This document shows, piece by piece, positions 1-64,000 of a DNA stretch of 64,000 nucleotides. The notes beneath the pieces are model-generated. The model was given only the letters and a program-made list of their open reading frames with translations. It was not told the DNA's origin and did not search any database. Location of the stretch: the NCBI GenBank assembly GCA_963719285.1, contig CAVRBO010000004.1, forward strand, positions 842,064-906,063. Direction: 5' to 3'. The position numbers and the translations under genes were made by a program. Position 1 is the first letter of the stretch; each line of letters starts with the position of its first letter. Source of the stretch: an uncultured Chloroflexia bacterium. GTDB lineage: Bacteria > Chloroflexota > Limnocylindria > Limnocylindrales > CSP1-4.

Positions 1-1096
1 CGACGATGCCCTGTGCCTCGAGCCAGCGCTCCGCGTCGATCGCGGCCTTGCAGCCGTCGGCGGCGGCCGTGACCGCCTGCCGGTAGCGGTGGTCGTGGAC
101 GTCGCCGGCGATGAACACGCCGTCGATCTTCGAGCCGGTCTCGTCGTGCACGACGAGGTAGCCCTTGGCGTCCACCTCGAGCGCGTCGCGGAAGACGTCG
201 GTGTTCGGGCGGTGGCCGATGGCGATGAACAGCCCCTCCGCGTCCATCGTCCGCAGTTCGTCCGTGACGGTGTCGCGGAGACGGAGGCCCTCCACGTGGG
301 CATCGCCGAGGACCTCCTCGACGGCCGTATTCGTGTGAACCTCGATCTTGGGGTTGTCATGGGCCCGGTCGACCATGATCTTGCTGCCCCGGAAAGCGTC
401 GCGCCGGTGGAGCAGATGGACCTTCGACGCGAACCGGGTCAGGTACGTCGCCTCCTCGAGGGCCGTGTCGCCGCCGCCGACGACCGCGATCTCCTTGTCC
501 CGGAAGAAGAAGCCATCGCACGTGGCGCAGGCCGACACGCCCCGTCCACGGAGGCGCTCTTCGCTCTCCAGGCCGAGCCACATCGCCGACGCGCCGGTCG
601 CGATGATGACCGCCTGGGCGCGGTACTCCTGCCCGCGAGCCCACAGGCCGAAAGGTCGCGAGGAGAAGTCCACCCGGTCGACGTCCACGTCGAAGATGCG
701 CGTCCCGAACCGCTCGGCCTGGGTACGGAAGGCGGCCATGAGGTCCGGACCCTGGATCCCGTCCGGGAAGCCCGGGTAGTTCTCGACGTCGCTCGTGAGC
801 ATGAGCTGACCACCGGCGGCCGAGCCGGCGATGACGATCGGAGAGAGGTTCGCCCGCGCGGCGTAGATCGCGGCGGTGAGCCCGGCCGGCCCCGACCCGA
901 CGATGAGGACCGCCGACTCGAGCGGCCCGGACCCGGCACCGTCCGCGCCGGGTCCCGCGGGGGCGACCGCCGGGGCGCCGAACGCGATGGGCGCGCTCGC
1001 GAACGAGATGGGCGTGGCACCCGCGGGAGTGGCGCCGCCGCCGCCGAAGTCGATGGCGAGGCTCGGCGCCTGTGAGGTCTCGGGACGGTCCGTCAT
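1..1096 (-). CDS. trxB: Thioredoxin-disulfide reductase. The C-terminal few residues are cut by the window edge. It carries a roughly 55 aa Gly/Ala/Pro-rich N-terminal extension.
   Basis: Minus-frame translation gives AVLIVGSGPAGLTAAIYAARANL (FAD Rossmann), the redox-active SACATCDGFFF motif, the NADPH-binding IAVVGGGDTALEEA segment and the C-terminal AADGCKAAIDAERWLEAQG. The ATG is at 1096-1094. Confidence 0.85.
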   Translation of the reverse strand, partial: MTDRPETSQAPSLAIDFGGGGATPAGATPISFASAPIAFGAPAVAPAGPGADGAGSGPLESAVLIVGSGPAGLTAAIYAARANLSPIVIAGSAAGGQLMLTSDVENYPGFPDGIQGPDLMAAFRTQAERFGTRIFDVDVDRVDFSSRPFGLWARGQEYRAQAVIIATGASAMWLGLESEERLRGRGVSACATCDGFFFRDKEIAVVGGGDTALEEATYLTRFASKVHLLHRRDAFRGSKIMVDRAHDNPKIEVHTNTAVEEVLGDAHVEGLRLRDTVTDELRTMDAEGLFIAIGHRPNTDVFRDALEVDAKGYLVVHDETGSKIDGVFIAGDVHDHRYRQAVTAAADGCKAAIDAERWLEAQGIV

Positions 1097-1151
1097 GTCG
1101 TCATCCTAGCATGTCGCCCATACTCCGGGGGAGTATCTACCCGAGGGTCCG

Positions 1152-2046
1152 TCACAGGTCGCGCAGCTGCGGGATGATCGCCGCCCCGATCGTCTCGACC
1201 GTCCCCGGGTCGACCCGATGCGGGCTCAGGATGACGTGCTGGACGCCCGCGTCGGCGAGATCGCCGAAACGGTCAACGAGCAGGGTCGGCGCACTCGCTC
1301 CTCGGGCGCCCTCGGGGGTCATCTCCACGCCCTGCAGGTTCGAGCGCTCGATCTCGTCGTACGGCCGCCCGACCGCGGCGCAGTGCTCGGCCAGGATCCC
1401 GTACTTGCGGTGGACGGTCTCCGGGCCACCGAACACGTTGCATGCGTCGGCGTACTGGGCGACCAGCCGGAGCGTCTTCCGTTCGCCGCCGCCGCCGACC
1501 ATGATCGGCGGGTGGGGCTTCGTGAGCGGGGCCGGGCTGTTGAGCATCCGCGTCGCGTGGACATGATGGCCGTCGAGGGCCGCCTCCGTGCCGCGCTCAC
1601 CGGCCCACATCGCATGGGCGACCCGAAGCGTGTCCTCGAGCAGCTCGAACCGCTCGCCCAGCGGCGGGAAGGCGAACCCGAGGCCGCGCGACTCCTCCTC
1701 GTTCCACGCCGCGCCGATGCCGAGCCAGGCCCGCCCGCCGGACAGGACATCCAGCGTGGTCGCCGACTTGACCCACAGCGCCGGCTGGCGGTAGTGGACG
1801 CCGCCGACCATGAGCCCGAGCCGGGCGCGCGAAGTGTGCGCCGCCAGGTAGCCGAGCGTCGTCCAGCCCTCGAGCATCGGATCGGTCGCCGGGCCGACGC
1901 CGCGGATCTGGAAGAAGTGGTCCATCACCCAGATCGAATCGAACCCCACGTCGTCGGCGATCCGGGCGATGCGCCCGAGGGTGGGGCCGATCATCGCCGG
2001 GCCGCCCGGGAAGTCGAACGCCGGGATCTGCAGGCCGAGCTTCATG
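1152..2046 (-). CDS. LLM-class (luciferase-like) F420-dependent oxidoreductase
   Basis: MKLGLQIPAFDF...IWVMDHFFQ...LGIGAAWNEEE... is typical of the luciferase-like monooxygenase / F420-dependent reductase family. The start is taken at MKLGLQ (ATG 2046-2044) inside the longer ORF 1152..2315. Confidence 0.8.
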
Positions 2047-2127
2047 GCCAGAGGGTAGCGGCGGTCGCGCCGGGACGCGGTCGGCGGCACGTGGCGAGGG
2101 TGGGCGGCGCCGAGGGGGCCGGGCCGG

Positions 2128-2907
2128 TCAGCGGAAGAGGTCGTTGTCCGCGGGGATGAGCGCGTCGGCGATGGTGGCCTCGGCCCGGGACGGGGACGCG
2201 CCGCGGACCAGGGCGACCGGCCGCCGGCCCAGCTTGCCGAGCGCGAGCTCGGCGGCCGAGGCGATCTCGTCGGCGACCGCCCGGATCGTCGTCCGCATGA
2301 CCCGTCCGTCGACATCCTTCGTGGCCCGCAGGTCGTCGAGCGGGGCGATCCCGCTCACGCCGATCGCGACATCGGTGACCCCCCACCGCCAGGGCCGGCC
2401 GAACGTGTCCGACACGATGACCGGGACGTCCACCCCGGTCCGGGCCGAGACGGCCGTCCGGATGGCGGTGGCCGAGGCGTCCGGGTCGCGCGGCAGCAGG
2501 AGGACGATGTCGCCGCTGCCGGGGCCGACATTCGAGGCGTCCACGCCACCGTTCGCGCAGACGAAGCCGTGCGGCGTCTCGGTGATGATCACGCCGTTGC
2601 CCATCCGGACGACCCGACGCGCCTCGCGCAACACGACCTCGATCTGGCGCGGGTCACGGCCCCAGCGCAGGCCGAAGGCCACGGCCTCCGGCCGCGGCTC
2701 GACCGTCCGCAGGTCGACCACCGCTCCCTCCGCCTTCGAGACGATCTTGGACGTGACGACGAGGACGTCGTCCTGGCGCAGGGGCCCGAGGCCGGTGTCC
2801 GCGGCGACCGCGTCGGACAGGGCTCCGGCGATCAGGGCGGGCAGGTCCGTGCCGGCCTCGATCTCGGGCAGGCCGTCGATCGTGAAGACCTCGAGGACCG
2901 CGCCCAC
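2128..2907 (-). CDS. cofE: Coenzyme F420-0:L-glutamate ligase (CofE / FbiB N-terminal domain)
   Basis: The 259 aa product with GLPEIEAGTDLPALI...VLVVTSKIVSKAEG...ETPHGFVCANGGVD matches the CofE family. It lies immediately downstream of cofC and cofD. Confidence 0.85.
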   Translation of the reverse strand: MGAVLEVFTIDGLPEIEAGTDLPALIAGALSDAVAADTGLGPLRQDDVLVVTSKIVSKAEGAVVDLRTVEPRPEAVAFGLRWGRDPRQIEVVLREARRVVRMGNGVIITETPHGFVCANGGVDASNVGPGSGDIVLLLPRDPDASATAIRTAVSARTGVDVPVIVSDTFGRPWRWGVTDVAIGVSGIAPLDDLRATKDVDGRVMRTTIRAVADEIASAAELALGKLGRRPVALVRGASPSRAEATIADALIPADNDLFR

Positions 2908-2909
2908 GA

Positions 2910-3566
2910 TCAGCCTGGCCCGTCCTGCGCGTGGGCCATCTCGTCCACGAGGAGCAGGTCGTCGGGCGTGTCGAGGTCGATCCCGAGAGGCCCGTCGCGC
3001 TCGAGGTAGCGGGCGCCCGCCGCGCGCGCACGTTGCGCGTGCGCCTCGCGGCTGTCCCCACCGAAGGCGCTTGCGATCACATCCGGCGGGCGCAGGAAGA
3101 GCGCGTTGGTGCCCCGCCCGTGGCGGTCCGGCACGAGGGCGACGATCGGGTCGTCGTCCAGGTCCGCTTCGGCGATCAGCGCGTCGAGCGCCGCGCCGTC
3201 CACGAACGGCAGGTCGGCCGGCAGGACCAGGAGCGCCCGGACGCCCTCGGCGAGGGCCAGGTCCCGCGCCTCCTCCACCGCGCAGTTGAGGCCACGCCCG
3301 CGCTGGGGGAGGGCGCGTGCGCCGGCCGACCGGGCCAGCTCGAGCGTCGCCGGGTCCGGACTGACGACGACCACCGAATCGACCCGGCCGGCTGCCCGGG
3401 CGGCGACGATGGTGCCCTCGAGGAGGCGCGTGACCAGGTCGCGCCGCTCTTCCGCGTCGAGTGCCTGGCCGAGCCGCGACTTCGCCTCCTCGAGGCCGCG
3501 GATGGGGATCACGACCATGAGCCGTGGGGCCGCCTCCTCGGTCCGGGGAGGTGCGTCGTCCGGCAT
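2910..3566 (-). CDS. cofC: 2-phospho-L-lactate guanylyltransferase (CofC/FbiD)
   Basis: The 218 aa product with MVVIPIRGLEEAKSRL...LVLPADLPFVDGAALDAL is CofC-like. It is sandwiched between cofD and cofE. Confidence 0.8.
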   Translation of the reverse strand: MPDDAPPRTEEAAPRLMVVIPIRGLEEAKSRLGQALDAEERRDLVTRLLEGTIVAARAAGRVDSVVVVSPDPATLELARSAGARALPQRGRGLNCAVEEARDLALAEGVRALLVLPADLPFVDGAALDALIAEADLDDDPIVALVPDRHGRGTNALFLRPPDVIASAFGGDSREAHAQRARAAGARYLERDGPLGIDLDTPDDLLLVDEMAHAQDGPG

Positions 3567-3569
3567 CGG

Positions 3570-4514
3570 TCAGGCCCGGACGGCTCGGCCGAACGCCAGG
3601 ATCTCCCGGGCGAGTCGCTCGCGCGACGCGTCATCGGTCATGACCGTGTCCGTGATCAGCGTCCGCATGCCGAGCGCTTCCACGTCGGGCCCGAGCGCGG
3701 CGTCCATGGTGTCCAGGACGAACCCGTCGACGACGTCCACGTACAGCCGGGCCACGCCGAGGGCGGTCGGCTCGTGGCCAAGGCTGGCCAGCATCCGGTC
3801 GGCCGGGCCCCTGAGCGCCTTGCCGCCCACGATCGGGCTGACGGCGAGGATCGGGGTCCCGCCGCGGCGCGCGGCCGCGAGCAGGTCCCGGACCCCTCGG
3901 ACGGCGAGGATCGGCCCGATCGACACGATCGGATTCGACGGCGCCACGACGATGGTCTCGGCGAATCCGAGCTCGCCCCGGACGCGGGCCGTCGCCTCCG
4001 CCCGCTCGATCCCGTCGAACCGCACCTCGTGGACCGGCGGCGCCTGGTGGCGGTGGACGAAGTACTCCTGGAACTCGAGCCAGCCGTCGTCCGTGCGGAC
4101 CTGGGTGCGGACCGGGTCGTCGCTCATCGGCAGGATCTTGGCGGCGACGCCGAGGCCGCGCTGGAGCGACAGGCAGACCTCCGTGAGGCGCTCGCCGGCC
4201 TTGAGCCGGGCCGTCCGGACGATGTGGGTCGCGAGGTCGCGGTCGCCGAGACGGAACCAGGTCTCCTCGCGGTAGCGTTCGAGCATCGCCGCCGCGCTGA
4301 AGGTCTCGTCGCGGACTCCCCATCCCTGGACGCGGTCGTCAAGGCCGGCCAGCGTGTACATCACGGTGTCGTGGTCCGGACAGACGAGGAGCCCGTGACG
4401 CTCGAGGTCGTCGGCGGTGTTGACGACCACGGTCAGGTCGTCGCGGACGACCGCCTGGAGCCCGGAGGCGAGCTTCGCCCCGCCGACCCCTCCGGCGAGC
4501 GCGACGACCCGCAC
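3570..4514 (-). CDS. cofD: 2-phospho-L-lactate transferase (CofD/FbiA)
   Basis: (V)RVVALAGGVGGAKLASGL...VVVNTADD...GDRDLATHIVRT...PSNPIVSIGPILAV is CofD-like. I place the start at the GTG at 4514 (DVVRVV), not the upstream ATG at 4637, which lies inside the neighbouring LLM gene. Confidence 0.8.
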   Translation of the reverse strand: MRVVALAGGVGGAKLASGLQAVVRDDLTVVVNTADDLERHGLLVCPDHDTVMYTLAGLDDRVQGWGVRDETFSAAAMLERYREETWFRLGDRDLATHIVRTARLKAGERLTEVCLSLQRGLGVAAKILPMSDDPVRTQVRTDDGWLEFQEYFVHRHQAPPVHEVRFDGIERAEATARVRGELGFAETIVVAPSNPIVSIGPILAVRGVRDLLAAARRGGTPILAVSPIVGGKALRGPADRMLASLGHEPTALGVARLYVDVVDGFVLDTMDAALGPDVEALGMRTLITDTVMTDDASRERLAREILAFGRAVRA

Positions 4515-4518
4515 GACG

Positions 4519-5457
4519 TCAGGCCCCGACCGGGACGCCCGCCAGCGCCGCCCGCAGCTCGGGCAGGCGCTCGATCGTCTCTCGGTCGTACGGTGCCGGC
4601 AGCCGGACCATGACATGCCGGAAGCCGAGCTCGACATAGGGCCGCAGGGCGGCGGCGATGGCGGCGGGTGGGCCGGCCAGGTTGGGGACGCCCGAGATCT
4701 CGGGGATGCCGTTGTGACGGCAGAGGTCCTGGATCGCTCCGCGCGCGGCTTCCTCCGTGTCCCGGATGACGATCGGGAAGCTGATCGTCAGTTCGATCTC
4801 GGCCAGGTCGCGGCCGACCGCCGCGCAGTGGTCGCGCAGGACGCCCAGGTTGCGGGTCGCGTCCTCGATCGTGCCCGAGGTGTTCCAGGCGTCGGCCCGC
4901 AGGGCGACCGTGCGCAGGGTCTTCTTGGGCCCCGAACCGCCGACCAGGATCGGCAGGTGGGGTTGGACGGGCCGCGGTGCGCAGACCGCGTCGTGGATCG
5001 AATAGTGCGCGCCCTCGAAACTGAACCGCTCGCCGTCGAGCAGCCGGCGCATGATCGCGACGGACTCGTCGAGACGGTCGAGCCGCTCGCCGAAGCCGGA
5101 CCCGAAGTCGATGCCGAGCGCGTCGTGCTCGCGGTCGAACCACGCGCCGCCGATGCCGAGGACGGCCCGGCCGTCGCTGATGTGGTCGAGGGTCGTGGCC
5201 AGTTTGGCCGTGTGACCCGGCGGCCGGAACGTGTTCGCCCCGACCATCAGGCCGACCCTGACCCGCCGGGTGACTGCGGCGACCGCCGCCAGGGAGGTCC
5301 AGCCCTCGAAGATCGGCTGCTCCCACGGTCCCTGGATCGCGAGCAGGTGATCCCAGGTCCAGACGCCGTCCCAGCCGGCCGCCTCGGCCGCGACCGCGGC
5401 ATCGCGAAAGCCGACCCACGGGCTCGCCTGCGACCAGAGCTGGGCGCCGAAGCGCAT
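4519..5457 (-). CDS. LLM-class F420-dependent oxidoreductase
   Basis: MRFGAQLWSQ...WDHLLAIQGPWEQPIFEGW...LGIGGAWFDREH is luciferase-like. The start is taken at MRFGAQ (ATG 5457) within the long ORF 4519..6342. Confidence 0.8.
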   Translation of the reverse strand: MRFGAQLWSQASPWVGFRDAAVAAEAAGWDGVWTWDHLLAIQGPWEQPIFEGWTSLAAVAAVTRRVRVGLMVGANTFRPPGHTAKLATTLDHISDGRAVLGIGGAWFDREHDALGIDFGSGFGERLDRLDESVAIMRRLLDGERFSFEGAHYSIHDAVCAPRPVQPHLPILVGGSGPKKTLRTVALRADAWNTSGTIEDATRNLGVLRDHCAAVGRDLAEIELTISFPIVIRDTEEAARGAIQDLCRHNGIPEISGVPNLAGPPAAIAAALRPYVELGFRHVMVRLPAPYDRETIERLPELRAALAGVPVGA

Positions 5458-5480
5458 GGGCCGGTCGCCGGTGGGGGCGT

Positions 5481-6470
5481 TCACGCGTGGAGCTTCGGGA
5501 GGACGTCCCGGCCGAAGACCTCGATCCAGCGGGCCTGATCGCGGCCGACGTTGTGCAGGTAGACCTGGTCGAAGCCCATGTCGAGGAACCTCTGGATGTA
5601 TGCCCGGTGGTCCTCCGGGTCGGCGCTGATGAGCATCCGACCCTCGAAATCCTCGGGCCGGACGAGCTTGGCCATCTGCTCGAAGTCGAGCGGGCTCCTG
5701 ATGTCCTGCTTGGGGAACTTCATCCCGCCATTCGGCCACTCGACCATCGCGTTGCGCATCGCCTCCTCGTCCGTGTCGGCCCACGACAGATGGAGCTGCA
5801 GGATGTACCGGAACTTGGCCGGGTCGTTGCCCGCCTCGACGCAGCCCTCGCGGCACTTCTCGAAGATCATCTCGATCTTCGATTCCGGCGCGCCCACGGT
5901 GATGAGCCCGTCGGCGTACATGCCGGTCTTCTTGGCGGTGATGGGGCCGGCGGTCGCGATGAGGATGGGCGGCGGCTCGGCGGGCATGGTCCACAGGCGC
6001 GTCGTCTCGAGCTTGAAGAACCGGCCGTCGTGCTTGACGTCCTTGCCGCTGAAGAGTTTGCGGATGATCTCGATGGCCTCGAACATCCGGGCGATCCGCT
6101 CGGGTGTCTCGGGCCAGTAGCCGGCCACGACGTGCTCGTTGAGGGCCTCGCCCGAGCCGAGTCCGAGCCAGTGCCGGCCGGGGTACATGGCGGCCAGGGT
6201 GGCCGACGCCTGGGCCACGATCGCCGGGTGCATCCGGAAGCTCGGGCAGGTGACGCCCGGGCCGATGTCGCCGGTCGTCCGGCCGGCGATGGCCGTCATG
6301 ACGTTCCACACGAACGCGGCCTGGCCCTGCTGGGGGACCCATGGCTGGAAGTGGTCGGCGGCCATGACCCCGGAGAAGCCATGCTCCTCGGCGAGCGCCG
6401 AGTACTCGACGACCTCCGTCGGCCCGAACTGTTCGAGCATCGCGGCATAGCCGATCTTCGCCTGCGCCAC
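5481..6470 (-). CDS. fgd: F420-dependent glucose-6-phosphate dehydrogenase
   Basis: MAQAKIGYAAMLEQFGPTEVVEYSALAEEHGFSGVMAADHFQPW... (329 aa) closely resembles mycobacterial Fgd1 at the N-terminus and in overall length. Confidence 0.85.
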   Translation of the reverse strand: MAQAKIGYAAMLEQFGPTEVVEYSALAEEHGFSGVMAADHFQPWVPQQGQAAFVWNVMTAIAGRTTGDIGPGVTCPSFRMHPAIVAQASATLAAMYPGRHWLGLGSGEALNEHVVAGYWPETPERIARMFEAIEIIRKLFSGKDVKHDGRFFKLETTRLWTMPAEPPPILIATAGPITAKKTGMYADGLITVGAPESKIEMIFEKCREGCVEAGNDPAKFRYILQLHLSWADTDEEAMRNAMVEWPNGGMKFPKQDIRSPLDFEQMAKLVRPEDFEGRMLISADPEDHRAYIQRFLDMGFDQVYLHNVGRDQARWIEVFGRDVLPKLHA

Positions 6471-6471
6471 G

Positions 6472-6906
6472 CTAGTCCTCGAGCTCGATGTGCGTGCGTT
6501 CCGGGACGACCCGGAAGCTGATCCGGCGCTGGGCCTCGAACCGGGCGATCGAGACGCGCGCCTCGCGGGGCGACTCGTACGCGCGAGCCATGGCGGCGAT
6601 GTCGGCCTGCGCCGTCGCCTGGTCCTCGACGGGCTCGGCGGTGCCGTCCACGGACACCCAATCGTGTCCGTCGCTCACGGTCAGCGACAGCCGCGGATCG
6701 CGCAGGAGGTTCGTGGGCCAGCGTCGACCCACGAGACTGTTGAGCACGATGGTGTCGTCGTCGAGTCGGTACCAGACGAGCACCTGGCGGGGCCGGCCGT
6801 CGGGGTCGAGCGTGACCACGACCGCGTGGCGGTGGGGCACGCGGAGGAAGTCGAGGACCTCGTCCGGCAGGGCCGCTGCCGGCCCCGCGGTGACTGGTTC
6901 GAGCAT
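6472..6906 (-). CDS. PPOX-class F420-dependent enzyme (pyridoxamine 5'-phosphate oxidase-like split-barrel)
   Basis: The 144 aa product, LDFLRVPHRHAVVVTLDPDGRPRQVLVWYRLDDDTIVLNS, has the typical PNPOx-like fold signature. Its stop overlaps the fgd start. Confidence 0.7.
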   Translation of the reverse strand: MLEPVTAGPAAALPDEVLDFLRVPHRHAVVVTLDPDGRPRQVLVWYRLDDDTIVLNSLVGRRWPTNLLRDPRLSLTVSDGHDWVSVDGTAEPVEDQATAQADIAAMARAYESPREARVSIARFEAQRRISFRVVPERTHIELED

Positions 6907-7223
6907 GACGCGATGGTACGCGAGCGCCCGCCGGACCGCCTCGGCGGTGCTTGAGTCCGCGTTCGGCGGGGTCCGCGTTCCGCGGGGTCCGCTCGGCGGA
7001 CTGCGCGCGAGTGCTTGTCAGATGATCGTCAGGCGGTCATTCGTCACCGATCCGGCGTGCACAGACTGCCACGCTGGTCGGATCGTCGTCAGGTGCCCGC
7101 GTGGAGAGCATCTGACGAGTCCGGAGGCCCCGAACTCCCGATCTTGACGACGAGTGACCTCTCCATGACCACCTGACGAGAACCCGGGTGACCGTGCGCC
7201 TTCGTCCGGGTCCGGTCCGGCTC

Positions 7224-8453
7224 TCAGGCGCCGGCGGCGACCTTGCCGACGCGGGCCGGGACGCGGACGCGCTTCCTGGGGGCCTCGTCCTCTTCGATCT
7301 CCCCGAGCGAGCCGCCCGGCAGGAGGCTCGCCAGCGGTCGAGGCGCGGACGGTTCCGGGGAGGGCTTGCCGAGCAGGTACCCCTGGCCGTAGGTCACGCC
7401 CAGGGAGCGCAGCATGATCAGCTCGCGCCGGGTCTCGATGCCCTCGGCCACGAGCTCCGCGCCGATCCGCCGGCCGAACGAGACGAACGCCTCGACGAGC
7501 GCCTGCTTCGCGTCGCCGCGCTTGTCGCCGATGCCCCGGATGATCTCGCGATCGATCTTGATGATCGACGGCCGCAGCGCGGCGATCAGGGTGAAGCTCG
7601 CGTAGCCGGCGCCCGCGTCGTCGACCGCGAACCCGAAACCGAGCTTGCGCATCTCCCTGACGTGCTTGGCCAGGCCCGACGGGTCGGGGATGTTCATCTG
7701 CTCGGTGCACTCGAGGGTGATCTGGCGGCGGATCAGGCCGTGGGCCGTGACGGCTTCGGCGAACGCGGCGGCGGAGAACGTCGGGCTCAGGAGGCTGGCC
7801 GGCGTGAAGTTGATCGCGTATCGGCGGCGCCGGTCTGCCGGCGCCGGACGGGCCTCGTCGATCGCGGCGATGCGATCGAGGATCCGGGCGACGATGAACT
7901 CGTCGAGCTCCACCGCGCGGTTCGTGGCGATGGCCATCTCGACGAGCTGGGTGATCGATCCCGGGAGGCGCGGCATGTCCGGCCGGAACAGGCACTCCCA
8001 CTCGTGGACCTGGCCGGTCCGGAGGTCCACGATCGGCTGGAAGACGACGCTGTGGTGGAGGTGGAAGAACAGGTCGAGCATCTTCCGATGGGCGACCTCC
8101 ACGGACTGGCCCATGCCGACCCGCTCGGCGATACCGGACTGCTGGACCGCGGCCGCCAGGGCGACGAGGTAGCGGTCCGATTCGGCGATCGACGCGTCGA
8201 CCTGGACGAGGCCGTACTCCGGCGCGTGGGCTTCGCGCGCGATCTCGACGGCGCGAGCCTCGGTGAGCTCCCTGGCCGGCGCGATGAGGCACGTGCCTGA
8301 CTCGAGTTCGAGGAGCCGTCCGCCGGGCATCAGCTGGGCGAGACGGTTCACGAACCGGATGTCGCGAGACCAGAGCAGCGACTCTTCTGGACGTCGGGGG
8401 GGAGTGAAGAAGCGCATGTTCTCGGGCGTGAGTTGAGGTGGTCCACACATCAT
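7224..8453 (-). CDS. EAL-domain protein (putative c-di-GMP phosphodiesterase) with an N-terminal domain of unknown function of about 150 aa
   Basis: The product has the EAL-domain signatures ...ECLFRP... and DDAGAGYASF...IKIDREIIRGI...AEGIETRRE. I trimmed the start to MMCGPP/MRFF (about 8453) inside ORF 7224..8657. Confidence 0.7.
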   Translation of the reverse strand: MMCGPPQLTPENMRFFTPPRRPEESLLWSRDIRFVNRLAQLMPGGRLLELESGTCLIAPARELTEARAVEIAREAHAPEYGLVQVDASIAESDRYLVALAAAVQQSGIAERVGMGQSVEVAHRKMLDLFFHLHHSVVFQPIVDLRTGQVHEWECLFRPDMPRLPGSITQLVEMAIATNRAVELDEFIVARILDRIAAIDEARPAPADRRRRYAINFTPASLLSPTFSAAAFAEAVTAHGLIRRQITLECTEQMNIPDPSGLAKHVREMRKLGFGFAVDDAGAGYASFTLIAALRPSIIKIDREIIRGIGDKRGDAKQALVEAFVSFGRRIGAELVAEGIETRRELIMLRSLGVTYGQGYLLGKPSPEPSAPRPLASLLPGGSLGEIEEDEAPRKRVRVPARVGKVAAGA

Positions 8454-8536
8454 GCGCGGCCTCGCCCGCGGCACGGGTAGGCCGAGGGTACCGGTCCCGG
8501 ATAGGACCATCGTACCGGTCCCGTTCAGGCGGCCGG

Positions 8537-9229
8537 TCAGGCGATCCGTTCCCCCGCTCGGACCGGCACGTCGAGCCGATTCTCCGGGGGCGCGAGCGGG
8601 CACGCCCACTTCGGATCGAAGGCGCATGACGGCTGGTAGCTGAAGTTGAAGTCGCACACCAGGGTCCGCCGGGTGGCGTCGCCACCGAGATCGGCGCTCT
8701 TCGCGGCATCGAGCAGGTAGCGCCCGGCGCCGTAGGTCTCGGTCCCGTTCGTCGCATCGCGGAACGGGACGAACAGGCCGCCCGCGTAGCCCTCCATCCA
8801 GTACAGGGCGAGCCGGCGCGCGCCGTCCGGGAACGGGACGTCGAGGAATCCGATCCGGCGGAACGACATCGTGCCGCCGCCGCTGGTCGGCAGGGCCAGC
8901 GCGAGGCCGAGCATCGGCCGGGCGTTGACCGGGTCCATGCCCGGGGCCGTGGCGGCGGCGACGCTCGGGGCTTCATCGTCCGGCCGGACCTCGAGCTCGA
9001 ACGCGAGGCGGGCGTCATAGCCCCAATAGCGGCCGCGGAAGGTCCGCCGGTCGGCCGGCCGGAGCGGCGACTGGGAGTGCTCCCGGAAGAGCGACTCGCG
9101 TTCGGCGCGCCACAGTTGCCAGGCCGCGACGGGATCGTCCGGATAGAGGAACCGGACATCGGCGTACAGGCGGGCGACGCGGCGTCGCCAGTCGGCGAGC
9201 TCGAGCTCGGTGCCGGTCGTGTCGCTCAC
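8537..9229 (-). CDS. DUF1684 domain-containing protein
   Basis: LELADWRRRVARLYADVR...FNFSYQPSCAFDPKWACPLAPPENRL matches the DUF1684 signature. A GTG start at 9229 (VSDTTGT) is assumed. Confidence 0.6.
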   Translation of the reverse strand: MSDTTGTELELADWRRRVARLYADVRFLYPDDPVAAWQLWRAERESLFREHSQSPLRPADRRTFRGRYWGYDARLAFELEVRPDDEAPSVAAATAPGMDPVNARPMLGLALALPTSGGGTMSFRRIGFLDVPFPDGARRLALYWMEGYAGGLFVPFRDATNGTETYGAGRYLLDAAKSADLGGDATRRTLVCDFNFSYQPSCAFDPKWACPLAPPENRLDVPVRAGERIA

Positions 9230-9408
9230 CCGTGCATCGTAGGGCCGCCGACATCGCGCTGCGGCCATGCGCCGAGTCGGGGCGGCGCCGTCGACTGGAA
9301 TGTGCTTCGCGGGCGAAACGACCGGGACCCGAGGCCCGGACGACGACGTGGGAGGTCGGCGCTCGCGGTAGCATCGGGCCTCACCCCAGGACAGGAGGCC
9401 GGTAGCGG

Positions 9409-10257
9409 ATGACGGACAGGGCGGAGATCGGCGTGATCGGCGGGTCGGGCTTCTACTCGCTGCTCGAGGACGTGCGCGAGATCAAGGTCGACACGCCGTA
9501 CGGGTCGCCGTCGGACAGCGTCTTCCTGGCTGACGTCGCGGGGCGCAAGGTCGCCTTCCTGCCCCGCCACGGGCGGCGCCACACGATCCCGCCCCATCGC
9601 GTGCCGTACCGGGCGAACGTCTGGGCGCTCCGGTCACTCGGCGTCAAGGCCGTCATCAGCCCCTGCGCGGCGGGCTCGCTCCAGGCTCGGGTCAAGCCCG
9701 GCGACTTCGTCGTGTGCGACCAGTTCGTCGACCGGACCTCCGGACGCGACCACACGTTCTTCGATGGGCCGATCGTGACCCACGTGAGCAGCGCCGAGAT
9801 CTACGACCCGGAACTGCGGCGCATCGCGATCGAGACGATCCGGGCCAATGGCATCCCGGTCCACGAGGCGGGCACGGTCGTCGTCATCCAGGGCCCGCGT
9901 TTCTCGACGAGGTCGGAGTCGAAGTGGTTCAGCGACGCGGGCTGGGAGGTCATCAACATGACCCAGTTCCCCGAGGCGTACCTGTGTCGCGAGCTTGGGA
10001 TGGCGGTCGTGAACATCAGCCTCATCACCGACTACGACGCCGGCGTCATCGAGGGGACCCAGGCCGTCAACGCCCTGAGCGTCCTCGAGGTCTTTGAACT
10101 CAACGCGGCCCGCATCCGCAAGGTCGTCCTCGACATGGTCGCCGCGTTCCCGGCCGATCTCGACGCGCTCGGCGCCGCGGAGGCGCTGCGTTACACCCGC
10201 GGCGACGGCCACGCGGCGTCGGCCGAGGACATCCGCCTGTTCGAGACGAGCCTCTAG
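9409..10257 (+). CDS. mtnP: S-methyl-5'-thioadenosine phosphorylase
   Basis: AEIGVIGGSGFYSL...PRHGRRHTIPPHRVPYRANVWAL...VINMTQFPEAYLCRELGM is MTAP/PNP family. An AGGAGG ribosome-binding site precedes the ATG. Confidence 0.85.
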   Translation: MTDRAEIGVIGGSGFYSLLEDVREIKVDTPYGSPSDSVFLADVAGRKVAFLPRHGRRHTIPPHRVPYRANVWALRSLGVKAVISPCAAGSLQARVKPGDFVVCDQFVDRTSGRDHTFFDGPIVTHVSSAEIYDPELRRIAIETIRANGIPVHEAGTVVVIQGPRFSTRSESKWFSDAGWEVINMTQFPEAYLCRELGMAVVNISLITDYDAGVIEGTQAVNALSVLEVFELNAARIRKVVLDMVAAFPADLDALGAAEALRYTRGDGHAASAEDIRLFETSL

Positions 10258-11099
10258 TGGGCGAGCCGCTGCCCATCGGGGTCAGCATCCGGACCATCCG
10301 GGCCGAGCCCCGCTGGTGGCTCGACAGCGCGCGGCGGCTGGAGGAGGCCGGCTACGCGGGCGTCTGGGCGTGGGACCACTTCATGGGCCGTGGCGACAAG
10401 ACCGTCCCGGTCGTCGAGTCGTGGACGATCCTGGCGGCCACCGCCGGTGCGACCTCGCGGATCACCGTCGGCCCGTTCGTCCTGAATGTCATGAACCGCC
10501 ATCCGGCCGTGCTCGCCCGGATGGCCTCCACGCTCCAGATCGTGAGTGGCGGTCGGTTGATCCTCGGCATCGGCATCGGCGGCCACCCGGACGAGCACGC
10601 GGCACTCGGCATCCCGTTCCCGGAGGCCCCGGAGCGGGTGGCCCGGGTCGAGGAGGCCGTGGCCGTGTTGCGGGCCCTGTGGACGGGCGGTCCGGTCACC
10701 CGGCCCTCGCCCTACTACCCGCTCGACGACGCGTACGCCCGCCCGGTCCCGGATCCGATGCCACGCATCCTCGTGGGTGGCGAGACCGCCGCCGGGGCGC
10801 GACTGGCCGGCCGCATCGGCGATGGCTGGTCGACCTTCGACAACAACTTCGAGGCGAACCTGCCGGCGTACCTCGAGGCGCTCGAGGCGTCCGGCCGGCG
10901 GCGCGCCGACCAGCTCGTCATCGTCGGCTACCAGGGCGACGACTGGCTCGATCACGGCCGCCTGGCCGGGACCGCCTGGATCGAGGATCCGCGCGGGACC
11001 TGGCAGCGCTGGCACGAAGCGGGCGCCGACGGGGCGATCGTCACCGCGAAGTCGGACGCGGACATCGACGCCCTCGTCGGCGCCGTCGAACGCTGGTAG
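10257..11099 (+). CDS. LLM-class F420-dependent oxidoreductase
   Basis: WAWDHFMGRGDKTVPVVESWTILAATA...LILGIGIGGHPDEHAALG is luciferase-like. The GTG start overlaps the mtnP TAG stop by 1 nt. Confidence 0.75.
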   Translation: MGEPLPIGVSIRTIRAEPRWWLDSARRLEEAGYAGVWAWDHFMGRGDKTVPVVESWTILAATAGATSRITVGPFVLNVMNRHPAVLARMASTLQIVSGGRLILGIGIGGHPDEHAALGIPFPEAPERVARVEEAVAVLRALWTGGPVTRPSPYYPLDDAYARPVPDPMPRILVGGETAAGARLAGRIGDGWSTFDNNFEANLPAYLEALEASGRRRADQLVIVGYQGDDWLDHGRLAGTAWIEDPRGTWQRWHEAGADGAIVTAKSDADIDALVGAVERW

Positions 11100-11129
11100 A
11101 GGGCGCTCGCAGGGGCGCCGATCGAATCC

Positions 11130-11624
11130 ATGGCACCATCGACCGCACCGATGAGCGCCGCCGACCCGACCCTGCCCGAGCCGACCCATGCCTGCGTCCG
11201 GTGCGGCCGTCCGGTCGCCCTGTCGATGGGCATGTGCGACCGCTGTAATCCCCTCGGGCTCGCCGATCCGGCCGCGTCGCAGGTGCACGGCACGGTGTTC
11301 CTGGCGATCGGCGTCGGGATCGCCGCCCTGGCGATCGCCGCGCGCCTCCTGCTCGCCGGCGTGGGGCCGTTCGCCGCCAGCGTCGCCGCCGTCAGCCCGA
11401 CCGCCGCTGGTCTCGACGTGACCCTGACCGTCACGAACCAGGGCAGCCAGGCCGGCAGCTCCACCTGCCGGATCCACAGCGGGGTCGCCCTCGGCAGCGA
11501 CGCGACGGCGTACTTCCTGTCGCCCCGCATCGAGCCCGGAGCGACGGTGACGTTCACCCGGGAGACGAGCGCATTGGGGACGGGCTCCGGGAGTGGCCTC
11601 GTCGCCGAGTGCGCGACTCCGTGA
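11130..11624 (+). CDS. Hypothetical membrane protein with an N-terminal CxxC...CxxC zinc ribbon
   Basis: CVRCGRP...CDRCNP is followed by a hydrophobic helix (VFLAIGVGIAALAIAARLLLAGV) and a Thr/Ser/Gly-rich C-terminal region. Composition is protein-like, not Arg/Pro-rich. Confidence 0.5.
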   Translation: MAPSTAPMSAADPTLPEPTHACVRCGRPVALSMGMCDRCNPLGLADPAASQVHGTVFLAIGVGIAALAIAARLLLAGVGPFAASVAAVSPTAAGLDVTLTVTNQGSQAGSSTCRIHSGVALGSDATAYFLSPRIEPGATVTFTRETSALGTGSGSGLVAECATP

Positions 11625-11649
11625 CGGCCCGCCGATCCGGCTCGCGCCG

Positions 11650-12486
11650 ATGACGCCGGCGACCTCCCCGTGGGCCGCCGATCTCGCCTTCGCCCTGGAC
11701 GTCGGGGCCCGTGCCGGTGCCGTCCTCATGGACCGCTACGAGCGCCTGGAGCGGATCCACCACAAGAGTGCCAAGGATGTCGTGACCGAGGCCGACACGA
11801 TGTCCGAGCGGCTCATCATGGCCGCGATCCGCGAGCACTCCCCGGGCGACGGGATGCTCGGCGAGGAGTCGGGCGGCCACGCGACCGGGACCGGCGCGGC
11901 GGCGACCGACAAGCACGGCCGGGTGTGGGTCATCGACCCCCTCGACGGCACGGTGAACTACGCGAACGGCATCCCGTTCTTCTGCGTCTCGATCGGTCTC
12001 GTCGTCGACGGCCGCCCGGTCGTGGGCATCGTCCACGACCCGACCCGGAGCGAGACGTACGCCGCCGCGGTCGACGGCCCGGCCCTCCTGGTCGATCGCG
12101 GCAGCCCCGGGGGGCGGGTGATCGTCGCCTCGGAGAAGGACAAGCTCACGGACTTCGTCGTCTCGCTCGCCCTCGGCGGCCGGGCGGTCGCGACGCGCAT
12201 CCGCGCCGTCCGCAAGGCCGTCCGGATCAGCCGGTCGATGGGCGCCGCCGCCCTTGCCCTGGCCTACGTCGCGAACGGCCGGTTCGACGCGTTCGCCCAA
12301 TCGAGTGGGCTGTCGACCTGGGACATCGCGGCCGGTGGCCTCATCGCCGAACGGGCGGGTGCCACGGTCACGGACATGGCCGGCGGTCCCTGGTTCGACC
12401 TCGGCCTCAAGAGCAGCACGATCGGGCTGTTCGCCGCCCCGGCCGCCCACCACGCCGCGCTCCTCGCCCTCGCCCGCGGAGACTGA
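11650..12486 (+). CDS. Inositol monophosphatase family protein (SuhB/ImpA-like)
   Basis: The product has the IMPase metal-binding signature VWVIDPLDGTVNYANGIPFF... and ...STWDIAAG. The start is taken at MTPATSPW. Confidence 0.8.
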   Translation: MTPATSPWAADLAFALDVGARAGAVLMDRYERLERIHHKSAKDVVTEADTMSERLIMAAIREHSPGDGMLGEESGGHATGTGAAATDKHGRVWVIDPLDGTVNYANGIPFFCVSIGLVVDGRPVVGIVHDPTRSETYAAAVDGPALLVDRGSPGGRVIVASEKDKLTDFVVSLALGGRAVATRIRAVRKAVRISRSMGAAALALAYVANGRFDAFAQSSGLSTWDIAAGGLIAERAGATVTDMAGGPWFDLGLKSSTIGLFAAPAAHHAALLALARGD

Positions 12487-12537
12487 TCGCCGGCGGGGAC
12501 CGATCGCCCGCCGGGGCGGCGATCTGCCCGGGCGGAC

Positions 12538-13428
12538 CTAGGCGGTCGTGGTCCAGCGGTGCGGGCGGCCACGCAGCCGCGCCAGGCCGAGCTCGTCGCA
12601 CAGGGCCTCCCAGGCGGCCCGGTCCGTGCCCTGCCAGCGGAGTTCCTCGGCCGAGGCCTGGGGGAGGGGCGCGTCGAGCCGCAGGCGGGCCAGCGTCCGA
12701 TACAGCTCGACCTCGTCGCGCCGCTCGTTGAGGGCAGCCGCGAGGCCGACGGCCCCCCGGAGGCCGGGCACGTCCCAGGCCGAGGCCCTGGCCGGGATCC
12801 GGTCGATCGAGCCCCACCGCGCGAGCACCGCGCCCGCGGACTTCGAGCCCCAGCCCGGGATGCCCGGATAGCCGTCCGCGCTGTCGCCGACGAGCGCGAG
12901 GTAGTCCGGGATCGACGACGGCGCGACGCCCCACTTCGCCCGGACGCCCGCGTCGTCGTAGGTCAGGTCCCGCCGCCGGTCCCACAGGACCACTCGACTG
13001 TCTCGCACGCACTGGGCGAGGTCCTTGTCGACCGAGCAGATGACGATCCGCTCGACTCCGGGCGCCGTGGCCCACCGGTCGGCCGCCGTCGCCAGCGCGT
13101 CGTCGGCCTCGAGCTCGACCATGGGCCAGAGCGCGAGCCCGAGTGCCTCGATCGCGCGTTCGGCCAAGGGGAACTGGGCGAGCAGCTCGGGCGGCATCCC
13201 CTCCTCGGTCTTGTAGCCTGCGTACAGGTCGTTCCGGAACGAGCGGATCACCCGATCCGTGGCGCAGCCGACGTGGGTCGCGCCCTGGTCGCGGAGCAGG
13301 TAGAGGAGCTGCTCGACGAGCCCGGACACGCCGGACAGCGGCATCCCGCCGCGCCCCAGGACCGGCGGCCGCGGCGCGAAATGTGCCCGGAAGAGTTCGT
13401 AGGTGGCGTCGACGAGATGGACGAGCAC
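12538..13428 (-). CDS. 5'-3' exonuclease (FEN-type, Pol I N-terminal-like)
   Basis: MLVHLVDATYELFRAHFA...LEADDALAT...VICSVDKDLAQCV...IPGWGSKSAG is the 5'-3' exonuclease family. Confidence 0.8.
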   Translation of the reverse strand: MLVHLVDATYELFRAHFAPRPPVLGRGGMPLSGVSGLVEQLLYLLRDQGATHVGCATDRVIRSFRNDLYAGYKTEEGMPPELLAQFPLAERAIEALGLALWPMVELEADDALATAADRWATAPGVERIVICSVDKDLAQCVRDSRVVLWDRRRDLTYDDAGVRAKWGVAPSSIPDYLALVGDSADGYPGIPGWGSKSAGAVLARWGSIDRIPARASAWDVPGLRGAVGLAAALNERRDEVELYRTLARLRLDAPLPQASAEELRWQGTDRAAWEALCDELGLARLRGRPHRWTTTA

Positions 13429-13434
13429 GCGCGC

Positions 13435-14034
13435 CTACCCCAGGCCGCCCGGGATGAGCTCGACCCCGGCGGCCGCCATCTCGTCGAGTGCCCGCTGCCC
13501 GTCCCCGGGCGCCAGGTCCACCGCCCGGATCCCGTCGGCCAGGACCGCGGTCGCGAACCCGAGCCCGATCGCGTCGAGCGCCGTCGCCTTGACGCAGTAG
13601 TCCGTCGCGAGGCCGCACACCACGACCCGGTCGATGCCGGAGGCTCGGAGCAGCGAGGCGAGCTCCGTCGGGGCGGTCACGCCGGAGGCCGGATCGCGGA
13701 CCGTGAAGCCGGAGTAGCCGTCCTCGCCCGAGGTCCCCTTGCGGATGACCGGGCCGTCGACGTGCAGCTCGGGATGGAACGCCGCGCCCCAGGTGCCGCC
13801 GACGCAGTGGACCGGCCAGATCCCGCCGTCCTGGGCGAAGTGCGGCGTGTGCGCGGGGTGCCAATCGGCCGTGTAGGCGATGAGCCCGCCCGCCGCGACG
13901 ACCGCCACCGCCGCCTCGTTGGCGGCCCGAACGACGTCCGCGGCTCCCTTCACGGCCAGCGATCCGGCCGGGTCGGCGAAGTCGTTCTGGACATCGACGA
14001 CGACCAGGGTCGTGGAGCGATCGAGGGGGCGCAC
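13435..14034 (-). CDS. pncA: Nicotinamidase/pyrazinamidase (isochorismatase fold)
   Basis: LVVVDVQNDFADPAGSLAV...WHPAHTPHF...WPVHCV...VVVCGLATDYCV aligns along its length with M. tuberculosis PncA, including the D/K/C catalytic residues. Confidence 0.8.
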   Translation of the reverse strand: MRPLDRSTTLVVVDVQNDFADPAGSLAVKGAADVVRAANEAAVAVVAAGGLIAYTADWHPAHTPHFAQDGGIWPVHCVGGTWGAAFHPELHVDGPVIRKGTSGEDGYSGFTVRDPASGVTAPTELASLLRASGIDRVVVCGLATDYCVKATALDAIGLGFATAVLADGIRAVDLAPGDGQRALDEMAAAGVELIPGGLG

Positions 14035-14151
14035 CCCGAGAGGCTACCCCAGCCCGCCGGGCTCCCGCCCGACGCCCGCCGACGGAAGGTCCGTCGTCAC
14101 CCGCTCCGTCACCCGGGCGCAACGTTCCCGCCACCGACGTGCCCGGCGCGG

Positions 14152-14538
14152 ATGGGCTACGCTCCCGCCATGCCCTTCGCGCCTGCCGACCTGGCCGCCC
14201 TGAGCGCGGCCGAGGAGATCGAGATCGAGACGCGAGCGTCCGCGGACGCGCAGCCTCACCGGACGATCATCTGGGTCATGACGGACGGCGCCGACGCGTT
14301 CGTCCGGAGCGTTCGTGGGCCCGCCGGCCGCTGGTACCGTGAGGCCGTCGCCGGCCCCCGGGTCGTCGTTCATGCGGGCGGGAGGACACTCCCCGCCCGG
14401 GTCGTCCCGGCGGCCGACGACGCGTCGATCGCCCGGACGAATGCCGGCCTGCGCCGGAAGTACACGGGCATCGAGGGTTTCGACGAGATGCTCGTCCCCG
14501 ACACGTTCCCCACCACCCTTCGACTCGAGCCCGCCTGA
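14152..14538 (+). CDS. DUF2255 family protein
   Basis: The 128 aa product, ...EIEIETRASADAQPHRTIIWVMTDGADAFVRSVRGPAGRWYREA, resembles DUF2255. The start is taken at MGYAPAMPF inside the long artifactual ORF 12559..14538. Confidence 0.55.
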   Translation: MGYAPAMPFAPADLAALSAAEEIEIETRASADAQPHRTIIWVMTDGADAFVRSVRGPAGRWYREAVAGPRVVVHAGGRTLPARVVPAADDASIARTNAGLRRKYTGIEGFDEMLVPDTFPTTLRLEPA

Positions 14539-14552
14539 GCCGGAGCGTCCCG

Positions 14553-17243
<2,691 letters not shown>

Positions 17244-17375
17244 CCGCCATGAGGGCCGGTGCGGTGCGTCCGTGCCCCGCCGGTCCGCGACCCGCGCGGA
17301 ACCGATCCCTCTCCACCCGCGTCAATGCCCCACTTCGGCCGCGACCCCGCGGCCCTCCGTGGGAGCCTCCGACCA

Positions 17376-18146
17376 ATGGCCACGACGATCACGATCCCTA
17401 CCATCGGGCCGCGCGCACGCTGGCTCGCCATCGCCGCGGCGGCGACCGCGGTCCTCGTCGCGACCGCCGCGCCGTCCTTCGCGCCGCGGCCGTCGCTCGC
17501 CGCTGACGCGACGAAGCCGGACCACACCATCAGCGTGTCGGGCACGGGCCGGGTCATCCTCGCCCCCGATACGGCGGACCTGCGGCTTGGCGTCTCGGTC
17601 CAGAGGCCCACGGTCAAGGCCGCCCGCGCCGACGCGGCGAAGGCGATGCAGGCCGTCATCGACGCGCTCAGGAAGCTCGGCATCGCGGACGCCGACATCC
17701 AGACCTCGTCGATCAACCTGAACCCGCAGTACGACTACACCAACGCGAACCCGCCGCGCCTCGTCGGTTATCAGTTCTCGAACAGCCTGGCCATCACGGT
17801 CCGCAAGCTCGACGTGCTGGGCGACGCGATCGACGATTCGCTGGCGGCGGGCGCCACGACGCTCGACAGCGTCCAGTTCCGGGTCGACGACGAGACCAAG
17901 GCCGAGGCCCAGGCGCGGGCGGCGGCGATGGCCGACGCGAAGGCCAAGGCGACGGCGCTGGCCAGCGCGGCCGGCGTGTCGATCGAGGGCGTGAGTTCCA
18001 TCAGCGAGACCGTCGCCCCGGCGCCGTATCCGGTCTTCTACGGTGCCGCGGCCGGTGCCGCGGTCGACAAGGCGGTCGGCACGCCGGTCCAGGCCGGTAC
18101 GAACGAAGTCACCGTGTCGGTCGCCGTGGTGTACCTGATCCCGTGA
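17376..18146 (+). CDS. SIMPL (DUF541) domain protein, secreted or membrane-anchored
   Basis: An N-terminal hydrophobic segment (WLAIAAAATAVLVATAAPSFA) is followed by ...VSGTGRVILAPDTADLRLGVSVQ...NPQYDY..., which is SIMPL-like. Confidence 0.7.
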   Translation: MATTITIPTIGPRARWLAIAAAATAVLVATAAPSFAPRPSLAADATKPDHTISVSGTGRVILAPDTADLRLGVSVQRPTVKAARADAAKAMQAVIDALRKLGIADADIQTSSINLNPQYDYTNANPPRLVGYQFSNSLAITVRKLDVLGDAIDDSLAAGATTLDSVQFRVDDETKAEAQARAAAMADAKAKATALASAAGVSIEGVSSISETVAPAPYPVFYGAAAGAAVDKAVGTPVQAGTNEVTVSVAVVYLIP

Positions 18147-18292
18147 GTCACGCACTCGATCCATCGTGGCAGTACGAGCAGGACTCCCGAGCGAAGGCGC
18201 CGGGGTGACCGGGCGCACGGGAGTGACATCGCTCGTGGATCGCCTTCCCTTCGGGTCGTCGTCGAAGGCCTGTCACCCGCGGCTGGGGGCGC

Positions 18293-19591
18293 TCAGGGTG
18301 ACGCGGCCACGACCTGGAGGAGGTCGCCGGAGGCGAGGTCGGTGAGGTAGAGCTCACCGACCTCGTCCTCCCCGAACGAGCTGATCGCCCGGTGAGTCTC
18401 GAGCAGCACGACCGATGGTGGGCCCGGAGGACCGGCGGCCGGGATCGCGCGGATCGTCCCCGTGCACTCGTCGGCGAACAGGTAGGTCCCATCGAGCGCC
18501 GGGATGGCAGATCCGCGATAGACGTACCCGCCGATGATGGCGCAGTCACCGGCGCCGTGGCCGTACTCGGTCACCGGCAGCGCGAGGCCGGCCTGGTCGC
18601 AGCCCAGGATGGCCTGGAAGCAGTGGGTTCCCTCCATCCGGTTCCAGCCGTAGTCGAGCCCGCGTCCGCCACCATCCGCGGCCCGGGCGACGTCGACCTC
18701 CTCCCAGCTGGCCTGGCCCACGTCGCCGATCCACAGGTCGCCGAGCGCCCGGTCGAAGCTGAACCGCCACGGGTTGCGCAGCCCGTATGCCCAGATCTCC
18801 GGCCTGGCGCCATCGCCCGCGGCGATGAACGGGTTCGTGTCGGGCACCGCGTAGGCTGCCGATCCCCCGTGGAGTGGATCGATCCGCAGGATCTTGCCAA
18901 GAAGCGTGTCGAGGCGCTGGCCGTTGCCCTGGGGATCGCCGCCGGACCCACCGTCGCCCATACCCACGTACAGGTACCCGTCCGGCCCGAACGCGACCAT
19001 GCCGCCGTTGTGGTTCGCGAACGGCTGGTCGACCTTGAGGATCGTGTGAACGGATCCCGGATCGGCCACGTCGGGGTTCGATGAGCTGGTGGTGCCCGTC
19101 GCGATCTCCGTGTCGCCGTTGACGTCCGTGTAGTCGACGACGAACACGTGGCCCCCGGAGCCGTAGCCCGGCTGGAATGCCAGGCCCAGCAGCCCTTGCT
19201 CGCCGCAGCAGCGGACGGACTCGCCGATGTCGAGGAACGGCGTCGGCAGGACTGCGCCGTCGCGCACGACACGGATCCGGCCGGGCTGCTCGACGACGAA
19301 GAGCCGGCCGCTGCCATCGCCGGCCCCGGTCGCGAAGACCGGCTGGTCGAACCCGCCGGCGACCTTCCGGAGGTCGATCGTCAAGGAGCCCGGGCCTGCC
19401 ACCGGCGGCGTGAAGGAGGGTGGTGAGCCGGGTGGCGAGGCCGTGGCGGGCGCGCCGGACGCCATCGGCGATGTGGCCGGGCTGGCGATCGGCGCGGGAG
19501 TCGCGGTCCCGAGGCAGGCGCTCCCGGTCAGCGTGGCCGCGAGGAGGGCGGCGATCCGGACCGCGCGCCCGGTTCGAGATGCCCGCTCCAT
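18293..19591 (-). CDS. PQQ-dependent sugar dehydrogenase (soluble glucose/sorbosone dehydrogenase beta-propeller family), lipoprotein
   Basis: A signal peptide with lipobox (LTGSAC) is followed by ...GRLFVVEQPGRIRVV...QGLLGLAF...NHNGGMVAFGPDGYLYVGMGDGGSGGDPQGNGQ...GLRNPWRFSFDR, which is the SGDH family. Confidence 0.75.
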   Translation of the reverse strand: MERASRTGRAVRIAALLAATLTGSACLGTATPAPIASPATSPMASGAPATASPPGSPPSFTPPVAGPGSLTIDLRKVAGGFDQPVFATGAGDGSGRLFVVEQPGRIRVVRDGAVLPTPFLDIGESVRCCGEQGLLGLAFQPGYGSGGHVFVVDYTDVNGDTEIATGTTSSSNPDVADPGSVHTILKVDQPFANHNGGMVAFGPDGYLYVGMGDGGSGGDPQGNGQRLDTLLGKILRIDPLHGGSAAYAVPDTNPFIAAGDGARPEIWAYGLRNPWRFSFDRALGDLWIGDVGQASWEEVDVARAADGGGRGLDYGWNRMEGTHCFQAILGCDQAGLALPVTEYGHGAGDCAIIGGYVYRGSAIPALDGTYLFADECTGTIRAIPAAGPPGPPSVVLLETHRAISSFGEDEVGELYLTDLASGDLLQVVAASP

Positions 19592-19653
19592 CCTGCGATG
19601 CTAGTCGTCATCGCCGCATGGCCTTTGCTAGGCTCCCGCGAGGAGGTGGGCGG

Positions 19654-20010
19654 ATGACGGACCGGGTCTGGACCAGCGAGCGGGTCGGGGCGTGGGAGCT
19701 CGCCGATCTCGTGGCGCGCGAAGAGGCGAGCGGAGGCCCGTACCTCGAATTCCTGCGGGTGCCGGACCTGTCCGTCGGCCTGTACGTGCTCGAGGCGGGT
19801 GGCGTCGATCGCCAGTCGCCACACACGGAGGACGAGGCCTACTTCGTCATGAGCGGCCGGGGCCGGCTCCGGATGGGCGACCAGGACGTCTCGGTCGGTC
19901 CGGGCACGACCGCGTTCGTCGCGGCGGGTATCGAGCATCGCTTCCACGACATCGAGGAGCGCCTGGTCCTCCTGGTCGCCTTCGGTCCGGCGGAGGAGTC
20001 GCGACGCTGA
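19654..20010 (+). CDS. Cupin-domain protein
   Basis: The 118 aa product, ...VGLYVLEAGGVDRQSPHTEDEAYFVMSGRGRLRMGDQDVSVGPGTTAFVAAGIEHRF, is preceded by AGGAGGTG 5 nt upstream of the ATG. Confidence 0.65.
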   Translation: MTDRVWTSERVGAWELADLVAREEASGGPYLEFLRVPDLSVGLYVLEAGGVDRQSPHTEDEAYFVMSGRGRLRMGDQDVSVGPGTTAFVAAGIEHRFHDIEERLVLLVAFGPAEESRR

Positions 20011-20122
20011 GTCGGCCTGCACTCCGGTGCGCCTGGCCAGCCCCGGCGCCTTCGCTCGGGGGTGCGCCGGGCCACCCCGGCGCCTTCGCTCGGGAGTCTT
20101 GCCCCGCGGGATCGCAGCGGGA

Positions 20123-20908
20123 TCAGGTCGGCATTGCTCCCCGGCGGCCGGCGACGAGCTCGGCCAGGCGCAACCCGCGGAGTGGTGAGGACCCGTCCTC
20201 GTCGTGCCGGAAGACCACGTACGCGTCCCGGCCGGCCTCGAGGAACGGCACCAGGCGTTCGGCCCACGCCCCCAGGTCCGCCTCGTCGTAGCTCGTCCGA
20301 CGCAGCCGGATGTACAGCCACGGCGCGGTGAGTCGGAGCGTCGGGGGTGCCGGATCGTCGTCGAGGTCCGTCGAACACCACGCGGCACCGGCGTCCCGGA
20401 GCATCTCGAACACCTCGTCGACCGCCCACGACGGATCGCGGCATTCGATGGTCAGAGGGAGGTCGGCGGGCCAGGCGCGGAGCAGGGCCGCCAGCCGCTC
20501 GTCGTCGCGCGGGACCTCGGCCGGGACGCGGAACAGGACGCAGCCGAGCTTGTCGGCGAAGTGGCGATACGGCGCCGTGAGCCAGCCCATGGTCCCGGTC
20601 GGGTCGGCGAGGAGCGCCCGCAAGCTGCCGCCCCGCTGCGCCTTGACCGCGAACCGGAACGTCGGGGGAGTCGCCGCGACCCAGGACGCGATCGAGGCCG
20701 CGGTCGGGTGCCGGTAGAACGTGTTGTTGATCTCGCAGCACGACAGCCGTGCCCCATAAACGGCGAGGAGATCCGCGGTCCGCGTGCCCGGCGGATAGAA
20801 CTTTGGCGCCCATGCACCGTACGAGAAGCCGCTTGTGCCCACGAAGAGGCGACCGGGCGGAGGCGCCCCATCGCCGGGTGCACCCGGCGTGCCGCCGGGG
20901 TTCGCCAT
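20123..20908 (-). CDS. DUF72 domain-containing protein
   Basis: RLFVGTSGFSYGAWAPKFYP...LSCCEINNTFYR...FRFAVKAQR matches the DUF72 signature. The start is taken at MANPGG (20908). Confidence 0.7.
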   Translation of the reverse strand: MANPGGTPGAPGDGAPPPGRLFVGTSGFSYGAWAPKFYPPGTRTADLLAVYGARLSCCEINNTFYRHPTAASIASWVAATPPTFRFAVKAQRGGSLRALLADPTGTMGWLTAPYRHFADKLGCVLFRVPAEVPRDDERLAALLRAWPADLPLTIECRDPSWAVDEVFEMLRDAGAAWCSTDLDDDPAPPTLRLTAPWLYIRLRRTSYDEADLGAWAERLVPFLEAGRDAYVVFRHDEDGSSPLRGLRLAELVAGRRGAMPT

Positions 20909-21462
20909 CAGACGGTCGCGGCCTCGGCGTCCTCGACGGGACCGCGCGCTCCCTGGCCCCGGCTTCCGGTGTCGCCACGCAGGACCTCGACGATCGTCCC
21001 GAGCGACCGACCGATCGCCCCGAGCTCGTCGGCCGACAGGGGGCCGATGAAGTAGTCGTCGATCCCGCGCAGGTGGGTCCGCGCGGCTCGCCGGAGGCGC
21101 GTGAGCCCCGTCTCGGTGATCACCGCCTCGGCCCCGCGGGCGTCGGTCGTGCACTGGCTGCGGTCGACGAAGCCGGCCGCGACGAGCCGGTCGACGAGCC
21201 GCGTCACGCCGCTCCGACTGAGCAACACCCGATCCGCCAGCTGGCTCATCCGGAGACGTCGTTCCGGGGCGGTCGCCAGGACCACCAACGCGTCGTACTC
21301 GGCCAGCGACATCGACTGCTCGGCCCGCAGTTCCTCGTCGAGGCGACGGCTGAGCAGCGCGTGCGCCTGGAGGAACGTCCGCCAGTCCTCGAGATAGGGG
21401 TGGCTGGGCACGGCGCCGGCGGTGGTCGGATCGTTGCGGGTCACGTTCGTATGGTAGCGCAT
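20908..21462 (-). CDS. MarR family transcriptional regulator
   Basis: SMSLAEYDALVVLATAPERRLRMSQLADRVLLSRSGVTRLVDRLVAAGFVDR is a MarR winged helix. The start is taken at MRYHTNV. Confidence 0.75.
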   Translation of the reverse strand: MRYHTNVTRNDPTTAGAVPSHPYLEDWRTFLQAHALLSRRLDEELRAEQSMSLAEYDALVVLATAPERRLRMSQLADRVLLSRSGVTRLVDRLVAAGFVDRSQCTTDARGAEAVITETGLTRLRRAARTHLRGIDDYFIGPLSADELGAIGRSLGTIVEVLRGDTGSRGQGARGPVEDAEAATV

Positions 21463-21577
21463 CCGGGCGATGATTGACTCAGCAACTATGGGTTGCAGGC
21501 CGATCGCAGATGGTAGACTGTCGACCGTTTCGCCGGTTCTCCCCAGCCTTCGTTCCCGCCGGACCGTCGGAGGACTC

Positions 21578-22369
21578 GTGAGCCTCACCCCTGCGCCCAA
21601 GCCGCGCTCTATCGCGGGAACGCGGCGGCCAAGCCCGCGCGGGAAGGTCCGGGCGGGGGCCGACGCCGCCCGGCGCGCGGACGGACCACCCGACTTCGCC
21701 GGACTGCCGGCGCTGCGCTCGCCCCGTCCCCTTGCCGAGGACGCCGCGGACGTCCTGCGCACCCAGATCCTGGCCGGCGGGCTGCCCCGCGGAGCTCACC
21801 TCGTCGAGGCCCGGATCGCCCGCCAGTTCAACGTCAGCCGGGGCCCCGTTCGGGAGGCGTTCAAGCTCCTGCGGGCCGAGGGCCTGGTGGAGGAGGAGCC
21901 GCGGCGGGGCACGTTCGTCGTGACGTTGAGTTCGGTCGACGTCCGCGAGATCTACGACCTGCGCGCGGCGCTTGAGGGCCGGGCGGCCCGCTCGATCGCC
22001 CGGCGGCGGGACCCGGCGGCGCTCGATGAGCTCCGGACGACGCTCGACGCGATCGCCGCCGCCGCGGCCGCCGGCGACGTCCGGGAAGTCGCCCGGCAGG
22101 ATCTCCAGTTCCACGACTCGATCTGCCGGCTGTCCGGCAACGCCCGCCTCCACTCCACCTTCCAGCGCCACGTGCCCGCCCTCCAGACGCTGATCAAGCT
22201 CGACGAGTATCTGTACCGCTCGATGTCCGAGATCGCCACGCAGCACGAGCCGATCCTGTCGGCCCTGGGCGTCGGCGACGCCGACGGGGCGGCCGCGGCC
22301 TGCGAGGCGCATTGCGACGACGCCCGGGATCTCGTGGCGGACTACATCGACCGGCTCCCGGCGCGCTGA
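21578..22369 (+). CDS. GntR family (FadR/FCD subfamily) transcriptional regulator
   Basis: AEDAADVLRTQILAGGLPRGAHLVEARIARQFNVSRGPVREAFKLLRAEGLV is a GntR helix-turn-helix followed by an FCD-like C-terminal domain. A GTG at 21578 with an upstream GGAGG is the chosen start, but the start is uncertain. Confidence 0.65.
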   Translation: MSLTPAPKPRSIAGTRRPSPRGKVRAGADAARRADGPPDFAGLPALRSPRPLAEDAADVLRTQILAGGLPRGAHLVEARIARQFNVSRGPVREAFKLLRAEGLVEEEPRRGTFVVTLSSVDVREIYDLRAALEGRAARSIARRRDPAALDELRTTLDAIAAAAAAGDVREVARQDLQFHDSICRLSGNARLHSTFQRHVPALQTLIKLDEYLYRSMSEIATQHEPILSALGVGDADGAAAACEAHCDDARDLVADYIDRLPAR

Positions 22370-22373
22370 CCCG

Positions 22374-23363
22374 ATGACCGCCCCGGCCATCGCCCGTCCG
22401 CCGTCCGGTCGCCGGGAAGGGCGTCGTCCGGGGCGCCGACCGCGCTGGTCGCGACAGACCCGGCGCGACCTGCGGATGGGGCTGCTGTTCATCTCGCCGT
22501 GGCTCGTCGGGTTCGCCGCGTTCTACCTCTACCCGGCGCTCGCGTCGCTCTACTACAGCTTCACCGACTTCAAGATCCTGTCCGCGCCGACGTGGGTCGG
22601 CCTCGACAACTACAGCAAGATGCTCGCCGATCCGTTGTTCTGGAAGGCGCTCGGCAACACGCTCTACATCACGATCATCGGCGTCCCGCTCGCGGTGCTG
22701 ACGGCCCTCGCGATCGCCCTCCTGCTGAACGTGAAGAAGATCGTCGGTATCGGGGTCTTCCGGACGATCTTCTACCTGCCGGTCGTCGTACCCCCGGTGG
22801 CATCGGCGCTGCTCTGGATCTGGCTCCTCAACCCCCAGTACGGCCTCATCAACCAGGCGCTCGGCGCCATGGGGCTGCCCCATCCGCTGTGGTTCTACGA
22901 CCCCGCGTGGGCGAAGGCCGGGATCATCCTCATCTCGATCTGGGGGGTGGGCGATGTCGTGATCATCTACCTGGGGGCGCTCCAGGGCGTGTCCCAGCAG
23001 CTGTACGAGGCGGCCGAGGTCGACGGCGCGGGCCGTTGGGCGAAGGTCCGCCACGTGACGATCCCGATGATCAGCCCGGCCATCCTGTTCAACCTCATCA
23101 CCGGCGCCATCGGTGCGTTCCAGTACTTCACCCAGGCGTACGTCATCAGCGAGGGCACCGTCGGCCGGGGGAGCGGCGCGGTCGGCGGCCAGAACGGGTC
23201 GCTCCTGTTCTACGGCATCGAGCTCTACAACGAGGCCTTCCGGTACTTCGACATGGGTTACGCGTCCGCCCTCGCCTGGGTCCTCCTGATCATCATCCTC
23301 GTGACGACCGCGATCATGCTCCGGGTGTCGCGGAGCAGGGTCTACTACGAGGAGGGCCGATGA
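22374..23363 (+). CDS. Carbohydrate ABC transporter permease (MalF/UgpA-like)
   Basis: Six predicted TM segments, and the motif EAAEVDGAGRWAKVRHVTIPM. Confidence 0.85.
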   Translation: MTAPAIARPPSGRREGRRPGRRPRWSRQTRRDLRMGLLFISPWLVGFAAFYLYPALASLYYSFTDFKILSAPTWVGLDNYSKMLADPLFWKALGNTLYITIIGVPLAVLTALAIALLLNVKKIVGIGVFRTIFYLPVVVPPVASALLWIWLLNPQYGLINQALGAMGLPHPLWFYDPAWAKAGIILISIWGVGDVVIIYLGALQGVSQQLYEAAEVDGAGRWAKVRHVTIPMISPAILFNLITGAIGAFQYFTQAYVISEGTVGRGSGAVGGQNGSLLFYGIELYNEAFRYFDMGYASALAWVLLIIILVTTAIMLRVSRSRVYYEEGR

Positions 23364-24253
23364 GCGCCGTCGCGCCGTCCGCCACGCCGGGAGCCGGCAG
23401 CGCCGGCGCCCGGGTCGTCCGCCGGCTGGCGCGCACCGACCCGGGCCTGGTCGCCGTGTACGGAGCCCTCATCGGGCTCGCCCTCCTGTTCATCGCGCCG
23501 TTCCTGTGGATGCTCTCGACATCGCTCAAGACCGGCCCGAGCTCGGTCGCCGTGCCGCCGATCTGGGTGCCCGACCCGATCGTCTGGAGCAACTTCCCGG
23601 ACGCCCTCGCCAAGATCGACTTCTGGGTCGCGCTCAAGAACACACTGGTCTACGCGATCCCGTCGGTCGTGGGCACGGTCATCTCGTGCAGCATCGTCGC
23701 CTATGGGTTCGCCCGGATCAAGTGGCCGGGGCGCGACATCGTGTTCATCGTCCTGCTCGGCACGATGATGTTGCCGAGCCAGGTGACGTTCATCCCCCTG
23801 TACGTGATCTACGCGAAGCTGGGCTGGGTGGGGACGTTGCTGCCGCTGATCGTGCCGACGTTCCTCGGCAACCCGTTCTTCATCTTCCTGCTCCGGCAGT
23901 TCTTCCTGGGCATCCCGCGCGAGCTCTCGGACGCGGCCCGGATCGACGGCGCTAGCGAGCTCCGGATCCTGCGCTCGATCGTCGTCCCGCTCTCGGTCCC
24001 GGCCCTCATCACGGTCGGGTTGTTCACGTTCATCGACAAGTGGACCGACTTCTTCGGACCGCGTGTCTACCTCAACGACCCGGAACAGTACCCGCTGTCG
24101 ATCGCGATCCAGACGTTCCAGGCGGCCCACAAGACCGACTGGCCCCTGTCCATGGCCGCTTCGACCGTCATCACCCTGCCCCTCGTGATCATCTACTTCT
24201 TCGCCCAGCGCAAGTTCATCCAGGGAATCACGCTCACCGGCATCAAGGGCTGA
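23359..24253 (+). CDS. Carbohydrate ABC transporter permease (MalG/UgpE-like)
   Basis: The motif DAARIDGASELRILRSIVVPL and the TM pattern. The start overlaps the previous stop (ATGA). Confidence 0.85.
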
Positions 24254-24359
24254 GGCGGCCAGACCGCCGTCGAAAGGAGGCAAGGACGAACTCGATGGTC
24301 CGATCGCGCCGGCATGGCGCCGGCCGCCATGGCAGGTCATCAGGAGGAGGAAATCCCAG

Positions 24360-25718
24360 ATGAGGAAGTCCAGGTACCTCGCGTCGCTCGCGGCGGTGGC
24401 GCTGGCCCTGTCGGCGTGTGCGGGCTCCGCCACGCCGAGTCCATCGGCCGCCCCACCCTCGTCGGGCGCCGCGACGCCGGCTCCGACCGCCGCCCCCACC
24501 GCGGTCCCGACGGTCAACCTCGTGCTGCGCTATTGCTGGTCGGGCGACGGCGAAGTCAAGGCCATGCAGTCGATCATCGATACATGGAACAAGGCCCATC
24601 CCGAGATCCAGGTCCGCGGCATCAGCGGATCGATCAAGATCGAGGAGATCGCCGCGGCCGTCGCCGGCGGCGCCCCGCCCGACATGGTCATCACCTGCAA
24701 CAACGAGGCGGTCCCGGGCTTCGCCCACGACGGCGTCATCCTGCCGATGGACGACCTGATCACCCAGGTCGGCGGCAACACCGACAACATCATCCCGGCG
24801 TCGCTGGACTGGGTGAAGTACCAGGGCAAGCTGTACGGGTTGCCCTTCCTCCAGGACGACTGGGGCTTCGCCTGGAACACCGACGCGTTCACCGCGGCCG
24901 GGCTCGACCCGACCAAGCCGCCGACCACGCTCGACGAGCTGTGGAACGACGCCAAGGCCCTGACCATCACGAACCCGGACGGGTCGTACAAGCAGGCAGG
25001 CTTCATCCCGTGGTACCCGGGCAACAACCTGACCGAGATGAGCGAGCTCTTCGGGTGCCACTACTACGACGAGGCGAACAAGAAGATCACGGTCAACAGC
25101 CAGGCCTGCATCGACTGGTTCGCCTGGTACAAGAAGTACAAGGACACCTACGACAAGAAGGGCGAACTGACGAACCTCATCGCGAGCAAGGGCTCCGAGG
25201 ATGAGGACCTGTTCTACACCGGCAAGGTCGCGATGGGGATGTTCGGCGAATGGCTGCCCGGTGCGGCCTATGCGCCGAACTTCGCCCCGAACCTGAAGTA
25301 CGAGACGGCGCCGTTCCCGGCCGTCGATCCGGCCTCCTACGGGTCGGGCTTCGTCAACGGCAACGCGTTCTTCATCCCCAAGGGATCGGACGATCCGGCG
25401 GCCGCGACGAAGTTCGGGCTGTACCTGATGACCGACGATCCGTCACGCGCGATGGCGATCCAGAATGCCTCCGTGCCCCAACTCAAGTCGCTCATCACCG
25501 ACCCGACCCTGACCGCCGTCCCGCACTTCTCGACGTTCCTGGACATCGCCGGCAACGCCAAGACGTGGACGAACCCGATGATCTCGGTCTGGGCGGAGCT
25601 CCATGACAACATGGACACCGCGCTCGACTCGGTGCTCACCGGAGGCGTGGACCCGAAGACGGCCCTCGACGACGTGGCCACCAAGGTCCAGGCGGACCTC
25701 GACAAGAACGGCCCGTAG
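24360..25718 (+). CDS. ABC transporter substrate-binding lipoprotein (solute-binding family 1, sugar/UgpB-like)
   Basis: A signal peptide with lipobox (LALSACAGS), a Pro/Ala/Thr linker, then a typical SBP_bac_1-type sequence of 452 aa. Confidence 0.85.
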   Translation: MRKSRYLASLAAVALALSACAGSATPSPSAAPPSSGAATPAPTAAPTAVPTVNLVLRYCWSGDGEVKAMQSIIDTWNKAHPEIQVRGISGSIKIEEIAAAVAGGAPPDMVITCNNEAVPGFAHDGVILPMDDLITQVGGNTDNIIPASLDWVKYQGKLYGLPFLQDDWGFAWNTDAFTAAGLDPTKPPTTLDELWNDAKALTITNPDGSYKQAGFIPWYPGNNLTEMSELFGCHYYDEANKKITVNSQACIDWFAWYKKYKDTYDKKGELTNLIASKGSEDEDLFYTGKVAMGMFGEWLPGAAYAPNFAPNLKYETAPFPAVDPASYGSGFVNGNAFFIPKGSDDPAAATKFGLYLMTDDPSRAMAIQNASVPQLKSLITDPTLTAVPHFSTFLDIAGNAKTWTNPMISVWAELHDNMDTALDSVLTGGVDPKTALDDVATKVQADLDKNGP

Positions 25719-25742
25719 CCGGGCTCGGTCGATCGACAGTGT

Positions 25743-26487
25743 TCAGGGGAGGCCCGGGTCGACGACCCGGGCCTCCTCCCGTGCGTCCGCGTGTTCGGCG
25801 ATGACCGCGACGAGGCGGTCCGGGAAGTCCGAGTAGAGACCGTCCACGCCGAGCGCGAGGAGACCGACCATCGCCGCCCGGTCCTGGGCGTCCCAACCGA
25901 ACGCCTTGAGGCCGGCGCGATGGCAGCGCTCCACGATGGCCGGCGTCCAGTCGCGCCAGTGCATGTTCAGGGCGTCGAGGTGGAGGACCGCGAGACGATC
26001 GATGAGCGCCAGGATGCCACCGTCCACCCGGTGCGGCCGAGTGGAGCACACGAGGCGGACGTCCGCCGAGCGGATCCGCATCTCGGCCAGCAGGCCGAGG
26101 TCGTCGTGGCAGGCCCACAGGCGGGAGGCGCTGGCGGCCCGCTCGGCGACCTCGATGACGGGTTCCACGACCGCCGGATCCTCGAGATCGAGGGAGAGCG
26201 CCGTGTCCGCGTGCCCCGTCGCCTCGAGTTCGGCATACAGGGCCGCCAGCGTCGGCACGCCATGGGCGGCCAGTGCCCTCGAGCTCGTCCGGGTCACGTC
26301 GATCGGGCGGCCCGCCCGGTGGATGGTCCGGTCGTGGGTCAGGACCGCGGCGCCGTCGGCGGCCCGCCAGGCGTCCGACTCGAGCCCGGTCGCGCCCTGG
26401 GCGAGTGCCAGCCGGAACGCGTCGAGTGTGTTCTCCGGCGCGTACGCCGACGCTCCCCGGTGGGCGAAGGCGATCGGCAGCGTCACC
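25743..26487 (-). CDS. Glycerophosphodiester phosphodiesterase (GDPD family)
   Basis: [36 protein letters not shown] is the GDPD N-terminal signature. A GTG start at 26487 is assumed; the upstream ATG at 27023 lies in Arg-rich antisense sequence. Confidence 0.75.
25749..25779. terminator. GC-rich hairpin between convergent genes (putative bidirectional terminator)
   Basis: GGAGGCCCGGG-tcgacga-CCCGGGCCTCC forms an 11 bp perfect stem with a 7 nt loop. It lies 30 nt after the SBP stop codon and overlaps the last codons of the convergent GDPD gene. There is no U-tract. Confidence 0.4.
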
Positions 26488-27037
26488 CTTCGCGCCAGAC
26501 GGCCCGCCAGTAGCCGCCGTATTCGCTCACGAGCCCGTCCGCGTCGACCTCGACCGGCGCCTTGAACCCCGCCGAGCGATAGCGCCACGCCAGCTCGCCG
26601 ACGCGCTCGTACGTCTGCGACCCGTGGACCACGTCGAGGCCCGGGAACCGGAGCCAGGCCGTCTCGATGTCGGCCGATGCGCCGGGGGCGAGGCCGAGCC
26701 GCCAGACAGGCAGGGAGTTGGTCAGCGGCGAGAAGCCGAGATCCACGTCGAGGCAGGCAGCCGAGTCGATGACGACCGCGCCATCGCGCTCCCAGCGGCC
26801 GTGGCCGTCGGCGTGAAGCTCGATCCGCACGGGTGCCGCGGCGCCGATCCAGGCATCGACTCGCGCCGTCCGCGTGCGACCGGCGGCGTCGAGCCCGATC
26901 GCGTACTCCAGGCGGTGGCCGACGCCGCCCTCGACGACGATCGCGCTGCCGGTGAGATGGGACCCCGACTCGGCACGGTCGATCTCGGCCCACTCGAGAC
27001 CGGGGACGTCCAGCCGTCGCCACATGATCCGGATCAC
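26483..27037 (-). CDS. Hypothetical protein, apparently translationally coupled to the GDPD gene
   Basis: The 184 aa ORF has protein-like composition (W/Y/E/D-rich). Its stop overlaps the GDPD start by about 5 nt. No family was recognised with confidence. Confidence 0.5.
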
Positions 27038-27090
27038 GGCGCCAGTATGTCGAACCGCCGGGACCGGGCGGGGGCCGCTACGATCGGTCC

Positions 27091-27849
27091 GTGCGACTGA
27101 CCGACCGGATCCACCTCATCGGCAGCGGCGAGCCCGACCTCATGACGACCGACCCGATCGACAGTCAGGTCTACCTGATCGAGTCCGACGCGGGCCATGT
27201 CGTGGTGGATGGCGGCGCCGGCAGGTCGATCGACGCGATCCTGGCCAACGTCGTGGCCGACGGGCTCGACCCGGCCCATATCGGTTGGCTGCTCATCACC
27301 CACGCGCACGGCGACCATGCCGGCGCCGGGCCTGCCTGGCGGGCGCACGTGCCGGGCCTCCGCATCGGGGCCTCGGCCGAGGTCGCCGGCTGGCTGGAGA
27401 CGGCCGACGAGGAGGCGACGAGCGTGGACAGGGCCCGCCGCGCCGGGATCTACCCCGCCGGATTCCGCCTGGCGCCCTGTGAGATCGACCTCCGGATGGC
27501 CGACGGGACGGCCCTCGAACTCGGCGACGGCCTCCGCCTCAGCGCGGTGGCGACGCCCGGGCACGCGGCCGGGCACCTCTCGTTCGTGCTCGACGAGGGG
27601 GCCGGCAGGGAGGGGCGACGGGCCACCTTCAGTGGCGACGCGCTCTTCCCCGGCGGGCTGATCCTCCTCCAGGACACGTGGGACTGCGACATGGGTGCGG
27701 CGATGCGGAGCGTCGAACGCCTGGCGGCCCTGGACGCCGACGACCTGCTCGCCGGGCACCTGGCGCCGGTCATCGGCGATGCCCGGGCGCACGCGGCGAC
27801 GGCACTCGGACGGATCTCCGCGCTCCTGCCGCCGGCGAACCTCCTGTGA
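27091..27849 (+). CDS. MBL-fold metallo-hydrolase
   Basis: LITHAHGDHAGAG is the HxHxDH motif, with downstream His/Asp ligands (ATPGHAAGH). Confidence 0.8.
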   Translation: MRLTDRIHLIGSGEPDLMTTDPIDSQVYLIESDAGHVVVDGGAGRSIDAILANVVADGLDPAHIGWLLITHAHGDHAGAGPAWRAHVPGLRIGASAEVAGWLETADEEATSVDRARRAGIYPAGFRLAPCEIDLRMADGTALELGDGLRLSAVATPGHAAGHLSFVLDEGAGREGRRATFSGDALFPGGLILLQDTWDCDMGAAMRSVERLAALDADDLLAGHLAPVIGDARAHAATALGRISALLPPANLL

Positions 27850-27859
27850 GCGAGCTCCG

Positions 27860-28318
27860 GTGAGCGGCGGCCTCGCGCCGGAGGTGCTCGACGCGCTCCT
27901 GCGCGAGACCATCGTCGCCCGTCTCGCCACGATCGACGACGACGGCTACCCCCACATCGTTCCCGTCTGGACAGAGTGGGATGGGTCCGCGATGTGGCTC
28001 GTCGCGCGCGCCCGCTCGGCGTACGCCTCGCACCTCGCCTCCCGCCCGAAGGTCGCCCTGTCGATCGTCCGGGCGGACGCGGCCGACACGCGGGCGCTCA
28101 TCCTCGGCCGGGCCGAGGTGGTGGCCGGCCCGGGTCCGCTCGAGGGCGAGATGGAGGCGATGGCCCGCCGGATGGCCGGCCGCTACGAGGGCGCCGACGG
28201 CGGCCGCTACATCGACGAGTCGCGCGACTGGCCGCGGATCCTCGTCCGGATCGTGCCCGACCGGATCATGTCGTGGGGCGAGCCCGATTGGCACCCCAGG
28301 TACCGCGGGCCGGCCTGA
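27860..28318 (+). CDS. Pyridoxamine 5'-phosphate oxidase-like / PPOX-class F420-dependent enzyme
   Basis: LLRETIVARLATIDDDGYPHIVPVWTEWDGSAMWL is a split-barrel signature. The GTG start lies 11 nt after the MBL stop. Confidence 0.7.
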   Translation: MSGGLAPEVLDALLRETIVARLATIDDDGYPHIVPVWTEWDGSAMWLVARARSAYASHLASRPKVALSIVRADAADTRALILGRAEVVAGPGPLEGEMEAMARRMAGRYEGADGGRYIDESRDWPRILVRIVPDRIMSWGEPDWHPRYRGPA

Positions 28319-28333
28319 CCGACGACCCGCACG

Positions 28334-31261
28334 TCAGTCGAGCTGGATCGTCCGGAGCGCCCACGGGCCGAGCTCGAGGTCGAGCCGGCCGCCGTCGTGG
28401 AGGACGAGGTCCGGACCCGGCCGGCCTAGGAGATCGGCCTCCCGGGCGGTCGCGAACGCGCCCCGGATCGTGGCGACCGTCCGATCCGGACGGAGATTGA
28501 GGATCCGCGCCTCGATGCGGTCGTCGCGCTGGCGGAGCGCCGTCAGGAGGACGCCGTCGCCGGCGACGCTCAGGCCCTCACCGACGGCGAGCGCGACGTC
28601 GGGTGCGGCCGCACCCTCGGCGACGACGAAGGGGAGGCGGTACGCCTCGGCCGCGTCGTCGATCTCGGCGGCCGCCCAGTCGCCGGTGTACGGCAGGAGC
28701 GCGAACGCGATGTGGACCGGCCCGAGCCGCTCGGCGGCCGGGGTGGCCACGACCGGACCGGCCGGCTCGGCACGCCACGGGTGGAGCGTCCGGCTGATCG
28801 TTCCGGTCGCGCGCAGGACCGTGAGCGCCAGCTCGTTCGCCCCGTCCGGTACGGCCTCGCGGCCGCTCCCATCGACGAGCTCGTATTCCATGACGTGGTC
28901 GGTCAGGATCGCGGCGCCGCCGGCCGCCACCCAGCCGTGGGCCGGGAAGGTGGGCAGCGGACGCTCGTCGTGCCCTCCCTCCATCGTGAGTGGCCGGTCC
29001 ACGACCGCGAACTGGCCCTCTGCGTGTGAGGTCGTCGCTGCCACTGCGAGCGGGACATGGAAGCGGAGGCGATGGTCGATCGCCCGGTTCTCCCAGTCGA
29101 GCGCGATCCTGGCGAATGGTTCACCGGCGTGGAGCTCGACCCGCATGACGATCGCGATCGGGACGGTCGCGCCGCTCCGTGCCGTCTCCCCGGGCGCGCT
29201 GTCCGGATCCCCGAGGAGGTCGCGCGGGATGTCGTAGGTGCGATGGACGACGAGCGCGCCGCGGAGCGGCCCGGTCTCGGCGACGTCCACGCGCACGTCC
29301 CGCGGCACCTCCACGAGCGTGTCGGCGGCGGGCGGAGCGTAGTTGTAGGCGTCACCCACGTCGCCGCCGTCCACGAGCCGGCCGACGCCCGCCAGGCGGC
29401 GACCTCCTCCGATGAGCGTGAGAGTGCCGTCGTCCGTGACTTCGACAGTCAGACGGCCGTTGGTCATCGTGCGGTCCGCGACCATGACGGGGTCGTCGTC
29501 GGGCCTGGGCACGGCGGCGACGACCCGGACCGCCGACCAGCCGAGCGCGGGCGCCGGGACGCGGGCCAGCAGCCGGCGCCGATCCGAGGCGACCACGCGG
29601 ATCCGCCAGGGGGCGGCGCCGTCCGGTCCAGCCTCGGCGACCATGCGGTCGCGCGCGCCGTCGATGTCCAGGTCGGGCGGCTCGGCCTGTTCGTCCACGT
29701 CGACCGTGAGGACCGTTGGTACGGGCGCTTCGGGCACGGATCCCTCGGCTCCCTGGGCGACCTCGGTGCCCGGCCGATCCACCCGGAAGCCGTTCATCTG
29801 GTACGTGAAGAGCTCGCGCATGTGCGCCCGGACCTCGAAGAACGCTCCGACCTCGCGACCGGGCAGGTCGACCTCGGCGATGACCCGCGCCCTCCGCCCG
29901 ACCTCCTGGACCGGCCGGAGCGATCCGTCCGGCAGCTCGATCGCGAGGCGATCGGCGCGCGGTTCGTCGCCCTCGGCGGCGGTCCGGCCCACGTCGCCCG
30001 GCGCGGCGCCGGGGAGCGGCACCCGGGCGTCAAGTTCGATGACGGCTTCCCGCTCGATCGGCGTGGGGTTGAGGACCGCGTGCGCGCCGCGCGGGACACG
30101 CCGTCCGACGTCGCGCCCGACCCCGGCCACGATGCCGGCCGCGATCTGCTCGGCCTCGGCGAACCGCACGAGGACCTGGGCGTCGACGTCGTCCATGGAG
30201 CACGCGCAGATCGAGTCGTGGGCCGAGTTCTCGATGACCCGCCGCCAGGCCATCTCGAGCAGTCGGGCGGGCCAGGTCGCCCCGTGCAGGGCCGCCAGCG
30301 GTTCGGCCAGGCGTTCGAGCAGCCGTTCCGCCCGTCCGGCCGCCTGCTTGACGTCGGCCCGGTGGCTTGTCACGCCCATGAGCACGTTCGCCCGAGCGCC
30401 GGACCGGAGCTCGCCGTGCCATGTCGAGAGGGACGCCGTGTCGGCCGGGTCCTCGGCGGTCGCCCGGACGTAGTCGGCGAGCGTCCCGACCACGACGTGG
30501 ACCGGGTCGCCCGACGCGTTCACGGCGTCGACCAGATCGCCGTAGTCGTCCTCGGGCAGTGAGTGGTCCTCGCCGTACATCGCCAGGATCGGCCGGTCGC
30601 CGAAGATCGGCTCGCGGCTGCGGACGAAGCGGGCGATGCGCTCGCGGACGATCGCAGCGTCCGCGATGACGAAGAGGTCGCGCGCATTGCCGTAGCCGCC
30701 CAGGAGGTACTCCGTCCGGACCATCGAGCCGTCCGGGCCGACCCAGCGGAAGGCATGCCGGTCGATCGCGGCGGGGACGCCGCGCCAGACGACCGCGTGG
30801 CCGATCCCCGTCCGGCGCAGGATCTGGGGCATCTGGGCGACGTGGCCGAACATGTCGGGCAGGTACCCGACGGCCATCGTCCCGCCCAGCTCCTCGGCCC
30901 GCCGGGTCCCGACTTCCAGGTTCCGGACGATCGTCTCGCCCGAGACGAGGAACTCGTCCATGAGGATGAGCCACGGGCCTACGGCCAGTCGGCCGGAGCG
31001 GATGAGGCCGCGGACGCGGGCCTCGTTCTCGGGCCGGACCTCGAGGTAGTCGTCGACCGTCGCGAGCTGGCCATCGAGCGTGAACGCGAGCCGCGGATCC
31101 GCCTCCATGGCGTCGAGGAGGCCGTCGATCAGGCCGACGAGGCGCATCCGGAACGCCTGGAAGGGCAGGTACCACTCGCGGTCCCAATGGGTGTGCGGGA
31201 CGACGTGGACCGTCCGGACGGCGGTCGACGAGGCCGGGGCGACTGGGGCGGGGGAGGCCAT
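28334..31261 (-). CDS. Glycoside hydrolase family 38 alpha-mannosidase
   Basis: The N-terminal VHVVPHTHWDREWYLPFQ is the GH38 catalytic-domain signature. A 975 aa length is typical of bacterial GH38 enzymes. Confidence 0.85.
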   Translation of the reverse strand: MASPAPVAPASSTAVRTVHVVPHTHWDREWYLPFQAFRMRLVGLIDGLLDAMEADPRLAFTLDGQLATVDDYLEVRPENEARVRGLIRSGRLAVGPWLILMDEFLVSGETIVRNLEVGTRRAEELGGTMAVGYLPDMFGHVAQMPQILRRTGIGHAVVWRGVPAAIDRHAFRWVGPDGSMVRTEYLLGGYGNARDLFVIADAAIVRERIARFVRSREPIFGDRPILAMYGEDHSLPEDDYGDLVDAVNASGDPVHVVVGTLADYVRATAEDPADTASLSTWHGELRSGARANVLMGVTSHRADVKQAAGRAERLLERLAEPLAALHGATWPARLLEMAWRRVIENSAHDSICACSMDDVDAQVLVRFAEAEQIAAGIVAGVGRDVGRRVPRGAHAVLNPTPIEREAVIELDARVPLPGAAPGDVGRTAAEGDEPRADRLAIELPDGSLRPVQEVGRRARVIAEVDLPGREVGAFFEVRAHMRELFTYQMNGFRVDRPGTEVAQGAEGSVPEAPVPTVLTVDVDEQAEPPDLDIDGARDRMVAEAGPDGAAPWRIRVVASDRRRLLARVPAPALGWSAVRVVAAVPRPDDDPVMVADRTMTNGRLTVEVTDDGTLTLIGGGRRLAGVGRLVDGGDVGDAYNYAPPAADTLVEVPRDVRVDVAETGPLRGALVVHRTYDIPRDLLGDPDSAPGETARSGATVPIAIVMRVELHAGEPFARIALDWENRAIDHRLRFHVPLAVAATTSHAEGQFAVVDRPLTMEGGHDERPLPTFPAHGWVAAGGAAILTDHVMEYELVDGSGREAVPDGANELALTVLRATGTISRTLHPWRAEPAGPVVATPAAERLGPVHIAFALLPYTGDWAAAEIDDAAEAYRLPFVVAEGAAAPDVALAVGEGLSVAGDGVLLTALRQRDDRIEARILNLRPDRTVATIRGAFATAREADLLGRPGPDLVLHDGGRLDLELGPWALRTIQLD

Positions 31262-31475
31262 GCGGCGATTCTAGGGCGACTCACCGGGGTGTGCGGTCGA
31301 CCGCTGTCGATGGACGCGAACGTCGCCGGCAACGGGTCCGGGACACCGTTGCGATGTCGCCTCTCCCGTGCGCTGGGGCGCGCCCCAGCGCCTTCGCCTC
31401 CAGGCGCTGCCCGCGCGGTGGCGCCACCGAGATCGCTCGCTCGGGAGCGTTGCTCCGCTACCATGGGCCCGTCCC

Positions 31476-32750
31476 ATGACTGCCTACGATGTCGACGCGC
31501 TCCGGCGCGAGTTCCCTGCCCTCGCGCTCACCGATGACGGCCTCCGGGTCGCCTATTTCGACGGCCCGGGCGGGACCCAGGTCCCCCAGCGCGTGATCGA
31601 CGCCGTGGTCGGCTACTACACGAGCGCCAACGCCAACGACGGCGGCGCGTTCGTCACGAGCGCCCGGAGCGACGCGATCGTCCAGGAGGCGCACGAAGCG
31701 CTCGCCGACTTCCTCAACGCCCGGTCCGCCGGCGAGATCAAGACGGGCTACAACATGACCACGCTCACGTTCCACGTCGGCCGCTCGATCGGCGCGACGA
31801 TGGAGCCGGGCGACGAGATCGTCGTGACGACGCTGGACCACGAGGCGAACGTGAGCCCGTGGCGGGCCATGGCCGCCGACCGCGGCCTGGTCGTCAAGAC
31901 CGTCGACATCCACCCAGAGGACGCGACGCTCGACCTCGAGGCGCTCGAGGCGGCCCTCGGTTCGCGCACGAAGCTCGTGGCGGTCGGCTACGCGTCGAAC
32001 GCGATGGGTACCATCAACCCGGTCCGGGCGATCGTGGACCGGGCCCACGAGGTGGGTGCCCTGACGTACGTGGACGCCGTCCACTACGCCCCCCACGGCC
32101 CGATCGACGTCCAGGCCCTCGACACCGACTTCCTCGCCTGCTCGGTCTACAAGTTCTACGGGCCGCATCTCGGCGTCCTGTACGGCAAGGAGGCGCTCCT
32201 CGAGCGCCTGCCGGCCGAGCGCTACAAGGTCCGCCCGGCCCACGACCGGTTCGAGACCGGGACCCAGAACTTCGAGGGCATCGCCGGCGCTCTCGCGGCC
32301 GTGGATTACCTCGCGTCGGTGGGCGAGCGGTTCGGGACGGAGTACGCCGGGGAATTCCCGGGGTTCACGGGTCGCCGGCTGGCGCTCAAGACCGCGATGC
32401 GGGCCATCCGGGTCTACGAGATGAAGCTGTTCGAGCGCCTGCTGGCCGGTCTCGAGGCGATCCCCGGTGTCCGGATCTGGGGCGTCACGGACCGCGCGCG
32501 CCTGGGCGCGGAGCGGACCCCGACGGCGGCGATCACGCTCGAGGGCAGCTCGCCCAGAGCGGCGGCCGAAGCGCTCGGGCGCCAGGCCATCACCACCTGG
32601 GACGGCGACTTCTACGCCCAGGCGCTCATCGAGCGGCTCGGCCTGTTCGAGGCGGGCGGCGTCCTGCGGATCGGCATCTCGCACTACAACACGGCGGCCG
32701 AGGTGGACCGGCTGCTCGGGGCCCTCCGGGAGATAGCCCGGCCGCGATGA
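31476..32750 (+). CDS. Aminotransferase class V (cysteine desulfurase-like / SufS-CsdA-like)
   Basis: ...RVAYFDGPGGTQVPQRVIDAV...VVTTLDHEANVSPW...FLACSVYKFYGPHLGVLYG is a class V PLP fold. The start is taken at MTAYDVD (31476). Confidence 0.8.
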   Translation: MTAYDVDALRREFPALALTDDGLRVAYFDGPGGTQVPQRVIDAVVGYYTSANANDGGAFVTSARSDAIVQEAHEALADFLNARSAGEIKTGYNMTTLTFHVGRSIGATMEPGDEIVVTTLDHEANVSPWRAMAADRGLVVKTVDIHPEDATLDLEALEAALGSRTKLVAVGYASNAMGTINPVRAIVDRAHEVGALTYVDAVHYAPHGPIDVQALDTDFLACSVYKFYGPHLGVLYGKEALLERLPAERYKVRPAHDRFETGTQNFEGIAGALAAVDYLASVGERFGTEYAGEFPGFTGRRLALKTAMRAIRVYEMKLFERLLAGLEAIPGVRIWGVTDRARLGAERTPTAAITLEGSSPRAAAEALGRQAITTWDGDFYAQALIERLGLFEAGGVLRIGISHYNTAAEVDRLLGALREIARPR

Positions 32751-33775
32751 CGATCCGGGTCGGGGTCGCCGGCGGCGGATTCATCGGCCGGGACCACCTC
32801 GCCGCGTACGCCGGCTGGCCGGACGCGCGGATCGCGGGCGTCGCGGACGTGGACCTGGACCGTGCCCGCGCCGCCGCCGCTCCGTTCGGCGCGACCGCCT
32901 ACCCGGACCTCGCGACGATGGCGGCCGCCGAACGCGGCGAAGGCACCCCGCTCGACGCGGTGAGCGTCTGCGTCCCGACCGGCCATCACCTGGCGGCCGT
33001 CCGGGACGCCACGGCCGCCGGCCTGCACATCCTGCTCGAGAAGCCGATGGCGATCTCGGTCGCCGAATGCGACGAGATCGCCCGACTCGTCGAGGCCGCC
33101 GGGGTCAGGCTCATGCTCGGCCTCACCCATCGCTTCCACGCCGAGCTCCTCCGGGCACGGGAGCTCATCGGCGCGGGCCGCCTCGGGCGGGTCGGGCTCG
33201 TCCACGACCACTTCAGCTTCGGCGAGACCGGCCCCTGGCCGGCCTGGTACTACGCCCGGGATCTGTCGGGCGGGGGCGAGCTCATGCACGACGCGGTCCA
33301 CCTCGTCGACCGGATGGCGTGGCTGCTGGACAGCCCGATCGTCGAGGTCCACGGCCGGACGAGCTCGTTCGTCCGTGGCATCGAGGGCGTGGAGGACGCA
33401 GGGGTCGCGACGCTCGCCTTCGCGAACGGGGCGATCGGGTCGCTCTTCGTCCACGAGGCGCCATTCCCGCTCCACCGGGACGATCCCCGAGTGCCGATGC
33501 CGGGCCGGCTGGAGCTCGAGATCCACGGAACGGCCGGCTCGCTCCGCTATCGCACCTGGCAATCGCTCGAGTTCGACACGGCCGACGAGCACTGGACGGT
33601 CGACGACGCGCCGCGCGACGAGATGCGCCTCGAGATCGGCGAGTTCCTGGCCGCGATCGGCGAGGGACGGCCACCGTCCGTCGGGGCGGCCGAGGGCCGA
33701 CGGGGCATCGCGGTCGTGCAGGCCATCTACGAGTCGGAGCGGCTGGGCCGGCCGGTGCGTCTCCCCGAGGATTGA
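32747..33775 (+). CDS. Gfo/Idh/MocA family oxidoreductase
   Basis: IRVGVAGGGFIGRDHLAAYAG... is a Rossmann N-terminus, followed by ...EKPMAISVAECDE. Its ATG overlaps the upstream stop (ATGA). Confidence 0.8.
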   Translation: MTIRVGVAGGGFIGRDHLAAYAGWPDARIAGVADVDLDRARAAAAPFGATAYPDLATMAAAERGEGTPLDAVSVCVPTGHHLAAVRDATAAGLHILLEKPMAISVAECDEIARLVEAAGVRLMLGLTHRFHAELLRARELIGAGRLGRVGLVHDHFSFGETGPWPAWYYARDLSGGGELMHDAVHLVDRMAWLLDSPIVEVHGRTSSFVRGIEGVEDAGVATLAFANGAIGSLFVHEAPFPLHRDDPRVPMPGRLELEIHGTAGSLRYRTWQSLEFDTADEHWTVDDAPRDEMRLEIGEFLAAIGEGRPPSVGAAEGRRGIAVVQAIYESERLGRPVRLPED

Positions 33776-33802
33776 TCCCGTTCCGCGCCCGGCCCGGCGA
33801 GG

Positions 33803-34018
33803 CTAGCGCTCGGTCGGCGCCTCGTTCGGGTCGGCCGGCACGATCGAGACCTCCTCGTCGCAGCTCTTGCAGCGGAAGATCCGGCCCACGCCCCACGAGC
33901 GCTCCGGATCGTCCGTCGCGGCATCGGGATGAGGGCGCTGCTCGACCATGACGCCTCGGCTGCCGTCGCCATGGCGGTGCTCCACCTGGAACGTCGTCAG
34001 GATGCTGCGCGGGTCCAT
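33803..34018 (-). CDS. Hypothetical small protein (71 aa) with a His/Cys cluster
   Basis: A strong ribosome-binding site (AAGGAGGAG) precedes the ATG. Composition is balanced. It contains HRHGDGS...FRCKSCDEE. No family was assigned. Confidence 0.4.
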   Translation of the reverse strand: MDPRSILTTFQVEHRHGDGSRGVMVEQRPHPDAATDDPERSWGVGRIFRCKSCDEEVSIVPADPNEAPTER

Positions 34019-34069
34019 CGGCTCCTCCTTCGTGTCCGGGCGACGATACCGCCTCCCTGGGCCGCAGGC

Positions 34070-34801
34070 TCAGCGGTCGACACCGCTCCGCGTCCGCTCA
34101 TAGCGCGCCCGGCGCTCGTGGAACAGCGCCTCGCCACCGGGAAGCTGGACCGAGCGGTAGACGATCGGCGGCCTGCCCGCGGACGCCAGCCGCTCCGCCG
34201 CACCGGCGAGGACCGCCCAGGCCAGTGCCACGAGCACGGCCCCGGAGGTGGGAGCGAACCGCTCCTCCAGCCCCGGGATGTCGAGCACGGCGTCGCCCAC
34301 GTCGCCGCCCACGTCGATGAGGATGTCGGCGAGGTCGATGAGTTTCGCGCCGCTCGGATGCTCGACGACGATGTCGGGATCGCGCTCGTACGCGACGCAG
34401 GTCAGGCCGATGACCGTGAGCCCGGCCGCGCGGGCGGCGATCGCGACCTGGACCGTCCCCGCGTCGGTCCCGGCGTTGGTGCCGACGATGACGACGTCGC
34501 CGGCCTCGGGGACGAAGTCGCCGTCTCCGCGCAGCATCCCGGCCTCGATCGACAGCATCGGGGAGGCGAGGTCGGGCGCCTCGCCGAGCGTGTGGACCGC
34601 CGCGAGGCCACCCGCTCGAAGATAGAGCTCGCTGTGAAGGACGTGGCTCGTGGCGGCGACGTACACACGCCGCCCGCTCGCGATCGCGTCGGCCACGGCA
34701 GCCGCCGCCCGGTCGATCGCGTCGGCCTGGGTCAGCGCGAGCTCCTCGAGGATGGCGATCGTCCGGCGCAGGTAGCGGGCCGGCGCCCCGGATCCCGTCA
34801 C
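34070..34801 (-). CDS. SIS-domain protein (UPF0309 / SIS_2-like)
   Basis: RVYVAATSHVLHSELYLRAGGLAAV...VIVGTNAGTDAGTVQVAIAARAAG resembles the UPF0309 SIS family of putative phospho-sugar-binding proteins. Confidence 0.7.
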   Translation of the reverse strand: MTGSGAPARYLRRTIAILEELALTQADAIDRAAAAVADAIASGRRVYVAATSHVLHSELYLRAGGLAAVHTLGEAPDLASPMLSIEAGMLRGDGDFVPEAGDVVIVGTNAGTDAGTVQVAIAARAAGLTVIGLTCVAYERDPDIVVEHPSGAKLIDLADILIDVGGDVGDAVLDIPGLEERFAPTSGAVLVALAWAVLAGAAERLASAGRPPIVYRSVQLPGGEALFHERRARYERTRSGVDR

Positions 34802-35842
34802 AGCGGCAGCTCGCCTTCGAGGTACGTCTTCCAGGGGCTGAAGCCGAACGGTCCGTAATACCCGAGCAGGGTCGTCCAGTCGATCACGCAGTCGCGCACG
34901 CCGCGCTCATGGAGCGTGTCCAGGGCCACGGCGAGCAGAGCCCGCCCGAGGCCGCGTCCACGCAGTCGCTCGACCACCCCGATCGGCCCCAGGCCTCCGC
35001 TCGCCGGCCTCAGCAGGCCCTCCCAGAAGCGCGGCCCGAAGAGCGCTCCGTCGCCGCGCTGGTGGATGGTGGCGAAGCCCGCGATCCGCTTCGCCGCGAC
35101 CGGAGGGGCCGGCGTGTCGGCGGGCACGAGCAGCAGCACGTCCGAGGGAGCCATGCCGTGGTCCAACGCCCAGCCCAGGTCGTGGACCCAGTCGAGCTTG
35201 AACTGGCGATCCAGGAAGGAGAGGAAACCCTCGCTCTCGCGAGGGTCCAGCGGCCGGACTGTCAGGCCCGCGGCGGCCAGGGCCTCCCGCTCGCGGTCGG
35301 TCGTCGCGGCCCCGTCGAGAGGCGCCCGCAGGTCGTAGGTCTCACCCTCGAACCTGGCGCCCAGGGCGGTGAAGAAGGGCTCGGCTGCGGGCAGGTCGGT
35401 CGGCACGCCCGGGAACAGGTAGTGGATGCCGCCGCCGATCCGGACGCGAGTGATGCCGTCGGCCCGTGCGTCGGCGACGAGCCGGTTGACGATCGCCCGG
35501 CCGATGCCCTCGCGCTGGCGGCCGGGAGTGACCGCGACGACCTGGAGCCAGCCCTCGTGGACCCAGCCCCGCCGCCCCCGGACGAGCCCGCGCGAGCGAC
35601 CCAGGTACCCGAATCCCACGACCGGACCCTGCCGCCTGGGTACACCCGGCTCCGGTTCGCCGAGGTCGGCGGCCGCAACGATGACATCCGACGGCTGGAA
35701 GTCGGGGTTGTCGGTCGTCAGCTGCCGCCACAGCCGTGCGCGAAGCGGGTACAGGTCTCCTGCGCAGGCCTGCCAGAGCGCGACGATCTCGGGATCGTCG
35801 GCCGGGCCGAGCTCCCGGAGGGCGACGCCGTAGACGCTCAAC
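34798..35842 (-). CDS. Tandem GNAT-domain N-acetyltransferase
   Basis: Two acetyl-CoA-binding blocks are present (VAVTPGRQREGIGRAIVN; VVERLRGRGLGRALLAVAL). A TTG start at 35842 is assumed, because the upstream stop at 35852 limits the frame. The start is uncertain. Confidence 0.6.
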
Positions 35843-35851
35843 GGTGCGTCC

Positions 35852-36853
35852 TCACCTGATGCCGCGGACCCGCAGGAAGGACTGCCGGACGACCGCCCAG
35901 GCGGCTGCCGGGTCCTCGCATGCGCAGGTCGACATCGCCGCGCAGCCGTCGTACGACCAGGCGGCGATGTTCCGCGCACCCGCTGCGACCGCTGCGTCGA
36001 CGGCGACACCGATCTCGCCCTCGCGCCCGGCCGGGACACTGAACGCCTGGATCCAGACATGGTGGTCGAGCCCGTGGCGCTGGGCCACCTCGACGGTCGC
36101 CTTCGCATGGCGCCCGACATACTCCGCGGCGTCGCCGCCGAAGCTGAACCAGTACGGATCCGTCCCGAAGTCGTCGAGGCCCGGGATCGAGGCGGCCCGG
36201 TCCCAGTCGCGGAAGCCAGGGTTCGTCGCCTCGGGCGGCATGATGCAGATCGCGTTGCGCATCCCCTTCGACCGCGCATACAGGCTGGCGTCGGCCAGCA
36301 GGTCGTGCATCGTCTGCTCGATGAACGCCTCGACGTCGGGTCCGTAGGCGGTCGGCATCTCGCCACCGTGCCGCTCCCGCCAGAGCGACCGACAGACCTC
36401 ACACCGGCAGCCCCACACCCCGTCCGCGAAGTAGACGGTGGGCTCGTCCCAGAAGACCGTCCGGCCGCCGATGTCCGACGCCCGGTCGATCCACTCGTGG
36501 AGCCAGGTCCGGAACGACGGCTGGTTGAGGCAGGCGATCGTCGTCCGCCCGCCGTCGGAGCGGATCTGGACGGCCTCGGGGTGGAACGCCCCGAACCGGC
36601 TGAACGGCTCGCCACCGAACACCTCGCCGACGCCCCACGGGTCGATCCAGCTGTCCATCCCACGTTCCTGGGTCATCCGCACGACGCGGGCGACCGAGTC
36701 CGGCTGCCAGCGCTGGTCGAACTCGCTGAAGCAGTGGACGACGTACGTCGTGCCGGAGGCGGCCATGTCGTCGAGATCCGCGGCGACGTGTTTCGGGGCT
36801 CGCGTCTCGAAGTACGCGACGCCGGTCTTGATGCCACTCGCCATGATGCTCAA
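35852..36853 (-). CDS. Hypothetical protein, possibly a TIM-barrel sugar-active enzyme
   Basis: The 333 aa product has the features FWDEPTVYFADGVWGCRCEVCR and HHVWIQAF and a balanced composition. The gene overlaps both neighbours by 4 nt. No confident family assignment was possible. Confidence 0.55.
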   Translation of the reverse strand: MSIMASGIKTGVAYFETRAPKHVAADLDDMAASGTTYVVHCFSEFDQRWQPDSVARVVRMTQERGMDSWIDPWGVGEVFGGEPFSRFGAFHPEAVQIRSDGGRTTIACLNQPSFRTWLHEWIDRASDIGGRTVFWDEPTVYFADGVWGCRCEVCRSLWRERHGGEMPTAYGPDVEAFIEQTMHDLLADASLYARSKGMRNAICIMPPEATNPGFRDWDRAASIPGLDDFGTDPYWFSFGGDAAEYVGRHAKATVEVAQRHGLDHHVWIQAFSVPAGREGEIGVAVDAAVAAGARNIAAWSYDGCAAMSTCACEDPAAAWAVVRQSFLRVRGIR

Positions 36854-38256
36854 ACCTCGCGCAGGTAGATGGGGTTGGTCAAGGCAGCGACGTCTCCGTT
36901 GCCGTCGTCGAGCTCGAGGCGGACGAATCGCCGGCCCGCCGATGGGATCCGGAAGGTGGCCCGTGGCGGGCCCGATGCTTCGAGCCCTCGATCGGACAGG
37001 ATGCGGACGGCGAGGCCCGTCGGGTCGCCGTCGAGGTCCGACTCCACCTCGATCGTCTCGTCGCGGCGAACGTCCATGGTCTCACCGGGCACTGCGCGGG
37101 GAAGGCCCCCGATCGAGGGCGCCGGAGCGGTCCCGCGCACGACGAGGCCCGGTCGGGGCGTGTCCGGACGGGCAGTGACCACGACGTGGCCGGCACGGAT
37201 CGCCTCGACGATGCCGTCCCGGTCGCGGGTCGCCGCGTGGACCCAGGTGGTCGGCCCGGCCAGGGGCTGGCCCTTGCGGCGCCGGAACGAATGGCAGTCG
37301 GAGCCGCCGACGGCGGTCGGATGAGCCCCGCCGGCCAGCAGCCCGGCCCACCAGTCGATGGCGCGACGCTCTTCCGACGACCACGGCCCGTTCCAGACCT
37401 CGATCGTGTCCGCCGCGGCGGCGACGGCGTCGCCCAGCTCCCACGGGGACGTGCCGCCGCAGGGGTGATTGACCGACACGAGGCCGCCCTGTCGATGGAC
37501 CTCGTCGAACGAGCGAAGCATGTCGGCCGAGGTTCGGTTCCGGAAGTCCACCCAGCCCGAGAGGCCCCATGCGTTCGAATGGCCGTAGTAGGTGGTGATC
37601 TCCTCGGCCCGGAGCAGCACGAGTCGGCCCCCCTCCGCCGCCAGCTCCGGATGGTGACTGTCCGTGTTGTGGTCCGTCACGGCCAGGAAGTCGAGGCCGA
37701 GATCGGTCGCCTCGGCGACAAGACCCGCCGGACGCTCCGCGCCGTCGCTGTGGACGGTGTGGCAGTGGAGATCGCCCCGCAGCCAGATGGGTGCGGTCCG
37801 TTCCCCCGCGCTGCGATGGGTCGAGGGCTCGGCCCTCGGAGGACGCGCGACCACGTCCACGACCGAGGGCGGCAGGGCGTCGAGCGTCTCGACGGTGAGG
37901 CGGTACGGGGCGCCGAGCTCGGCGACCTGGTAGAGCCCGAGGACGACGTGCCAGGTTCCCGGCGCGATCGGGCCCGGACGGTAGCCGGGCGTCGCCGCGT
38001 CGGCCGCCAGCCACACGTCCGACCGCTCGCTCCCGCTCCAGCCTCGGAATGCCGGCGATCCGAACTCGAGCGGACCCGGACCGAACAGACCCAGGTCGAT
38101 CGTGTTGCCGCCCGTGCGCACGTCCGCGGACATCGCGTCCTCGTAGGTGAAGCCGACATGGAGCGCAGAACGTCCCTGCGGAACGTCGAAGGGGATCGCC
38201 AGATAGTCGGACTGGAGGCGATCGGCGGGCATCACGCGACCGATCAGTTCCGTCAC
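36850..38256 (-). CDS. PHP-domain metallohydrolase (CehA/McbA-like) with an N-terminal beta-rich domain
   Basis: The PHP motifs are WLRGDLHCHTVHSDG, LAVTDHNT, YYGHSNAWG, VNHPCGG and GGSDCHS. Confidence 0.75.
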   Translation of the reverse strand: MTELIGRVMPADRLQSDYLAIPFDVPQGRSALHVGFTYEDAMSADVRTGGNTIDLGLFGPGPLEFGSPAFRGWSGSERSDVWLAADAATPGYRPGPIAPGTWHVVLGLYQVAELGAPYRLTVETLDALPPSVVDVVARPPRAEPSTHRSAGERTAPIWLRGDLHCHTVHSDGAERPAGLVAEATDLGLDFLAVTDHNTDSHHPELAAEGGRLVLLRAEEITTYYGHSNAWGLSGWVDFRNRTSADMLRSFDEVHRQGGLVSVNHPCGGTSPWELGDAVAAAADTIEVWNGPWSSEERRAIDWWAGLLAGGAHPTAVGGSDCHSFRRRKGQPLAGPTTWVHAATRDRDGIVEAIRAGHVVVTARPDTPRPGLVVRGTAPAPSIGGLPRAVPGETMDVRRDETIEVESDLDGDPTGLAVRILSDRGLEASGPPRATFRIPSAGRRFVRLELDDGNGDVAALTNPIYLREV

Positions 38257-38282
38257 CGTCGAAGCATAGCGAAGCCGACGAC

Positions 38283-38759
38283 ATGGAAACGGTCAACGGT
38301 CGACCATCGGACAGGCGTCACACCGGCCGTGGTTCGTCGGTCCGCGACAGTGTGCAAGGGGACGATCGCCCGTCGGCGTGGCAACGGATCGGGCCATTCG
38401 GCCGATTCCTCGTGGGAGCGGTCGTCGCGGCCGGCTTCGCGTTGGCCGGCGTGAAGGCCGTCGAGACGACGCTCGCCCTGACCGTGCGGGTGCCGACGGT
38501 CGAGACACTCCCGGACAGGATCGGGGTCTGCGGCCGAACCTATCATCGGGCGGCCGGTGGGCCGGACGACCTCCTCGGGATCGACGAGTTACGTGCGACC
38601 GGCCCCGAGCCGGTCATCGCGCTGCCGTTGCGGATCCAGCCCTGCATCGACGGGCCATGCAACCGCGGCTTCCCCGGCATCCCCGGATGCGCGACGGTCG
38701 TGTTCGTGCGTATCGAGGGCGACCGCTACGCGGCCTACGATCTCGTGGGCGGCCCCTGA
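38283..38759 (+). CDS. Hypothetical membrane-anchored protein
   Basis: A 158 aa ORF in an otherwise gene-free 590 nt gap. It has one hydrophobic helix (FLVGAVVAAGFALAGV) followed by a Cys-containing region (CGRTY...CIDGPCNRGFPGIPGC). There is no clear ribosome-binding site. Confidence 0.3.
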   Translation: METVNGRPSDRRHTGRGSSVRDSVQGDDRPSAWQRIGPFGRFLVGAVVAAGFALAGVKAVETTLALTVRVPTVETLPDRIGVCGRTYHRAAGGPDDLLGIDELRATGPEPVIALPLRIQPCIDGPCNRGFPGIPGCATVVFVRIEGDRYAAYDLVGGP

Positions 38760-38761
38760 CC

Positions 38762-38777
38762 TGCGCAACCGATTTCG
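38762..38777. promoter_or_regulatory. Candidate LacI-family operator (copy 4)
   Basis: TGCGCAACCGATTTCG lies 70 nt upstream of the Gfo/Idh/MocA start. Its core GCAACCGATTTC matches the reverse complement of the core of the 43357 site at 11 of 12 positions. Confidence 0.35.
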
Positions 38778-38845
38778 CGGGGCGAGGGCGGGTCGACTAC
38801 CATCGCGGCCTGGCGCCCAGCGGAGTGCGCCCATCGGAGGGCCGG

Positions 38846-39871
38846 ATGACGGCGCGGATCGGACTGGCGATCATCGGGGCGGGACGGATGGGCAGCAACC
38901 ACGCCCGGCTCATCGCCGCCGGCGCGCCCGAGCTGCGGATCGTCGCGATCGGCGACGTCGACGGCGATGCCGCCCGTCGCCTGGCCGACGAGATCGCGGC
39001 GACGCCGTTCGCCGATCCACTCAAGGCGATCGCGGCACCGGGGGTCGACGCGGTGCTCATCGCCGTCTCGTCGGTCCACCACCGGGCGATCGTGGAAGCG
39101 GCCGCCGCCGCCGGCCGCGACATCCTGTGCGAGAAGCCCCTGGCGCTCGATCTCCCCGAGACGGACGCGATCCTGGCCGCGGTCGCCCGGGCGGGTGTCC
39201 GCCTGCAGGTCGGCCTGATGCGCCGGCACGACCCGGATCACGTCCGGGCACGCGCCCGGATCGTCGCCGGGGAGCTCGGCCGGCCGCTCCTGTTCAACAG
39301 CCGCCAGTACGACACCGACCCGCCGCCCGCGGCCATCCTGGACCCCCGGATCAGCGGCGGGATCATGCTCGACATGGGGATCCACGAGTTCGATTCGGGG
39401 CGCTTCCTCATGGATTCGGAGGTCGTCGAGGTCCAGGCGACCGGCTCGGTCCAGGTCTACCCGGACGCCGCGACCCACGGCGACGTCGACACGGCCGTGG
39501 TCAACCTGAGATTTGCCTCCGGGGCCATCGGCAGCGTCGAACTCAGCCGGCGGGTCGCCTTCGGCGAGGACGTCCGGACCGAGGTCCACGGCACGGACGG
39601 AAGCGCCTTCATCGGCGGCCTGCCGATCGTCTCGGGCTCCGCGTTCGGTGGTCCGGGGGGTGTCCGCTGGGACCCGACCCCGCCATCGATGCCCCGTTTC
39701 GCGGCGGCCTACACGGACCAGGCGCGCGCCTTCGCCCGGTCGATCCTGGACGACCGGCCGGCGAGTCCGTCGGGGGCGGACGGACGGGCCGCATTCGTCA
39801 TCGCGATGGCCGCCCAGCGTGCGCTCGCGGACGGCGGCACGATCACGGTCGAGGCGCCAGCAGGGCCTTGA
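38846..39871 (+). CDS. Gfo/Idh/MocA family oxidoreductase (inositol 2-dehydrogenase-like)
   Basis: ARIGLAIIGAGRMGSNHARL...ILCEKPLALDL... The start is at MTARIG (38846) with GGAGG upstream. Confidence 0.8.
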   Translation: MTARIGLAIIGAGRMGSNHARLIAAGAPELRIVAIGDVDGDAARRLADEIAATPFADPLKAIAAPGVDAVLIAVSSVHHRAIVEAAAAAGRDILCEKPLALDLPETDAILAAVARAGVRLQVGLMRRHDPDHVRARARIVAGELGRPLLFNSRQYDTDPPPAAILDPRISGGIMLDMGIHEFDSGRFLMDSEVVEVQATGSVQVYPDAATHGDVDTAVVNLRFASGAIGSVELSRRVAFGEDVRTEVHGTDGSAFIGGLPIVSGSAFGGPGGVRWDPTPPSMPRFAAAYTDQARAFARSILDDRPASPSGADGRAAFVIAMAAQRALADGGTITVEAPAGP

Positions 39872-40700
39872 TCCGGTCGAACATGAACCGGGACGACTCC
39901 ACGGCGCGCTCCTCCCAGGCGAAGACGCACGCGGTGAGGATGCCGTCGAAGCCGACGGCGCGGAGCGCGCCGAAGCACGCCTCGAAGTCCACCTCGCCCT
40001 GGCCGATGTCGAGATGCTGGTGGACCCGGGCCGTCGAGCCGGGCGGGTTGACGATGTAGCGGTTGCCGGACGACGCCCGATGGTTGAGCACGTCCGCGAT
40101 GTGGACCTGGGCCAGGACGGGCGCGGCGTAGGCGATCATGGCCGCGATGTCGTCGCCGAGGTAGTACGTGTGCGGCGCACAGAAGACATAGCCCACGCCG
40201 GGCGAGTCGATCCCGCGGACGAGGTCGACCGCATCGGTGTTGCGCTCGATGAAGTCGTCCGGATGGGCCTCCAGGTTGAGCTTGATGCCCTCCTGCTCGA
40301 AGATCGGCAGGAGCTCTTCCATCGAGCGCCAGAACTGGGCCTCGCTCCGGGCCGCCTGCTCCGGCCGCCCGTTGAACTCCGAGTTCATCGTCGTGCAGCC
40401 CACGTCCACGCACAGCTGGATCGCCCGCTTCCAGTAGCGCACGGCGGCCAGGCGTTCGTCCTCGTCGGGGCTCGACCAGCGGTAGAGGGGCAGGATCGAC
40501 GCCATCTCGAGTCCTGAGTCGGTCAGCCCCTTGCGGAACTCGCCGACCTTGGCCCGGTCGGCCCGCGGGTGGGTGAAGAACGGGATGAAGTCCGGCCGGG
40601 GCGACAGCTCGATCGCGTCGTAGCCGATGTCGGCCGCGATCCGGCAGACCTCGCCGAACGGCCGGTCGCGGAGCATGTACGGATCGAGGGCGATCTTCAC
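39843..40700 (-). CDS. Sugar phosphate isomerase/epimerase (xylose-isomerase-like TIM barrel)
   Basis: The 285 aa product, ...YDAIELSPRPDF...NLEAHPDDFIERNTDAVDLV...HIADV, matches the AP-endonuclease-2 / xylose-isomerase-like TIM-barrel family. Confidence 0.8.
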   Translation of the reverse strand: MKIALDPYMLRDRPFGEVCRIAADIGYDAIELSPRPDFIPFFTHPRADRAKVGEFRKGLTDSGLEMASILPLYRWSSPDEDERLAAVRYWKRAIQLCVDVGCTTMNSEFNGRPEQAARSEAQFWRSMEELLPIFEQEGIKLNLEAHPDDFIERNTDAVDLVRGIDSPGVGYVFCAPHTYYLGDDIAAMIAYAAPVLAQVHIADVLNHRASSGNRYIVNPPGSTARVHQHLDIGQGEVDFEACFGALRAVGFDGILTACVFAWEERAVESSRFMFDRIKALLAPRP

Positions 40701-40701
40701 G

Positions 40702-43299
40702 TCAGGGAACCTCCCGTGTCGAAGCGATGCGACCGCGGAGCGTCGTCCCGCTCTCCGCGATCCGTGCCGCCATCCGCGCCCGCAGGGCCGGGTCCGCGAT
40801 CGTCGCGATGGTCTCGAGCCATCGTACGGTCCCGTCGATGACGGCGACGATCGCCTCGGCGTCGGTCCTGGCGAACAGCGGCCGATCGACGACCTCGACG
40901 TACACCGGCGAGGTGTGGGCGGCCATGCTCGTCAGGTACGCGGACCGGATCTCGTGGTCGCTCCGCGCACGGGCGGCGATCCAGGCGCCGGACGTGACGT
41001 CCACGAGGGCGGACAGCGACAGCTCGGTCGTGCCGCCCGGCGCATCCTCGCGCGCCACGACCCGGCCATTCATGACGAGCTCCACGCAACCCACGATGGG
41101 CTGGGCTGCCCGGACCCGGATCCGGACCTCCAGGCGGCCACCGGAGGCGGGCAGGACGACGACGTCGCCGGGCTCGTGGCCGTCGACCAGCAGCTCGATG
41201 ACCGGCCCGGACGTGGCGAACGTGCGGCCGGCCCGGACCGCGGCCGCCCAGGACTCGAACGTGGCGGCGCCATCGGGATCGAGGCGCGCATACGTCCGGA
41301 CCCCGCCGAGCGGCATCTCGGCCGACATCTTGTCGGTCCCGCCCAGGACCGGGACGCGATAGCCGCAGTTCAGGAAGCGGTACCACTCGTTGACCGTGGG
41401 GTTGTCGAGGCCGGGCGCGAACGTCTGCATCTCGATCGCGTCGATCCGGCCGGCGACGATGTCGGCCGCGATCTCCGCGAAGGGCAGCGGGAAGTGGGCG
41501 CCGACGACGAGCCCACCCTCGGCATGGCAGCGATCGGCCCAGTCGGCCAGCAGCTCGGCGATCGGGGCGCCGATCGGGCCCTCCGGCGCGCCGCCCGACG
41601 CCAGGGGCAGGATCGGCCGGCGCGCCCCCAGCAGCCCCAGGTGGCCCAGCACGTTCTGGCGGTTCTCGGTCCCGACCATCACGACGTGGCGACCGCTCGG
41701 GTCCTGTTGCGAGCCGAAGGCGAGGTCCGCGACGCTGGCGAACTCGTCGCCGAGCTGGGTGGCGAGCAGGTGCACGAACGTGATGTCCTCGGCGGCCGCC
41801 TGGAGCAGGGCCGTTGAGGGCGGGATGAAGTGGACGTGCGGGTCGGCCGTGCGCCACCCCGCGGCGCGCAGGTCGATCGAGCGATCCAGCGCGAACGCCA
41901 GCTCGCGGGTGCCCGGTCCGACCGTCACGGTCGTGCGCACCGGCCGGTGGTCGAAGCCCTTCACGACCTCGACCTCGACGGCGCCCACCGGCAGGTCGAT
42001 CTCGAACCGACCGGGGACGTAGGCGTAGGTGTCGGCTCCGAGGACGAGGCCGGCGCCGGAGTCCTCGTAGATCCCCGTATTGACCTCGTCGCGATGGCCG
42101 AGCGGCGGCAGGTACCGCCCGTCCGCGGCGACGAACCGCACCCGTGCCGGGCTCGCCTCGCCGTCCGCGCCGACCCGCACCTCGACCCGGACGCCGGCAG
42201 CCGCCAGGGGTTCGATCCTGACCCGACCGTCCGGACTGGTCGCTCCGGTCGCCAGGTCCGCCGCGGCGACCGTCCAGTCACCGAGCGCGATCCGCGCGTC
42301 CGGCGCCAGCGCGAGATCGACGACACGGCGCGCTGCGACCTCGCCGTCGGCCGCGTCGGCGCTGGGTGTCGGCCGGCCCCAGCCGATCGGCCCCGGCCCG
42401 TCGTGCGGGCATCCGCGCGGCAGGGGCAGCGGCCTCGACCGGATCGCGATGCCCAGGTCGACCTCGGGGAGCTCCGCGCCGGCGCCCGTGACGAGGATCT
42501 GCCGGCGGGGCGCCAGAACGAGCGGGTCCGCCGTGCCGGCGAACAGGGTGACGGCCGCGATGACGATGTCCGTCCCGGGTCGTCCGCCGCCGAGCGGGAT
42601 GACCCGGAGCGTCGCGGGCTCGGCGACCCCGCCGAGGGGGATCGCGTGGAGCCAGTACGTCGCGTCGTCGTCGGGCGTCGGGACGAAGTCGGCCACGCCG
42701 GTCTGGTGCGCGCCCCACGAGCCGGGCAGGACCGTGAGCGCCCCGCCGTGTCCGGCCGGCGCGTACCGACCGGGGGCCTGGCGGCTGTACGGGCCGCGCC
42801 AGTCGAGCGCCTCATCAGAGCGATGGCCGATGGCCGCGAACGGCACGAACCCCCAGCCGATGATGCCGTCCGCGATCTCGAACCGGCGTCGCACGTCCAC
42901 GGTCCGGGTCTCGCCGCCGGCCAGGCTGAACTCGTAGCGCGCGAGAGGCTCGCCCGTGGGGAGGACCCAGCCCACCGGGTTCCCGGGGCTGCGTTCGCCG
43001 GTGGCGTCGCGCCAGCTGTCGGCGAAATGGGCGATCACGATGTGGCTCGCCGGACCGTGGTCCCGCAGGTCGATGGTCAGCTCATCGCCGGCGACGATCC
43101 AGCGGCGTCCTGCCGCCCGGAACCCCAGGTCGAACGGCAGGCCACGGAACACCGAGGGTCCCTCGGGCAGGCGGGCGAGGGCCTGCTCATAGAGCGGATG
43201 GAAGCGCGCGCCGACCTCCGCGTCAGACGCGTTCCAGGCCGTCGAGAGGTCGACGGAGCGGGCCAGGGGAGTGGCTCGACGCGTGCGCCCGGTCGTCAT
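40702..43299 (-). CDS. Large uncharacterised protein (865 aa). The N-terminal region of about 480 aa is unknown; the C-terminal part is a divergent PHP-like module.
   Basis: The C-terminal motifs WRTADPHVHF, VMVGTENRQNVLGHLGLLG, GGLVVGAHFP and GGTDKMS align with the PHP protein at 36850-38256. This protein is a paralog of the one at 55467-58061. Confidence 0.8.
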   Translation of the reverse strand: MTTGRTRRATPLARSVDLSTAWNASDAEVGARFHPLYEQALARLPEGPSVFRGLPFDLGFRAAGRRWIVAGDELTIDLRDHGPASHIVIAHFADSWRDATGERSPGNPVGWVLPTGEPLARYEFSLAGGETRTVDVRRRFEIADGIIGWGFVPFAAIGHRSDEALDWRGPYSRQAPGRYAPAGHGGALTVLPGSWGAHQTGVADFVPTPDDDATYWLHAIPLGGVAEPATLRVIPLGGGRPGTDIVIAAVTLFAGTADPLVLAPRRQILVTGAGAELPEVDLGIAIRSRPLPLPRGCPHDGPGPIGWGRPTPSADAADGEVAARRVVDLALAPDARIALGDWTVAAADLATGATSPDGRVRIEPLAAAGVRVEVRVGADGEASPARVRFVAADGRYLPPLGHRDEVNTGIYEDSGAGLVLGADTYAYVPGRFEIDLPVGAVEVEVVKGFDHRPVRTTVTVGPGTRELAFALDRSIDLRAAGWRTADPHVHFIPPSTALLQAAAEDITFVHLLATQLGDEFASVADLAFGSQQDPSGRHVVMVGTENRQNVLGHLGLLGARRPILPLASGGAPEGPIGAPIAELLADWADRCHAEGGLVVGAHFPLPFAEIAADIVAGRIDAIEMQTFAPGLDNPTVNEWYRFLNCGYRVPVLGGTDKMSAEMPLGGVRTYARLDPDGAATFESWAAAVRAGRTFATSGPVIELLVDGHEPGDVVVLPASGGRLEVRIRVRAAQPIVGCVELVMNGRVVAREDAPGGTTELSLSALVDVTSGAWIAARARSDHEIRSAYLTSMAAHTSPVYVEVVDRPLFARTDAEAIVAVIDGTVRWLETIATIADPALRARMAARIAESGTTLRGRIASTREVP

Positions 43300-43321
43300 G
43301 CCTGCGGACCCCTCCCGACGA

Positions 43322-43372
43322 TATTGACGTGGGGCGAGGCGCGATGATACCTTCCCTGCAATCGGTTGCGCA
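43322..43372. promoter_or_regulatory. Putative promoter plus LacI-family operator (copy 1)
   Basis: TATTGACG is at 43322-43329. The near-palindrome TGCAATCGGTTGCGCA at 43357-43372 matches the LacI-family consensus TGNAANCGNTTNCA in 13 of 14 positions. It sits immediately upstream of the AAGGAG site and ATG of iolD, and is divergent from the large paralog at 43299. Confidence 0.5.
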
Positions 43373-43382
43373 AGGAGAAAAG

Positions 43383-45269
43383 ATGGAGACCGTCCGGCTG
43401 ACCGTGGGCCAGGCCATCGTGCGTTTCCTTGCCCAGCAGTATGTCGAGCGGGACGGACGCGAGGGCCGCTTCATCGAGGGCGTCTGGGGCATCTTCGGGC
43501 ACGGCAACGTGGCCGGCCTGGGCCAGGCCCTCGAGGAGCTCGGCGACGCCGAGGCGATGCCGTACTACCGACCCCAGAACGAGCAGGCCCAGGTCCACCT
43601 GGCCGCGGCGTTCGCCCGCCACCACAACCGCCTCCGGGCCTATGCCTGCACGTCGTCGGTGGGACCTGGCGCGATGAACATGGTCACCGGTGCCGCCGGG
43701 GCGACCGTCAACCGCATCCCTGTCCTGCTCCTCCCGAGCGACTACTTCGCCAACCGGGCCCCGGATCCGGTCCTCCAGCAGATCGAGCACCCGACCGAGC
43801 GCGATGCGAGCGCCAACGACGCCTTCCGGCCGGTCTCGCGCTTCTTCGACCGGATCTCGCGGCCGGAGCAGCTCCTCGGCTCCCTGCCGGAGGCGTTCCG
43901 TGTCCTCACCGATCCGGCAGAGACGGGAGCGGTGACGATCTCGCTGCCCGAGGACGTCCAGTCCGAGGCGTTCGACTGGCCGACCCGGTTCTTCGGGAAG
44001 CGCGTCTGGCGGGTCCGGCGCCCGCAGCCGGACGCGGCCGACCTGGCCGCCGCGGCGCGGGTCATCGGCGCGTCCAAGGCCCCGGTCATCGTCGTGGGCG
44101 GCGGCACGATCTACTCCGAGGCGACCGACGAGCTCGCCGCGTTCGCGACCCGCTTCGGCATCCCGGTCGTCGAGACCCAGGCCGGCAAGGGCGCCCTGCC
44201 CTGGAACCATCCGATGAACGCCGGGCCGGCCGGCACGAACGGCGGCCTGGCGGCCAACCGGCTGGCCCGCGACGCGGACGTCGTCATCGGCATCGGGACC
44301 CGGATGGGCGACTTCGTCACCGCCTCGCGCACGACCTTCCAGCATCCCGGCGCGACGTTCGTCGGCATCAACATCGGGTCGATGGACGCCCACAAGTGGC
44401 GGGCGATCCCGGTGGTCGCAGACGCTCGCGAAGCGATCCGGGCGCTCGAGGCGCGGCTCACCGCGGACGGCTACGCCGGCACGGCGGCTCCCTATCGCCG
44501 GCGGATCGCGGACCTCAAGCACGAGTGGGACGGCATCGTCGACGGCCTGCGGGCGATCAACGGCGAGCCGGGCGATCTCGGCCAGGCCGAGGTGATCGGC
44601 CTCGTCAACGACGCGGTGGGCGGCCACGCGACCGTCATCTGCGCCGCCGGCAGCCTGCCCGGCGACCTGCTCCGCCTGTGGCGGCCCGAGGACCCCAAGG
44701 CCTACCACGTGGAGTACGGCTTCTCGTGCATGGGTTACGAGATCGTGGCCGGGCTCGGCGTACGCCTGGCCGACCCCGAGCGCGACGTGGTCGTCATGGT
44801 CGGCGACGGGTCGTATCTCATGCTCAACTCGGAGATCGTGACGGCGGTGGCCGAGGGCCTCAAGTTCACGATCGTCGTCCTCGACAACCATGGCTTCCAG
44901 TGCATCCTCGCGCTGCAGCGCCTGGTAGGCGTGCCCGACTTCGGCAACGAGCTCCGCTTCCGCGACCCGGAGCGCAACCGGCTGACCGGGCCGTACGTGC
45001 CGGTGGACTTCAAGGCCCACGCCGAGGCGATGGGCGCCCTCGCGATCCACGCCTGCACGCCCGATGAGCTGCGCGCCGCGCTCGCCCAGGCGAAGGTCGC
45101 CGACCGGGTCACGGTCATCGTCGTCCCGACCGAGCCCGAGAAGCGGATGCCCGGCTTCGAGTCGTGGTGGGACGTGCCGGTCGCGGGCGCGAGCGGACAG
45201 GCCGGCGTGCGGACCGCCCGGAAGGACTACGACAAGAAGCGCGCCGCCCAGCGCATCGACATCCAGTGA
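43383..45269 (+). CDS. iolD: 3D-(3,5/4)-trihydroxycyclohexane-1,2-dione acylhydrolase (thiamine-diphosphate enzyme, IolD-like)
   Basis: METVRLTVGQAIVRFLAQQYVERDG... is a typical IolD N-terminus, with a TPP-binding GDGSYLMLNSE motif. The start is at 43383 (AAGGAG site); the ATG at 43329 from the ORF track was not used. Confidence 0.85.
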   Translation: METVRLTVGQAIVRFLAQQYVERDGREGRFIEGVWGIFGHGNVAGLGQALEELGDAEAMPYYRPQNEQAQVHLAAAFARHHNRLRAYACTSSVGPGAMNMVTGAAGATVNRIPVLLLPSDYFANRAPDPVLQQIEHPTERDASANDAFRPVSRFFDRISRPEQLLGSLPEAFRVLTDPAETGAVTISLPEDVQSEAFDWPTRFFGKRVWRVRRPQPDAADLAAAARVIGASKAPVIVVGGGTIYSEATDELAAFATRFGIPVVETQAGKGALPWNHPMNAGPAGTNGGLAANRLARDADVVIGIGTRMGDFVTASRTTFQHPGATFVGINIGSMDAHKWRAIPVVADAREAIRALEARLTADGYAGTAAPYRRRIADLKHEWDGIVDGLRAINGEPGDLGQAEVIGLVNDAVGGHATVICAAGSLPGDLLRLWRPEDPKAYHVEYGFSCMGYEIVAGLGVRLADPERDVVVMVGDGSYLMLNSEIVTAVAEGLKFTIVVLDNHGFQCILALQRLVGVPDFGNELRFRDPERNRLTGPYVPVDFKAHAEAMGALAIHACTPDELRAALAQAKVADRVTVIVVPTEPEKRMPGFESWWDVPVAGASGQAGVRTARKDYDKKRAAQRIDIQ

Positions 45270-45328
45270 CCCACCCACACGCCCCGAGCCTGCCCGGGCC
45301 GGGCGCGTCCGCTTAGCGAGGAGACAGC

Positions 45329-46567
45329 ATGCCCGGACCCGGGATCGAGCTCGTCGGCGCCGAAGAGACGGCCGAGGTGATGGAGGTGCTCCAGAGCGGC
45401 TACCTGAGCCGCTACGGCCCATCCGACGACCCCCGGTTCAAGGCCAAGGTCCACCACGTCGAAGAGGCGATCGCGAAGCTGACCGGGGTCAACCACGCCC
45501 TCGCCCTCCATGGCGGTGGATCGGCGGCGTTGTGGATCACCCTGCTCAGCCTGGGCATCGGAGCGGGCGACGAGGTCATCGTGCCCGGGTTCACCTACGT
45601 CGCCTCCATCTCGGCGATCGTGTACACCGGCGCGACGCCGGTCCTGGCGGAGATCGACCAGACGTTCGACCTGGACCCGGCCGACGTCGAGGCGAAGATC
45701 ACGCCCCGCACGGCGGCGATCCTCGTCGTCCACATGTTGGGTGGGGTGGCCCGGATCGAGGAGCTCAAGGCGATCGCCGACAAGCACGGGATCGCCCTCA
45801 TCGAGGATTGCGCCCAGGCATTCGGAGCGTCGTACAAGGGCCGCAGCGTCGGCTCATTCGGCATCGCCGGCACGTACAGCTTCAACGAGTACAAGACGAT
45901 CACCTGCGGCGACGGGGGGATGATCGTGACCGACGACGCCGGCCTGTACGAGCGCGCCTTCGCCATGCACGACCAGGGCCATGCCCCGGACCGGCTCGAG
46001 TCGAAGTACGCGCCGCGGCCCTTCCTTGGCATGAACTTCCGGATGACCGAGTTGTCCGGTGCCGTTCTCGGCGCGCAGGTCAGGAAGCTCGACACCATCG
46101 TGTCGCACCTGCGGGCCAACAAGGCGATCGTCAAGGACATGCTCGAAGAGGTCCCGATGATCGACTTCCGGACCTTGACCGACCCCGCGGGCGACCTCGC
46201 CACCCACCTCGTCGTCGTGCTTCCGACCGCGGAGATGGCCGACAAGGTGGTGGCGGAGGTCGGCTCGAGGACCCTCGGCGAGTCGGGCTGGCACACCTAC
46301 AGCCGGATGAACCACCTGCTCGACAAGCGGACGATCAACGGCAAGGGCTGCCCGTTCGATTGTGGCGACCCCAGCCACGCCCACGGCGAGTACCGCGCCG
46401 GCATGCTCCCCCAGACCGACGCGCTTCTCGATCGCTCGCTGAGCATCGGCATCGGGGTCAAGGATGCGAACCTGGCGCCGTTCGGCCTCCGGATGCGCGA
46501 CGGGGCGGCCGAGGCCCGGCAGGTCGGGGCCACGTTCCGGGACGCCGTGATCAAGCACCGGGCGTGA
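45329..46567 (+). CDS. DegT/DnrJ/EryC1/StrS-family PLP aminotransferase (scyllo-inosose / sugar aminotransferase-like)
   Basis: ...EVMEVLQSGYLSRYG...ALALHGGGSAALWITL...HMLGGVARIEELKAIADKHGIALIEDCAQAFGASYKGRSVGSFGIAGTYSFNEYKTITCGDGGM is a DegT-family fold. A GAGGAG ribosome-binding site is present. Confidence 0.85.
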   Translation: MPGPGIELVGAEETAEVMEVLQSGYLSRYGPSDDPRFKAKVHHVEEAIAKLTGVNHALALHGGGSAALWITLLSLGIGAGDEVIVPGFTYVASISAIVYTGATPVLAEIDQTFDLDPADVEAKITPRTAAILVVHMLGGVARIEELKAIADKHGIALIEDCAQAFGASYKGRSVGSFGIAGTYSFNEYKTITCGDGGMIVTDDAGLYERAFAMHDQGHAPDRLESKYAPRPFLGMNFRMTELSGAVLGAQVRKLDTIVSHLRANKAIVKDMLEEVPMIDFRTLTDPAGDLATHLVVVLPTAEMADKVVAEVGSRTLGESGWHTYSRMNHLLDKRTINGKGCPFDCGDPSHAHGEYRAGMLPQTDALLDRSLSIGIGVKDANLAPFGLRMRDGAAEARQVGATFRDAVIKHRA

Positions 46568-46583
46568 TCGCGAGGGGTCGTCG

Positions 46584-47582
46584 GTGATCGAGGCGGTCGT
46601 CGTCGGTCGGGTCGGCGTCGATCTCACCCCAGCGACGCCCCGAACGACGCTGGCCGCCGCGGACGGCTTCGTCCGGGCCGTCGGCGGGTTCGCCGGCAAC
46701 ATCGCCACGGGCCTCGCCCGGCTCGGGGTGTCCAGCGCGGTCGTCTCGGCCGTCGGCGACGACGGGCACGGCGACCACGTGCGTGCCTTCCTCGCGGGGG
46801 AGGGGATCGATGTCGGGGCGCTCGTCACCCGGGCGGGGTCGCGGACCCAGGTGGCGTTCTTCGAGGTCTGGCCGCCGGAACGCTTCCCGGTGACGTTCTA
46901 CCGGCCCGCCCCGGCACCCGAGACGCGACTGACGGTCGCCGACCTGCCCGTGGCGCTCCTGGACGAGGCGCCGCTGGTGATCGTCTCCGGCACGCTCCTG
47001 GCCACCGAACCGGCCCGCTCCGCGACGATGAGCCTCCTCGAGGTGCGACTGGCGTCGCGCTCCCGGCGGCCACCGTCCACCACGATCCTGGACCTGGACT
47101 GGCGCCCCACCCTGTGGGCTGACCCGGCCCAGGCGCCCGCGCTCATGGCCAGAGCGGCGGGACTGTCCGACATCCTCATCGGGAGCGACGCGGAGTTCGC
47201 GGCGACGGGCCTGGATCCGGCGATCGGCCGCGATGCGCATCCCGCGCTCATCGTGCTCAAGCACGGCGCGGATGGCGTCTCGCTCGTGACGCCGGGTGGT
47301 CGTCGGACCCTGGCCGGCCTCCCGATCGACGTCCTGTGCGGGATCGGGGCCGGCGACGCACTCAGCGCGGCCTTCGCCGCGGGCCTGCTCCGCGGCCTGG
47401 ACCCGGCGACGGCGCTGGAACGTGGCAATGCCGCCGGGGCGATCGTCGCCTCGCGCCTGATGTGCAGCACGGCCATGCCGACACCGGCCGACATCGACGC
47501 GCTGCTGGCCGCCCGGTCGAGCGTGCCTCGCCCGCGCGGCCCCGACAACCGACAGAGCCGTCCGCAGGAGGCCCGTCCATGA
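46584..47582 (+). CDS. iolC: PfkB-family carbohydrate kinase (5-dehydro-2-deoxygluconokinase-like)
   Basis: GRVGVDLTP...FVRAVGGFAGNIATGLARLG...GAGDALSAAFAAGLL is ribokinase/PfkB-like. Its position between the aminotransferase and iolB supports the call. Confidence 0.7.
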   Translation: MIEAVVVGRVGVDLTPATPRTTLAAADGFVRAVGGFAGNIATGLARLGVSSAVVSAVGDDGHGDHVRAFLAGEGIDVGALVTRAGSRTQVAFFEVWPPERFPVTFYRPAPAPETRLTVADLPVALLDEAPLVIVSGTLLATEPARSATMSLLEVRLASRSRRPPSTTILDLDWRPTLWADPAQAPALMARAAGLSDILIGSDAEFAATGLDPAIGRDAHPALIVLKHGADGVSLVTPGGRRTLAGLPIDVLCGIGAGDALSAAFAAGLLRGLDPATALERGNAAGAIVASRLMCSTAMPTPADIDALLAARSSVPRPRGPDNRQSRPQEARP

Positions 47583-48505
47583 CGAACGCAGGCGCCCCCC
47601 GGGAGCCGGTCATCCACCCGGCGAAGCTCCCGATGACCCGCGATGTCGCCTCCCTGCACATCCATCCCGATGGCACGGGCGCCGTCGCGACCGACCCCGC
47701 CCGGTCGGGCTGGCGGTATCTCTCGTTCCGCGCGTTCGGGCTCGCCGACGGCGAGGTCGTGGAGCTCGACCGGCCCGAGCAGGAGGCCGCGATCGTCACG
47801 ATCTCGGGCGGCGGCGTGGAGGTCGCGCCCGAGCGCGGCCCGGCGCTGGCGCTGCCCGGCCGGACCACGGTCTTCGCGGGGATGCCCTGGAGCGCGTATA
47901 TCCCGGCCGGGACCCGGACCCGGATCGTCGGCCGGCCGCTCCCCGGGCAGCGGGCCGTCGTGGCGGTCGCCCAGGCCCCGGGAACGGGTCGGGGCGGAGT
48001 GGCCCCCGAGCCGATCCTCGTGCGACCGGACGAGGTGGAGATCGAGATCCGGGGCGCCGGCAACGCCACCCGCCAGATCAACAACATCATGATGCCGGGC
48101 TTCCCCGCCGACCGGCTGCTCATCTGCGAGGTCTTCACCCCGAACGGCAACTGGTCGGGCTGGCCGCCCCACAAGCACGACGTGGACGACCCGCCACGCG
48201 AAGCGGTCCTCGAAGAGACGTACTACTACCAGATCAGCCGGCCCGAGGGCTGGGCGATCCAGCGCGTCTACCACCGCGATGGATCGCGGGACCTGGTCCT
48301 GCCGGTCCGCCATGGCGACCTGCTGAGCGTCGACCAGGGTTACCACCCGTTCGCCTCGACCCAGGGCTACGACGCCTACTACCTGAACGCACTGGCCGGC
48401 GACCGGCGGACGATGGCCAACACGGACGATCCGGACCTCGCCTGGGTCCGCACGCTGTGGCCGTCGATGGTGCCGGATCCCCGCCTGCCGCTCGTGCACA
48501 CGTGA
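47579..48505 (+). CDS. iolB: 5-deoxy-glucuronate isomerase
   Basis: ...SGWRYLSFRAFGLADGE...TPNGNWSGWPPHKHDVDDPPREAVLEETYYYQ... is the IolB family. It overlaps the upstream stop (ATGA). Confidence 0.8.
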   Translation: MTNAGAPREPVIHPAKLPMTRDVASLHIHPDGTGAVATDPARSGWRYLSFRAFGLADGEVVELDRPEQEAAIVTISGGGVEVAPERGPALALPGRTTVFAGMPWSAYIPAGTRTRIVGRPLPGQRAVVAVAQAPGTGRGGVAPEPILVRPDEVEIEIRGAGNATRQINNIMMPGFPADRLLICEVFTPNGNWSGWPPHKHDVDDPPREAVLEETYYYQISRPEGWAIQRVYHRDGSRDLVLPVRHGDLLSVDQGYHPFASTQGYDAYYLNALAGDRRTMANTDDPDLAWVRTLWPSMVPDPRLPLVHT

Positions 48506-49434
48506 CGGTCGAGGAGCGCCGCCTGCGGTTGCTCCGACTGGCCGGCGATCGGGGCATCGTGGCCGGCATCGCGCTCGATCATCGCGACAGCCTCCGATCC
48601 ATCCTCGAGCGGCGGGGCCTGGTCGGCCTCACGGACGCCGCGATGCGCTCCCTCAAGGTCCGGCTGGCCCGGGCGCTCGCCCCGGCGGCCACGGCGATCA
48701 TGCTGGACGAGGAATTCGGCGGCGAAGCGCTCGATGCGGGCGTGGTGCCGGCGTCAGTCGGCCTGATCATGCCCCTCGAGGCGCAGGGCTACGAGATGGT
48801 CGAGGACGGTCGGACGACCACCCTGCTCGCCGACTTCTCGCCCGACCATGCCCGCCGGCGCGGCGCCGACGCCTGCAAGCTGCTCCTGCCGTACCGGGTC
48901 GACCACGAGCCCTCGGCGATCCGCCAGGACGCCCTCGTGGAGGCGGCGGCGCGGACGTGCCACGAGGCCGGGCTGCCGCTGGTCGTGGAGCCCGTCGTGT
49001 ACCGCTGGTCCACCGAGCCGGCCGCCACCTACGCCGGTGCGTACGGACGCCTCGCGATCGAGGCCGTCGCGCGCATCCGGGCACTCGGACCGGACCTGCT
49101 CAAGCTGCCGTTCCCCGTACTCGGCCTGGCCACCGACGGCGAGGCGGCGGCGCTCGAAGCCTGCCGGGCGCTGGACACGGCGTGCGCGGGCACGCCCTGG
49201 GTCCTCCTCGGCGCGGGCGCAGATACCGCCACCTTCATCGACCAGATCCGCATCGCCGGTACGGCCGGGGCGTCCGGGTTCCTCGCCGGTCGCGGGATCT
49301 GGGCCGCCGCCCTGGGGCGGGATCCGGACGAGGTGGAGCGGGTGGCGCTGGCCGTCTGCCGCCCGGACTTCGAGCGCTGCCGGGCGATGGCCGAACGGGT
49401 CGCCCGTCCCATCGAGGCACCGGCGAGCGGCTGA
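48502..49434 (+). CDS. Class I aldolase (tagatose-1,6-bisphosphate aldolase / LacD-DeoC-like); candidate 6-phospho-5-dehydro-2-deoxy-D-gluconate aldolase
   Basis: IALDHRDSLRSI...DACKLLLPYRVDH...LPLVVEPVVY...DLLKLPFPV. A GTG start overlaps the iolB stop (GTGA). Confidence 0.65.
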   Translation: MTVEERRLRLLRLAGDRGIVAGIALDHRDSLRSILERRGLVGLTDAAMRSLKVRLARALAPAATAIMLDEEFGGEALDAGVVPASVGLIMPLEAQGYEMVEDGRTTTLLADFSPDHARRRGADACKLLLPYRVDHEPSAIRQDALVEAAARTCHEAGLPLVVEPVVYRWSTEPAATYAGAYGRLAIEAVARIRALGPDLLKLPFPVLGLATDGEAAALEACRALDTACAGTPWVLLGAGADTATFIDQIRIAGTAGASGFLAGRGIWAAALGRDPDEVERVALAVCRPDFERCRAMAERVARPIEAPASG

Positions 49435-49489
49435 CGCCGGCGTCACCGCCCCACCGCCGAACGTTCGTCCCGACCCCCAGGAGTCAACG

Positions 49490-50347
49490 ATGCGTCTCGT
49501 CTACAACTCCAATTCGACGATGTACCTCCCGGCGCTCATGCAGATCCGGATCGCCCGGGAGACCGGCTGGGACGGGATCTTCGTCCGGGCCGAGCACCTC
49601 CTGCGCTACCTCGCCCAGGGCTACCCGGTCGAGAGCCTGCGCGACGCGCTGGCCGGCCTGGGGCCGGTCAACCTGGGTGCGTTGCCGGACGTGGAGCGCT
49701 GGCGACCCGACGAGCGGGCCGCGATGCTCGCGGAGGCGGAGGCGCTGACCCGACTGGCGGTGGACGTCGGGGTCACGAACGTCCAGGTCCTGTCCGGACC
49801 GGTCTCCCCCGGCGGGGCGTACGGCGGCCCGGCGGAGCTGGCGCCGGCGGAGCTCCGGCGGGTGACCGCCGAGGCGATCCGGGCCGTCGCCGACCTCGGC
49901 GCGCCGCACGGGATCCGGTACTACCTGGAGCCCGTGGCATGGACGCCCCTCGGTTCGCTCGCCCGGGCGGTCGAGGCGATCGACGCCGTCGAGCGCGACA
50001 ACGTGGGCCTCGTGCTCGACTTCTGGCATCTCTGGCAGCGGGGCACGACGCCGGACGAGATCGCCAGGCTCGACCGCCGGGTCATCTCCGGGGTGGACTT
50101 CGCCGACTCGCTGGGTCCGGCGGGCGCGCCGACGCCGGAGCAGGCAACGCGCCGCGTCTGGCCGGGCGAGGGCGAGATCCCGCTCCGGGAGTGGGTCGCC
50201 GCGGTCCGTGCGACCGGCTTCGACGGCTGGTGGGACAACGAGTTGTACAGCCCGCTCCACTGGGAATGGGCGGATCCGTTCGCGGTCGGCTCCGGACTCC
50301 TGGAGGTCCTCCGGATGTCGCTGCGGGATCGACCCTCGGTCAGGTAG
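49490..50347 (+). CDS. Sugar phosphate isomerase/epimerase (xylose-isomerase-like TIM barrel; IolE/IolI-like)
   Basis: ...WDGIFVRAEHL...YYLEPVAWTPLGSLARAVEAIDAVERDNVGLVLDFWHLW... A CAGGAG ribosome-binding site is present. Confidence 0.75.
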   Translation: MRLVYNSNSTMYLPALMQIRIARETGWDGIFVRAEHLLRYLAQGYPVESLRDALAGLGPVNLGALPDVERWRPDERAAMLAEAEALTRLAVDVGVTNVQVLSGPVSPGGAYGGPAELAPAELRRVTAEAIRAVADLGAPHGIRYYLEPVAWTPLGSLARAVEAIDAVERDNVGLVLDFWHLWQRGTTPDEIARLDRRVISGVDFADSLGPAGAPTPEQATRRVWPGEGEIPLREWVAAVRATGFDGWWDNELYSPLHWEWADPFAVGSGLLEVLRMSLRDRPSVR

Positions 50348-50395
50348 ATTGACGTCGCGGATGCGCGGGTGCTACGGTCTGCGCAATCGGTTGCA
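50347..50395. promoter_or_regulatory. Putative promoter plus LacI-family operator (copy 2, autoregulatory position)
   Basis: GATTGACG is at 50347-50354. TGCGCAATCGGTTGCA at 50380-50395 is essentially the reverse complement of the 43357 site. It lies upstream of the LacI regulator gene. Confidence 0.5.
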
Positions 50396-50587
50396 GTCGT
50401 TGGAGGTGCGGTCCAAGATGCGTGCTTCCCCGCGCGATCTCCGGGCGACCGACGTCGCCTGGTCGGGCGACCTGCGCTGCCATCGGGCCGGATCGGCCGG
50501 TCGGGCACGCCAGCGGGCGGCCCTCGACCGGAGCGCCCGCGGGGCTGACCGCGCCCTTCGCGTCGCGGTCTAGGGGAGGAGGGGCGC

Positions 50588-51643
50588 GTGGCGGTGAGCG
50601 GGGACGGCCAGCGCCGTCGGATCCTCCTCAAGGATGTCGCCGCGCGGGCGAACGTGTCCGGTTCGACGGCATCGCGTGCCCTGGCCGACGATCCACGCAT
50701 CAGCCTCGGGACGCGTGAGACGGTCAAGGCCGCCGCGGCCGACCTGCACTACGTCCCGAACGCCGCCGCTCGGAGCCTCCGCGTCCGGCGGACGCGGACG
50801 CTCGGCCTGCTATTGCCGGATCTCCGCGATCCGGTCCACGGCCAGATCGCCTCCGCGTTCGAGCAGGAGGCCCGCGAGGCGGGCTATGTCGTGATGGTCG
50901 TGGCCGGCGAACGGGACCTCGTCCGCGAGCGCCTCGCGCTGCGCATCTTCTCGGAGCACGGCACGGACGGCGTGGCGATCGTGTCGAGCGTCCTGTCGCC
51001 CAGGGAGCTCCGGGAGCGGGTCGACCCCGACCGGCTCGTGCTCGTCTGGCCGGACCACCGGAGCCTGCCCCGGCGCGACGGGCCGCGCGTCCCCGGGGTG
51101 ATCCAGACCGATGACGAGAGCGGCGTCCGCGCGGCCGTCGATCACCTCGTCGACAGCGGCTGCCGGCGGCTGGGCTATGTCGAGAGCGGCGTGCGCGCCT
51201 CCAACACGATCCGTGCCGAGACCGTGGCCGCGACCCTGCGCTCGCGTGGCATCCGCGCCCCCGTGCGGATGTTCAAGGGGAGCGTCGACGCGTGGCGCGA
51301 CCCGGCCGACCTCGCGGCCGAGATCGCCGGGGACCTGCCCGACGCGCTGGTGTGCTACGACGATCTCCTCGCCCTCGGCCTCATGGACGCGCTGCGCGAT
51401 CGCGGCGTGCGCATCCCGGACGACGTCGGCATCGTGGGCTTCGACGGCATCCCGTTCGCGGCGATCTCCAATCCCCGGCTGACCACGGTGGCCGTACCGT
51501 CGGCCGAGATGGGCCGGGCGGCGGCCGCGTCGCTCATCCGGGCGGTCCACGAGGGCGTCCTGCCCGACGGGGTGATGTTGTCGGTGGAGTTCAAGGTCCG
51601 CGAGAGCACCCGCAGCGCAGCGGTGCGGGGTGGTCGCTCGTGA
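50588..51643 (+). CDS. LacI family transcriptional regulator
   Basis: LKDVAARANVSGSTASRALADDPRISLGTRETVKAAAADLHYVPNAAARSL is the LacI helix-turn-helix, followed by a periplasmic-binding-protein-like sugar-binding domain. A GTG start follows a GGAGGA ribosome-binding site. Confidence 0.85.
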   Translation: MAVSGDGQRRRILLKDVAARANVSGSTASRALADDPRISLGTRETVKAAAADLHYVPNAAARSLRVRRTRTLGLLLPDLRDPVHGQIASAFEQEAREAGYVVMVVAGERDLVRERLALRIFSEHGTDGVAIVSSVLSPRELRERVDPDRLVLVWPDHRSLPRRDGPRVPGVIQTDDESGVRAAVDHLVDSGCRRLGYVESGVRASNTIRAETVAATLRSRGIRAPVRMFKGSVDAWRDPADLAAEIAGDLPDALVCYDDLLALGLMDALRDRGVRIPDDVGIVGFDGIPFAAISNPRLTTVAVPSAEMGRAAAASLIRAVHEGVLPDGVMLSVEFKVRESTRSAAVRGGRS

Positions 51644-52586
51644 CGTGCCGATCCGACCCGCTCGGGCGCGAGGCGCGTCCCGGCCGGCCGATCCGTTGCC
51701 GCTGACGCCGGACGGGGGAGCCGAGCCGCAGGTCGATCTCGCGGATCTCGCCCGGCGCGGCCGGTTGCTGGTCGTCGAGTCGGTCGCCCACAGTGGCGCC
51801 GGGCACATCGGCGGCCCGCTGTCGGCGATGGACCTGCTCCTCGCCCTGTTCTTCCGGGTCCTGCGCATCCGCCCCGACGAGCCGGACTGGCCCGATCGGG
51901 ACCGGTTCATCCTGTCCAAGGGCCACTCCGCGATCGGGCTGTACGTGGCGATGGCGCTGCGCGGCTACTTCCCGGTCGAGGAGCTCGCGACGTTCGACAG
52001 CGGCGACAGCCGGCTCCAGGGCCACCCGGACATGACCCGCCTGCCCGGGCTCGAGGCGTCCACGGGTTCCCTTGGCCAGGGGCTCGCGGTCGGGCTCGGG
52101 ATCGCCCTGGGAGCGCGGATGCGCGGCCTGGACGTGCACACGTTCGTCATGCTCGGCGACGGTGAGACCCAGGAAGGGATGATCTGGGAGAGCGTGATGG
52201 TCGCGGCCCGCTACGGGCTGGGCAACCTCACCGCGATCGTCGACTGCAATGGCCTCCAGCAGTACGGCTGGCCGTTGAGCCCGGGCGACGAGGCTCGCGC
52301 CGACCGGCAGGACCCGCTGGCCGGGACGCGCCTTCGGGCCGCGCTCGAGGCGTTCGGCTGGCGCGTGCTGGAGATCGACGGCCACGACACGGAGGCGATC
52401 GTGGCGGCATGCACGGATGCCCGTGCCGGCGCGCCCGCCGGGCGGCCCACCGCGATCCTGGCTCGGACCGCGAAGGGCCGCGGGCTGTCGTTCACCGAAG
52501 GGCGGTTCGAGTGGCACGCCCGGGTGGCCACGGCCGACGAGGTGGCAGCGGCCAGGCGCGAGCTCGCGCCGGAGGTCGTGTCGTGA
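51630..52586 (+). CDS. Transketolase, N-terminal (TPP-binding) subunit of a split transketolase
   Basis: HSGAGHIGGPLSAMDLL...RDRFILSKGHSAIGLY...GSLGQGLAVGLGIA...FVMLGDGETQEG. The start is uncertain and overlaps the end of the LacI gene. Confidence 0.8.
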   Translation: MVARDVPIRPARARGASRPADPLPLTPDGGAEPQVDLADLARRGRLLVVESVAHSGAGHIGGPLSAMDLLLALFFRVLRIRPDEPDWPDRDRFILSKGHSAIGLYVAMALRGYFPVEELATFDSGDSRLQGHPDMTRLPGLEASTGSLGQGLAVGLGIALGARMRGLDVHTFVMLGDGETQEGMIWESVMVAARYGLGNLTAIVDCNGLQQYGWPLSPGDEARADRQDPLAGTRLRAALEAFGWRVLEIDGHDTEAIVAACTDARAGAPAGRPTAILARTAKGRGLSFTEGRFEWHARVATADEVAAARRELAPEVVS

Positions 52587-53542
52587 CGACCGCCATGCGC
52601 GACGCCTGGGCGGAGACCCTGTCCGAGCTCGCGGACGAGGACCCGAACCTGCTCGTCCTCGACGCGGACCTCGGGACCTCCACTCGGGCGGACCGGTTCG
52701 CGCTCGCGCACCCGGACCGCTTCCTGCAGATGGGCATCGCCGAGCAGAACATGGTCGGCACGGCGGTCGGGCTCGCGACGATGGGCTACGTCCCGTGGCT
52801 CTCGTCGTTCGGCGTGTTCTTCACCCACCGTGCGGTCGATCCGATCCGGATGCTCGTCGCCCAGACCCACGCGAACGTCAAGATCGGCGCGGCCTACACG
52901 GGGCTGCTCACCGGGTTCACCGGCAAGACCCACCAGGATGTCGAGGACCTCGCGATCATGCGGGCGATGCCGGGCATGACGGTGATCTCCCCGGGCGACG
53001 CCGCCGAGTGCGCGGCCGCGATCCGCTGGGCCACGGCGACGCCGGGTCCGGTCTACCTGCGCCTCGCTCGCGACGCGGGGCCCGACCTGTTCGATGCCGG
53101 GTACCGCTTCGAGCCCGGCCGGGTGGTCTCGTTGCGCGAGGGGTCGGACGTGCTTCTCGTCTCGACCGGCGTGCAGTCGGCGCGCTGCGTGGCGGCGGCC
53201 TCGCTCCTCGATGCGGCGGGCATCTCCGCGGGACTCCTCCACGTCCCGTCCATCAAGCCGGTGGATGCCGCCGCGATCGCCGCGGCGGCCGCGCGGGTCG
53301 AGCTCGTGGTGACGGTCGAGGAGCACACGATCCACGGCGGCCTGGGCGGTCTGGTGGCCGAGATCCTGGGCGAGCTGCAGCCCCGCCGGATGGTCCGCAT
53401 CGGCATCGCCGACACGTGGGGCGAGTCGGCGCCCAACGCCTTCCTGCTCGAGCGCCACGGACTGTCCGCCGAGCGGGTGGCCGAGCGCGTCGCGCGCGAG
53501 TTCCCCGGCGCCCCGGCGCAGGTCGGGACCACGGATCGATGA
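52583..53542 (+). CDS. Transketolase, C-terminal (pyrimidine-binding) subunit
   Basis: ...MGIAEQNMVGTAVGLATMGYVPW...FFTHRAVDPIRM... It overlaps the upstream stop (GTGA). Confidence 0.8.
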   Translation: MTTAMRDAWAETLSELADEDPNLLVLDADLGTSTRADRFALAHPDRFLQMGIAEQNMVGTAVGLATMGYVPWLSSFGVFFTHRAVDPIRMLVAQTHANVKIGAAYTGLLTGFTGKTHQDVEDLAIMRAMPGMTVISPGDAAECAAAIRWATATPGPVYLRLARDAGPDLFDAGYRFEPGRVVSLREGSDVLLVSTGVQSARCVAAASLLDAAGISAGLLHVPSIKPVDAAAIAAAAARVELVVTVEEHTIHGGLGGLVAEILGELQPRRMVRIGIADTWGESAPNAFLLERHGLSAERVAERVAREFPGAPAQVGTTDR

Positions 53543-53573
53543 CCACCAGGCCAGGGCTGATCGAGGAGATCGG

Positions 53574-54617
53574 ATGAGCGGATTCACGGTCAAGAATCCC
53601 GGCGACATCGGGGTCGCGTTCCTCGGCGTGGGCCGGATCGGCACGACCCACCTCCTGACCCTGGCCGGGATCCCCAACGCCCGCCTCGTCGTCGTCGCCG
53701 ATCTCGACCCGGCCGAGGCGGAGCGCGGCCGCGAGGTCGGACGGGCGGAGCGGGCGACGATCGACGCGCTCGACGCGATCGACGACCCGGCCGTGGAGGC
53801 GGTCGTCATCGTCACCCCTACCAGCACCCACGCCACCCTCATCGAGGCCGCCCTGCGGGCGGGCAAGGCGATCTGGAGCGAGAAGCCCATCGCCCTGGAC
53901 CTGGCCGAAACGAACCGGGTCGTCACCCTCTGGCGCGAGACCGGCCTGCCGGTCCAGATGGGGTTCATGCGCCGGTTCGATCCGGGCTACGTCCGGGCGA
54001 AGGAGCTCATCGACGCGGGCGAGCTCGGCCGCGTCGAGCAGTTCCGGGCGTATTCGCGCGACACGTACCTGCCGCCGGCCAAGTTCATCCGCGACAGTGG
54101 CGGGTCGTTCCTCGACATGAGCGTCCACGACTTCGACCTCGCCCGGTTCCTCGTCGGGGAGGTCGAGGAGGTCTCGGCCTGGGGCAGCAACGTCATCGAC
54201 CGGCGCTTCGAGGAGGGCGGCGACGTCGACACGGCCGTCACGATGCTCCGCTTCCGCAACGGGGCCTTGGGTGTCGTGGAGATGTCCCGGCGATCCGCCT
54301 GGGGCTACGACATACGGACGGAGGTCGCCGGTGCGGCCGGCAAGGTCGTCGTCGAGGCGCCCCACAAGACCGATCTGACCTTCTCGCGCCGGTTCGGCTA
54401 CGAGGGCGACCACTACGAGAACTTCCCCGATCGGTTCGAGGTGGCCTACCGGCTCGAGTTCGAGGCGTTCTTCAAGGCGCTCGCGGCGGGGGTCGTACCC
54501 ACACCGGGTCCGGACGAAGCGCTCGAGACGCTGCGGCTCGCGCTGGCGGCCAAGAAGAGCTGGCTCGAGGGGCGGCCGGTCAGGGTCGACGAGATCGTCG
54601 CCGAGGTGCCCGCGTGA
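53574..54617 (+). CDS. iolG: Inositol 2-dehydrogenase-like Gfo/Idh/MocA oxidoreductase
   Basis: GVAFLGVGRIGTTHL...IWSEKPIALDLAE...GELGRVEQFRAYSRD... A GAGGAG ribosome-binding site is present. Confidence 0.75.
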   Translation: MSGFTVKNPGDIGVAFLGVGRIGTTHLLTLAGIPNARLVVVADLDPAEAERGREVGRAERATIDALDAIDDPAVEAVVIVTPTSTHATLIEAALRAGKAIWSEKPIALDLAETNRVVTLWRETGLPVQMGFMRRFDPGYVRAKELIDAGELGRVEQFRAYSRDTYLPPAKFIRDSGGSFLDMSVHDFDLARFLVGEVEEVSAWGSNVIDRRFEEGGDVDTAVTMLRFRNGALGVVEMSRRSAWGYDIRTEVAGAAGKVVVEAPHKTDLTFSRRFGYEGDHYENFPDRFEVAYRLEFEAFFKALAAGVVPTPGPDEALETLRLALAAKKSWLEGRPVRVDEIVAEVPA

Positions 54618-55453
54618 CCGGGCCCGTCCGCCACCTTCGACCAGGGACCGGGCCGGGCGTCGTCCTCGACATGTCCCCGGAGAGCGTCGGCTGGCGCTAC
54701 CTGTCGTCCCGGATCGTCGTGCTGGGGCCCGGCGAGACCTTCGAGGGGGACACCGGCGGCAACGAGATCGCGGTCGTGCCGCTCCAGGGCTCCGGCACGT
54801 TCGCGTTCGGCGGCGAGACGCGTGCCGTCGCGCGGGCCGACGTCTTCACGGCCAAGCCGCAGGTCCTGTATCTGCCGCCGGGGACGGGCTATGTGATCGG
54901 CGCGGTCGGCGCCTTCGAGGTGGCGATCGGCGAGGCGCCCGCGACCGGTCGGTATCCGGCCCGCCTGTATGCGCCGGGCGAGCTGCCGGCCTTCGCGCGC
55001 GGTGGCGGGAATGTGAGCCGGGGCGTGACGGCGACCCTCGATCCATCGTTCGACTCGGAGCGGCTGATCGCCTACGAGATCCTCACCCCGAGCGGCAACT
55101 GGTCGAGCTTCCCGCCGCATCGTCACGACGGGCGCGAGGGGACGACCTATCACGAGGAGTCGTACTACTACCGGCTGTCGCCGGCCGATGGGTTCGCGAT
55201 CCAGCGGATCTACACCCGGGACACGGATCTCGACGTCGCGATCGCGGCGGCGGATGGCGACCTGGTCCTCGTCCATGAGGGCTACCACACGGTGGCGGTC
55301 GCACCCGGCACGAACGCGTACTACCTGAACTTCCTGGCCGGCGACACGAAGCCCGTGACCCAGCTCAACGATCCGGCCTACGCGTGGATCGCCGACGACT
55401 GGACCGGCCGGCCGATCGCGATCCCGCTCGATCCGGCGGACCCTCCCGGCTGA
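54614..55453 (+). CDS. iolB: 5-deoxy-glucuronate isomerase, second paralog
   Basis: VGWRYLSSRIVVLGPGE...TPSGNWSSFPPHRHDGREGTTYHEESYYYRL is the IolB family. It is roughly 35% identical by eye to the 47579 copy. A GTGA overlap with iolG is present. Confidence 0.8.
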   Translation: MTGPVRHLRPGTGPGVVLDMSPESVGWRYLSSRIVVLGPGETFEGDTGGNEIAVVPLQGSGTFAFGGETRAVARADVFTAKPQVLYLPPGTGYVIGAVGAFEVAIGEAPATGRYPARLYAPGELPAFARGGGNVSRGVTATLDPSFDSERLIAYEILTPSGNWSSFPPHRHDGREGTTYHEESYYYRLSPADGFAIQRIYTRDTDLDVAIAAADGDLVLVHEGYHTVAVAPGTNAYYLNFLAGDTKPVTQLNDPAYAWIADDWTGRPIAIPLDPADPPG

Positions 55454-55466
55454 CCCGGGTGCGTCC

Positions 55467-58061
55467 CTACCGTCCGGTCCGGTCGCCCAGCCTGCGGCGA
55501 AGGGTCTCGAGGCTCGTGTCGAGGAACGCGACCATGCGCGCCCGCTCGGCCGGGTCGGCCACGGCGGCCAGGCCGGCGACCCACGTCCGCGCGCCCTCGA
55601 TGACCTGTTCCACGACCCGTGCGTCCTCGACGGACGGCTCGAACGGCCGGCCCCCGACCTCGACGTACACGGGCGACGTGTGGGCCGCCATCGAGGTCTG
55701 GAAGGCCGATACGATCTCGTGCCGGCTGCGCGAGCGGGCGGCGATCCACGCCCCGGCCTCGACCGCGATCGTCTCGTGGAGCGCGAGCTCGGTCGTGCCG
55801 CCGGCCGCGCTCGTCGCCGCCACGATCCGGCCGTTCACGATCAGCTCCACCTCCGACACGACCGGCTGTGCGGCGCGCGCCCGGACCGCCACCTCGAGCC
55901 GGCCGCCCGAGCTCAGCCGGACCACGTCGCCCGGCTCGTGGCCATCGACGGCGAGTTCGAGGACCGGACCGGAGGTGACGAACGTGCGGCCGGCGCGGAC
56001 GGCGGCAGCCCACGTCTCGAACGTCAGCGTCTCGTCGGTCAGCAGGTGGACATATGCCCGGACCGCCCCGATCGGCACCTCCGACGACATCTTGTCGGTG
56101 CCGCCCACGATCGGCAGGCGATAGCCCAGGTTCAGGAAGCGGTACCACTCCAGCACCGACGGGTCGTCCAGGCCGGGAGACAGCGCCTGGGTCTCGAGGG
56201 CGTCGATCTTGCCGGCCACGATGTCGGCCCCGATCTCCGCGTACGGAAGCGGGAAGTGGGCCGCCACGACCAGGCCGCCGGCGGCGCGGCAGCGATCAGC
56301 CCAGTCGGCGAGCAGGACGTCGAGCGCGCCCGCCATCCGGCCCTCGGGCGGGCCGGCGCTGGCATACGGCAGCGTGGGCCGGTGGGCGCCGAGCAGCGCC
56401 AGATGGCCGAGCATGTTCTGGCGGTTCTCGGTCCCCACGACGACGAGTCGCCGGCCGGACGGGTCGGCCATCGAACCCCATGGCAGGTCCGTCACGTTCG
56501 TGTACAGCTCGCCCCACTGGGCGGCCAGGAGGTTGACCAGGTCGACGTCCTCGGCGGCGGCCTGGAGGAGGGCCGTGGACGGCGCCAGGAAGTGGACGTG
56601 GGTGTCGGCGGTGACCCAGCGGCCGGCGTGGAGGTCGATCGCCCGGGCGAGCGGCAGCTCGAGCCGGCGGGTCGCGGGATCCACCTCGATCCGGGCGCGG
56701 TGCGGCAGCCGGTCGAAGCCGCCGACGACCTCGACGTCCACGCCACCGACCGGCAGGTCGATCGCGAACCGGCCCGGGACATAGGCATACGCGGCGGTCC
56801 CGAGGATCAGGTCGCCGCCGGTGTCCTCGAAGAACGCCGGGTTGATCTCGTCGCGGTGGCCGACCGGCGGCAGGTACCGGCCGTCCGGCGTCGTGAAGCG
56901 GACCCGGCCGGGCACGCGCTCGCCGGTCGTCCGGTCCACGATGTCGACCTCCACCGGCACGCGCGGCGCGGGCAGGACCTCGATCGAGCGGAGGCCGGCC
57001 GGGTCGCGCGGCACGTTCCCGGCGAGCAGGTCCCGCCCGGGGACGTCCCAGTCGCCGAAGCCGACGACGGCATCGGGAGCGAGCGACAGGTCGACGACGC
57101 TCGATCCGACGGTCGGGGCGCCGGGCGCCACCCGCGGCGTCCCCCATCCGAAGATCGTGCCAACGTCCCCGGCTCCGTTCGCGCCCGGGGCGGTCGCTGC
57201 CGGAAGGGTCCGGATGATCGTCCCGAGATCCACCTGCGGTGGCCGGCCGTCGAACCCGTTCACGCGGACACTGAACCGCGGGCTCCGGACGAGGGGATCG
57301 CCGGTGCCCCGGAAGAGCGTGACCGCCGCGACGACGACGTCGCTCCCCGGCCTGCCGTCCGTCAGCGACTCGAGCCGGAGCGTCGCCGGCTCGGTCCCCG
57401 GCGGGAGCGCGATCGCGCACAGCCAGAGGAGCACGTCGTCAGTGGGGCTCGGCACGAAGTCGGACATCCCCACCTGGTTGCCGCCGAACGTGCCGGGCAT
57501 GATCGTGAGCGAGCCCGACTGGCCGGCCGGGGCGTACCGGCCCGGGCCCTGGGCGGCGTGCGGCCCGCGCCAATCGAGGACCTCGTTCGCCAGGTGCGGG
57601 ATGGCCGCGAACGGCGCCGAGCCCCAGCCCAGGATCCCGTCGTCGATCTCGAACCGGCGGCGGATCGTCCGCGACGTCTCGCGTCCGGTGCGGTCCGCGA
57701 CCGTGTACCGGGCGAGCGGCTCGCCGACCGGGACGACGTGGCCCACCGCCAGCCCTGGCGGTCGCCGGCCGGCGTCATCGCGCCAGGCATCGCACAGGTG
57801 GGCGACGACGACGTGGCTGGCGGACCCTTCGCCGGGCAGGTCCAGCGTCGCCGTCCCATCCAGCAGGATCCAGCGCGCGACGTCCGCGCCGGCGGCCGGG
57901 CCCAGCTCGAACGGCAGCCCATGGAACACCTGCGGCCCGTCCGGCAGGCGGGCCAGCGCGGGCTCGTAGACGGGGTGGAAGCGGGCGGCGACGACGCCTT
58001 CGGTCGCGTTCCGGAAGCGCTCCAGGTCGACCGTCCGGGCGAGCGGGCTGGAGCGTCCCAT
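55467..58061 (-). CDS. Large uncharacterised protein (864 aa), paralog of 40702-43299, with a C-terminal divergent PHP-like module
   Basis: Collinear with 40702-43299 over its full length, with many identical blocks (ARFHP.YE.ALARLP.GP.VF.GLPF.LG; RRRFEI.DGI.GWG; YAPAG; TADTHVHFLAPSTALLQAAAED; GTENRQNMLGHL; GGTDKMS). Confidence 0.8.
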   Translation of the reverse strand: MGRSSPLARTVDLERFRNATEGVVAARFHPVYEPALARLPDGPQVFHGLPFELGPAAGADVARWILLDGTATLDLPGEGSASHVVVAHLCDAWRDDAGRRPPGLAVGHVVPVGEPLARYTVADRTGRETSRTIRRRFEIDDGILGWGSAPFAAIPHLANEVLDWRGPHAAQGPGRYAPAGQSGSLTIMPGTFGGNQVGMSDFVPSPTDDVLLWLCAIALPPGTEPATLRLESLTDGRPGSDVVVAAVTLFRGTGDPLVRSPRFSVRVNGFDGRPPQVDLGTIIRTLPAATAPGANGAGDVGTIFGWGTPRVAPGAPTVGSSVVDLSLAPDAVVGFGDWDVPGRDLLAGNVPRDPAGLRSIEVLPAPRVPVEVDIVDRTTGERVPGRVRFTTPDGRYLPPVGHRDEINPAFFEDTGGDLILGTAAYAYVPGRFAIDLPVGGVDVEVVGGFDRLPHRARIEVDPATRRLELPLARAIDLHAGRWVTADTHVHFLAPSTALLQAAAEDVDLVNLLAAQWGELYTNVTDLPWGSMADPSGRRLVVVGTENRQNMLGHLALLGAHRPTLPYASAGPPEGRMAGALDVLLADWADRCRAAGGLVVAAHFPLPYAEIGADIVAGKIDALETQALSPGLDDPSVLEWYRFLNLGYRLPIVGGTDKMSSEVPIGAVRAYVHLLTDETLTFETWAAAVRAGRTFVTSGPVLELAVDGHEPGDVVRLSSGGRLEVAVRARAAQPVVSEVELIVNGRIVAATSAAGGTTELALHETIAVEAGAWIAARSRSRHEIVSAFQTSMAAHTSPVYVEVGGRPFEPSVEDARVVEQVIEGARTWVAGLAAVADPAERARMVAFLDTSLETLRRRLGDRTGR

Positions 58062-58094
58062 CAGGCTGGGTCGGGCCGGCGCGACCGGGCGCTG

Positions 58095-58141
58095 TATTGA
58101 CGGGCCATAGGTCGGACGCTAGCATCGTACAAACGGTTGCA
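58095..58141. promoter_or_regulatory. Putative promoter plus LacI-family operator (copy 3)
   Basis: TATTGACG is at 58095-58102. TACAAACGGTTGCA at 58128-58141 matches TGNAANCGNTTNCA in 13 of 14 positions. It lies in the divergent intergenic region between the large paralog (58061) and the PotA-like ABC operon (58281). Confidence 0.45.
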
Positions 58142-58280
58142 CAAGAGGGAGCTGATGCGCGCATCCCCACCCCCTGCCGCCCGATCATGGTGATCCCGAT
58201 ACACGAACGGGAGCTCCCCGCCGCGCCGACCGAGCCGGCTGTGCCCGAGACGCTGATCGCGCCAGCGAGCGGTTTCGACC

Positions 58281-59366
58281 TTGCCTGAGTCGACACCCGC
58301 CATCGAGCTGCGCCACACCACGAAACGCTATGGCCAGACGGTCGCCCTCAACGACGTGTCGATGGTGATCGAACCCGGCGAGTTCTTCTGCCTCCTCGGC
58401 CCGTCCGGGTGTGGCAAGACGACGACCCTGAACCTCATCGGCGGGTTCATCCCGGTGAGCGCGGGCGAGCTGCTGATCGAGGGCCGCACGGTCAACGACC
58501 TGCCGCCCCACAAGCGCAACGTCAACACGGTCTTCCAGAACTACGCCCTGTTCCCGCACATGACCGTGGCCCAGAACGTCGCGTTCGGCCTGCGGATGGA
58601 GAGCCTGCCCGCGGCGGAGGTGACCCGACGGACCGGCGAGTACCTGGAGCTCGTCGGGCTGGAAGGGCTGAGCCAGCGGCTTCCGTCGGAGATGTCCGGC
58701 GGCCAGCAACAGCGGGTGGCCCTGGCCCGGGCCCTGGCCAAACGTCCCGCGGTCCTGCTGCTCGACGAGCCGCTCGGCGCCCTCGATCTCAAGCTGCGCC
58801 GGAACATGCAGTCGGAGCTGTCGCGTATCCATCGCCAGGTGGGCACGACCTTCGTCTTCGTCACCCACGATCAGGACGAGGCGCTCTCGATGGGCACCCG
58901 GATCGCCATCATGTCGGGCGGTCGGGTCGCCCAGATCGGGACGCCCCGGGAGGTCTACGACCGGCCGGTCAACCGCTTCGTGGCCGACTTCGTCGGCGAG
59001 ACGAACTTCCTGTCCGGGACGGTGGCGCCGGAGGACGGCCGGCCGGTGTTCGGCCTGTCGGGCGGCGGCCGGGTGATCGCCCCCACGGGATCGCCCGCCG
59101 GGCCCGCGACGCTCATGGTCCGCCCGGAGTCGCTGACCCTGCGGCCGCTCGACGATCCGAGCCCGGAGCCCGGTATCACCGGGCGGATCGTGGACATCGC
59201 ATTCCTGGGCAACCACACACGGATCACCCTCGCGACGACGGCAGGTGACATCGTCGCGATCCGGCCACACGGGACCAGTGTTCGAACGACCCACCAGGAG
59301 GAGGAGTTGGGGGAGGAGGTGTGCGTATGGTGGCCTGCGGACGACGCCGCACTCATCGGAGACTGA
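58281..59366 (+). CDS. ABC transporter ATP-binding protein (PotA/spermidine-putrescine type)
   Basis: Walker A (GPSGCGKTT), the signature LSGGQQQRVALARAL, Walker B (LLLDEPLGALD), and a C-terminal TOBE-like domain. The first available in-frame start is the TTG at 58281; there is an in-frame stop at 58254. Confidence 0.8.
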   Translation: MPESTPAIELRHTTKRYGQTVALNDVSMVIEPGEFFCLLGPSGCGKTTTLNLIGGFIPVSAGELLIEGRTVNDLPPHKRNVNTVFQNYALFPHMTVAQNVAFGLRMESLPAAEVTRRTGEYLELVGLEGLSQRLPSEMSGGQQQRVALARALAKRPAVLLLDEPLGALDLKLRRNMQSELSRIHRQVGTTFVFVTHDQDEALSMGTRIAIMSGGRVAQIGTPREVYDRPVNRFVADFVGETNFLSGTVAPEDGRPVFGLSGGGRVIAPTGSPAGPATLMVRPESLTLRPLDDPSPEPGITGRIVDIAFLGNHTRITLATTAGDIVAIRPHGTSVRTTHQEEELGEEVCVWWPADDAALIGD

Positions 59367-59403
59367 TCGACCGTCACGTGGACGATGCAAGGAGGAGCGT
59401 GGA

Positions 59404-60588
59404 ATGACTGATCTGATGCGCGAATACAGCCGACGGCAGTTCCTCAAGGTGACTGCCGCGGCGAGCGCAGCTGTCGGCGCCGGCGGCATCCTCGCCGCCT
59501 GTTCGACCGCCGCGACGCCGGTCCCGACGACCGCTCCGACGGCCGCCGGCACGGCCGGTCCGACTGCCGCTCCGGCGACCGCCGCCCCGACCGCCGCCCC
59601 GACCGGAACGTTCAACTGGATGACCTGGGGTGACCACTGGTACCAGGCCCAGGTCGACGCCATCGCCGCGACGAACAACATCAAGATCAACGCGACGCTG
59701 TTCAGCGACAACATCGACGCCTATACCAAGGTCAAGCAGGTCGGCGGCCAGATCGACATGGTCTCGGGGGACGCCCTGTGGGTACCCCACTACTTCGAGG
59801 CGGGCCTCATCGAGGCGTGGGACATCAACTCGCTCGAGGTCGCGAAGCAGCTCTACTCGATCGCTCGCTCGTTCCCGATCTGGACGAAGCCGGAAGGCTA
59901 CCTCGGCTACCCGTTCGGGTGGTCGCCGGTCCAGATCTACTACGACCCGGCGCACGTCTCCCCGGCCCCCGATTCGTGGGAGGTCCTCATCGACCCGAAG
60001 TACAAGAAGCGGGTCGTCGTGGAGAACCAGCCGGTCGAGATCATGGCCTACATGGGCAAGTTCGCCGGGGTGGGCAATGCCTACAGCATGACCCCCGACG
60101 AGATCGCCAAGGCCAAGGACCTGCTCAAGCAGCTCAAGCCGAACATCCTGAAGCTGGCCGACCAGGCCACCGACACGATCGCCCTGCTCAAGACGGGTGA
60201 GGCGTGGATCGCCACCGGCAACCTCGGCACCGAATCGCGGGTCAAGGACCAGGGCGGCCCCGATCTCAACGTCTTCACGCCCAAGGAGGGGACCATCGGC
60301 TGGATGGACTCCGAGATGATCGTGAAGGGCGGCGGGAACGAGAACCTGATCATGCCGTTCCTCGAGCTGGCCGAGCAGGCCGAATACATCGCCGCGAACT
60401 TCATCCTCAACGGGCGGCCGCTGTTCAACGAGGCCGCCTACAAGATCCTGGTCAACCAGGGCCAGCAGGAGCGCGCCGATCGGTTCCTGTACAACAAGCC
60501 CGAGACGGTCCAGACGATGGACCTCAAGGGCCCCGGCACGTCCACCCAGGCCGTGATCGACGCGTTCAACGAGGTCTTCGGCGCCTAG
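59404..60588 (+). CDS. ABC transporter substrate-binding lipoprotein (PotD/PotF polyamine-type family) with a Tat-like signal
   Basis: SRRQFLKVTAAASAAVGAGGILAAC (twin-arginine motif plus lipobox) is followed by a Pro/Ala/Thr linker and a PotD-like fold of 394 aa. An AGGAGG ribosome-binding site is present. Confidence 0.8.
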   Translation: MTDLMREYSRRQFLKVTAAASAAVGAGGILAACSTAATPVPTTAPTAAGTAGPTAAPATAAPTAAPTGTFNWMTWGDHWYQAQVDAIAATNNIKINATLFSDNIDAYTKVKQVGGQIDMVSGDALWVPHYFEAGLIEAWDINSLEVAKQLYSIARSFPIWTKPEGYLGYPFGWSPVQIYYDPAHVSPAPDSWEVLIDPKYKKRVVVENQPVEIMAYMGKFAGVGNAYSMTPDEIAKAKDLLKQLKPNILKLADQATDTIALLKTGEAWIATGNLGTESRVKDQGGPDLNVFTPKEGTIGWMDSEMIVKGGGNENLIMPFLELAEQAEYIAANFILNGRPLFNEAAYKILVNQGQQERADRFLYNKPETVQTMDLKGPGTSTQAVIDAFNEVFGA

Positions 60589-60618
60589 TCCCGAAGAGCT
60601 CGGGACGGGACCGACAAC

Positions 60619-61536
60619 ATGACGACCGAGATCCGCGGCGGGGCCGGAGAGGCTCCGCTCGCGGGTTCCGGCCGCGGCGTGGGCGCGCGGCTGGGACGGG
60701 CCCTCCCGTTCTGGCCGGGCCTGCTCATGCTGACCCTGCTGTTCATCATCCCCATGTTCATCATGTTGCTGTTCAGCTTCTGGCGGACCAACTCGGACTT
60801 CGACCTGGTCCGCGAGTTGAACACCAACAACTACGCGCGGTTCTTCAACCAGCCGACGTACATCCGGACCTTCTTCAAGACCCTGCTGATGGGGTCCGCC
60901 GTGACGATCGGCGGGCTGGCCATCTCCCTGCCGTTCACCTACTTCCTCGTGCGCTACGTGAGCCGGCGCTGGCAGCGGATCGTGCTCCTGGCCGTGATCG
61001 TCCCGTTCTGGACGAGCTACCTGCTCCGGGTCTACGCATGGGAGGCGATCCTGGGCGAGACGGGCGCGCTGAACCAGTTCCTCATGGGCATCGGCGTCAT
61101 CCACGAACCGTCGACCCTGTTCGTCTACAACAACCTGACGGTCTTCGTCGTGCTCGTGTACGTCTACTTTCCGTTCGCCGCGCTCGCCCTGTACGCGGCC
61201 CTCGAGAAGTTCGACTTCACCCAGCTCAACGCGGCCCAGGACCTGGGCGCACGGCCCGACCAGGCGTTCCGGCACATCCTGCTGCCCCAGATCCGGACCG
61301 GGATCATCACGGCCTGCATCTTCGTGTTCATCCCGATCCTGGGCGAGTTCCTCACCCCGACCCTGGTGGGTGGAGCCGACGGGAGCCTGATCGCGAACCT
61401 GATCGTGAACTTCACCCGCCAGGGCCAGTACCCGGAAGGGGCCGCGCTGGCGATCATCATCGCGGCGTTCGTCACGATCGTGCTCATCGTGTTCCGCCGA
61501 TCCCTGCGGGTCGAGGATGTGGTGACCCGTGGCTAA
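60619..61536 (+). CDS. ABC transporter permease (PotB-like)
   Basis: Six TM helices and the motif AAQDLGARPDQAFRHILLPQ. Confidence 0.85.
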   Translation: MTTEIRGGAGEAPLAGSGRGVGARLGRALPFWPGLLMLTLLFIIPMFIMLLFSFWRTNSDFDLVRELNTNNYARFFNQPTYIRTFFKTLLMGSAVTIGGLAISLPFTYFLVRYVSRRWQRIVLLAVIVPFWTSYLLRVYAWEAILGETGALNQFLMGIGVIHEPSTLFVYNNLTVFVVLVYVYFPFAALALYAALEKFDFTQLNAAQDLGARPDQAFRHILLPQIRTGIITACIFVFIPILGEFLTPTLVGGADGSLIANLIVNFTRQGQYPEGAALAIIIAAFVTIVLIVFRRSLRVEDVVTRG

Positions 61537-62374
61537 GGGGATCGGCGCGCTCGACACGATGCCGGTCAGTCCGCTGGCCCGGCAGACCCGTGGCTGCCTC
61601 GGTGTCCTCGCCGGCGCGACGCTGGTGTTCCTCTACCTGCCGATCGTGTTCCTCATCCTGTTCTCGTTCGAGGAGGCCGACACGCCGGGGTTCCCCATCA
61701 CGGGCCTGACCCTCCACTGGTACGAGAAGATGCTCACGGACAGCGCGATCCACTCCGCCCTGTTCAACTCCGTGCTCGTGGCCGTCATCGTCTCGCTCCT
61801 GGCGACGCTGATCGGCACGATGGCGGCCTTCCCGCTCGTGCGTGGCGGCATCCGCTTCCCCGGGACCGCCCGGATCCTGTTCACGCTGCCGATCATGATC
61901 CCGGGCGTGCTCATCGGGCTCGGCCTGCTCGTCTTCCTGACCCTGCTCGGGATCAAGCTGGGCCTGCACACCGTGATCCTGGGCCACCTCGTGTTCACGA
62001 CGCCGTTCGTCGTGCTCATCGTGGCCGCCCGGCTCCAGGGCTTCGACCGACGACTCGAGTGGGCGGCCGCGGACCTCGGGGCGAACGGCCGGCAGACCCT
62101 CCGCCACATCGTCCTGCCCCTCATCGCGCCGGCGATCGTGGCCGGAGCGCTCCTGAGCGTCACCCTCTCGATCGACGAGTTCGTCGTGACGTTCTTCACG
62201 ATCGGCCCGCAACTCACCCTGCCGCTGTTCATCATCACCCAGATCAAGTTCGGCGTGACCCCGGAGGTCAACGCCCTGGCCGCCGTCATCCTCGTCGGCA
62301 CGCTGTCCGTGTTCGGGGTCGGCTCGCTCCTGCTCGGCGGCAGCCGCAGGCTCCGGCACAGCGACGCCGAATGA
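61529..62374 (+). CDS. ABC transporter permease (PotC-like)
   Basis: The TM pattern and the motif AAADLGANGRQTLRHIVLPL. It overlaps the previous gene by 8 nt. Confidence 0.85.
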   Translation: MAKGIGALDTMPVSPLARQTRGCLGVLAGATLVFLYLPIVFLILFSFEEADTPGFPITGLTLHWYEKMLTDSAIHSALFNSVLVAVIVSLLATLIGTMAAFPLVRGGIRFPGTARILFTLPIMIPGVLIGLGLLVFLTLLGIKLGLHTVILGHLVFTTPFVVLIVAARLQGFDRRLEWAAADLGANGRQTLRHIVLPLIAPAIVAGALLSVTLSIDEFVVTFFTIGPQLTLPLFIITQIKFGVTPEVNALAAVILVGTLSVFGVGSLLLGGSRRLRHSDAE

Positions 62375-62429
62375 GGCGCCAGTCACAGGTCGGGTCAGAG
62401 CCGTCGGGCGCCCGGACGAGGTCGCGGCC

Positions 62430-63461
62430 GTGACCGGCCAGACCGTGGCGCCGGCCGCCGCGTCCGGACTCCTCGGTCCGCGACCCGCGCCCGACGCGCC
62501 GATCCGGATCGCGTTCCAGATCTGGGGCCAGGCGGTCGCCTGGCCGGACCTCATGGCGGCCGGCGAGCGGGTCGAGGCGCTCGGCTTCGCCAGCCTGTTC
62601 GCCAACGATCACCTCATGCCGATCCTGGGCGACGCGGATGGGCCGGTGCTCGGTTCGGAAGGGCCGGTCTTCGAGGGCTGGATGACCCTCGGCGCCTGGG
62701 CCGCGCGGACCACCCACATCCCCCTCGGCGTGCTCGTGTGCGGGGTCGGTTACCGGAACGTGGGGCTCACGGTGAAGATGGCGACCGCCCTCGACCACGC
62801 CAGTGGCGGCCGGGCGATGCTCGGCCTGGGCGCCGGGTGGCACGAGCCCGAGCACCGCGCGTTCGGCTACGAGATGCTGTCCCTGGGCGACCGGATCAGC
62901 CGGTTCGACGAGGCCAGCCGGCTCGCCCGGGGGATGCTGGACGGTGCGCCCTTCACCCAGGACGGGCGCTGGGTCAGCGGCGTCGCGGTGCGCAACGACC
63001 CGCCGCCCGTCCAGGCCAGGATGCCGCTCCTGATCGGTGGCAGCGGCGAGAAGCGGACACTCCGGATCGTCGCCCGCGACGCGGACATCTGGAATGGCGA
63101 GGGCGACCCGGCGACGTTCGCCCACAAGAGCGCGGTGCTCGATGCGCACTGCGCCGAGCTGGGCCGCGATCCGGCCGCGATCCGGCGGACTGTCGGCGTC
63201 CAGCCGGTCTGCATCCGCGACACGCGTGAGGCGGCGGTCGACGCGCTGGCCGCGATCCTCACGCTCCAGGGTGCCGACCCGGCGAGCGCCCGCGCCTGGG
63301 CGGCGAGCTCGCCACTGGCCGATACCCAGGACACCGTGGTGCGGCTGTTCCGCGCCTGGCGCGCCGCCGGGGCCGAGGAGGCCGTCGTCGACCTGCCCAC
63401 GCCACTGGACGACGAGACGATGGAGCGACTGGCCGGGCCGGTCCGGGATCGACTCGCGTGA
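62430..63461 (+). CDS. LLM-class F420-dependent oxidoreductase
   Basis: ...FANDHLMPILG...FEGWMTLGAWAART...LGLGAGWHEPEH is luciferase-like. A GTG start is used. Confidence 0.8.
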   Translation: MTGQTVAPAAASGLLGPRPAPDAPIRIAFQIWGQAVAWPDLMAAGERVEALGFASLFANDHLMPILGDADGPVLGSEGPVFEGWMTLGAWAARTTHIPLGVLVCGVGYRNVGLTVKMATALDHASGGRAMLGLGAGWHEPEHRAFGYEMLSLGDRISRFDEASRLARGMLDGAPFTQDGRWVSGVAVRNDPPPVQARMPLLIGGSGEKRTLRIVARDADIWNGEGDPATFAHKSAVLDAHCAELGRDPAAIRRTVGVQPVCIRDTREAAVDALAAILTLQGADPASARAWAASSPLADTQDTVVRLFRAWRAAGAEEAVVDLPTPLDDETMERLAGPVRDRLA

Positions 63462-63492
63462 ACGCGACCCAGTACAACGGAGGGCCCAGCTG

Positions 63493-64000
63493 ATGCGAGC
63501 CGCAGTCTACGAGGGCGAGGGCCGCCTCGTCGTCAAGGATGTCCCGGACCCGACGCCCGCGGCCGACGAGGTCCTCATCGAGGTGGAGGCCTGCGGCGTC
63601 TGCGGCTCGGACGTGCAGATCATCAACATGCCGCCCGGTCACCCGTCGACGCCGCCGGTCATCATCGGCCACGAGTTCGTCGGCCACGTGCGGGCGGTGG
63701 GGTCCGACGTCACGGACATCGCGCTGGGCACCAGGGTCGTCGTCGATCCCGATCCCAAGTGTGGGGCCTGCGATTCGTGCCGGGCGGGCCGGCCGGCGAA
63801 CTGCACGAACATCGTGGCCCTCGGCGTGTACCGCGACGGGGCGCTGGCCCAGTTCGTGACCGCGCCGGCGAACAGCGTCTACCCGATCTCGGACGACGTC
63901 TCGGCCGAGATGGCCGCGCTCGTCGAGCCGCTCGCGTGCGTGGTGAACGGCGCCAATCGGGCGGCCGTCCGGCCCGGCGAGTCGGTCGTCGTGTTCGGGG
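63493..64000 (+). CDS. Zinc-binding medium-chain dehydrogenase (sorbitol/threonine dehydrogenase-like); the 3' end is truncated by the window
   Basis: MRAAVYEGEGRLVVKDVPDP...EVEACGVCGSDVQ...GHEFVGHV...DPDPKCGACDSCRAGRPANC carries the catalytic and structural Zn motifs. Confidence 0.8.
   Translation, partial: MRAAVYEGEGRLVVKDVPDPTPAADEVLIEVEACGVCGSDVQIINMPPGHPSTPPVIIGHEFVGHVRAVGSDVTDIALGTRVVVDPDPKCGACDSCRAGRPANCTNIVALGVYRDGALAQFVTAPANSVYPISDDVSAEMAALVEPLACVVNGANRAAVRPGESVVVFG

Follow-up and report, generated by a model that had tools for sequence, protein, structure and literature searches.

A LacI-controlled inositol-type gene cluster in a soil Chloroflexota genome with a possible role in catabolism of amine-bearing cyclitols

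Introduction

Inositol catabolism of the Bacillus subtilis and Salmonella type runs in the order IolG-E-D-B-C-J-A. Clusters without iolA and iolJ are common, and both genes often sit elsewhere (PMC9430895). A related amino-cyclitol, the rhizopine scyllo-inosamine, serves as a carbon and nitrogen source in the system of Sinorhizobium meliloti (mos for synthesis, moc for catabolism), and its catabolism relies on the Iol pathway (Galbraith 1998, as cited in PMC9430895). Transamination between scyllo-inosose and scyllo-inosamine is chemically real, as the aminotransferase MosB interconverts the two (PMC6668481).

Here we analyse a locus from an uncultured soil Chloroflexota MAG within a 64-kb window, the whole stretch of DNA under study. 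An initial annotation proposed uptake of an amino-cyclitol, transamination to an inosose and Iol-type ring cleavage. One part of this reading is reinforced, because a LacI-type operator that recurs in relatives is common to the aminotransferase (AT), the PotD-family importer and the Iol enzymes, and synteny also links them. Some of its arguments fare less well: the AT lies outside the StsC/BtrS branch, for example, and the missing iolA carries little weight. The present work adds the operator regulon, the affinity of the AT to KdnA, the synteny of the AT clade, relatives that lack IolG, the accessory nature of the transketolase and a probable IolE-like gene beyond the window.

The iol gene row

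Genes were called by third-position GC frame analysis with Pfam and NCBIfam scans. The scans recovered the annotated set (iolD, iolC, two iolB, iolG, a class I aldolase, a DegT aminotransferase and a split transketolase) as a co-directional row that fills the annotated range exactly, from the IolD ATG at 43383 to the stop codon of IolB copy 2 at 55453:

43383..45269, + strand, IolD (TIGR04377 890 bits, cut-off 715)
45329..46567, + strand, KdnA-like DegT/DnrJ-family PLP aminotransferase, AT (PF01041 272 bits)
46584..47582, + strand, IolC-like PfkB kinase (TIGR04382 257 bits, below the 300 cut-off)
47579..48505, + strand, IolB copy 1, 5-deoxy-glucuronate isomerase (TIGR04378 262 bits, cut-off 205)
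48502..49434, + strand, class I DeoC/LacD-type aldolase (PF01791 69 bits; NF009498 184.3 bits, cut-off 184)
49490..50347, + strand, AP_endonuc_2 TIM barrel B, IolI-like (PF01261 106 bits)
50588..51643, + strand, LacI-family repressor (PF00356 and PF13377 match)
51630..52586, + strand, transketolase, N-terminal TPP-binding half (PF00456 167 bits; NF004559 262 bits)
52583..53542, + strand, transketolase, C-terminal half (NF004559 246 bits, model positions 317-622)
53574..54617, + strand, IolG1, IolG-like dehydrogenase (TIGR04380 336 bits, below the 355 cut-off)
54614..55453, + strand, IolB copy 2 (TIGR04378 240 bits, cut-off 205)

IolD, to which TIGR04377 assigns the TPP-dependent hydrolytic opening of the trihydroxycyclohexane-1,2-dione ring, and both IolB copies (39% identical to each other) pass their NCBIfam equivalog cut-offs. 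The IolC-like and IolG-like proteins fall just below theirs. That these and the IolE-like proteins of relatives each score under the curated cut-off counts against the cyclitol pathway proposed below; that IolC and IolG are the closest families of the kinase and the dehydrogenases counts for it. For the kinase, the next distinct family, ribose-1-phosphate kinase, reaches 88 bits. The class I aldolase, with an assigned start codon, is the proposed 5-dehydro-2-deoxyphosphogluconate aldolase. The split transketolase does lie in the lacI operon, with the stop codon of its first half and the start codon of its second overlapping (GTGA). It is an accessory module that is absent from most related clusters, and together with IolG and IolB2 it forms a block that we regard as optional. 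The transketolase has no step in the pathway proposed below, a point against that pathway.

The annotated absences hold for the genes called across the 64 kb: neither an aldehyde dehydrogenase of the iolA type nor a class II aldolase was found in a scan of all of them except four ORFs within the first 14 kb, the shortest there and each <250 aa. Because iol clusters commonly lack both iolA and iolJ (PMC9430895), this is weak evidence for the amino-cyclitol reading.

Flanking genes and the IolE step

Ten further genes flank the row:

38846..39871, + strand, IolG2, IolG-like GFO/IDH/MocA dehydrogenase (TIGR04380 287 bits, below the 355 cut-off); ATG start with a ribosome-binding site upstream
39843..40700, - strand, AP_endonuc_2 TIM barrel A (PF01261 172 bits)
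40702..43299, - strand, 865-aa hydrolase paralog A (NF038032 CehA/McbA metallohydrolase domain, residues 481-802, 149 bits)
55467..58061, - strand, 864-aa hydrolase paralog B (NF038032 155 bits)
58281..59366, + strand, PotA-type ABC ATPase with TOBE domain (TIGR01187 361 bits, cut-off 355.6)
59404..60588, + strand, PotD/PotF-family binding lipoprotein (PF13343 and PF10518 match)
60619..61536, + strand, PotB-like permease (NF007044 177 bits, below cut-off)
61529..62374, + strand, PotC-like permease (NF007047 200 bits, below cut-off)
62430..63461, + strand, F420-type luciferase-like oxidoreductase, LLM (TIGR03560 199 bits, below the 231 cut-off)
63493..64000, + strand, Zn-dependent MDR dehydrogenase, IolM-like, truncated by the window end

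The Pot-type importer of the initial annotation is genuine, but it lies outside the annotated range, at 58281-62374, and the 864-aa gene stands between it and the Iol row on the opposite strand. Its binding lipoprotein carries a TAT signal and the lipobox LAAC, and scores only 52 bits against the PotD equivalog model (cut-off 582). In an alignment of very low similarity, it retains the counterparts of PotD residues W34, E36 (as Asp), E171, W255 and D257, and six to seven other ligand residues are changed. This predicted pattern fits an amine ligand other than spermidine.

The two hydrolase paralogs are 58% identical. Paralog A, divergent from iolD, has no match in Pfam. Paralog B, divergent from the importer operon, shows a weak PHP-like alignment and has only 426 homologs at E<=1e-10, named hypothetical or CehA/McbA family in their sources. 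Structure modelling of these proteins was of poor quality and a fold search found no useful match, a point against the pathway proposed below.

Of the IolE-like TIM barrels ascribed to the annotated range, only barrel B is there, and its best solved relative is not IolE but the inosose isomerase IolI (PDB 1i60, 56 bits); TIGR04379, the model for IolE, gives no match to barrel B. Barrel A, co-transcribed with paralog A and 86-89% identical across related clusters, has no close solved relative. Canonical IolE is missing from the window, and relatives show only IolE-like barrels below cut-off. The 169-aa dehydrogenase fragment at the window end scores 131 bits with NF041097 (IolM) and 132 with a Zn-dependent oxidoreductase model, several dehydrogenase models scoring alike; it is 87% identical to a gene of a related locus (L091) in which an IolE-like barrel comes next. 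Because a close relative has such a gene directly after its importer operon, one probably lies just beyond the window end, so that the locus would also encode a near-complete ordinary inositol route. IolG and this probable gene together would allow a normal inositol locus with some genes added, a point against the amine-bearing substrate proposed below.

A shared operator

The predicted LacI-type operator, TGCAAWCGGTTGCR, occurs at four sites, every one intergenic:

38762..38775, no strand, O1, LacI-type palindrome upstream of iolG2
43357..43372, no strand, O2, between 865-aa paralog A and iolD
50380..50397, no strand, O3, upstream of lacI
58128..58143, no strand, O4, between 864-aa paralog B and the importer operon

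Where chance would give 0.73 matches, the motif search returned 5, each of them intergenic. The operators precede iolG2, iolD, lacI and the importer, and also lie in the promoter regions that the two 865-aa genes share with their divergent neighbours. The predicted operator joins in a single regulon the two divergent hydrolase paralogs, the Pot-like importer, iolG2 and the operons of iolD and lacI-tkt. Nine related loci have such sites too: O2 is kept at the same position in L001, L005, L006, L009-L013 and L048, O3 upstream of lacI in relatives, and O4 upstream of the potA-like gene in L001, L006, L010, L012, L013 and L048. In L016, L018, L019, L020 and L036 the motif lies directly upstream of the AT.

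The aminotransferase and its relatives

The AT had been described as a DegT/StsC-family enzyme. It lies outside the StsC/BtrS branch of inosose aminotransferases, with a far higher score to KdnA (PDB 5k8b; 281 bits over the full length), its closest solved relative, than to 2-deoxy-scyllo-inosose aminotransferases (126-153 bits) or a scyllo-inositol aminotransferase (131 bits). The alignment shows no variation at K189, the Schiff-base lysine, or at D160 and Q163. KdnA acts on a free sugar acid with no nucleotide linkage.

Synteny follows the AT clade. IolD lies within 10 kb in 17 of 28 loci whose AT is at least 60% identical, whereas no IolD lies that close in the roughly 54 loci whose ATs are more distant; divergent IolDs of related loci are still true IolDs (842 and 936 bits, cut-off 715). 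In Chloroflexota the clade neighbours true IolD, an IolE-like barrel, a Pot-like importer, the F420-type oxidoreductase and an 865-aa protein in several gene orders. In at least five of these, the AT adjoins either the importer or true IolD with an IolE-like barrel. The importer adjoins it in five arrangements (L014, L018, L023, L041 and L083), and an IolE-like barrel stands divergently beside it in six loci (L015-L017, L019, L021 and L036). The loci in which LLM adjoins the AT or the importer are L014-L016, L018, L019, L023 and L091. Three species-level genomes (L012, L013 and L048) have no GFO/IolG homolog within 10 kb of an otherwise whole cluster, leaving the AT as the only candidate entry enzyme there.

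A possible pathway and its alternatives

We tentatively propose, at somewhat short of an even chance, that this LacI-controlled regulon degrades an amine-bearing cyclitol, either a compound of the inosamine type or a conjugate from which such a compound is released. In such a pathway: (i) the TAT-exported lipoprotein and its ABC partners would import the compound; (ii) one or both PHP-like metallohydrolases might, more speculatively, uncover the amine; (iii) the AT would move the amino group to a 2-oxo acid, leaving a keto-cyclitol, an inosose; (iv) TIM barrels (IolI-like at this locus, IolE-like in relatives) with GFO, F420-type and Zn-type dehydrogenases would yield 3D-(3,5/4)-trihydroxycyclohexane-1,2-dione; (v) IolD would open the ring, followed by IolB isomerisation, IolC-like phosphorylation and class I aldolase cleavage to DHAP and malonate semialdehyde, with families assigned from sequence and chemistry taken from the established Iol pathway. 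Plain inositols are probably also degraded by the same enzymes through IolG.

It is unlikely, if still a real contender, that the substrate is instead an N-acylated amino sugar or an amino sugar linked to a cyclitol, such as glucosaminyl-inositol from mycothiol. The 865-aa hydrolases and GFO/TIM-barrel enzymes would then split the conjugate and the AT would deaminate the amino-sugar part, so that only the freed inositol passes through IolG, IolE and IolD. GFO proteins together with AP_endonuc_2 barrels are a typical combination for the oxidative cleavage of glycosides, and more distant AT relatives do occur in amino-sugar-like catabolic sets. An Acidobacteriaceae locus reads AT, PIG-L/BshB-like deacetylase, GFO, TIM barrel (46% identical to barrel B) and MFS sugar transporter; five Caldilineaceae genomes carry a sugar ABC importer and an M81/MlrC-type peptidase upstream of the AT. 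The AT is therefore repeatedly paired with a metallohydrolase. However, freed inositol would be unusable in the three IolG-less clusters, and the regulon has neither a glycosidase nor an amino-sugar kinase. In six loci, moreover, the AT is closely paired with an IolE-like barrel, which points to a cyclitol ketone as the product of the AT.

An ordinary inositol locus appears improbable. Its binding protein would have shifted to neutral inositols, or the importer would serve another purpose, and the AT would have a side role, for example as a substitute for IolA that turns malonate semialdehyde into beta-alanine. The IolG-like dehydrogenase, IolD, IolB, kinase and aldolase are all present, a close relative has the IolE-like gene, and the window lacks iolA, which like iolJ is often outside iol clusters (PMC9430895). 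Against this, one related unit (L014, in the order H865 / AT-PotA-SBP-PotB-PotC-LLM-LacI) joins AT, importer, LLM and 865-aa gene with no IolD, IolC, IolB or aldolase within 10 kb, so the role of the AT is independent of malonate semialdehyde; the three IolG-less clusters also speak against an ordinary locus. Beta-alanine/malonate-semialdehyde transaminases characterised so far belong to a different PLP class, and we know of no PotD-family protein that binds a neutral polyol.

Among characterised proteins the AT is closest to KdnA, which converts the terminal aldehyde of a free sugar acid to a primary amine and back. The AT could therefore enter below ring opening, turning an imported omega-amino deoxy-aldonic acid into 5-deoxy-D-glucuronate (likewise an acid with a terminal aldehyde) for IolB, IolC and the aldolase, but this is very improbable: to our knowledge no such natural acid exists, and members of the AT clade go with IolD and the IolE-like barrel, not with IolB and IolC. 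L019-type clusters, for instance, retain IolD and that barrel, while an HpcH aldolase, a lactonase and an SDR replace IolC and the class I aldolase.

Comparison with known systems

The locus shares with Bacillus subtilis/Salmonella-type catabolism IolD and IolB orthologs by curated models, an IolC-like kinase, an IolG-like dehydrogenase, the aldolase step and a repressor over the operon. It differs in the KdnA-like aminotransferase inside the operon, a class I LacD-type aldolase instead of class II IolJ, the lack of iolA in 64 kb and of canonical IolE in the window, a PotD-family importer instead of IolT or a sugar-type ABC system, and a LacI-type regulator instead of an RpiR or DeoR-type IolR. 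The F420-type oxidoreductase, Zn-dehydrogenase, split transketolase and two 865-aa hydrolases are extra.

With the rhizopine system the locus has in common a GFO/IDH/MocA dehydrogenase, an AP_endonuc_2-type protein, an aminotransferase and, on the proposed reading, an amino-cyclitol substrate that is channelled into Iol enzymes. There, however, MosB serves synthesis, not breakdown, and the hosts are rhizobia, not Chloroflexota; MocDEF-type oxygenase genes, a MocR-type regulator and a sugar-type MocB binding protein were not detected at this locus.

KdnA, the Kdo8N aminotransferase of Shewanella, resembles the AT in fold, lysine motif and a substrate without a nucleotide link. It works in lipopolysaccharide biosynthesis, paired with the oxidase KdnB, whereas the AT belongs to a catabolic operon under repressor control, together with an importer. 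Finally, the PotABCD and PotFGHI polyamine importers have the same four-component layout; the ATPase here passes the PotA subfamily cut-off, and the binding protein is of the PotD/PotF fold family with several acidic and tryptophan ligand positions retained. In contrast to PotD, this protein scores far below the model cut-off (52 against 582 bits), has about half of the ligand residues changed, bears a TAT signal and lipobox, and is predicted to be co-regulated with cyclitol enzymes.

A putative regulon for an amine-bearing cyclitol

The genes around iolD are best read as a regulon for the breakdown of an amine-bearing cyclitol, a reading to which we give a little less than an even chance and for which we infer the substrate and every reaction. 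Amino-cyclitol catabolism had already been proposed for this locus in the initial annotation, and that proposal is partly supported: the family assignments and a regulon are found, but the aminotransferase lies outside the StsC/BtrS branch. Genes were called from third-position GC in the 72% G+C window. The window proteins have their closest homologs in Chloroflexota metagenome-assembled genomes, which carry the label Candidatus Limnocylindrales or 'uncultured Chloroflexia', and two of the proteins have identical copies on one 1.04 Mb contig.

Principal features in and around the cluster (window coordinates)
38846-39871, second IolG-like dehydrogenase (IolG2)
39843-40700 (-), TIM barrel A, AP_endonuc_2 family
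40702-43299 (-), 865-aa protein, paralog A
45329-46567 (+), KdnA-like DegT-family PLP aminotransferase
47579-48505, first IolB
49490-50347 (+), TIM barrel B, AP_endonuc_2 family
51630-52586 and 52583-53542, halves of a split transketolase
53574-54617, first IolG-like dehydrogenase
54614-55453, second IolB
55467-58061 (-), 864-aa protein, paralog B
58281-62374, Pot-like ABC importer operon
62430-63461, F420-type luciferase-like oxidoreductase

The cluster limits first proposed are exact, with the IolD ATG at 43383 preceded by a ribosome-binding site and the stop of the second IolB at 55453. IolD (TIGR04377, 890 bits against a cut-off of 715) and both IolB copies (262 and 240 bits against 205) score above their NCBIfam equivalog thresholds. 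The names iolC and iolG are right as to nearest family but fall short of the formal cut-offs: IolC is by far the best family for the PfkB kinase (TIGR04382, 257 bits against 300), and the two IolG-like dehydrogenases reach 336 and 287 bits against 355. A class I aldolase of the DeoC/LacD type, LacI, two transketolase halves and a DegT aminotransferase are present as originally described. The supposed IolE-like TIM barrels had to be revised: only one barrel lies within the range, and its nearest relative is the inosose isomerase IolI rather than IolE. The IolE model TIGR04379 gives 23 bits and no hit with the two window barrels; IolE-like barrels were seen only in relatives, at 157-169 bits, below the cut-off of 290. 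Rfam and tRNA scans found no RNA genes in the window.

The two transketolase halves cover a single model, NF004559, at positions 17-280 (262 bits) and 317-622 (246 bits), and their rough sum of 508 bits exceeds the cut-off of 488. Transketolase is an accessory module, present in the window and in the related loci L005, L011 and L091 and missing from most related clusters. As a tentative idea for its role, 2-deoxy-5-keto-gluconate may have the stereochemistry of a transketolase donor. In L005 the enzyme is called as one 616-aa gene (16369-18219); in the window (51630-53542) a 4-base overlap, GTGA, separates the two halves. Either the gene is truly fused in one genome and split in the other, or an assembly contains a frameshift.

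A shared LacI operator

The window contains four matches to a LacI-type palindrome, TGCAAWCGGTTGCR, where 0.73 would be expected by chance, and all four are intergenic.

Operator sites in the window
38762, ahead of the second IolG-like gene (IolG2)
43357, between iolD and the divergent 865-aa gene
50382, 5' of lacI
58130, between the importer operon and the second divergent gene (864 aa)

Each of the two large genes shares with the cluster a promoter region that bears the operator. The iolD-side and lacI-side sites are kept at the same positions in nine related loci, and the site ahead of the importer operon in six of these nine, which are all that reach that far. The operator stands immediately 5' of the aminotransferase gene in L016, L018, L019, L020 and L036. 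Because of the operator sites and their recurrence, the importer, both large genes and the TIM barrel A gene, which is co-transcribed with the first 865-aa gene, are counted as members of the Iol set. The Pot-type importer noted initially is real, but its genes (58281-62374) lie beyond the range given for the cluster. Past them the operon runs on through the luciferase-like oxidoreductase into a Zn-dehydrogenase cut by the window end. Since the operator is conserved at the same positions, it could serve to chart the whole regulon in complete genomes.

A KdnA-like aminotransferase

The aminotransferase belongs to the DegT/DnrJ/EryC1/StrS family (PF01041, 272 bits), and in alignments its Schiff-base lysine K189 and the PLP contacts D160, Q163 and S184 are invariant. 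KdnA, the Kdo8N aminotransferase, acts on a free sugar acid. Among solved structures KdnA (5k8b) is the best relative, matching over the full length at 281 bits; no nucleotide-sugar enzyme exceeds 176 bits, and 2-deoxy-scyllo-inosose aminotransferases score 126-153 bits and a scyllo-inositol aminotransferase 131 bits. The DegT family first recognised is correct; the StsC/BtrS/GntA branch, at 126-153 bits against 281 for KdnA, is not the closest. The 50%-identity cluster of the enzyme is sharply delimited, with the next full-length representatives 40-52% identical; two representatives at 45-52% identity (P0125 and P0126) lie on short contigs with uninformative contexts. Transamination between scyllo-inosose and scyllo-inosamine is real in MosB, in the biosynthetic direction (PMC6668481).

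A polyamine-family importer

The importer ATPase is of the PotA type (TIGR01187, 361 bits against a cut-off of 355.6). Its binding protein carries a TAT signal and a lipobox and is remote from every characterised protein, with 52 bits to the PotD model against a cut-off of 582. In a low-identity alignment with PotD, counterparts of W34, E171, W255 and D257 are kept, E36 is replaced by Asp, and counterparts of T35, Y37, Y85, D168, W229 and Y293 are changed, so that the full PotD/PotF set of polyamine-binding residues is not present. As far as an alignment of such low identity can be read, the pattern would fit a ligand that is cationic but is not spermidine.

The 865-aa proteins

The two large paralogs are 58% identical to one another. 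No Pfam domain was found in them even at E<=5, and a PDB sequence search with the 864-aa protein gave no match. The family is small (426 homologs at E<=1e-10), and those with a named source are mostly from Chloroflexota. The C-terminal part matches the NCBI CehA/McbA metallohydrolase domain and aligns weakly to a PHP-domain protein around HxH, H and GGTD motifs. An AlphaFold2 model of the 864-aa protein, built on a 32-sequence alignment, is poor (mean pLDDT 64, below 50 in the catalytic part), and Foldseek against the PDB with this poor model returned only Ig-like beta-sandwich matches. On the minus strand, at 34070-38256, lies a row encoding a SIS-domain protein, a double-GNAT acetyltransferase, a 333-aa protein without family match and a 468-aa PHP-domain protein, the last of which can be aligned weakly with the catalytic region of the large paralogs.

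Metallohydrolases of other kinds accompany more distant aminotransferase relatives: a PIG-L/BshB-like deacetylase in one Acidobacteriaceae genome and an M81/MlrC-type peptidase in Caldilineaceae. From this pairing and the metallohydrolase-like domain we suggest, with low confidence, that the 865-aa proteins uncover the amine. Set beside the same pairings is the alternative that the true substrate is an amino-sugar/cyclitol conjugate, which we consider unlikely.

Recurrence across related loci

Eighty genome loci with relatives of the aminotransferase were compared against all window proteins. IolD, IolC, IolB, aldolase and TIM barrel B occur all together only where the aminotransferase is at least 78% identical. 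IolD lies within 10 kb in 17 of 28 loci whose aminotransferase is at least 60% identical and in none of about 54 with more distant enzymes. In more distant Chloroflexota (52-71% identity) the aminotransferase keeps a changing subset of the same partners, and by the curated model even the divergent IolDs remain genuine IolD (842 and 936 bits).

Gene arrangements in related loci
L014: 865-aa homolog on the opposite strand, then aminotransferase-PotA-binding protein-PotB-PotC-luciferase-like oxidoreductase-LacI; lower Iol genes absent within 10 kb
L018: luciferase-like oxidoreductase, 865-aa homolog, aminotransferase, LacI, then importer; IolD a few kb downstream
L023: IolG2-like gene, luciferase-like oxidoreductase, importer; LacI and aminotransferase about 2 kb beyond
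L041 (Dehalococcoidia, 43% G+C): importer, aminotransferase, second aminotransferase, GFO/IDH/MocA dehydrogenase
L083: LacI, importer, aminotransferase, IolB, IolG, IolD
L016, L017, L019, L021: IolE-like barrel divergent from aminotransferase-GFO; IolD within the divergent operon
L091: 865-aa homolog (other strand); then in one direction IolD, aminotransferase, PfkB, IolB, aldolase, EamA, TIM barrel B, LacI, both transketolase halves (TktN, TktC), IolG, second IolB, PotA, TAT-signal binding protein, PotB, PotC, luciferase-like oxidoreductase, Zn-dehydrogenase, IolE-like barrel

The luciferase-like gene follows the GFO gene in L016 and L019. A 1453-aa ORF in L014, resembling a fusion of the 865-aa homolog and the aminotransferase, was rejected as an antisense shadow ORF, the hydrolase gene being on the opposite strand. 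Because the truncated Zn-dehydrogenase of the window is 87% identical to that of L091, which is followed by an IolE-like barrel, an IolE-like gene probably lies just beyond position 64000.

Other loci differ more widely. L019 (2499-9885) has a true IolD, an IolE-like barrel and an oligopeptide-type ABC importer, and an HpcH/HpaI aldolase, an SMP-30 lactonase, an SDR and a 2-hydroxyacid dehydrogenase replace IolB, IolC and the class I aldolase; there the ring-opened product may pass through another lower pathway. The gene sets around the more distant relatives also look catabolic: those in Caldilineaceae (L046, L049, L050, L054, L059) combine a sugar ABC importer, the M81/MlrC peptidase and the aminotransferase, and that in Acidobacteriaceae (L031) the aminotransferase, the deacetylase, a GFO dehydrogenase, a TIM barrel and an MFS sugar transporter. 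L090 (ENA ERZ25039539, contig_6027), found by an identical transketolase half, is another assembly, nearly identical in sequence, that ends before the window end; its gene calls are broken in iolD, iolB and the 865-aa gene, which suggests frameshift errors of that assembly.

Neighbouring genes

F420 cofactor genes occur among three further luciferase-like oxidoreductases at 1152-6470 and 10257-11099.

F420 biosynthesis genes
2128-2907, F420 gamma-glutamyl ligase
3570-4637, CofD

These two genes indicate that the organism makes F420, consistent with an F420-type enzyme in the cluster. A gene of the inositol monophosphatase family is located 30 kb upstream of the cluster, at 11593-12486. At 21578-26588 a separate ABC importer of the sugar type, under GntR/FCD regulation and composed of two permeases and an SBP_bac_1 protein, adjoins a glycerophosphodiester phosphodiesterase; the importer is placed outside the regulon because the LacI operator is absent there. 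At 28334-33775 a GH38 alpha-mannosidase (-) is followed by a class V aminotransferase and a further GFO/IDH/MocA oxidoreductase (+), a second dehydrogenase/aminotransferase pair.

Proposed route and alternatives

In the proposed route an amine-bearing cyclitol would be imported, its amine possibly unmasked, and the compound transaminated to an inosose. The inosose would be converted to a diketone, on which IolD, IolB, the IolC-like kinase and the class I aldolase would then act in turn. Taken jointly, uncultured soil Chloroflexota of the Limnocylindrales type may have an undescribed pathway for (N-substituted) amino-cyclitols, in which a polyamine-family importer serves uptake, new 865-aa PHP-like hydrolases uncover the amine, inositol dehydrogenase gives way to the KdnA-like transaminase at the entry to IolE/IolD ring cleavage, and F420-dependent and transketolase steps form side branches. 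This fuller version is somewhat less likely than not.

An ordinary inositol locus with extra genes is quite unlikely. The reported absence of iolA and class II IolJ stands: Pfam scans found neither an aldehyde dehydrogenase nor a class II aldolase in the called genes of the 64 kb, four shortest ORFs in the first 14 kb excepted, and the Pfam lists of L001, L005, L006, L007 and L091 hold no aldehyde dehydrogenase. Both genes are treated as frequently unlinked to iol clusters in a large survey (PMC9430895). L012, L013 and L048 have the complete cluster with no GFO/IolG homolog within 10 kb.

Entry of the aminotransferase product at 5-deoxy-glucuronate, below the ring-cleavage step, is very improbable. 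A role for the aminotransferase in malonate semialdehyde disposal is countered by L014, where no lower Iol pathway adjoins it.

For the amine-bearing cyclitol itself, a 2-deoxy-inosamine was considered: 2-deoxy-scyllo-inosose oxidised beside its ketone would give the IolD substrate, leaving IolE unneeded. It was dropped as the leading idea because relatives carry IolE-like barrels beside the aminotransferase and after the importer operon.

Significance and relation to known systems

We know of no described catabolic route in which an amino-cyclitol is deaminated by transamination and the product passed to IolD, nor, for rhizopine, of any assigned deamination step. If true, the reading would give first functions to the KdnA-like aminotransferase clade, to a PotD-family binding protein whose ligand is not a polyamine and to an 865-aa protein family without a Pfam domain, and would point to a nitrogen-bearing cyclitol pool exploited by an abundant, uncultured soil lineage. 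With so compact a regulon and so clear an operator, in vitro tests are feasible for the repressor, the binding protein and the aminotransferase alike.

Our literature search found no paper tying aminotransferases, transketolases or amino-cyclitols to iolD clusters, and the large iol-cluster survey makes no mention of aminotransferases or transketolases (PMC9430895). The rhizopine moc locus has a sugar-type binding protein, MocB, whereas that of the present regulon is PotD-type; among the Pfam hits of those window genes that were scanned there is neither a Rieske or ferredoxin oxygenase of a MocDEF-type system nor a MocR-type GntR/aminotransferase-fold regulator. In contrast to the canonical iol cluster, a class I aldolase here takes the place of class II IolJ.

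Follow-up and report, generated by a model that had tools for sequence, protein, structure and literature searches.

A split transketolase in a cyclitol gene cluster of a Chloroflexia bacterium and its possible role in ending inositol catabolism

Why would a transketolase, split into two genes, be encoded within an inositol-type operon? Inositol from plants and soil is a major source of carbon, and bacteria have been taken to degrade it by a single pathway that varies only in minor ways. To address this question, we analyzed a 64-kb stretch of DNA (64,000 nucleotides, here called the window) from an uncultured Chloroflexia bacterium, together with related loci from other genomes. The original prediction held that the two transketolase genes belong to a cyclitol regulon, are translationally coupled to its LacI regulator, and may stand in for missing downstream steps of the pathway.

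Organization of the gene cluster

The relevant features of the window, all on the plus strand, are the following.

43357-43370, plus: predicted LacI-type operator O1, TGCAATCGGTTGCG, 13 nt upstream of the IolD start codon and preceded by TTGACG and -10-like hexamers
43383-45269, plus: IolD, trihydroxycyclohexane-1,2-dione hydrolase, a ThDP enzyme (TIGR04377, 890 bits, cut-off 715)
45329-46567, plus: DegT/DnrJ/EryC1-family aminotransferase with its catalytic Lys present, YSFNEYKTITCGDGG (PF01041, 272 bits)
46584-47582, plus: IolC-like PfkB kinase, 5-dehydro-2-deoxygluconokinase-like (top match TIGR04382, 257 bits, under the cut-off of 300)
47579-48505, plus: IolB1, 5-deoxy-glucuronate isomerase (TIGR04378, 263 bits, cut-off 205); ATGA overlap with IolC
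48502-49434, plus: LacD/DeoC-family class I aldolase (PRK12858, 184 bits; PF01791, 69 bits; DUF2090 weak); GTGA overlap with IolB1
49490-50347, plus: xylose-isomerase-like TIM-barrel protein, not a canonical IolE (PF01261, 108 bits; no match to the IolE equivalog)
50349-50395, plus: promoter-like TTGACG-N18-TACGGT and predicted operator O2, CGCAATCGGTTGCA (50382-50395), a block conserved upstream of LacI in relatives
50588-51643, plus: LacI-family repressor, first gene of the transketolase operon (PF00356, PF13377, PF00532)
51630-52586, plus: transketolase N half, ThDP/PP domain (PF00456, 167 bits; 243 bits against split transketolase 6yak)
52583-53542, plus: transketolase C half, Pyr and C-terminal domains (PF02779, PF02780; 275 bits against 6yaj)
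53574-54617, plus: IolG-like inositol 2-dehydrogenase, Gfo/Idh/MocA family (TIGR04380, 336 bits, just under the cut-off of 355)
54614-55453, plus: IolB2, second 5-deoxy-glucuronate isomerase (TIGR04378, 240.5 bits, cut-off 205; PF04962); GTGA overlap with IolG
58097-58141, plus: promoter TTGACG-N17-TAGCAT and predicted operator O3, TACAAACGGTTGCA (58128-58141), preceding the ABC transporter operon and conserved in relatives
58281-62374, plus: ABC transporter operon (Pfam), with ATPase (58281-59366), polyamine-type binding protein (59404-60588) and two permeases (60619-61536 and 61529-62374)

GC3 frame analysis together with Pfam and NCBIfam scans delimited the two transketolase halves (TKN and TKC) as listed, and both open reading frames are intact with a strong coding signal. 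The predicted gene row LacI-TKN-TKC-IolG-IolB2 was thus confirmed, including the GTGA overlap, in which the TGA stop of TKN (52584-52586) is overlapped by the GTG start of TKC (52583), with a GGAGG 7 nt upstream. Of 78 related loci, 71 likewise have an RTGA overlap between the halves, with both the ribosome-binding site and the 4-nt overlap kept. As 4-nt overlaps also occur at the IolC/IolB1, IolB1/aldolase, and IolG/IolB2 junctions, they reflect a general style of these operons rather than something special to the transketolase.

There are two candidate starts for TKN: GTG 51630, which overlaps LacI by 14 nt and is the start called independently in another assembly, and GTG 51645, 1 nt past the LacI stop. 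Both fit the claim that the gene starts within or at the end of LacI. The sole TKN start candidates of three relatives (L002, L011, and L018) overlap the LacI stop, and LacI lies directly upstream of TKN in at least 13 related loci. Translational coupling between LacI and the transketolase, which was part of the same claim, is what we infer from this arrangement.

The operator sequence TGCAAWCGGTTGCR is found three times in the window, whereas 0.03 matches would be expected. One copy each closely follows a promoter-like site in front of the IolD, LacI-transketolase, and ABC transporter operons, and all three sites are conserved in relatives, with O1 at the same place in relatives from the Chloroflexota. 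The regulator itself combines an HTH_LacI domain with a periplasmic-binding-fold repressor domain, in line with the predicted TGnAAnCGnTTnCA-type operators at three promoters. A scan with the consensus promoter recognized the transporter promoter only; the IolD and LacI promoters are assigned by their conservation. The ATG start of IolD at 43383 is conserved in relatives. The three operons with their common operator would thus form a single LacI-controlled cyclitol regulon. The aminotransferase is conserved in Chloroflexota clusters and the ABC transporter in loci of the window type.

We then took stock of the inositol pathway in the window. IolD and both IolB paralogs score above their equivalog cut-offs, and IolG just below. 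Contrary to the prediction that the canonical aldolase route would be absent, the IolC-like kinase (46584-47582) and, directly downstream of IolB1, a LacD/DUF2090-type aldolase (48502-49434) are both present. The latter is likely a 2-deoxy-5-keto-gluconate-6-P aldolase, a step to which LacD-like DUF2090 proteins have been tied (PMC9007349). The predicted absence of IolA was upheld, since tblastn with IolA- and GabD-type aldehyde dehydrogenases (ALDHs) gave no match anywhere in the 64 kb; IolA may sit elsewhere in the genome. Neither a class-II IolJ, nor an aldehyde dehydrogenase, nor a D-malate dehydrogenase was found in the window. IolE had no match within the window either, but an IolE-like gene, 36% identical to the IolE of a relative, lies just past its end in the same organism. 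We had considered the DegT protein as a ColD-type PMP dehydratase replacing IolE; its catalytic Lys and the nearby IolE-like gene led us to reject this idea.

An altered substrate pocket in an iol-associated clade

The PP-domain histidines of the transketolase are conserved at positions that we take to be equivalent to E. coli H26, H66, H100, and H261. None of the N-half motifs is missing: GAGHIGG, SKGH, GHP, GDGETQEG, DCNG, and EWH each align to 6yak and to human TKT, and E54 of the C half aligns to human E366, the cofactor-activating glutamate. Judged by sequence, the pair is a split-gene ThDP-dependent transketolase that has kept its catalytic motifs. Against the transketolase equivalog NF004559, whose cut-off is 488, the halves reach 262 and 245 bits, each half being able to match only half of the model. 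The best solved match is the split-gene transketolase of Carboxydothermus hydrogenoformans (PDB 6yaj/6yak; PMC7661550), with 275 and 243 bits and the catalytic motifs in common. However, that enzyme is described as the only transketolase of its organism and not as a pathway-specific paralog (PMC7661550), and the N half encoded in the window carries a loop insertion of about 13 residues relative to it.

The substrate pockets also differ. While the C. hydrogenoformans enzyme has a canonical H...GEDGASH pocket, the window enzyme reads Y...GFTGKTH, and the usual motif G-E-D-G-x-S/T-H has become G-F/L-T-G-K-T-H throughout the clade (G-F-T-G-K-T-H in the window, F112-T113-G-K115-T-H117). Mapped on human TKT, the phosphate-binding His416 (E. 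coli H461) is replaced by Tyr105, Glu423-Asp424 by Phe/Leu112-Thr113, and Pro426 by Lys115; Thr113 thereby takes the place of the pocket aspartate (E. coli D469, yeast D477). Arg6, Ser33, and Arg163, three of the four phosphate or anion ligands, are retained. The loss of two acidic residues and the gain of a lysine near C4/C5 of the donor would fit a carboxylate lying closer to the ThDP than a phosphate does.

These pocket changes are invariant or nearly so across 80 related loci, in which the ThDP ligands are invariant, but the loci were gathered partly with a pattern spanning the motif itself, so that the conservation of the motif among them is partly circular. As an independent check, an unbiased library scan showed that the altered pocket marks a clade above about 50% identity and that more distant split transketolases keep the canonical H...EDG.SH. 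From its sequence, the pair is not a housekeeping enzyme, and the earlier view of a transketolase dedicated to the cyclitol cluster is borne out by the conservation of the altered pocket in the clade.

Co-occurrence of split transketolases with iol genes, suggested earlier as a check, was indeed found: iol genes (IolD, IolG, or IolB) adjoin the transketolase pair in 47 of the 49 related loci that extend 3 kb or more on each side of it. These well-flanked loci span Chloroflexota, Verrucomicrobiota, and Steroidobacteraceae, and transketolase identity across phyla is 63 to 87%. The transketolase keeps its position within an iol cluster across soil bacteria from three or more phyla. IolG is its commonest neighbor (64/80 loci). 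The verrucomicrobial type reads IolD-IolE-TKN-TKC-IolG-IolG-IolB-regulator-ABC transporter; here IolD, IolG, and IolB all score above their NCBIfam equivalog cut-offs, and no IolC, aldolase, or IolA was found within 10 kb. Many relatives likewise have IolD-IolE-TK-IolG-IolB and, in their 10-kb flanks, none of these three genes. In another verrucomicrobial cluster type, IolC and the aldolase or IolA occur alongside the transketolase. The iol association is restricted to the tight clade: P0123, P0128, and P0130 (50 to 55% identity, another residue at position 113) showed no iol context. P0121 (56% identity) adjoins a TtuC-type gene, with no iol genes seen in its limited context.

Among other neighbors, a GabD/SSADH-type ALDH was found in 18 of the 80 loci and an FAD/FeS D-2-hydroxyacid dehydrogenase in 14, each more often than IolC (9/80), the aldolase (7/80), or IolA (6/80). 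Tartrate/D-malate-type dehydrogenases adjoin two more distant clade members (TIGR02089, 528 and 533 bits, cut-off 470), one of which (L085) has a fused transketolase; its row reads TPP enzyme-IolE-TtuC-TK-IolB, and an ALDH gene lies close by. As for the tandem ALDHs, they meet the GabD equivalog and may be nothing more than succinate-semialdehyde dehydrogenases. The YdiJ-like FAD/FeS neighbor was downgraded as a candidate D-malate dehydrogenase, as its match is far below the equivalog cut-off and E. coli YdiJ does not oxidize D-malate (PMC9504171).

A candidate reaction and its alternatives

Which ketose might such an enzyme cleave? 5-Dehydro-2-deoxygluconate-6-phosphate, named in the original prediction, is ruled out on chemical grounds: its phosphate sits on the CH2OH beside the keto group, and it therefore cannot donate a glycolaldehyde unit. 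From established transketolase chemistry, the unphosphorylated IolB product would be a chemically sensible donor. On balance, we favor the reading that the pair cleaves this compound, 5-dehydro-2-deoxy-D-gluconate (DKG, HOCH2-CO-CHOH-CHOH-CH2-COO-), as an ATP-free end of the inositol pathway that in the window would stand beside the kinase/aldolase branch. TKN and TKC would form a heteromeric, ThDP-dependent catabolic transketolase within the LacI-controlled regulon. DKG carries the D-threo configuration needed by transketolases and is a carboxylate mimic of xylulose-5-phosphate. The glycolaldehyde unit C6-C5 would pass to an aldose phosphate acceptor (probably glyceraldehyde-3-P, erythrose-4-P, or ribose-5-P), leaving (3R)-3-hydroxy-4-oxobutanoate (malic semialdehyde) as the C4 product. 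An aldehyde dehydrogenase could then yield D-malate, to be converted to pyruvate or oxaloacetate. The route would bypass IolC, IolJ, and IolA and need no ATP. Substrate, acceptor, products, and regulation are all predicted from sequence and gene context.

D-Malate was deduced from the stereochemistry first and the TIGR02089-type genes beside relatives were found afterwards; these tartrate/D-malate-type dehydrogenase neighbors bear out the D-malate prediction. The idea that the transketolase replaces missing downstream steps is plausible in the many relatives without IolC, aldolase, or IolA within 10 kb, but its premise fails in the window; there, and in the one verrucomicrobial type with IolC and aldolase or IolA, the enzyme coexists with these genes and is not simply a replacement. 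In the window, the transketolase route would run in parallel to the kinase/aldolase branch.

It is possible, though we consider it rather unlikely, that the enzyme is a catabolic transketolase of a cyclitol pathway acting on a molecule other than DKG. Candidates are a 2-deoxy-5-keto-hexonate of different stereochemistry, derived from another inositol isomer or from an aminocyclitol, and a uronate-type ketose (5-keto-gluconate or fructuronate) that would give tartrate semialdehyde. Indeed, the aspartate that reads the C4 hydroxyl has become a threonine although DKG keeps that hydroxyl, which suggests a non-standard hydroxyl pattern and hence possibly a different ketose. Chloroflexota clusters always add the DegT aminotransferase, the polyamine-type ABC transporter, and CehA/McbA-like hydrolases, hinting at an amino- or conjugated cyclitol; the two IolB paralogs of the window and the action of TtuC-type enzymes on tartrate as well (the TIGR02089 name; DmlA promiscuity, PMC11353897) also speak for a molecule other than DKG. 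However, the verrucomicrobial clusters lack the aminotransferase, and the conserved core of IolD, IolE, IolB, and IolG scores as equivalogs of the 5-deoxy route, which makes DKG specifically. In a variant of this alternative, a carboxylated aldehyde such as malonate semialdehyde would be the acceptor, as the window has no IolA to remove it, but verrucomicrobial clusters have neither the kinase nor the aldolase through which it would be made.

We regard as improbable that the pair is an ordinary paralog of the pentose phosphate pathway (acting on Xu5P, F6P, and S7P), co-regulated to rebalance sugar phosphates, perhaps with a transaldolase. The catalytic residues and three of four phosphate ligands would suit this; in 5 loci, a transaldolase gene is found close to the cluster, and in the organism of the window one lies about 18 kb further downstream. 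Yet the canonical inositol products (DHAP and acetyl-CoA) call for no additional transketolase, the His and Asp for binding standard substrates are invariably lost, and a tight, conserved place inside iol operons across three phyla is unexpected for a general enzyme of that pathway. Finally, an inactive or non-catalytic pair, or a chance hitch-hiking association, is very improbable given the intact, strongly coding frames, the cross-phylum identity with invariant ThDP ligands, and the translation signals kept in 71 of 78 loci.

Comparison with known pathways and significance

In the canonical myo-inositol pathway of Bacillus subtilis (IolG-E-D-B-C-J-A) and its IolC-DUF2090 variant (PMC9007349), the upstream families IolG, IolD, and IolB (and, in relatives of the window, IolE) are the same as here. 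DKG is phosphorylated in these routes and split by an aldolase to DHAP and malonate semialdehyde, whereas the favored transketolase reaction would cut unphosphorylated DKG one bond further along, into C2 and C4. We found no description of a transketolase combined with iol genes, inositol intermediates, or D-malate in the open-access literature.

The separate parts of the proposal have precedents. In the sulfo-TK pathway, a transketolase acts on a sulfonate ketose (PMC9594981). This 6-deoxy-6-sulfofructose transketolase, SqwGH (PMC9594981, PMC11659671), is, like the enzyme proposed here, catabolic and encoded in a sugar-acid-type degradation cluster; both would take a ketose with a non-phosphate terminal anion and use glyceraldehyde-3-P as acceptor of C2 units. 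This anion is a sulfonate in one case and would be a carboxylate in the other, and the pathways differ. The window enzyme lies among iol genes, and not among the sulfoquinovose or apiose genes that would go with the known split catabolic transketolases SqwGH and apulose-4-phosphate transketolase. E. coli TktA and its variant R358I/H461S/R520Q cleave 5-keto-D-gluconate, the 2-hydroxy analog of DKG, to tartaric semialdehyde (PMC12016104), the type of reaction proposed here. The engineered position H461 is the one naturally replaced by Tyr105, while the window enzyme keeps both arginines. In TktA, this is an engineered or side activity of a full-length housekeeping enzyme; the window transketolase would be natural, dedicated, and split. 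As for the C4 product, in the carnitine pathway of Acinetobacter baumannii an SSADH-like ALDH and then a DmlA-type enzyme take malic semialdehyde through D-malate to pyruvate (PMC11353897). The predicted intermediates are the same, and SSADH-like ALDH and DmlA/TtuC-like families also adjoin relatives of the window transketolase; malic semialdehyde comes from carnitine monooxygenase there and would come from the transketolase here, and such downstream genes are missing from the window.

More tentatively, we propose that the whole clade, split and occasionally fused, represents an unrecognized ATP-independent terminal branch of inositol, and perhaps aminocyclitol, catabolism. This hypothesis is directly testable with two recombinant proteins. 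In a survey, 8 of 26 inositol-utilizing genomes had neither known aldolase (PMC9007349), and the branch would account for some inositol users without IolJ or DUF2090. It would also join sulfo-TK as the second natural case in which a transketolase is adapted to a ketose whose anion is not a phosphate, and would give a natural template to those who now engineer transketolases to cleave 5-keto-gluconate for making tartrate. The blanket annotation "transketolase" would be corrected in hundreds of Verrucomicrobiota and Chloroflexota genomes, mostly known from metagenomes only. Overall, if this holds true, inositol catabolism would have a new end, widespread among Verrucomicrobiota and Chloroflexota of soils, that spends no ATP, sends carbon to pentose phosphates and D-malate, and is a natural source of the latter.

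The transketolase operon and its predicted regulon

Since the G+C content of the window is about 72%, raw ORF lists are full of spurious frames. Genes were called by third-position GC analysis together with Pfam and NCBIfam scans, which revealed a single co-directional row from IolD to IolB2:

43383-45269, +, IolD (TIGR04377, 890 bits)
45329-46567, +, DegT-family aminotransferase (Pfam PF01041)
46584-47582, +, IolC-like kinase (top NCBIfam hit)
47579-48505, +, IolB1 (IolB equivalog)
48502-49434, +, LacD-type class I aldolase (PRK12858)
49490-50347, +, TIM-barrel protein (PF01261)
50588-51643, +, LacI (LacI domains)
51630-52586, +, transketolase N-half, TKN (PF00456)
52583-53542, +, transketolase C-half, TKC (PF02779, PF02780)
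53574-54617, +, IolG-like (TIGR04380)
54614-55453, +, IolB2 (above the IolB equivalog cut-off)

The coordinates and GTGA junction originally predicted for the transketolase halves proved correct: GTG 52583, the TKC start, overlaps TGA 52584-86 and has a GGAGG 7 nt upstream. TKN could start at GTG 51630, 14 nt inside LacI, or at GTG 51645, 1 nt past the LacI stop; gene calling done independently on a different assembly of this organism chose 51630. Because IolC/IolB1, IolB1/aldolase and IolG/IolB2 also overlap by 4 nt, tight coupling is a general style of this operon. In loci L081/L091 (ENA ERZ25039539 contig_6027, another assembly of this organism), IolD, IolB1 and an 864-residue gene are fragmented, probably through assembly indels and not as real pseudogenes; the window copies are intact.

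The LacI-type operator TGCAAWCGGTTGCR, which fits the family consensus TGnAAnCGnTTnCA, is present in three copies in the 64 kb versus 0.03 expected, each a few bases past a promoter-like site (TTGACG-N17/18-(-10)):

43357-70, operator O1, before IolD
50382-95, operator O2, before LacI-TK-IolG-IolB2
58128-41, operator O3, before the ABC transporter operon

Because promoter-like sites and operators keep their positions in Chloroflexota relatives, the regulon assumed in the original prediction gains support from sequence, as does a LacI that would be the autoregulated first gene of its operon. Between O2 and the LacI start lies a 51-codon ORF (MRASPRDL..., 50418-50573) with its own GGAGG, kept in three related loci (L001, L003, L008), and a 12-codon ORF likewise starting MRASP (58154-58192) is found 3' of O3; both may be leader peptides or just conserved untranslated sequence. 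No copy of the LacI operator accompanies the GH38 alpha-mannosidase-like gene and the distinct sugar ABC transporter encoded upstream (28334-31261, -; 24360-25718, +; 22374-23363, +).

Conservation of the transketolase pair and its neighborhood

TKC has thousands of close homologues, the named ones being from Chloroflexota metagenome-assembled genomes. Scanning one genome per species yielded 464 related loci, the best 80 of which were retained: Chloroflexota (Limnocylindria and relatives), Verrucomicrobiota (Chthoniobacterales, Terrimicrobiaceae) and two Steroidobacteraceae. In tblastn searches of these 80 with the window proteins, TKN and TKC were adjacent in every case, and the RTGA overlap with its upstream GGAGG was kept in 71/78 related loci. 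The LacI/TKN junction is also conserved: several window-type relatives offer no possible TKN start other than one that overlaps the LacI stop. The co-occurrence of split transketolase and iol genes, proposed as a check of the original prediction, was borne out: among the 49 related loci flanked by 3 kb or more on each side, 47 had at least one of IolD, IolG and IolB, 36 had two, and 23 had all three. Over the best 80 of 464 loci, the neighbors were IolG (64), IolD (47), IolB2 (35), IolE (28 + 13, two types), SSADH-type aldehyde dehydrogenase (ALDH; 18), IolB1 (14), FAD/FeS dehydrogenase (14), IolC (9), aldolase (7), IolA (6) and transaldolase (5).

Verrucomicrobial type 1 clusters read IolD-IolE-TKN-TKC-IolG-IolG-IolB-DeoR regulator-sugar ABC transporter; in these, IolD, IolG and IolB score above their equivalog cut-offs, with IolE as the top hit for its gene. 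IolC, aldolase and IolA were not found within 10 kb of them, the absence of IolC and IolJ (the canonical class-II aldolase) in relatives being judged locally, in the neighborhood of the locus. In verrucomicrobial type 2, a tandem pair of aldehyde dehydrogenases of SSADH/GabD type and a FAD/FeS D-2-hydroxyacid dehydrogenase of 977 residues directly follow TKC-IolG, with a canonical IolD-IolB-IolA(-IolC) operon nearby. Chloroflexota type 2 reads IolD-TKN-TKC-IolB2-DegT-LacI, and the window type adds an inserted IolC-IolB1-aldolase-TIM module.

The window thus has a kinase and an aldolase, and the transketolase would therefore be a parallel branch here, not the replacement for missing downstream steps initially suggested. 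No aldehyde dehydrogenase, D-malate dehydrogenase, IolA or transaldolase was found in the 64-kb window. Just beyond its end, L091 12107-19402 (about 64.5-71.8 kb on the window scale) holds what looks like a second gene group of cyclitol type in the same organism: an IolE-like TIM-barrel protein and, on the opposite strand, a class-III aminotransferase, a further pair of Gfo/Idh/MocA dehydrogenases, an additional TIM-barrel protein and, farther out, a transaldolase.

Two paralogous 864-865-residue proteins flank the cluster (55467-58061, -; 40702-43299, -). They have no Pfam match, their C-terminal part matches a CehA/McbA metallohydrolase domain (154 bits), and among the cluster versions only those of Chloroflexota keep them; freeing the cyclitol from a conjugate is a possible role. 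Along with the iol genes, every Chloroflexota relative has the DegT-type aminotransferase (45329-46567, which retains its catalytic Lys) and a polyamine-type ABC transporter (58281-62374); verrucomicrobial relatives have neither. The compound actually degraded may be an aminocyclitol, for example an inosamine, and not inositol. Upstream of the cluster, 38378-40700 encodes one more Gfo/Idh/MocA dehydrogenase (+) and a second TIM-barrel protein of the xylose-isomerase-like kind (-, 172 bits); neither is detectable as IolE.

A remodelled substrate pocket

Among solved structures, the split transketolase of Carboxydothermus hydrogenoformans (PDB 6yaj/6yak) comes closest, followed by human TKT. In residue-level alignments, TKN retains all ThDP-binding and catalytic motifs; in TKC the Glu that activates the cofactor (E54) is unchanged, as are R6, S33 and R163, three of the usual phosphate ligands. 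Tyr105 of TKC takes the place of the fourth ligand, a His (human H416, E. coli H461), and the motif G-E-D-G-x-S/T-H has become G-F/L-T-G-K-T-H. In transketolases, the Asp of this motif reads the substrate hydroxyl next to the cleaved unit. Published specificity positions are R358, S385, H461, D469 and R520 (PMC7661550, PMC12016104).

Across the best 80 of 464 loci, Y105 and K115 never vary and T113 hardly does. Because the retrieval pattern for these loci covered the motif itself, the check was repeated free of this bias by searching 1.84 billion cluster representatives. The Y/T-S/K pocket was found in representatives above about 50% identity, while the canonical H...EDG.SH dominates below about 47%; representatives at 50-55% with another residue 113 have unrelated contexts. 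The NCBIfam scan returned no model naming this clade. Judged by its sequence, the window transketolase belongs to a distinct clade whose substrate site has been remodelled; a housekeeping enzyme without iol association, the counter-case to the original prediction, is not what we found.

A proposed route from DKG to D-malate

The enzymes travelling with the transketolase make 5-dehydro-2-deoxy-D-gluconate (DKG). By the known chemistry of the pathway, this ketose, HOCH2-CO-CHOH-CHOH-CH2-COO-, has the D-threo configuration that transketolase donors need, and differs from xylulose-5-phosphate solely by -CH2-COO- in place of -CH2-O-PO3. We propose that TKN and TKC would cleave DKG and transfer its C2 unit onto an aldose phosphate; the remainder, (3R)-3-hydroxy-4-oxobutanoate, would be oxidised to D-malate. 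The phosphorylated substrate initially suggested is ruled out, since its CH2OH is blocked by phosphate and it cannot be a donor. Loss of two acidic residues and gain of Lys115 in the pocket would fit a carboxylate nearer ThDP than a phosphate.

The D-malate prediction preceded inspection of more distant relatives. One of them encodes a fused 628-residue transketolase (L085 10001-11887, GCA_036675505.1; 54% identity) whose gene order is TPP enzyme-IolE-Iso_dh-TK-IolB, an ALDH gene being close by; the fused protein keeps the Y/T/K pocket and sits between a tartrate/D-malate-type dehydrogenase and IolB. Another clade member (56% identity) adjoins a divergently transcribed Iso_dh. The two Iso_dh proteins score above the cut-off of the tartrate dehydrogenase equivalog, and their best match is Pseudomonas tartrate dehydrogenase/decarboxylase; they are of the DmlA/TtuC family, which oxidatively decarboxylates D-malate.

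By analogy, published work supports each step of the model. E. coli TktA cleaves 5-keto-D-gluconate to tartaric semialdehyde, an R358I/H461S/R520Q variant doing so better, and oxidation of this product by an SSADH was proposed (PMC12016104). Acinetobacter baumannii turns malic semialdehyde into D-malate with an SSADH-like enzyme, and a DmlA orthologue takes the D-malate on to pyruvate (PMC11353897). The sulfo-TK pathway has a natural transketolase acting on a non-phosphate anionic ketose (PMC9594981).

The Asp-to-Thr change could mean another hydroxyl pattern, and the transketolase could therefore act on a ketose other than DKG. The tandem ALDHs could also be plain succinate-semialdehyde dehydrogenases, and D-malate is not used by E. 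coli YdiJ (PMC9504171). On balance, we lean slightly toward the specific DKG-to-D-malate model.

Open-access literature searches found no paper tying a transketolase to inositol catabolism, and many inositol users are without either known aldolase, according to the GapMind authors (PMC9007349). Both the enzyme class and the pathway are known; we rate their joining as undescribed. Considerably more probable than the DKG-to-D-malate model itself is that this clade would represent a pathway-dedicated, specificity-altered transketolase.

What the first reader, a model, noticed from the sequence alone, without database searches (positions are those of the whole stretch)
55467..58061. The second large paralog sits alone, convergent to iolB2 and divergent from the amine-type ABC operon across an operator-bearing intergenic region
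This is the same architecture as the 40702 copy, but it is not followed by the TIM-barrel isomerase gene. The 219 nt upstream intergenic region carries a TATTGACG box plus a LacI-type palindrome and is shared with the PotABCD-like operon. The two paralogs therefore appear to be co-regulated with uptake and with iol-like catabolism. This fits a role in acting on the imported substrate, for example releasing a cyclitol from a conjugate.
Basis: inference. Interest (0 to 1): 0.6.

Follow-up and report, generated by a model that had tools for sequence, protein, structure and literature searches.

The report
McbA-like hydrolase in inositol regulon
This gene encodes a large, uncharacterised metal-dependent hydrolase, distantly related to pesticide (carbaryl) hydrolases, that uncultured soil Chloroflexota keep next to an amine-type importer, a sugar aminotransferase and inositol-breakdown genes under one repressor; its substrate is still unknown.

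Summary
55467..58061(-) is a real 864-aa gene, 58% identical over its full length to the 40702..43299(-) copy. It is convergent with iolB2 (13-nt gap) and 219 nt from a PotABCD-type ABC operon. The TATTGACG box is the -35 of a promoter facing the ABC operon. The palindrome that follows is a LacI-type operator, found three times in the window and 107 times in homologous loci.

The protein has no Pfam hit. Residues 481-801 match NCBIfam CehA/McbA metallohydrolase (154 bits, cutoff 80). Its metal-ligand pattern matches carbaryl hydrolase McbA, not the canonical trinuclear PHP phosphoesterases. The first ~360 residues form a rare beta-domain that McbA lacks.

Close homologues are confined to Chloroflexota (Limnocylindrales) MAGs and split into two old paralogue clades plus a deeper single-copy group. 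They sit almost always beside the ABC importer, LacI, a KdnA-like DegT aminotransferase and IolD-like genes. Distant relatives keep importer+DegT+GFO/IDH/MocA or other importer contexts, but not iol.

Most likely it is a cytoplasmic hydrolase that removes a substituent from an imported amine-bearing cyclitol conjugate. Substrate and bond type are inferred, not shown. I rate it a new variant of a known kind, of moderate interest.

The parts
55467..58061 (-). Target gene: 864-aa cytoplasmic CehA/McbA-type metallohydrolase (paralogue 2)
   Evidence: ORF and GC3; NCBIfam NF038032, 154.5 bits against cutoff 80; no Pfam hit; the N-terminus shows no signal peptide (read by eye).
56997..58061 (-). N-terminal all-beta region (aa 1-355). 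It is rare, AziU2-like and CBM-like, and contains a highly conserved loop (aa 145-205) modelled at low confidence
56637..56984 (-). Transthyretin-like beta-sandwich (aa 360-475) with invariant R386, H402 and Y427
55962..56621 (-). PHP-fold catalytic barrel (aa 481-700) carrying D486, H488, H490, E545, H553, H602, D620, E623 and D656
55476..55961 (-). C-terminal beta-sandwich (aa 701-802, containing the HTSPVY motif with H794) and a helical hairpin (aa 811-862)
   Evidence: AF2 secondary structure; H794 is conserved in the family and in McbA but not in the window's third CehA/McbA protein.
58062..58280 (.). 219-nt divergent regulatory region shared with the ABC operon
   Evidence: conserved core block in 19 distinct sequences.
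58097..58125 (+).
   Evidence: 1 found, 0.1 expected; conserved.
58127..58142 (.). LacI-type operator GTACAAACGGTTGCAC (core 58130-58141)
58116..58144 (-). Possible promoter for the target gene, TTGTGC-N17-TAGCGT. Its -35 lies inside the operator and its -10 overlaps the + strand -10 through the GCTAGC palindrome
   Evidence: My reading of the sequence. In deep-branch loci the equivalent TTGTGC-N18-TAGCAT points at the big gene. Not tested.
58155..58193 (+). 12-aa upstream ORF (MRASPPPAARSW) with a Shine-Dalgarno sequence, in the 5' leader of the ABC operon
   Evidence: A Shine-Dalgarno sequence followed 5-9 nt later by a start codon is present in most of the 19 sequences (L007, L018 and L071 show no ATG there), but the peptide sequence is not conserved.
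58281..62374 (+). PotABCD-type ABC importer: ATPase with TOBE_2 (58281-59366), Tat-signal SBP_bac_6 binding protein (59404-60588) and two permeases (60619-61536, 61529-62374)
62430..63461 (+). F420-type luciferase-like oxidoreductase in the same operon. In homologues it is followed by IolM-like and IolE-like genes, which lie beyond the end of this window
50588..51643 (+). LacI-family regulator, the presumed repressor that binds the operator
   Evidence: its own promoter carries the operator at 50384-50395.
40702..43299 (-). Paralogue 1 (865 aa), divergent from iolD and followed by the TIM-barrel gene 39843-40700
43322..43385 (+). Second promoter/operator module: TATTGACG, operator 43359-43370, Shine-Dalgarno, and the true iolD ATG at 43383. 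It is shared divergently with paralogue 1
43383..49434 (+). iolD, a KdnA-like DegT aminotransferase (45329-46567), iolC-like, iolB1 and a DeoC/LacD-type aldolase
51630..55453 (+). Split transketolase, an IolG-like dehydrogenase and iolB2, downstream of lacI

Best explanation
The gene encodes a cytoplasmic metal-dependent hydrolase of the CehA/McbA branch of the PHP fold, with a two-metal-type ligand set. It belongs to a LacI-repressed regulon for uptake and breakdown of an amine-bearing cyclitol compound.

Proposed sequence of events:
1. The PotABCD-type importer brings in a substituted amino-cyclitol or cyclitol conjugate.
2. The big hydrolase (and its paralogue, for a related substrate or bond) removes a substituent. 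By analogy with McbA this is most likely an ester, carbamate or amide.
3. The KdnA-like DegT aminotransferase and the GFO/IDH/MocA (IolG-like) dehydrogenases turn the freed amino or hydroxy carbon into a ketone (an inosose).
4. IolE-like, IolD, IolB, IolC and the aldolase take the product to central metabolism.
5. The inducer releases LacI from three operators. Two of these lie in bidirectional promoter regions that each face one paralogue.

Shown here: domain identity, conserved metal ligands, synteny, and operator conservation.
Inferred: that LacI binds this motif, that the target gene is under it, the substrate, and the bond cleaved.
For: - Ligands: D486, H488, H490, E545, H553, H602, D656 and H794 are invariant in relatives down to 35% identity and are shared with carbaryl hydrolase McbA. 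Both lack the SDG-Asp, TDH-His and DxH-His of canonical PHP enzymes, which the neighbouring gene 36850-38256 retains.
- Location: no signal peptide on the enzyme, whereas the binding protein has a Tat signal.
- Synteny: the P2-type gene is always divergent from ATPase-SBP-permease-permease; the P1-type is always divergent from iolD. Counts within 10 kb are.
- Distant relatives (30-41% identity in the N-domain) still sit with DegT, GFO/IDH/MocA and ABC genes, in one operon in L084.
- Cyclitol chemistry: IolD, IolB1 and IolB2 pass their equivalog cutoffs. The ABC operon in homologues carries IolM-like and IolE-like genes.
- The DegT is closest to KdnA, which acts on a free sugar acid.
- Operator: three sites in the window, 107 promoter+operator modules in homologous loci, and inside the promoter that faces the big gene in deep-branch loci.
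Against: - No substrate, activity or expression data exist for any member, and all close homologues come from uncultured MAGs.
- A free inosamine would need no hydrolase, so the conjugate is a postulate.
- Similarity to McbA is only 25.6% over aa 427-804, and McbA's natural substrate is itself unknown.
- The nearest solved folds include phosphoesterases (2anu, 3e38) and non-hydrolytic enzymes (PsfC; AziU2 for the N-domain).
- Rhizobial relatives lack iol and DegT neighbours, so specificity probably varies across the family.
- The only promoter the scan finds in the intergenic region faces away from the target gene.
Confidence: 0.5

Rival explanations
1. It is a phosphoesterase, as in most characterised PHP enzymes. 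It would dephosphorylate an imported inositol phosphate, aminocyclitol phosphate or phosphodiester headgroup (for example glycerophosphoinositol-like compounds) and release the cyclitol for the iol pathway.
For: Top PDB neighbours are annotated PHP phosphoesterases: 2anu, 3e38, 3o0f and RNase AM. An aminotransferase followed by a PHP phosphatase is a known pairing in histidine biosynthesis, and a dehydrogenase, DegT and phosphatase trio is known from kanosamine synthesis (my own knowledge, not tested here). The ATPase also scores well against the 2-aminoethylphosphonate transporter models PhnT and PhnT2. R547, K657 and R668 are invariant or nearly so and could bind an anion.
Against: All three ligands of the third metal that typifies PHP phosphoesterases are absent. 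The pattern matches the carbamate hydrolase McbA instead. The binding protein's nearest relatives are polyamine binders. The locus has no kinase or phosphatase logic beyond IolC.
Confidence: 0.2
2. It is not a hydrolase. It would be a dinuclear-metal enzyme doing oxidative or eliminative chemistry on the amino-cyclitol (C-N or C-C cleavage, or ring chemistry), as PsfC does on a phosphonate and AziU3/U2 on an amino-sulfate.
Confidence: 0.1
3. The operator controls only the + strand operons (ABC, iolD, lacI). The two big genes would merely be neighbours, expressed from their own unregulated promoters.
For: All three window modules have promoter, operator and Shine-Dalgarno on the + strand, and the scan finds no - strand promoter.
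Against: The P1-iolD intergenic region is only 83 nt, so any P1 promoter must overlap the operator. In deep-branch loci the operator sits in the spacer of TTGTGC-N18-TAGCAT, which points at the big gene. The divergent arrangement is kept in essentially every locus.
Confidence: 0.15

Closest known systems
Carbaryl hydrolases McbA (Pseudomonas) and CehA (Rhizobium), NCBIfam NF038032 CehA/McbA family metallohydrolase
   Same: Same domain model, well above cutoff. The same architecture from the transthyretin-like sandwich through the PHP barrel, the C-terminal sandwich and the helical tail. The same ligand pattern DxHxH, E, H, H, D/E, D and HTSP(V/I)Y, and the same absence of third-metal ligands.
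   Different: Only 25.6% identity, restricted to aa 427-804. The 360-aa N-terminal domain is not shared. By my reading of the aligned N-terminus, McbA starts with a hydrophobic, signal-like segment (not tested), whereas the target has none. McbA is plasmid- and transposon-borne in a xenobiotic context, whereas the target is in a conserved, LacI-regulated cyclitol/amine catabolic locus.
Canonical PHP-family phosphoesterases (e.g. TM0559 2anu, histidinol-phosphate phosphatase, RNase AM)
   Different: It lacks the Asp and the two His residues that hold the third metal. It has no Pfam PHP hit even at E<=10. It is four times larger, with three extra beta domains.
Classical myo-inositol catabolic (iol) operons, and rhizopine (moc) catabolism
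   Same: IolD and IolB are at equivalog level. IolC-, IolG- and IolE-like genes and an aldolase are present, all repressor-controlled. As in moc loci, an amine-bearing cyclitol is the likely substrate, and GFO/IDH/MocA and TIM-barrel enzymes are present (the moc comparison rests on my own knowledge).
   Different: By my own knowledge, no big PHP-type hydrolase, no DegT aminotransferase and no PotABCD-type importer are described in those systems. Here the regulator is LacI-type, and split transketolase, F420-type and IolM-like genes are added.
AziU2 of the AziU3/U2 aziridine synthase (PDB 7wuw)
   Different: AziU2 is a 197-aa stand-alone subunit in an antibiotic biosynthesis pathway. Here the fold is fused to a hydrolase, and no AziU3-like partner is present.

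Membership tests
CehA/McbA family metallohydrolase (NCBIfam NF038032, domain model) | Score above the curated cutoff over the full 315-position domain model | tested here: met
   154.5 bits against cutoff 80, model positions 1-315, aa 481-801. The paralogue scores 148.6 bits.
CehA/McbA family metallohydrolase | Metal-ligand pattern of a characterised member (McbA) | tested here: met
   D486, H488, H490, E545, H553, H602, D620, E623, D656 and H794 all align with identical residues in McbA.
CehA/McbA carbaryl hydrolases (orthology or function) | Full-length similarity and carbamate-pesticide hydrolase activity | tested here: not met
   tblastn aligns McbA only to aa 427-804 at 25.6% identity, and the N-terminal 360 aa are not shared. 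Activity cannot be tested with these tools.
Canonical PHP domain (Pfam PF02811), trinuclear phosphoesterases | Pfam PHP match | tested here: not met
   No Pfam family at E<=10. The neighbouring gene 36850-38256 does hit PF02811.
Canonical PHP domain, trinuclear phosphoesterases | Third-metal ligands: Asp of HxHxxxSDG, His of the TDH motif, His of DxH | tested here: not met
   A 4-residue gap replaces VHSD; Q515/W516 stand in place of the TDH motif; D656-K657-M658 replaces DCH.
PHP fold | Distorted (beta/alpha)7 barrel resembling solved PHP proteins | tested here: met
LacI-family repressor regulon | A palindromic operator with a central CG at the promoters of the regulated operons, and a LacI gene in the locus | tested here: met
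   Motif CAAWCGGTTGC at three promoters in the window and in 107 modules in homologous loci. The LacI gene is at 50588-51643.
LacI-family repressor regulon | The repressor binds the operator and is released by an inducer | not testable with these tools
   Needs EMSA or a reporter assay.
myo-inositol (iol) catabolic cluster | IolD and IolB equivalogs; IolC, IolG, IolE and an aldolase | tested here: met
   IolD 890.6 bits (cutoff 715); IolB1 263 and IolB2 240.5 (cutoff 205). IolC 256.8 (cutoff 300) and IolG 336.3 (cutoff 355) are best hits but below cutoff. The IolE-like gene was seen only in homologues, at 155.8 bits (cutoff 290).

The most novel reading that the evidence does not exclude
The P1/P2 family may show the natural, pre-xenobiotic role of the CehA/McbA carbaryl-hydrolase family. 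In that reading it is a dedicated hydrolase that unlocks a so far undescribed aminocyclitol-conjugate catabolic pathway (PotABCD-type uptake, then the big hydrolase, a KdnA-like transaminase and IolE/D/B/C/J) in Limnocylindrales, a Chloroflexota order known so far mainly from metagenome-assembled genomes. The rare AziU2-like N-terminal domain would act as the substrate-recognition or second catalytic module.
Probability: 0.25. Interest if true: 0.6.

Novelty: new variant of a known kind. Interest (0 to 1): 0.45.

Why it matters
If the hydrolase really opens an amine-bearing cyclitol conjugate, it would define a new entry route into the inositol pathway. It would also give a natural function to the enzyme family from which carbamate-pesticide hydrolases were recruited. 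It would point to a carbon and nitrogen source used by an uncultured Chloroflexota order, which could help cultivation. Finally, the conserved operator and three-promoter architecture make a clean, testable regulon model for a phylum with almost no characterised transcription control.

Tried and rejected
- Pfam at E<=10 gave nothing for either paralogue.
- Sequence searches of the PDB with the single protein and with a 53-sequence profile gave only chance hits.
- Rfam found no riboswitch or known RNA in 55300-58400, including the ABC leader.
- No intrinsic terminator lies between the convergent iolB2 and the target.
- Literature searches found no paper on this family or pathway: scyllo-inosamine with iolD and aminotransferase, and Limnocylindria with inositol. 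One search failed on syntax.
- An obligate P1/P2 heteromer is unlikely. Some loci show only one type within 10 kb (L004/L009 have P2 and IolD-TIM but no P1), and deep-branch genomes show one copy per locus.
- Orthology with McbA/CehA is rejected.
- A secreted enzyme is rejected (no signal peptide).
- I considered mycothiol-derived GlcN-inositol, inositol phosphates, rhizopine-like inosamines and carbamoylated aminocyclitols as substrates. None can be chosen or excluded with these tools.
Full report
1. What is in the sequence

The window is about 72% GC. Codon-position GC picks out 55467..58061(-) as a real 864-aa gene (GC1/2/3 = 0.76/0.53/0.94). An identical protein is on record from a 1.04-Mb contig (P0001). 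It is 58% identical over 862 aligned residues to the 865-aa product of 40702..43299(-).

Its stop codon lies 13 nt from the stop of iolB2 (54614..55453, +), so the two genes are convergent, and no terminator-like hairpin lies between them. Upstream, 219 nt separate it from the first gene of an ABC operon. The other copy is followed on its own strand by an AP_endonuc_2 TIM-barrel gene (39843..40700), and the target is not.

2. The regulatory region

The TATTGACG box (58095-58102) contains the -35 of the only sigma-70-like site in 55300-58400. That site is TTGACG-N17-TAGCAT, on the + strand, facing the ABC operon (1 found, 0.1 expected). Two bases after the -10 comes GTACAAACGGTTGCAC (58127-58142), which matches its own reverse complement at 12 of 16 positions, then AAGAGGGAG and an ATG.

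The same layout occurs twice more in the window. One copy is at 43322-43385, ahead of iolD; this also shows that iolD starts at ATG 43383, not at the upstream GTG. The other is at 50347-50420, ahead of lacI. The core motif with up to 2 mismatches gives 4 strand-matches at these 3 sites, against 1.02 expected, and only 1 of 100 shuffles reaches 4.

In 19 distinct sequences (the window plus 18 orthologous target/ABC intergenic regions), the block TATTGACG..GACGCTAGCAT..CAAACGGTTGCACAAGAGG is at least 90% conserved at nearly every position, while the flanks diverge freely. Across the first 78 homologous loci fetched (L001-L078) there are 107 operator cores with a TTGAC within 45 nt upstream. Most loci have two or three, at the iolD, lacI and ABC promoters.

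In the deeper single-copy loci, lacI is itself divergent from the big gene. There the operator sits in the spacer of TTGTGC-N18-TAGCAT pointing at the big gene, and a second operator precedes DegT. In the window the mirror-image elements exist on the minus strand. They are TTGTGC-N17-TAGCGT for the target and TTGCGC-N18-TATCAT for paralogue 1, in both cases with the -35 inside the operator. These two minus-strand promoters are my own reading and are untested.

My conclusion is that this is a conserved LacI-type regulon with three operator regions, two of them bidirectional, each facing one paralogue.

3. What the protein is

There is no Pfam hit even at E<=10. NCBIfam NF038032 (CehA/McbA family metallohydrolase) matches aa 481-801 over the whole model at 154.5 bits, against a cutoff of 80.

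An AlphaFold2 model built on 53 homologues (pLDDT 81, pTM 0.81) shows five parts:
- an all-beta N-terminal region (aa 1-355);
- a transthyretin-like sandwich (aa 360-475);
- a PHP-type barrel (aa 481-700);
- a second sandwich (aa 701-802);
- a helical hairpin (aa 811-862).

That N-domain is rare: 214 of 1.84 billion representative clusters match it at E<=0.001, and many of those are fragments.

D486, H488, H490, E545, R547, H553, H602, D620, E623, D656 and H794 are invariant in relatives down to 35% identity.

I aligned the target with McbA from Pseudomonas sp. XWY-1 and with the window's third CehA/McbA protein, 36850..38256. The target family and McbA share every one of these ligands, including the HTSP(V/I)Y histidine. 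Both lack the three residues that bind the third metal of canonical PHP phosphoesterases: the Asp of SDG, the His of TDH and the His of DxH. The third protein keeps all three.

McbA aligns only to aa 427-804, at 25.6% identity. The target is therefore a member of the CehA/McbA domain family with an McbA-type metal site. It is not an orthologue of the carbaryl hydrolases, and it carries an N-terminal domain they lack. It has no signal peptide, whereas the binding protein next door has a Tat signal.

4. Distribution and context

Two searches each found about 430-450 full-length homologues, nearly all from metagenomes. The named ones are Chloroflexota or Candidatus Limnocylindrales MAGs. A scan of one genome per species found 237 relatives. 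The best 80 (74 loci) are all Chloroflexota MAGs, except one labelled Verrucomicrobiia.

The full-length proteins fall into two clean clades, with 66-67% identity within each and 55% between them. One clade contains the target and the other contains paralogue 1. A deeper group, about 51% identical to both, occurs once per locus.

Synteny is strict:
- P2-type genes are divergent from ATPase-SBP-permease-permease-F420 oxidoreductase, and convergent with (iolB2)-GFO-transketolase-lacI or with lacI directly.
- P1-type genes are divergent from iolD-DegT-iolC-iolB-aldolase and are followed by the TIM-barrel gene.

Of 48 loci with at least 8 kb on both sides, LacI lies within 10 kb in 44, DegT in 43, ABC genes in 41 and an iol gene in 38. 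Most of the misses are genes lying just beyond the flank.

The deep group keeps the ABC genes, LacI, DegT, GFO/IDH/MocA, a TIM barrel and an IolD-like TPP enzyme, with an SDR, an HpcH aldolase and a lactonase for the later steps.

More distant members (30-41% identical in the N-domain) still sit with related genes. L081 has LacI and DegT. L080 has ABC genes and DegT. L084 has a single operon reading SBP, two permeases, MFS, ATPase, DegT, GFO/IDH/MocA and then the big protein.

Two cultured rhizobia carry relatives at 35-37% identity on plasmids, without iol or DegT neighbours. Bradyrhizobium has MFS, the big protein, LacI and GH88. Mesorhizobium has a PotA-type ABC operon, a serine hydrolase, the big protein and a glutamine-synthetase-like gene.

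So 'importer plus this enzyme' is general, 'plus DegT and GFO' is widespread, and 'plus iol' is the Limnocylindrales version.

5. The pathway around it

- IolD (890.6 bits, cutoff 715) and both IolB copies pass their equivalog cutoffs. IolC and IolG are best hits just below theirs.
- The ABC ATPase passes the potA subfamily cutoff, and the permeases best match PotB and PotC. The binding protein is a weak PotD/PotF relative.
- In homologues the ABC operon continues with an IolM-like Zn-dehydrogenase and an IolE-like dehydratase, both best hits but below cutoff. So the transporter operon itself encodes inosose chemistry.
- The DegT is far closer to KdnA (281 bits, full length), which transaminates a free sugar acid, than to any nucleotide-sugar aminotransferase (next best 176 bits).

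Taken together, the imported compound is most simply an amine-bearing cyclitol or a conjugate containing one.

6. Mechanism and rivals

Best supported, at confidence about 0.5: a cytoplasmic McbA-type hydrolase removes an ester, carbamate or amide substituent from the imported conjugate. DegT and IolG-like enzymes can then make the inosose that IolE, IolD, IolB, IolC and the aldolase degrade, all under one LacI repressor.

The rivals are:
- a phosphoesterase acting on cyclitol phosphates (0.2), weakened by the missing third-metal ligands;
- a non-hydrolytic dinuclear-metal enzyme, suggested by the PsfC and AziU2 fold matches (0.1);
- on the regulatory question, that only the + strand operons are under the operator (0.15), weakened by the 83-nt P1/iolD spacer and by the deep-branch promoter.

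An obligate P1/P2 complex is unlikely, because some loci show only one type.

7. Novelty and verdict

The domain family is known and already annotated on some MAG proteins. The iol genes, the PotABCD-type transporter and LacI control are all ordinary. Four things are new:
- the subfamily, with its rare N-terminal domain fused to an McbA-type core;
- its ancient duplication;
- its fixed place in an iol-plus-aminotransferase regulon of an uncultured order;
- a clean operator model.

None of the papers my searches returned describes the family or the pathway. I rate it a new variant of a known kind, with interest 0.45. The co-regulation inference is well supported by comparative evidence. The proposed function is plausible but unproven, and should be refocused on the aminotransferase partnership.

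Noticed in passing
window 58155-58193 and 50418-50573: Each of two operator modules is followed by a Shine-Dalgarno sequence and a short upstream ORF: 12 aa (MRASPPPAARSW) before the ABC ATPase, and 51 aa before lacI. Both begin MRASP. In most of the 19 aligned sequences a start codon follows the Shine-Dalgarno sequence (L007, L018 and L071 show no ATG there), but the peptide varies. In the short-leader loci I read (for example L010) the uORF stop overlaps the ATPase's TTG start, which suggests translational coupling or a leader-peptide device.
   Followed up: partly
window 36850-38256(-) and 35852-36853(-): A third CehA/McbA-domain protein (468 aa, 206 bits) keeps the full canonical trinuclear PHP motifs. 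It overlaps by 4 nt a 333-aa gene with no Pfam or NCBIfam hit. This pair lies just upstream of the paralogue-1 unit, and its function is unknown.
   Followed up: partly
window 57447-57629 (aa 145-205 of the target): This segment has many invariant Trp, Gly and Pro residues (W146, G147, W164, G166, P167, G174, G180, P189, P204) yet is modelled at pLDDT below 50 in both predictions. It is a strongly conserved loop with no predicted structure, and may be a lid over the active site or an oligomer interface.
   Followed up: no
window 43329-43385: The longest-ORF start of iolD (GTG 43329) is wrong. The promoter, operator and Shine-Dalgarno sequence lie inside that extension, and the real start is ATG 43383 (METVRLTVGQA). 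The P1/iolD intergenic region is therefore 83 nt, not 29.
   Followed up: yes
window 38283-39871(+): High third-position GC switches reading frame at about 38.75 kb (ORF 38283-38759, then the frame of ORF 38378-39871). This is either two genes or one gene with a frameshift, convergent on the TIM-barrel gene. It was not annotated.
   Followed up: no
window 49490-50347(+): A 285-aa gene, missed by my GC3 filter, lies between the aldolase and the lacI promoter. By position it corresponds to the 280-aa AP_endonuc_2 TIM-barrel genes seen in homologues (L002 17796-18638). It has no NCBIfam hit, and Pfam was not run on the window copy.
   Followed up: partly
L001 682-1770; window 51630-53542: The split transketolase downstream of lacI is present in many loci but absent from others. 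L001 has no transketolase between lacI and the target's orthologue and carries a TAL_FSA transaldolase gene elsewhere in the locus, so the C2/C3-transfer step may differ between genomes.
   Followed up: no
L002 975-2375 and L004 1139-2542: A class-III aminotransferase that passes the glutamate-1-semialdehyde aminomutase subfamily cutoff (406 bits, cutoff 398) is paired with a 402-aa GFO/IDH/MocA gene. The pair lies just beyond the ABC operon in homologues and would be outside this window. It is a second amine-handling enzyme in the locus.
   Followed up: no
window 58001-62000 and 22001-26000: GC content drops to 0.655-0.69 in these stretches, against about 0.72-0.75 elsewhere. The first stretch covers the binding-protein and permease genes.
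   Followed up: no
L028: One P1-type locus with the usual TIM-barrel neighbour comes from a 6.9-kb contig binned as Verrucomicrobiia, while all the others are Chloroflexota. It is 72% identical to the window's paralogue 1, so mis-binning is more likely than gene transfer.
   Followed up: no
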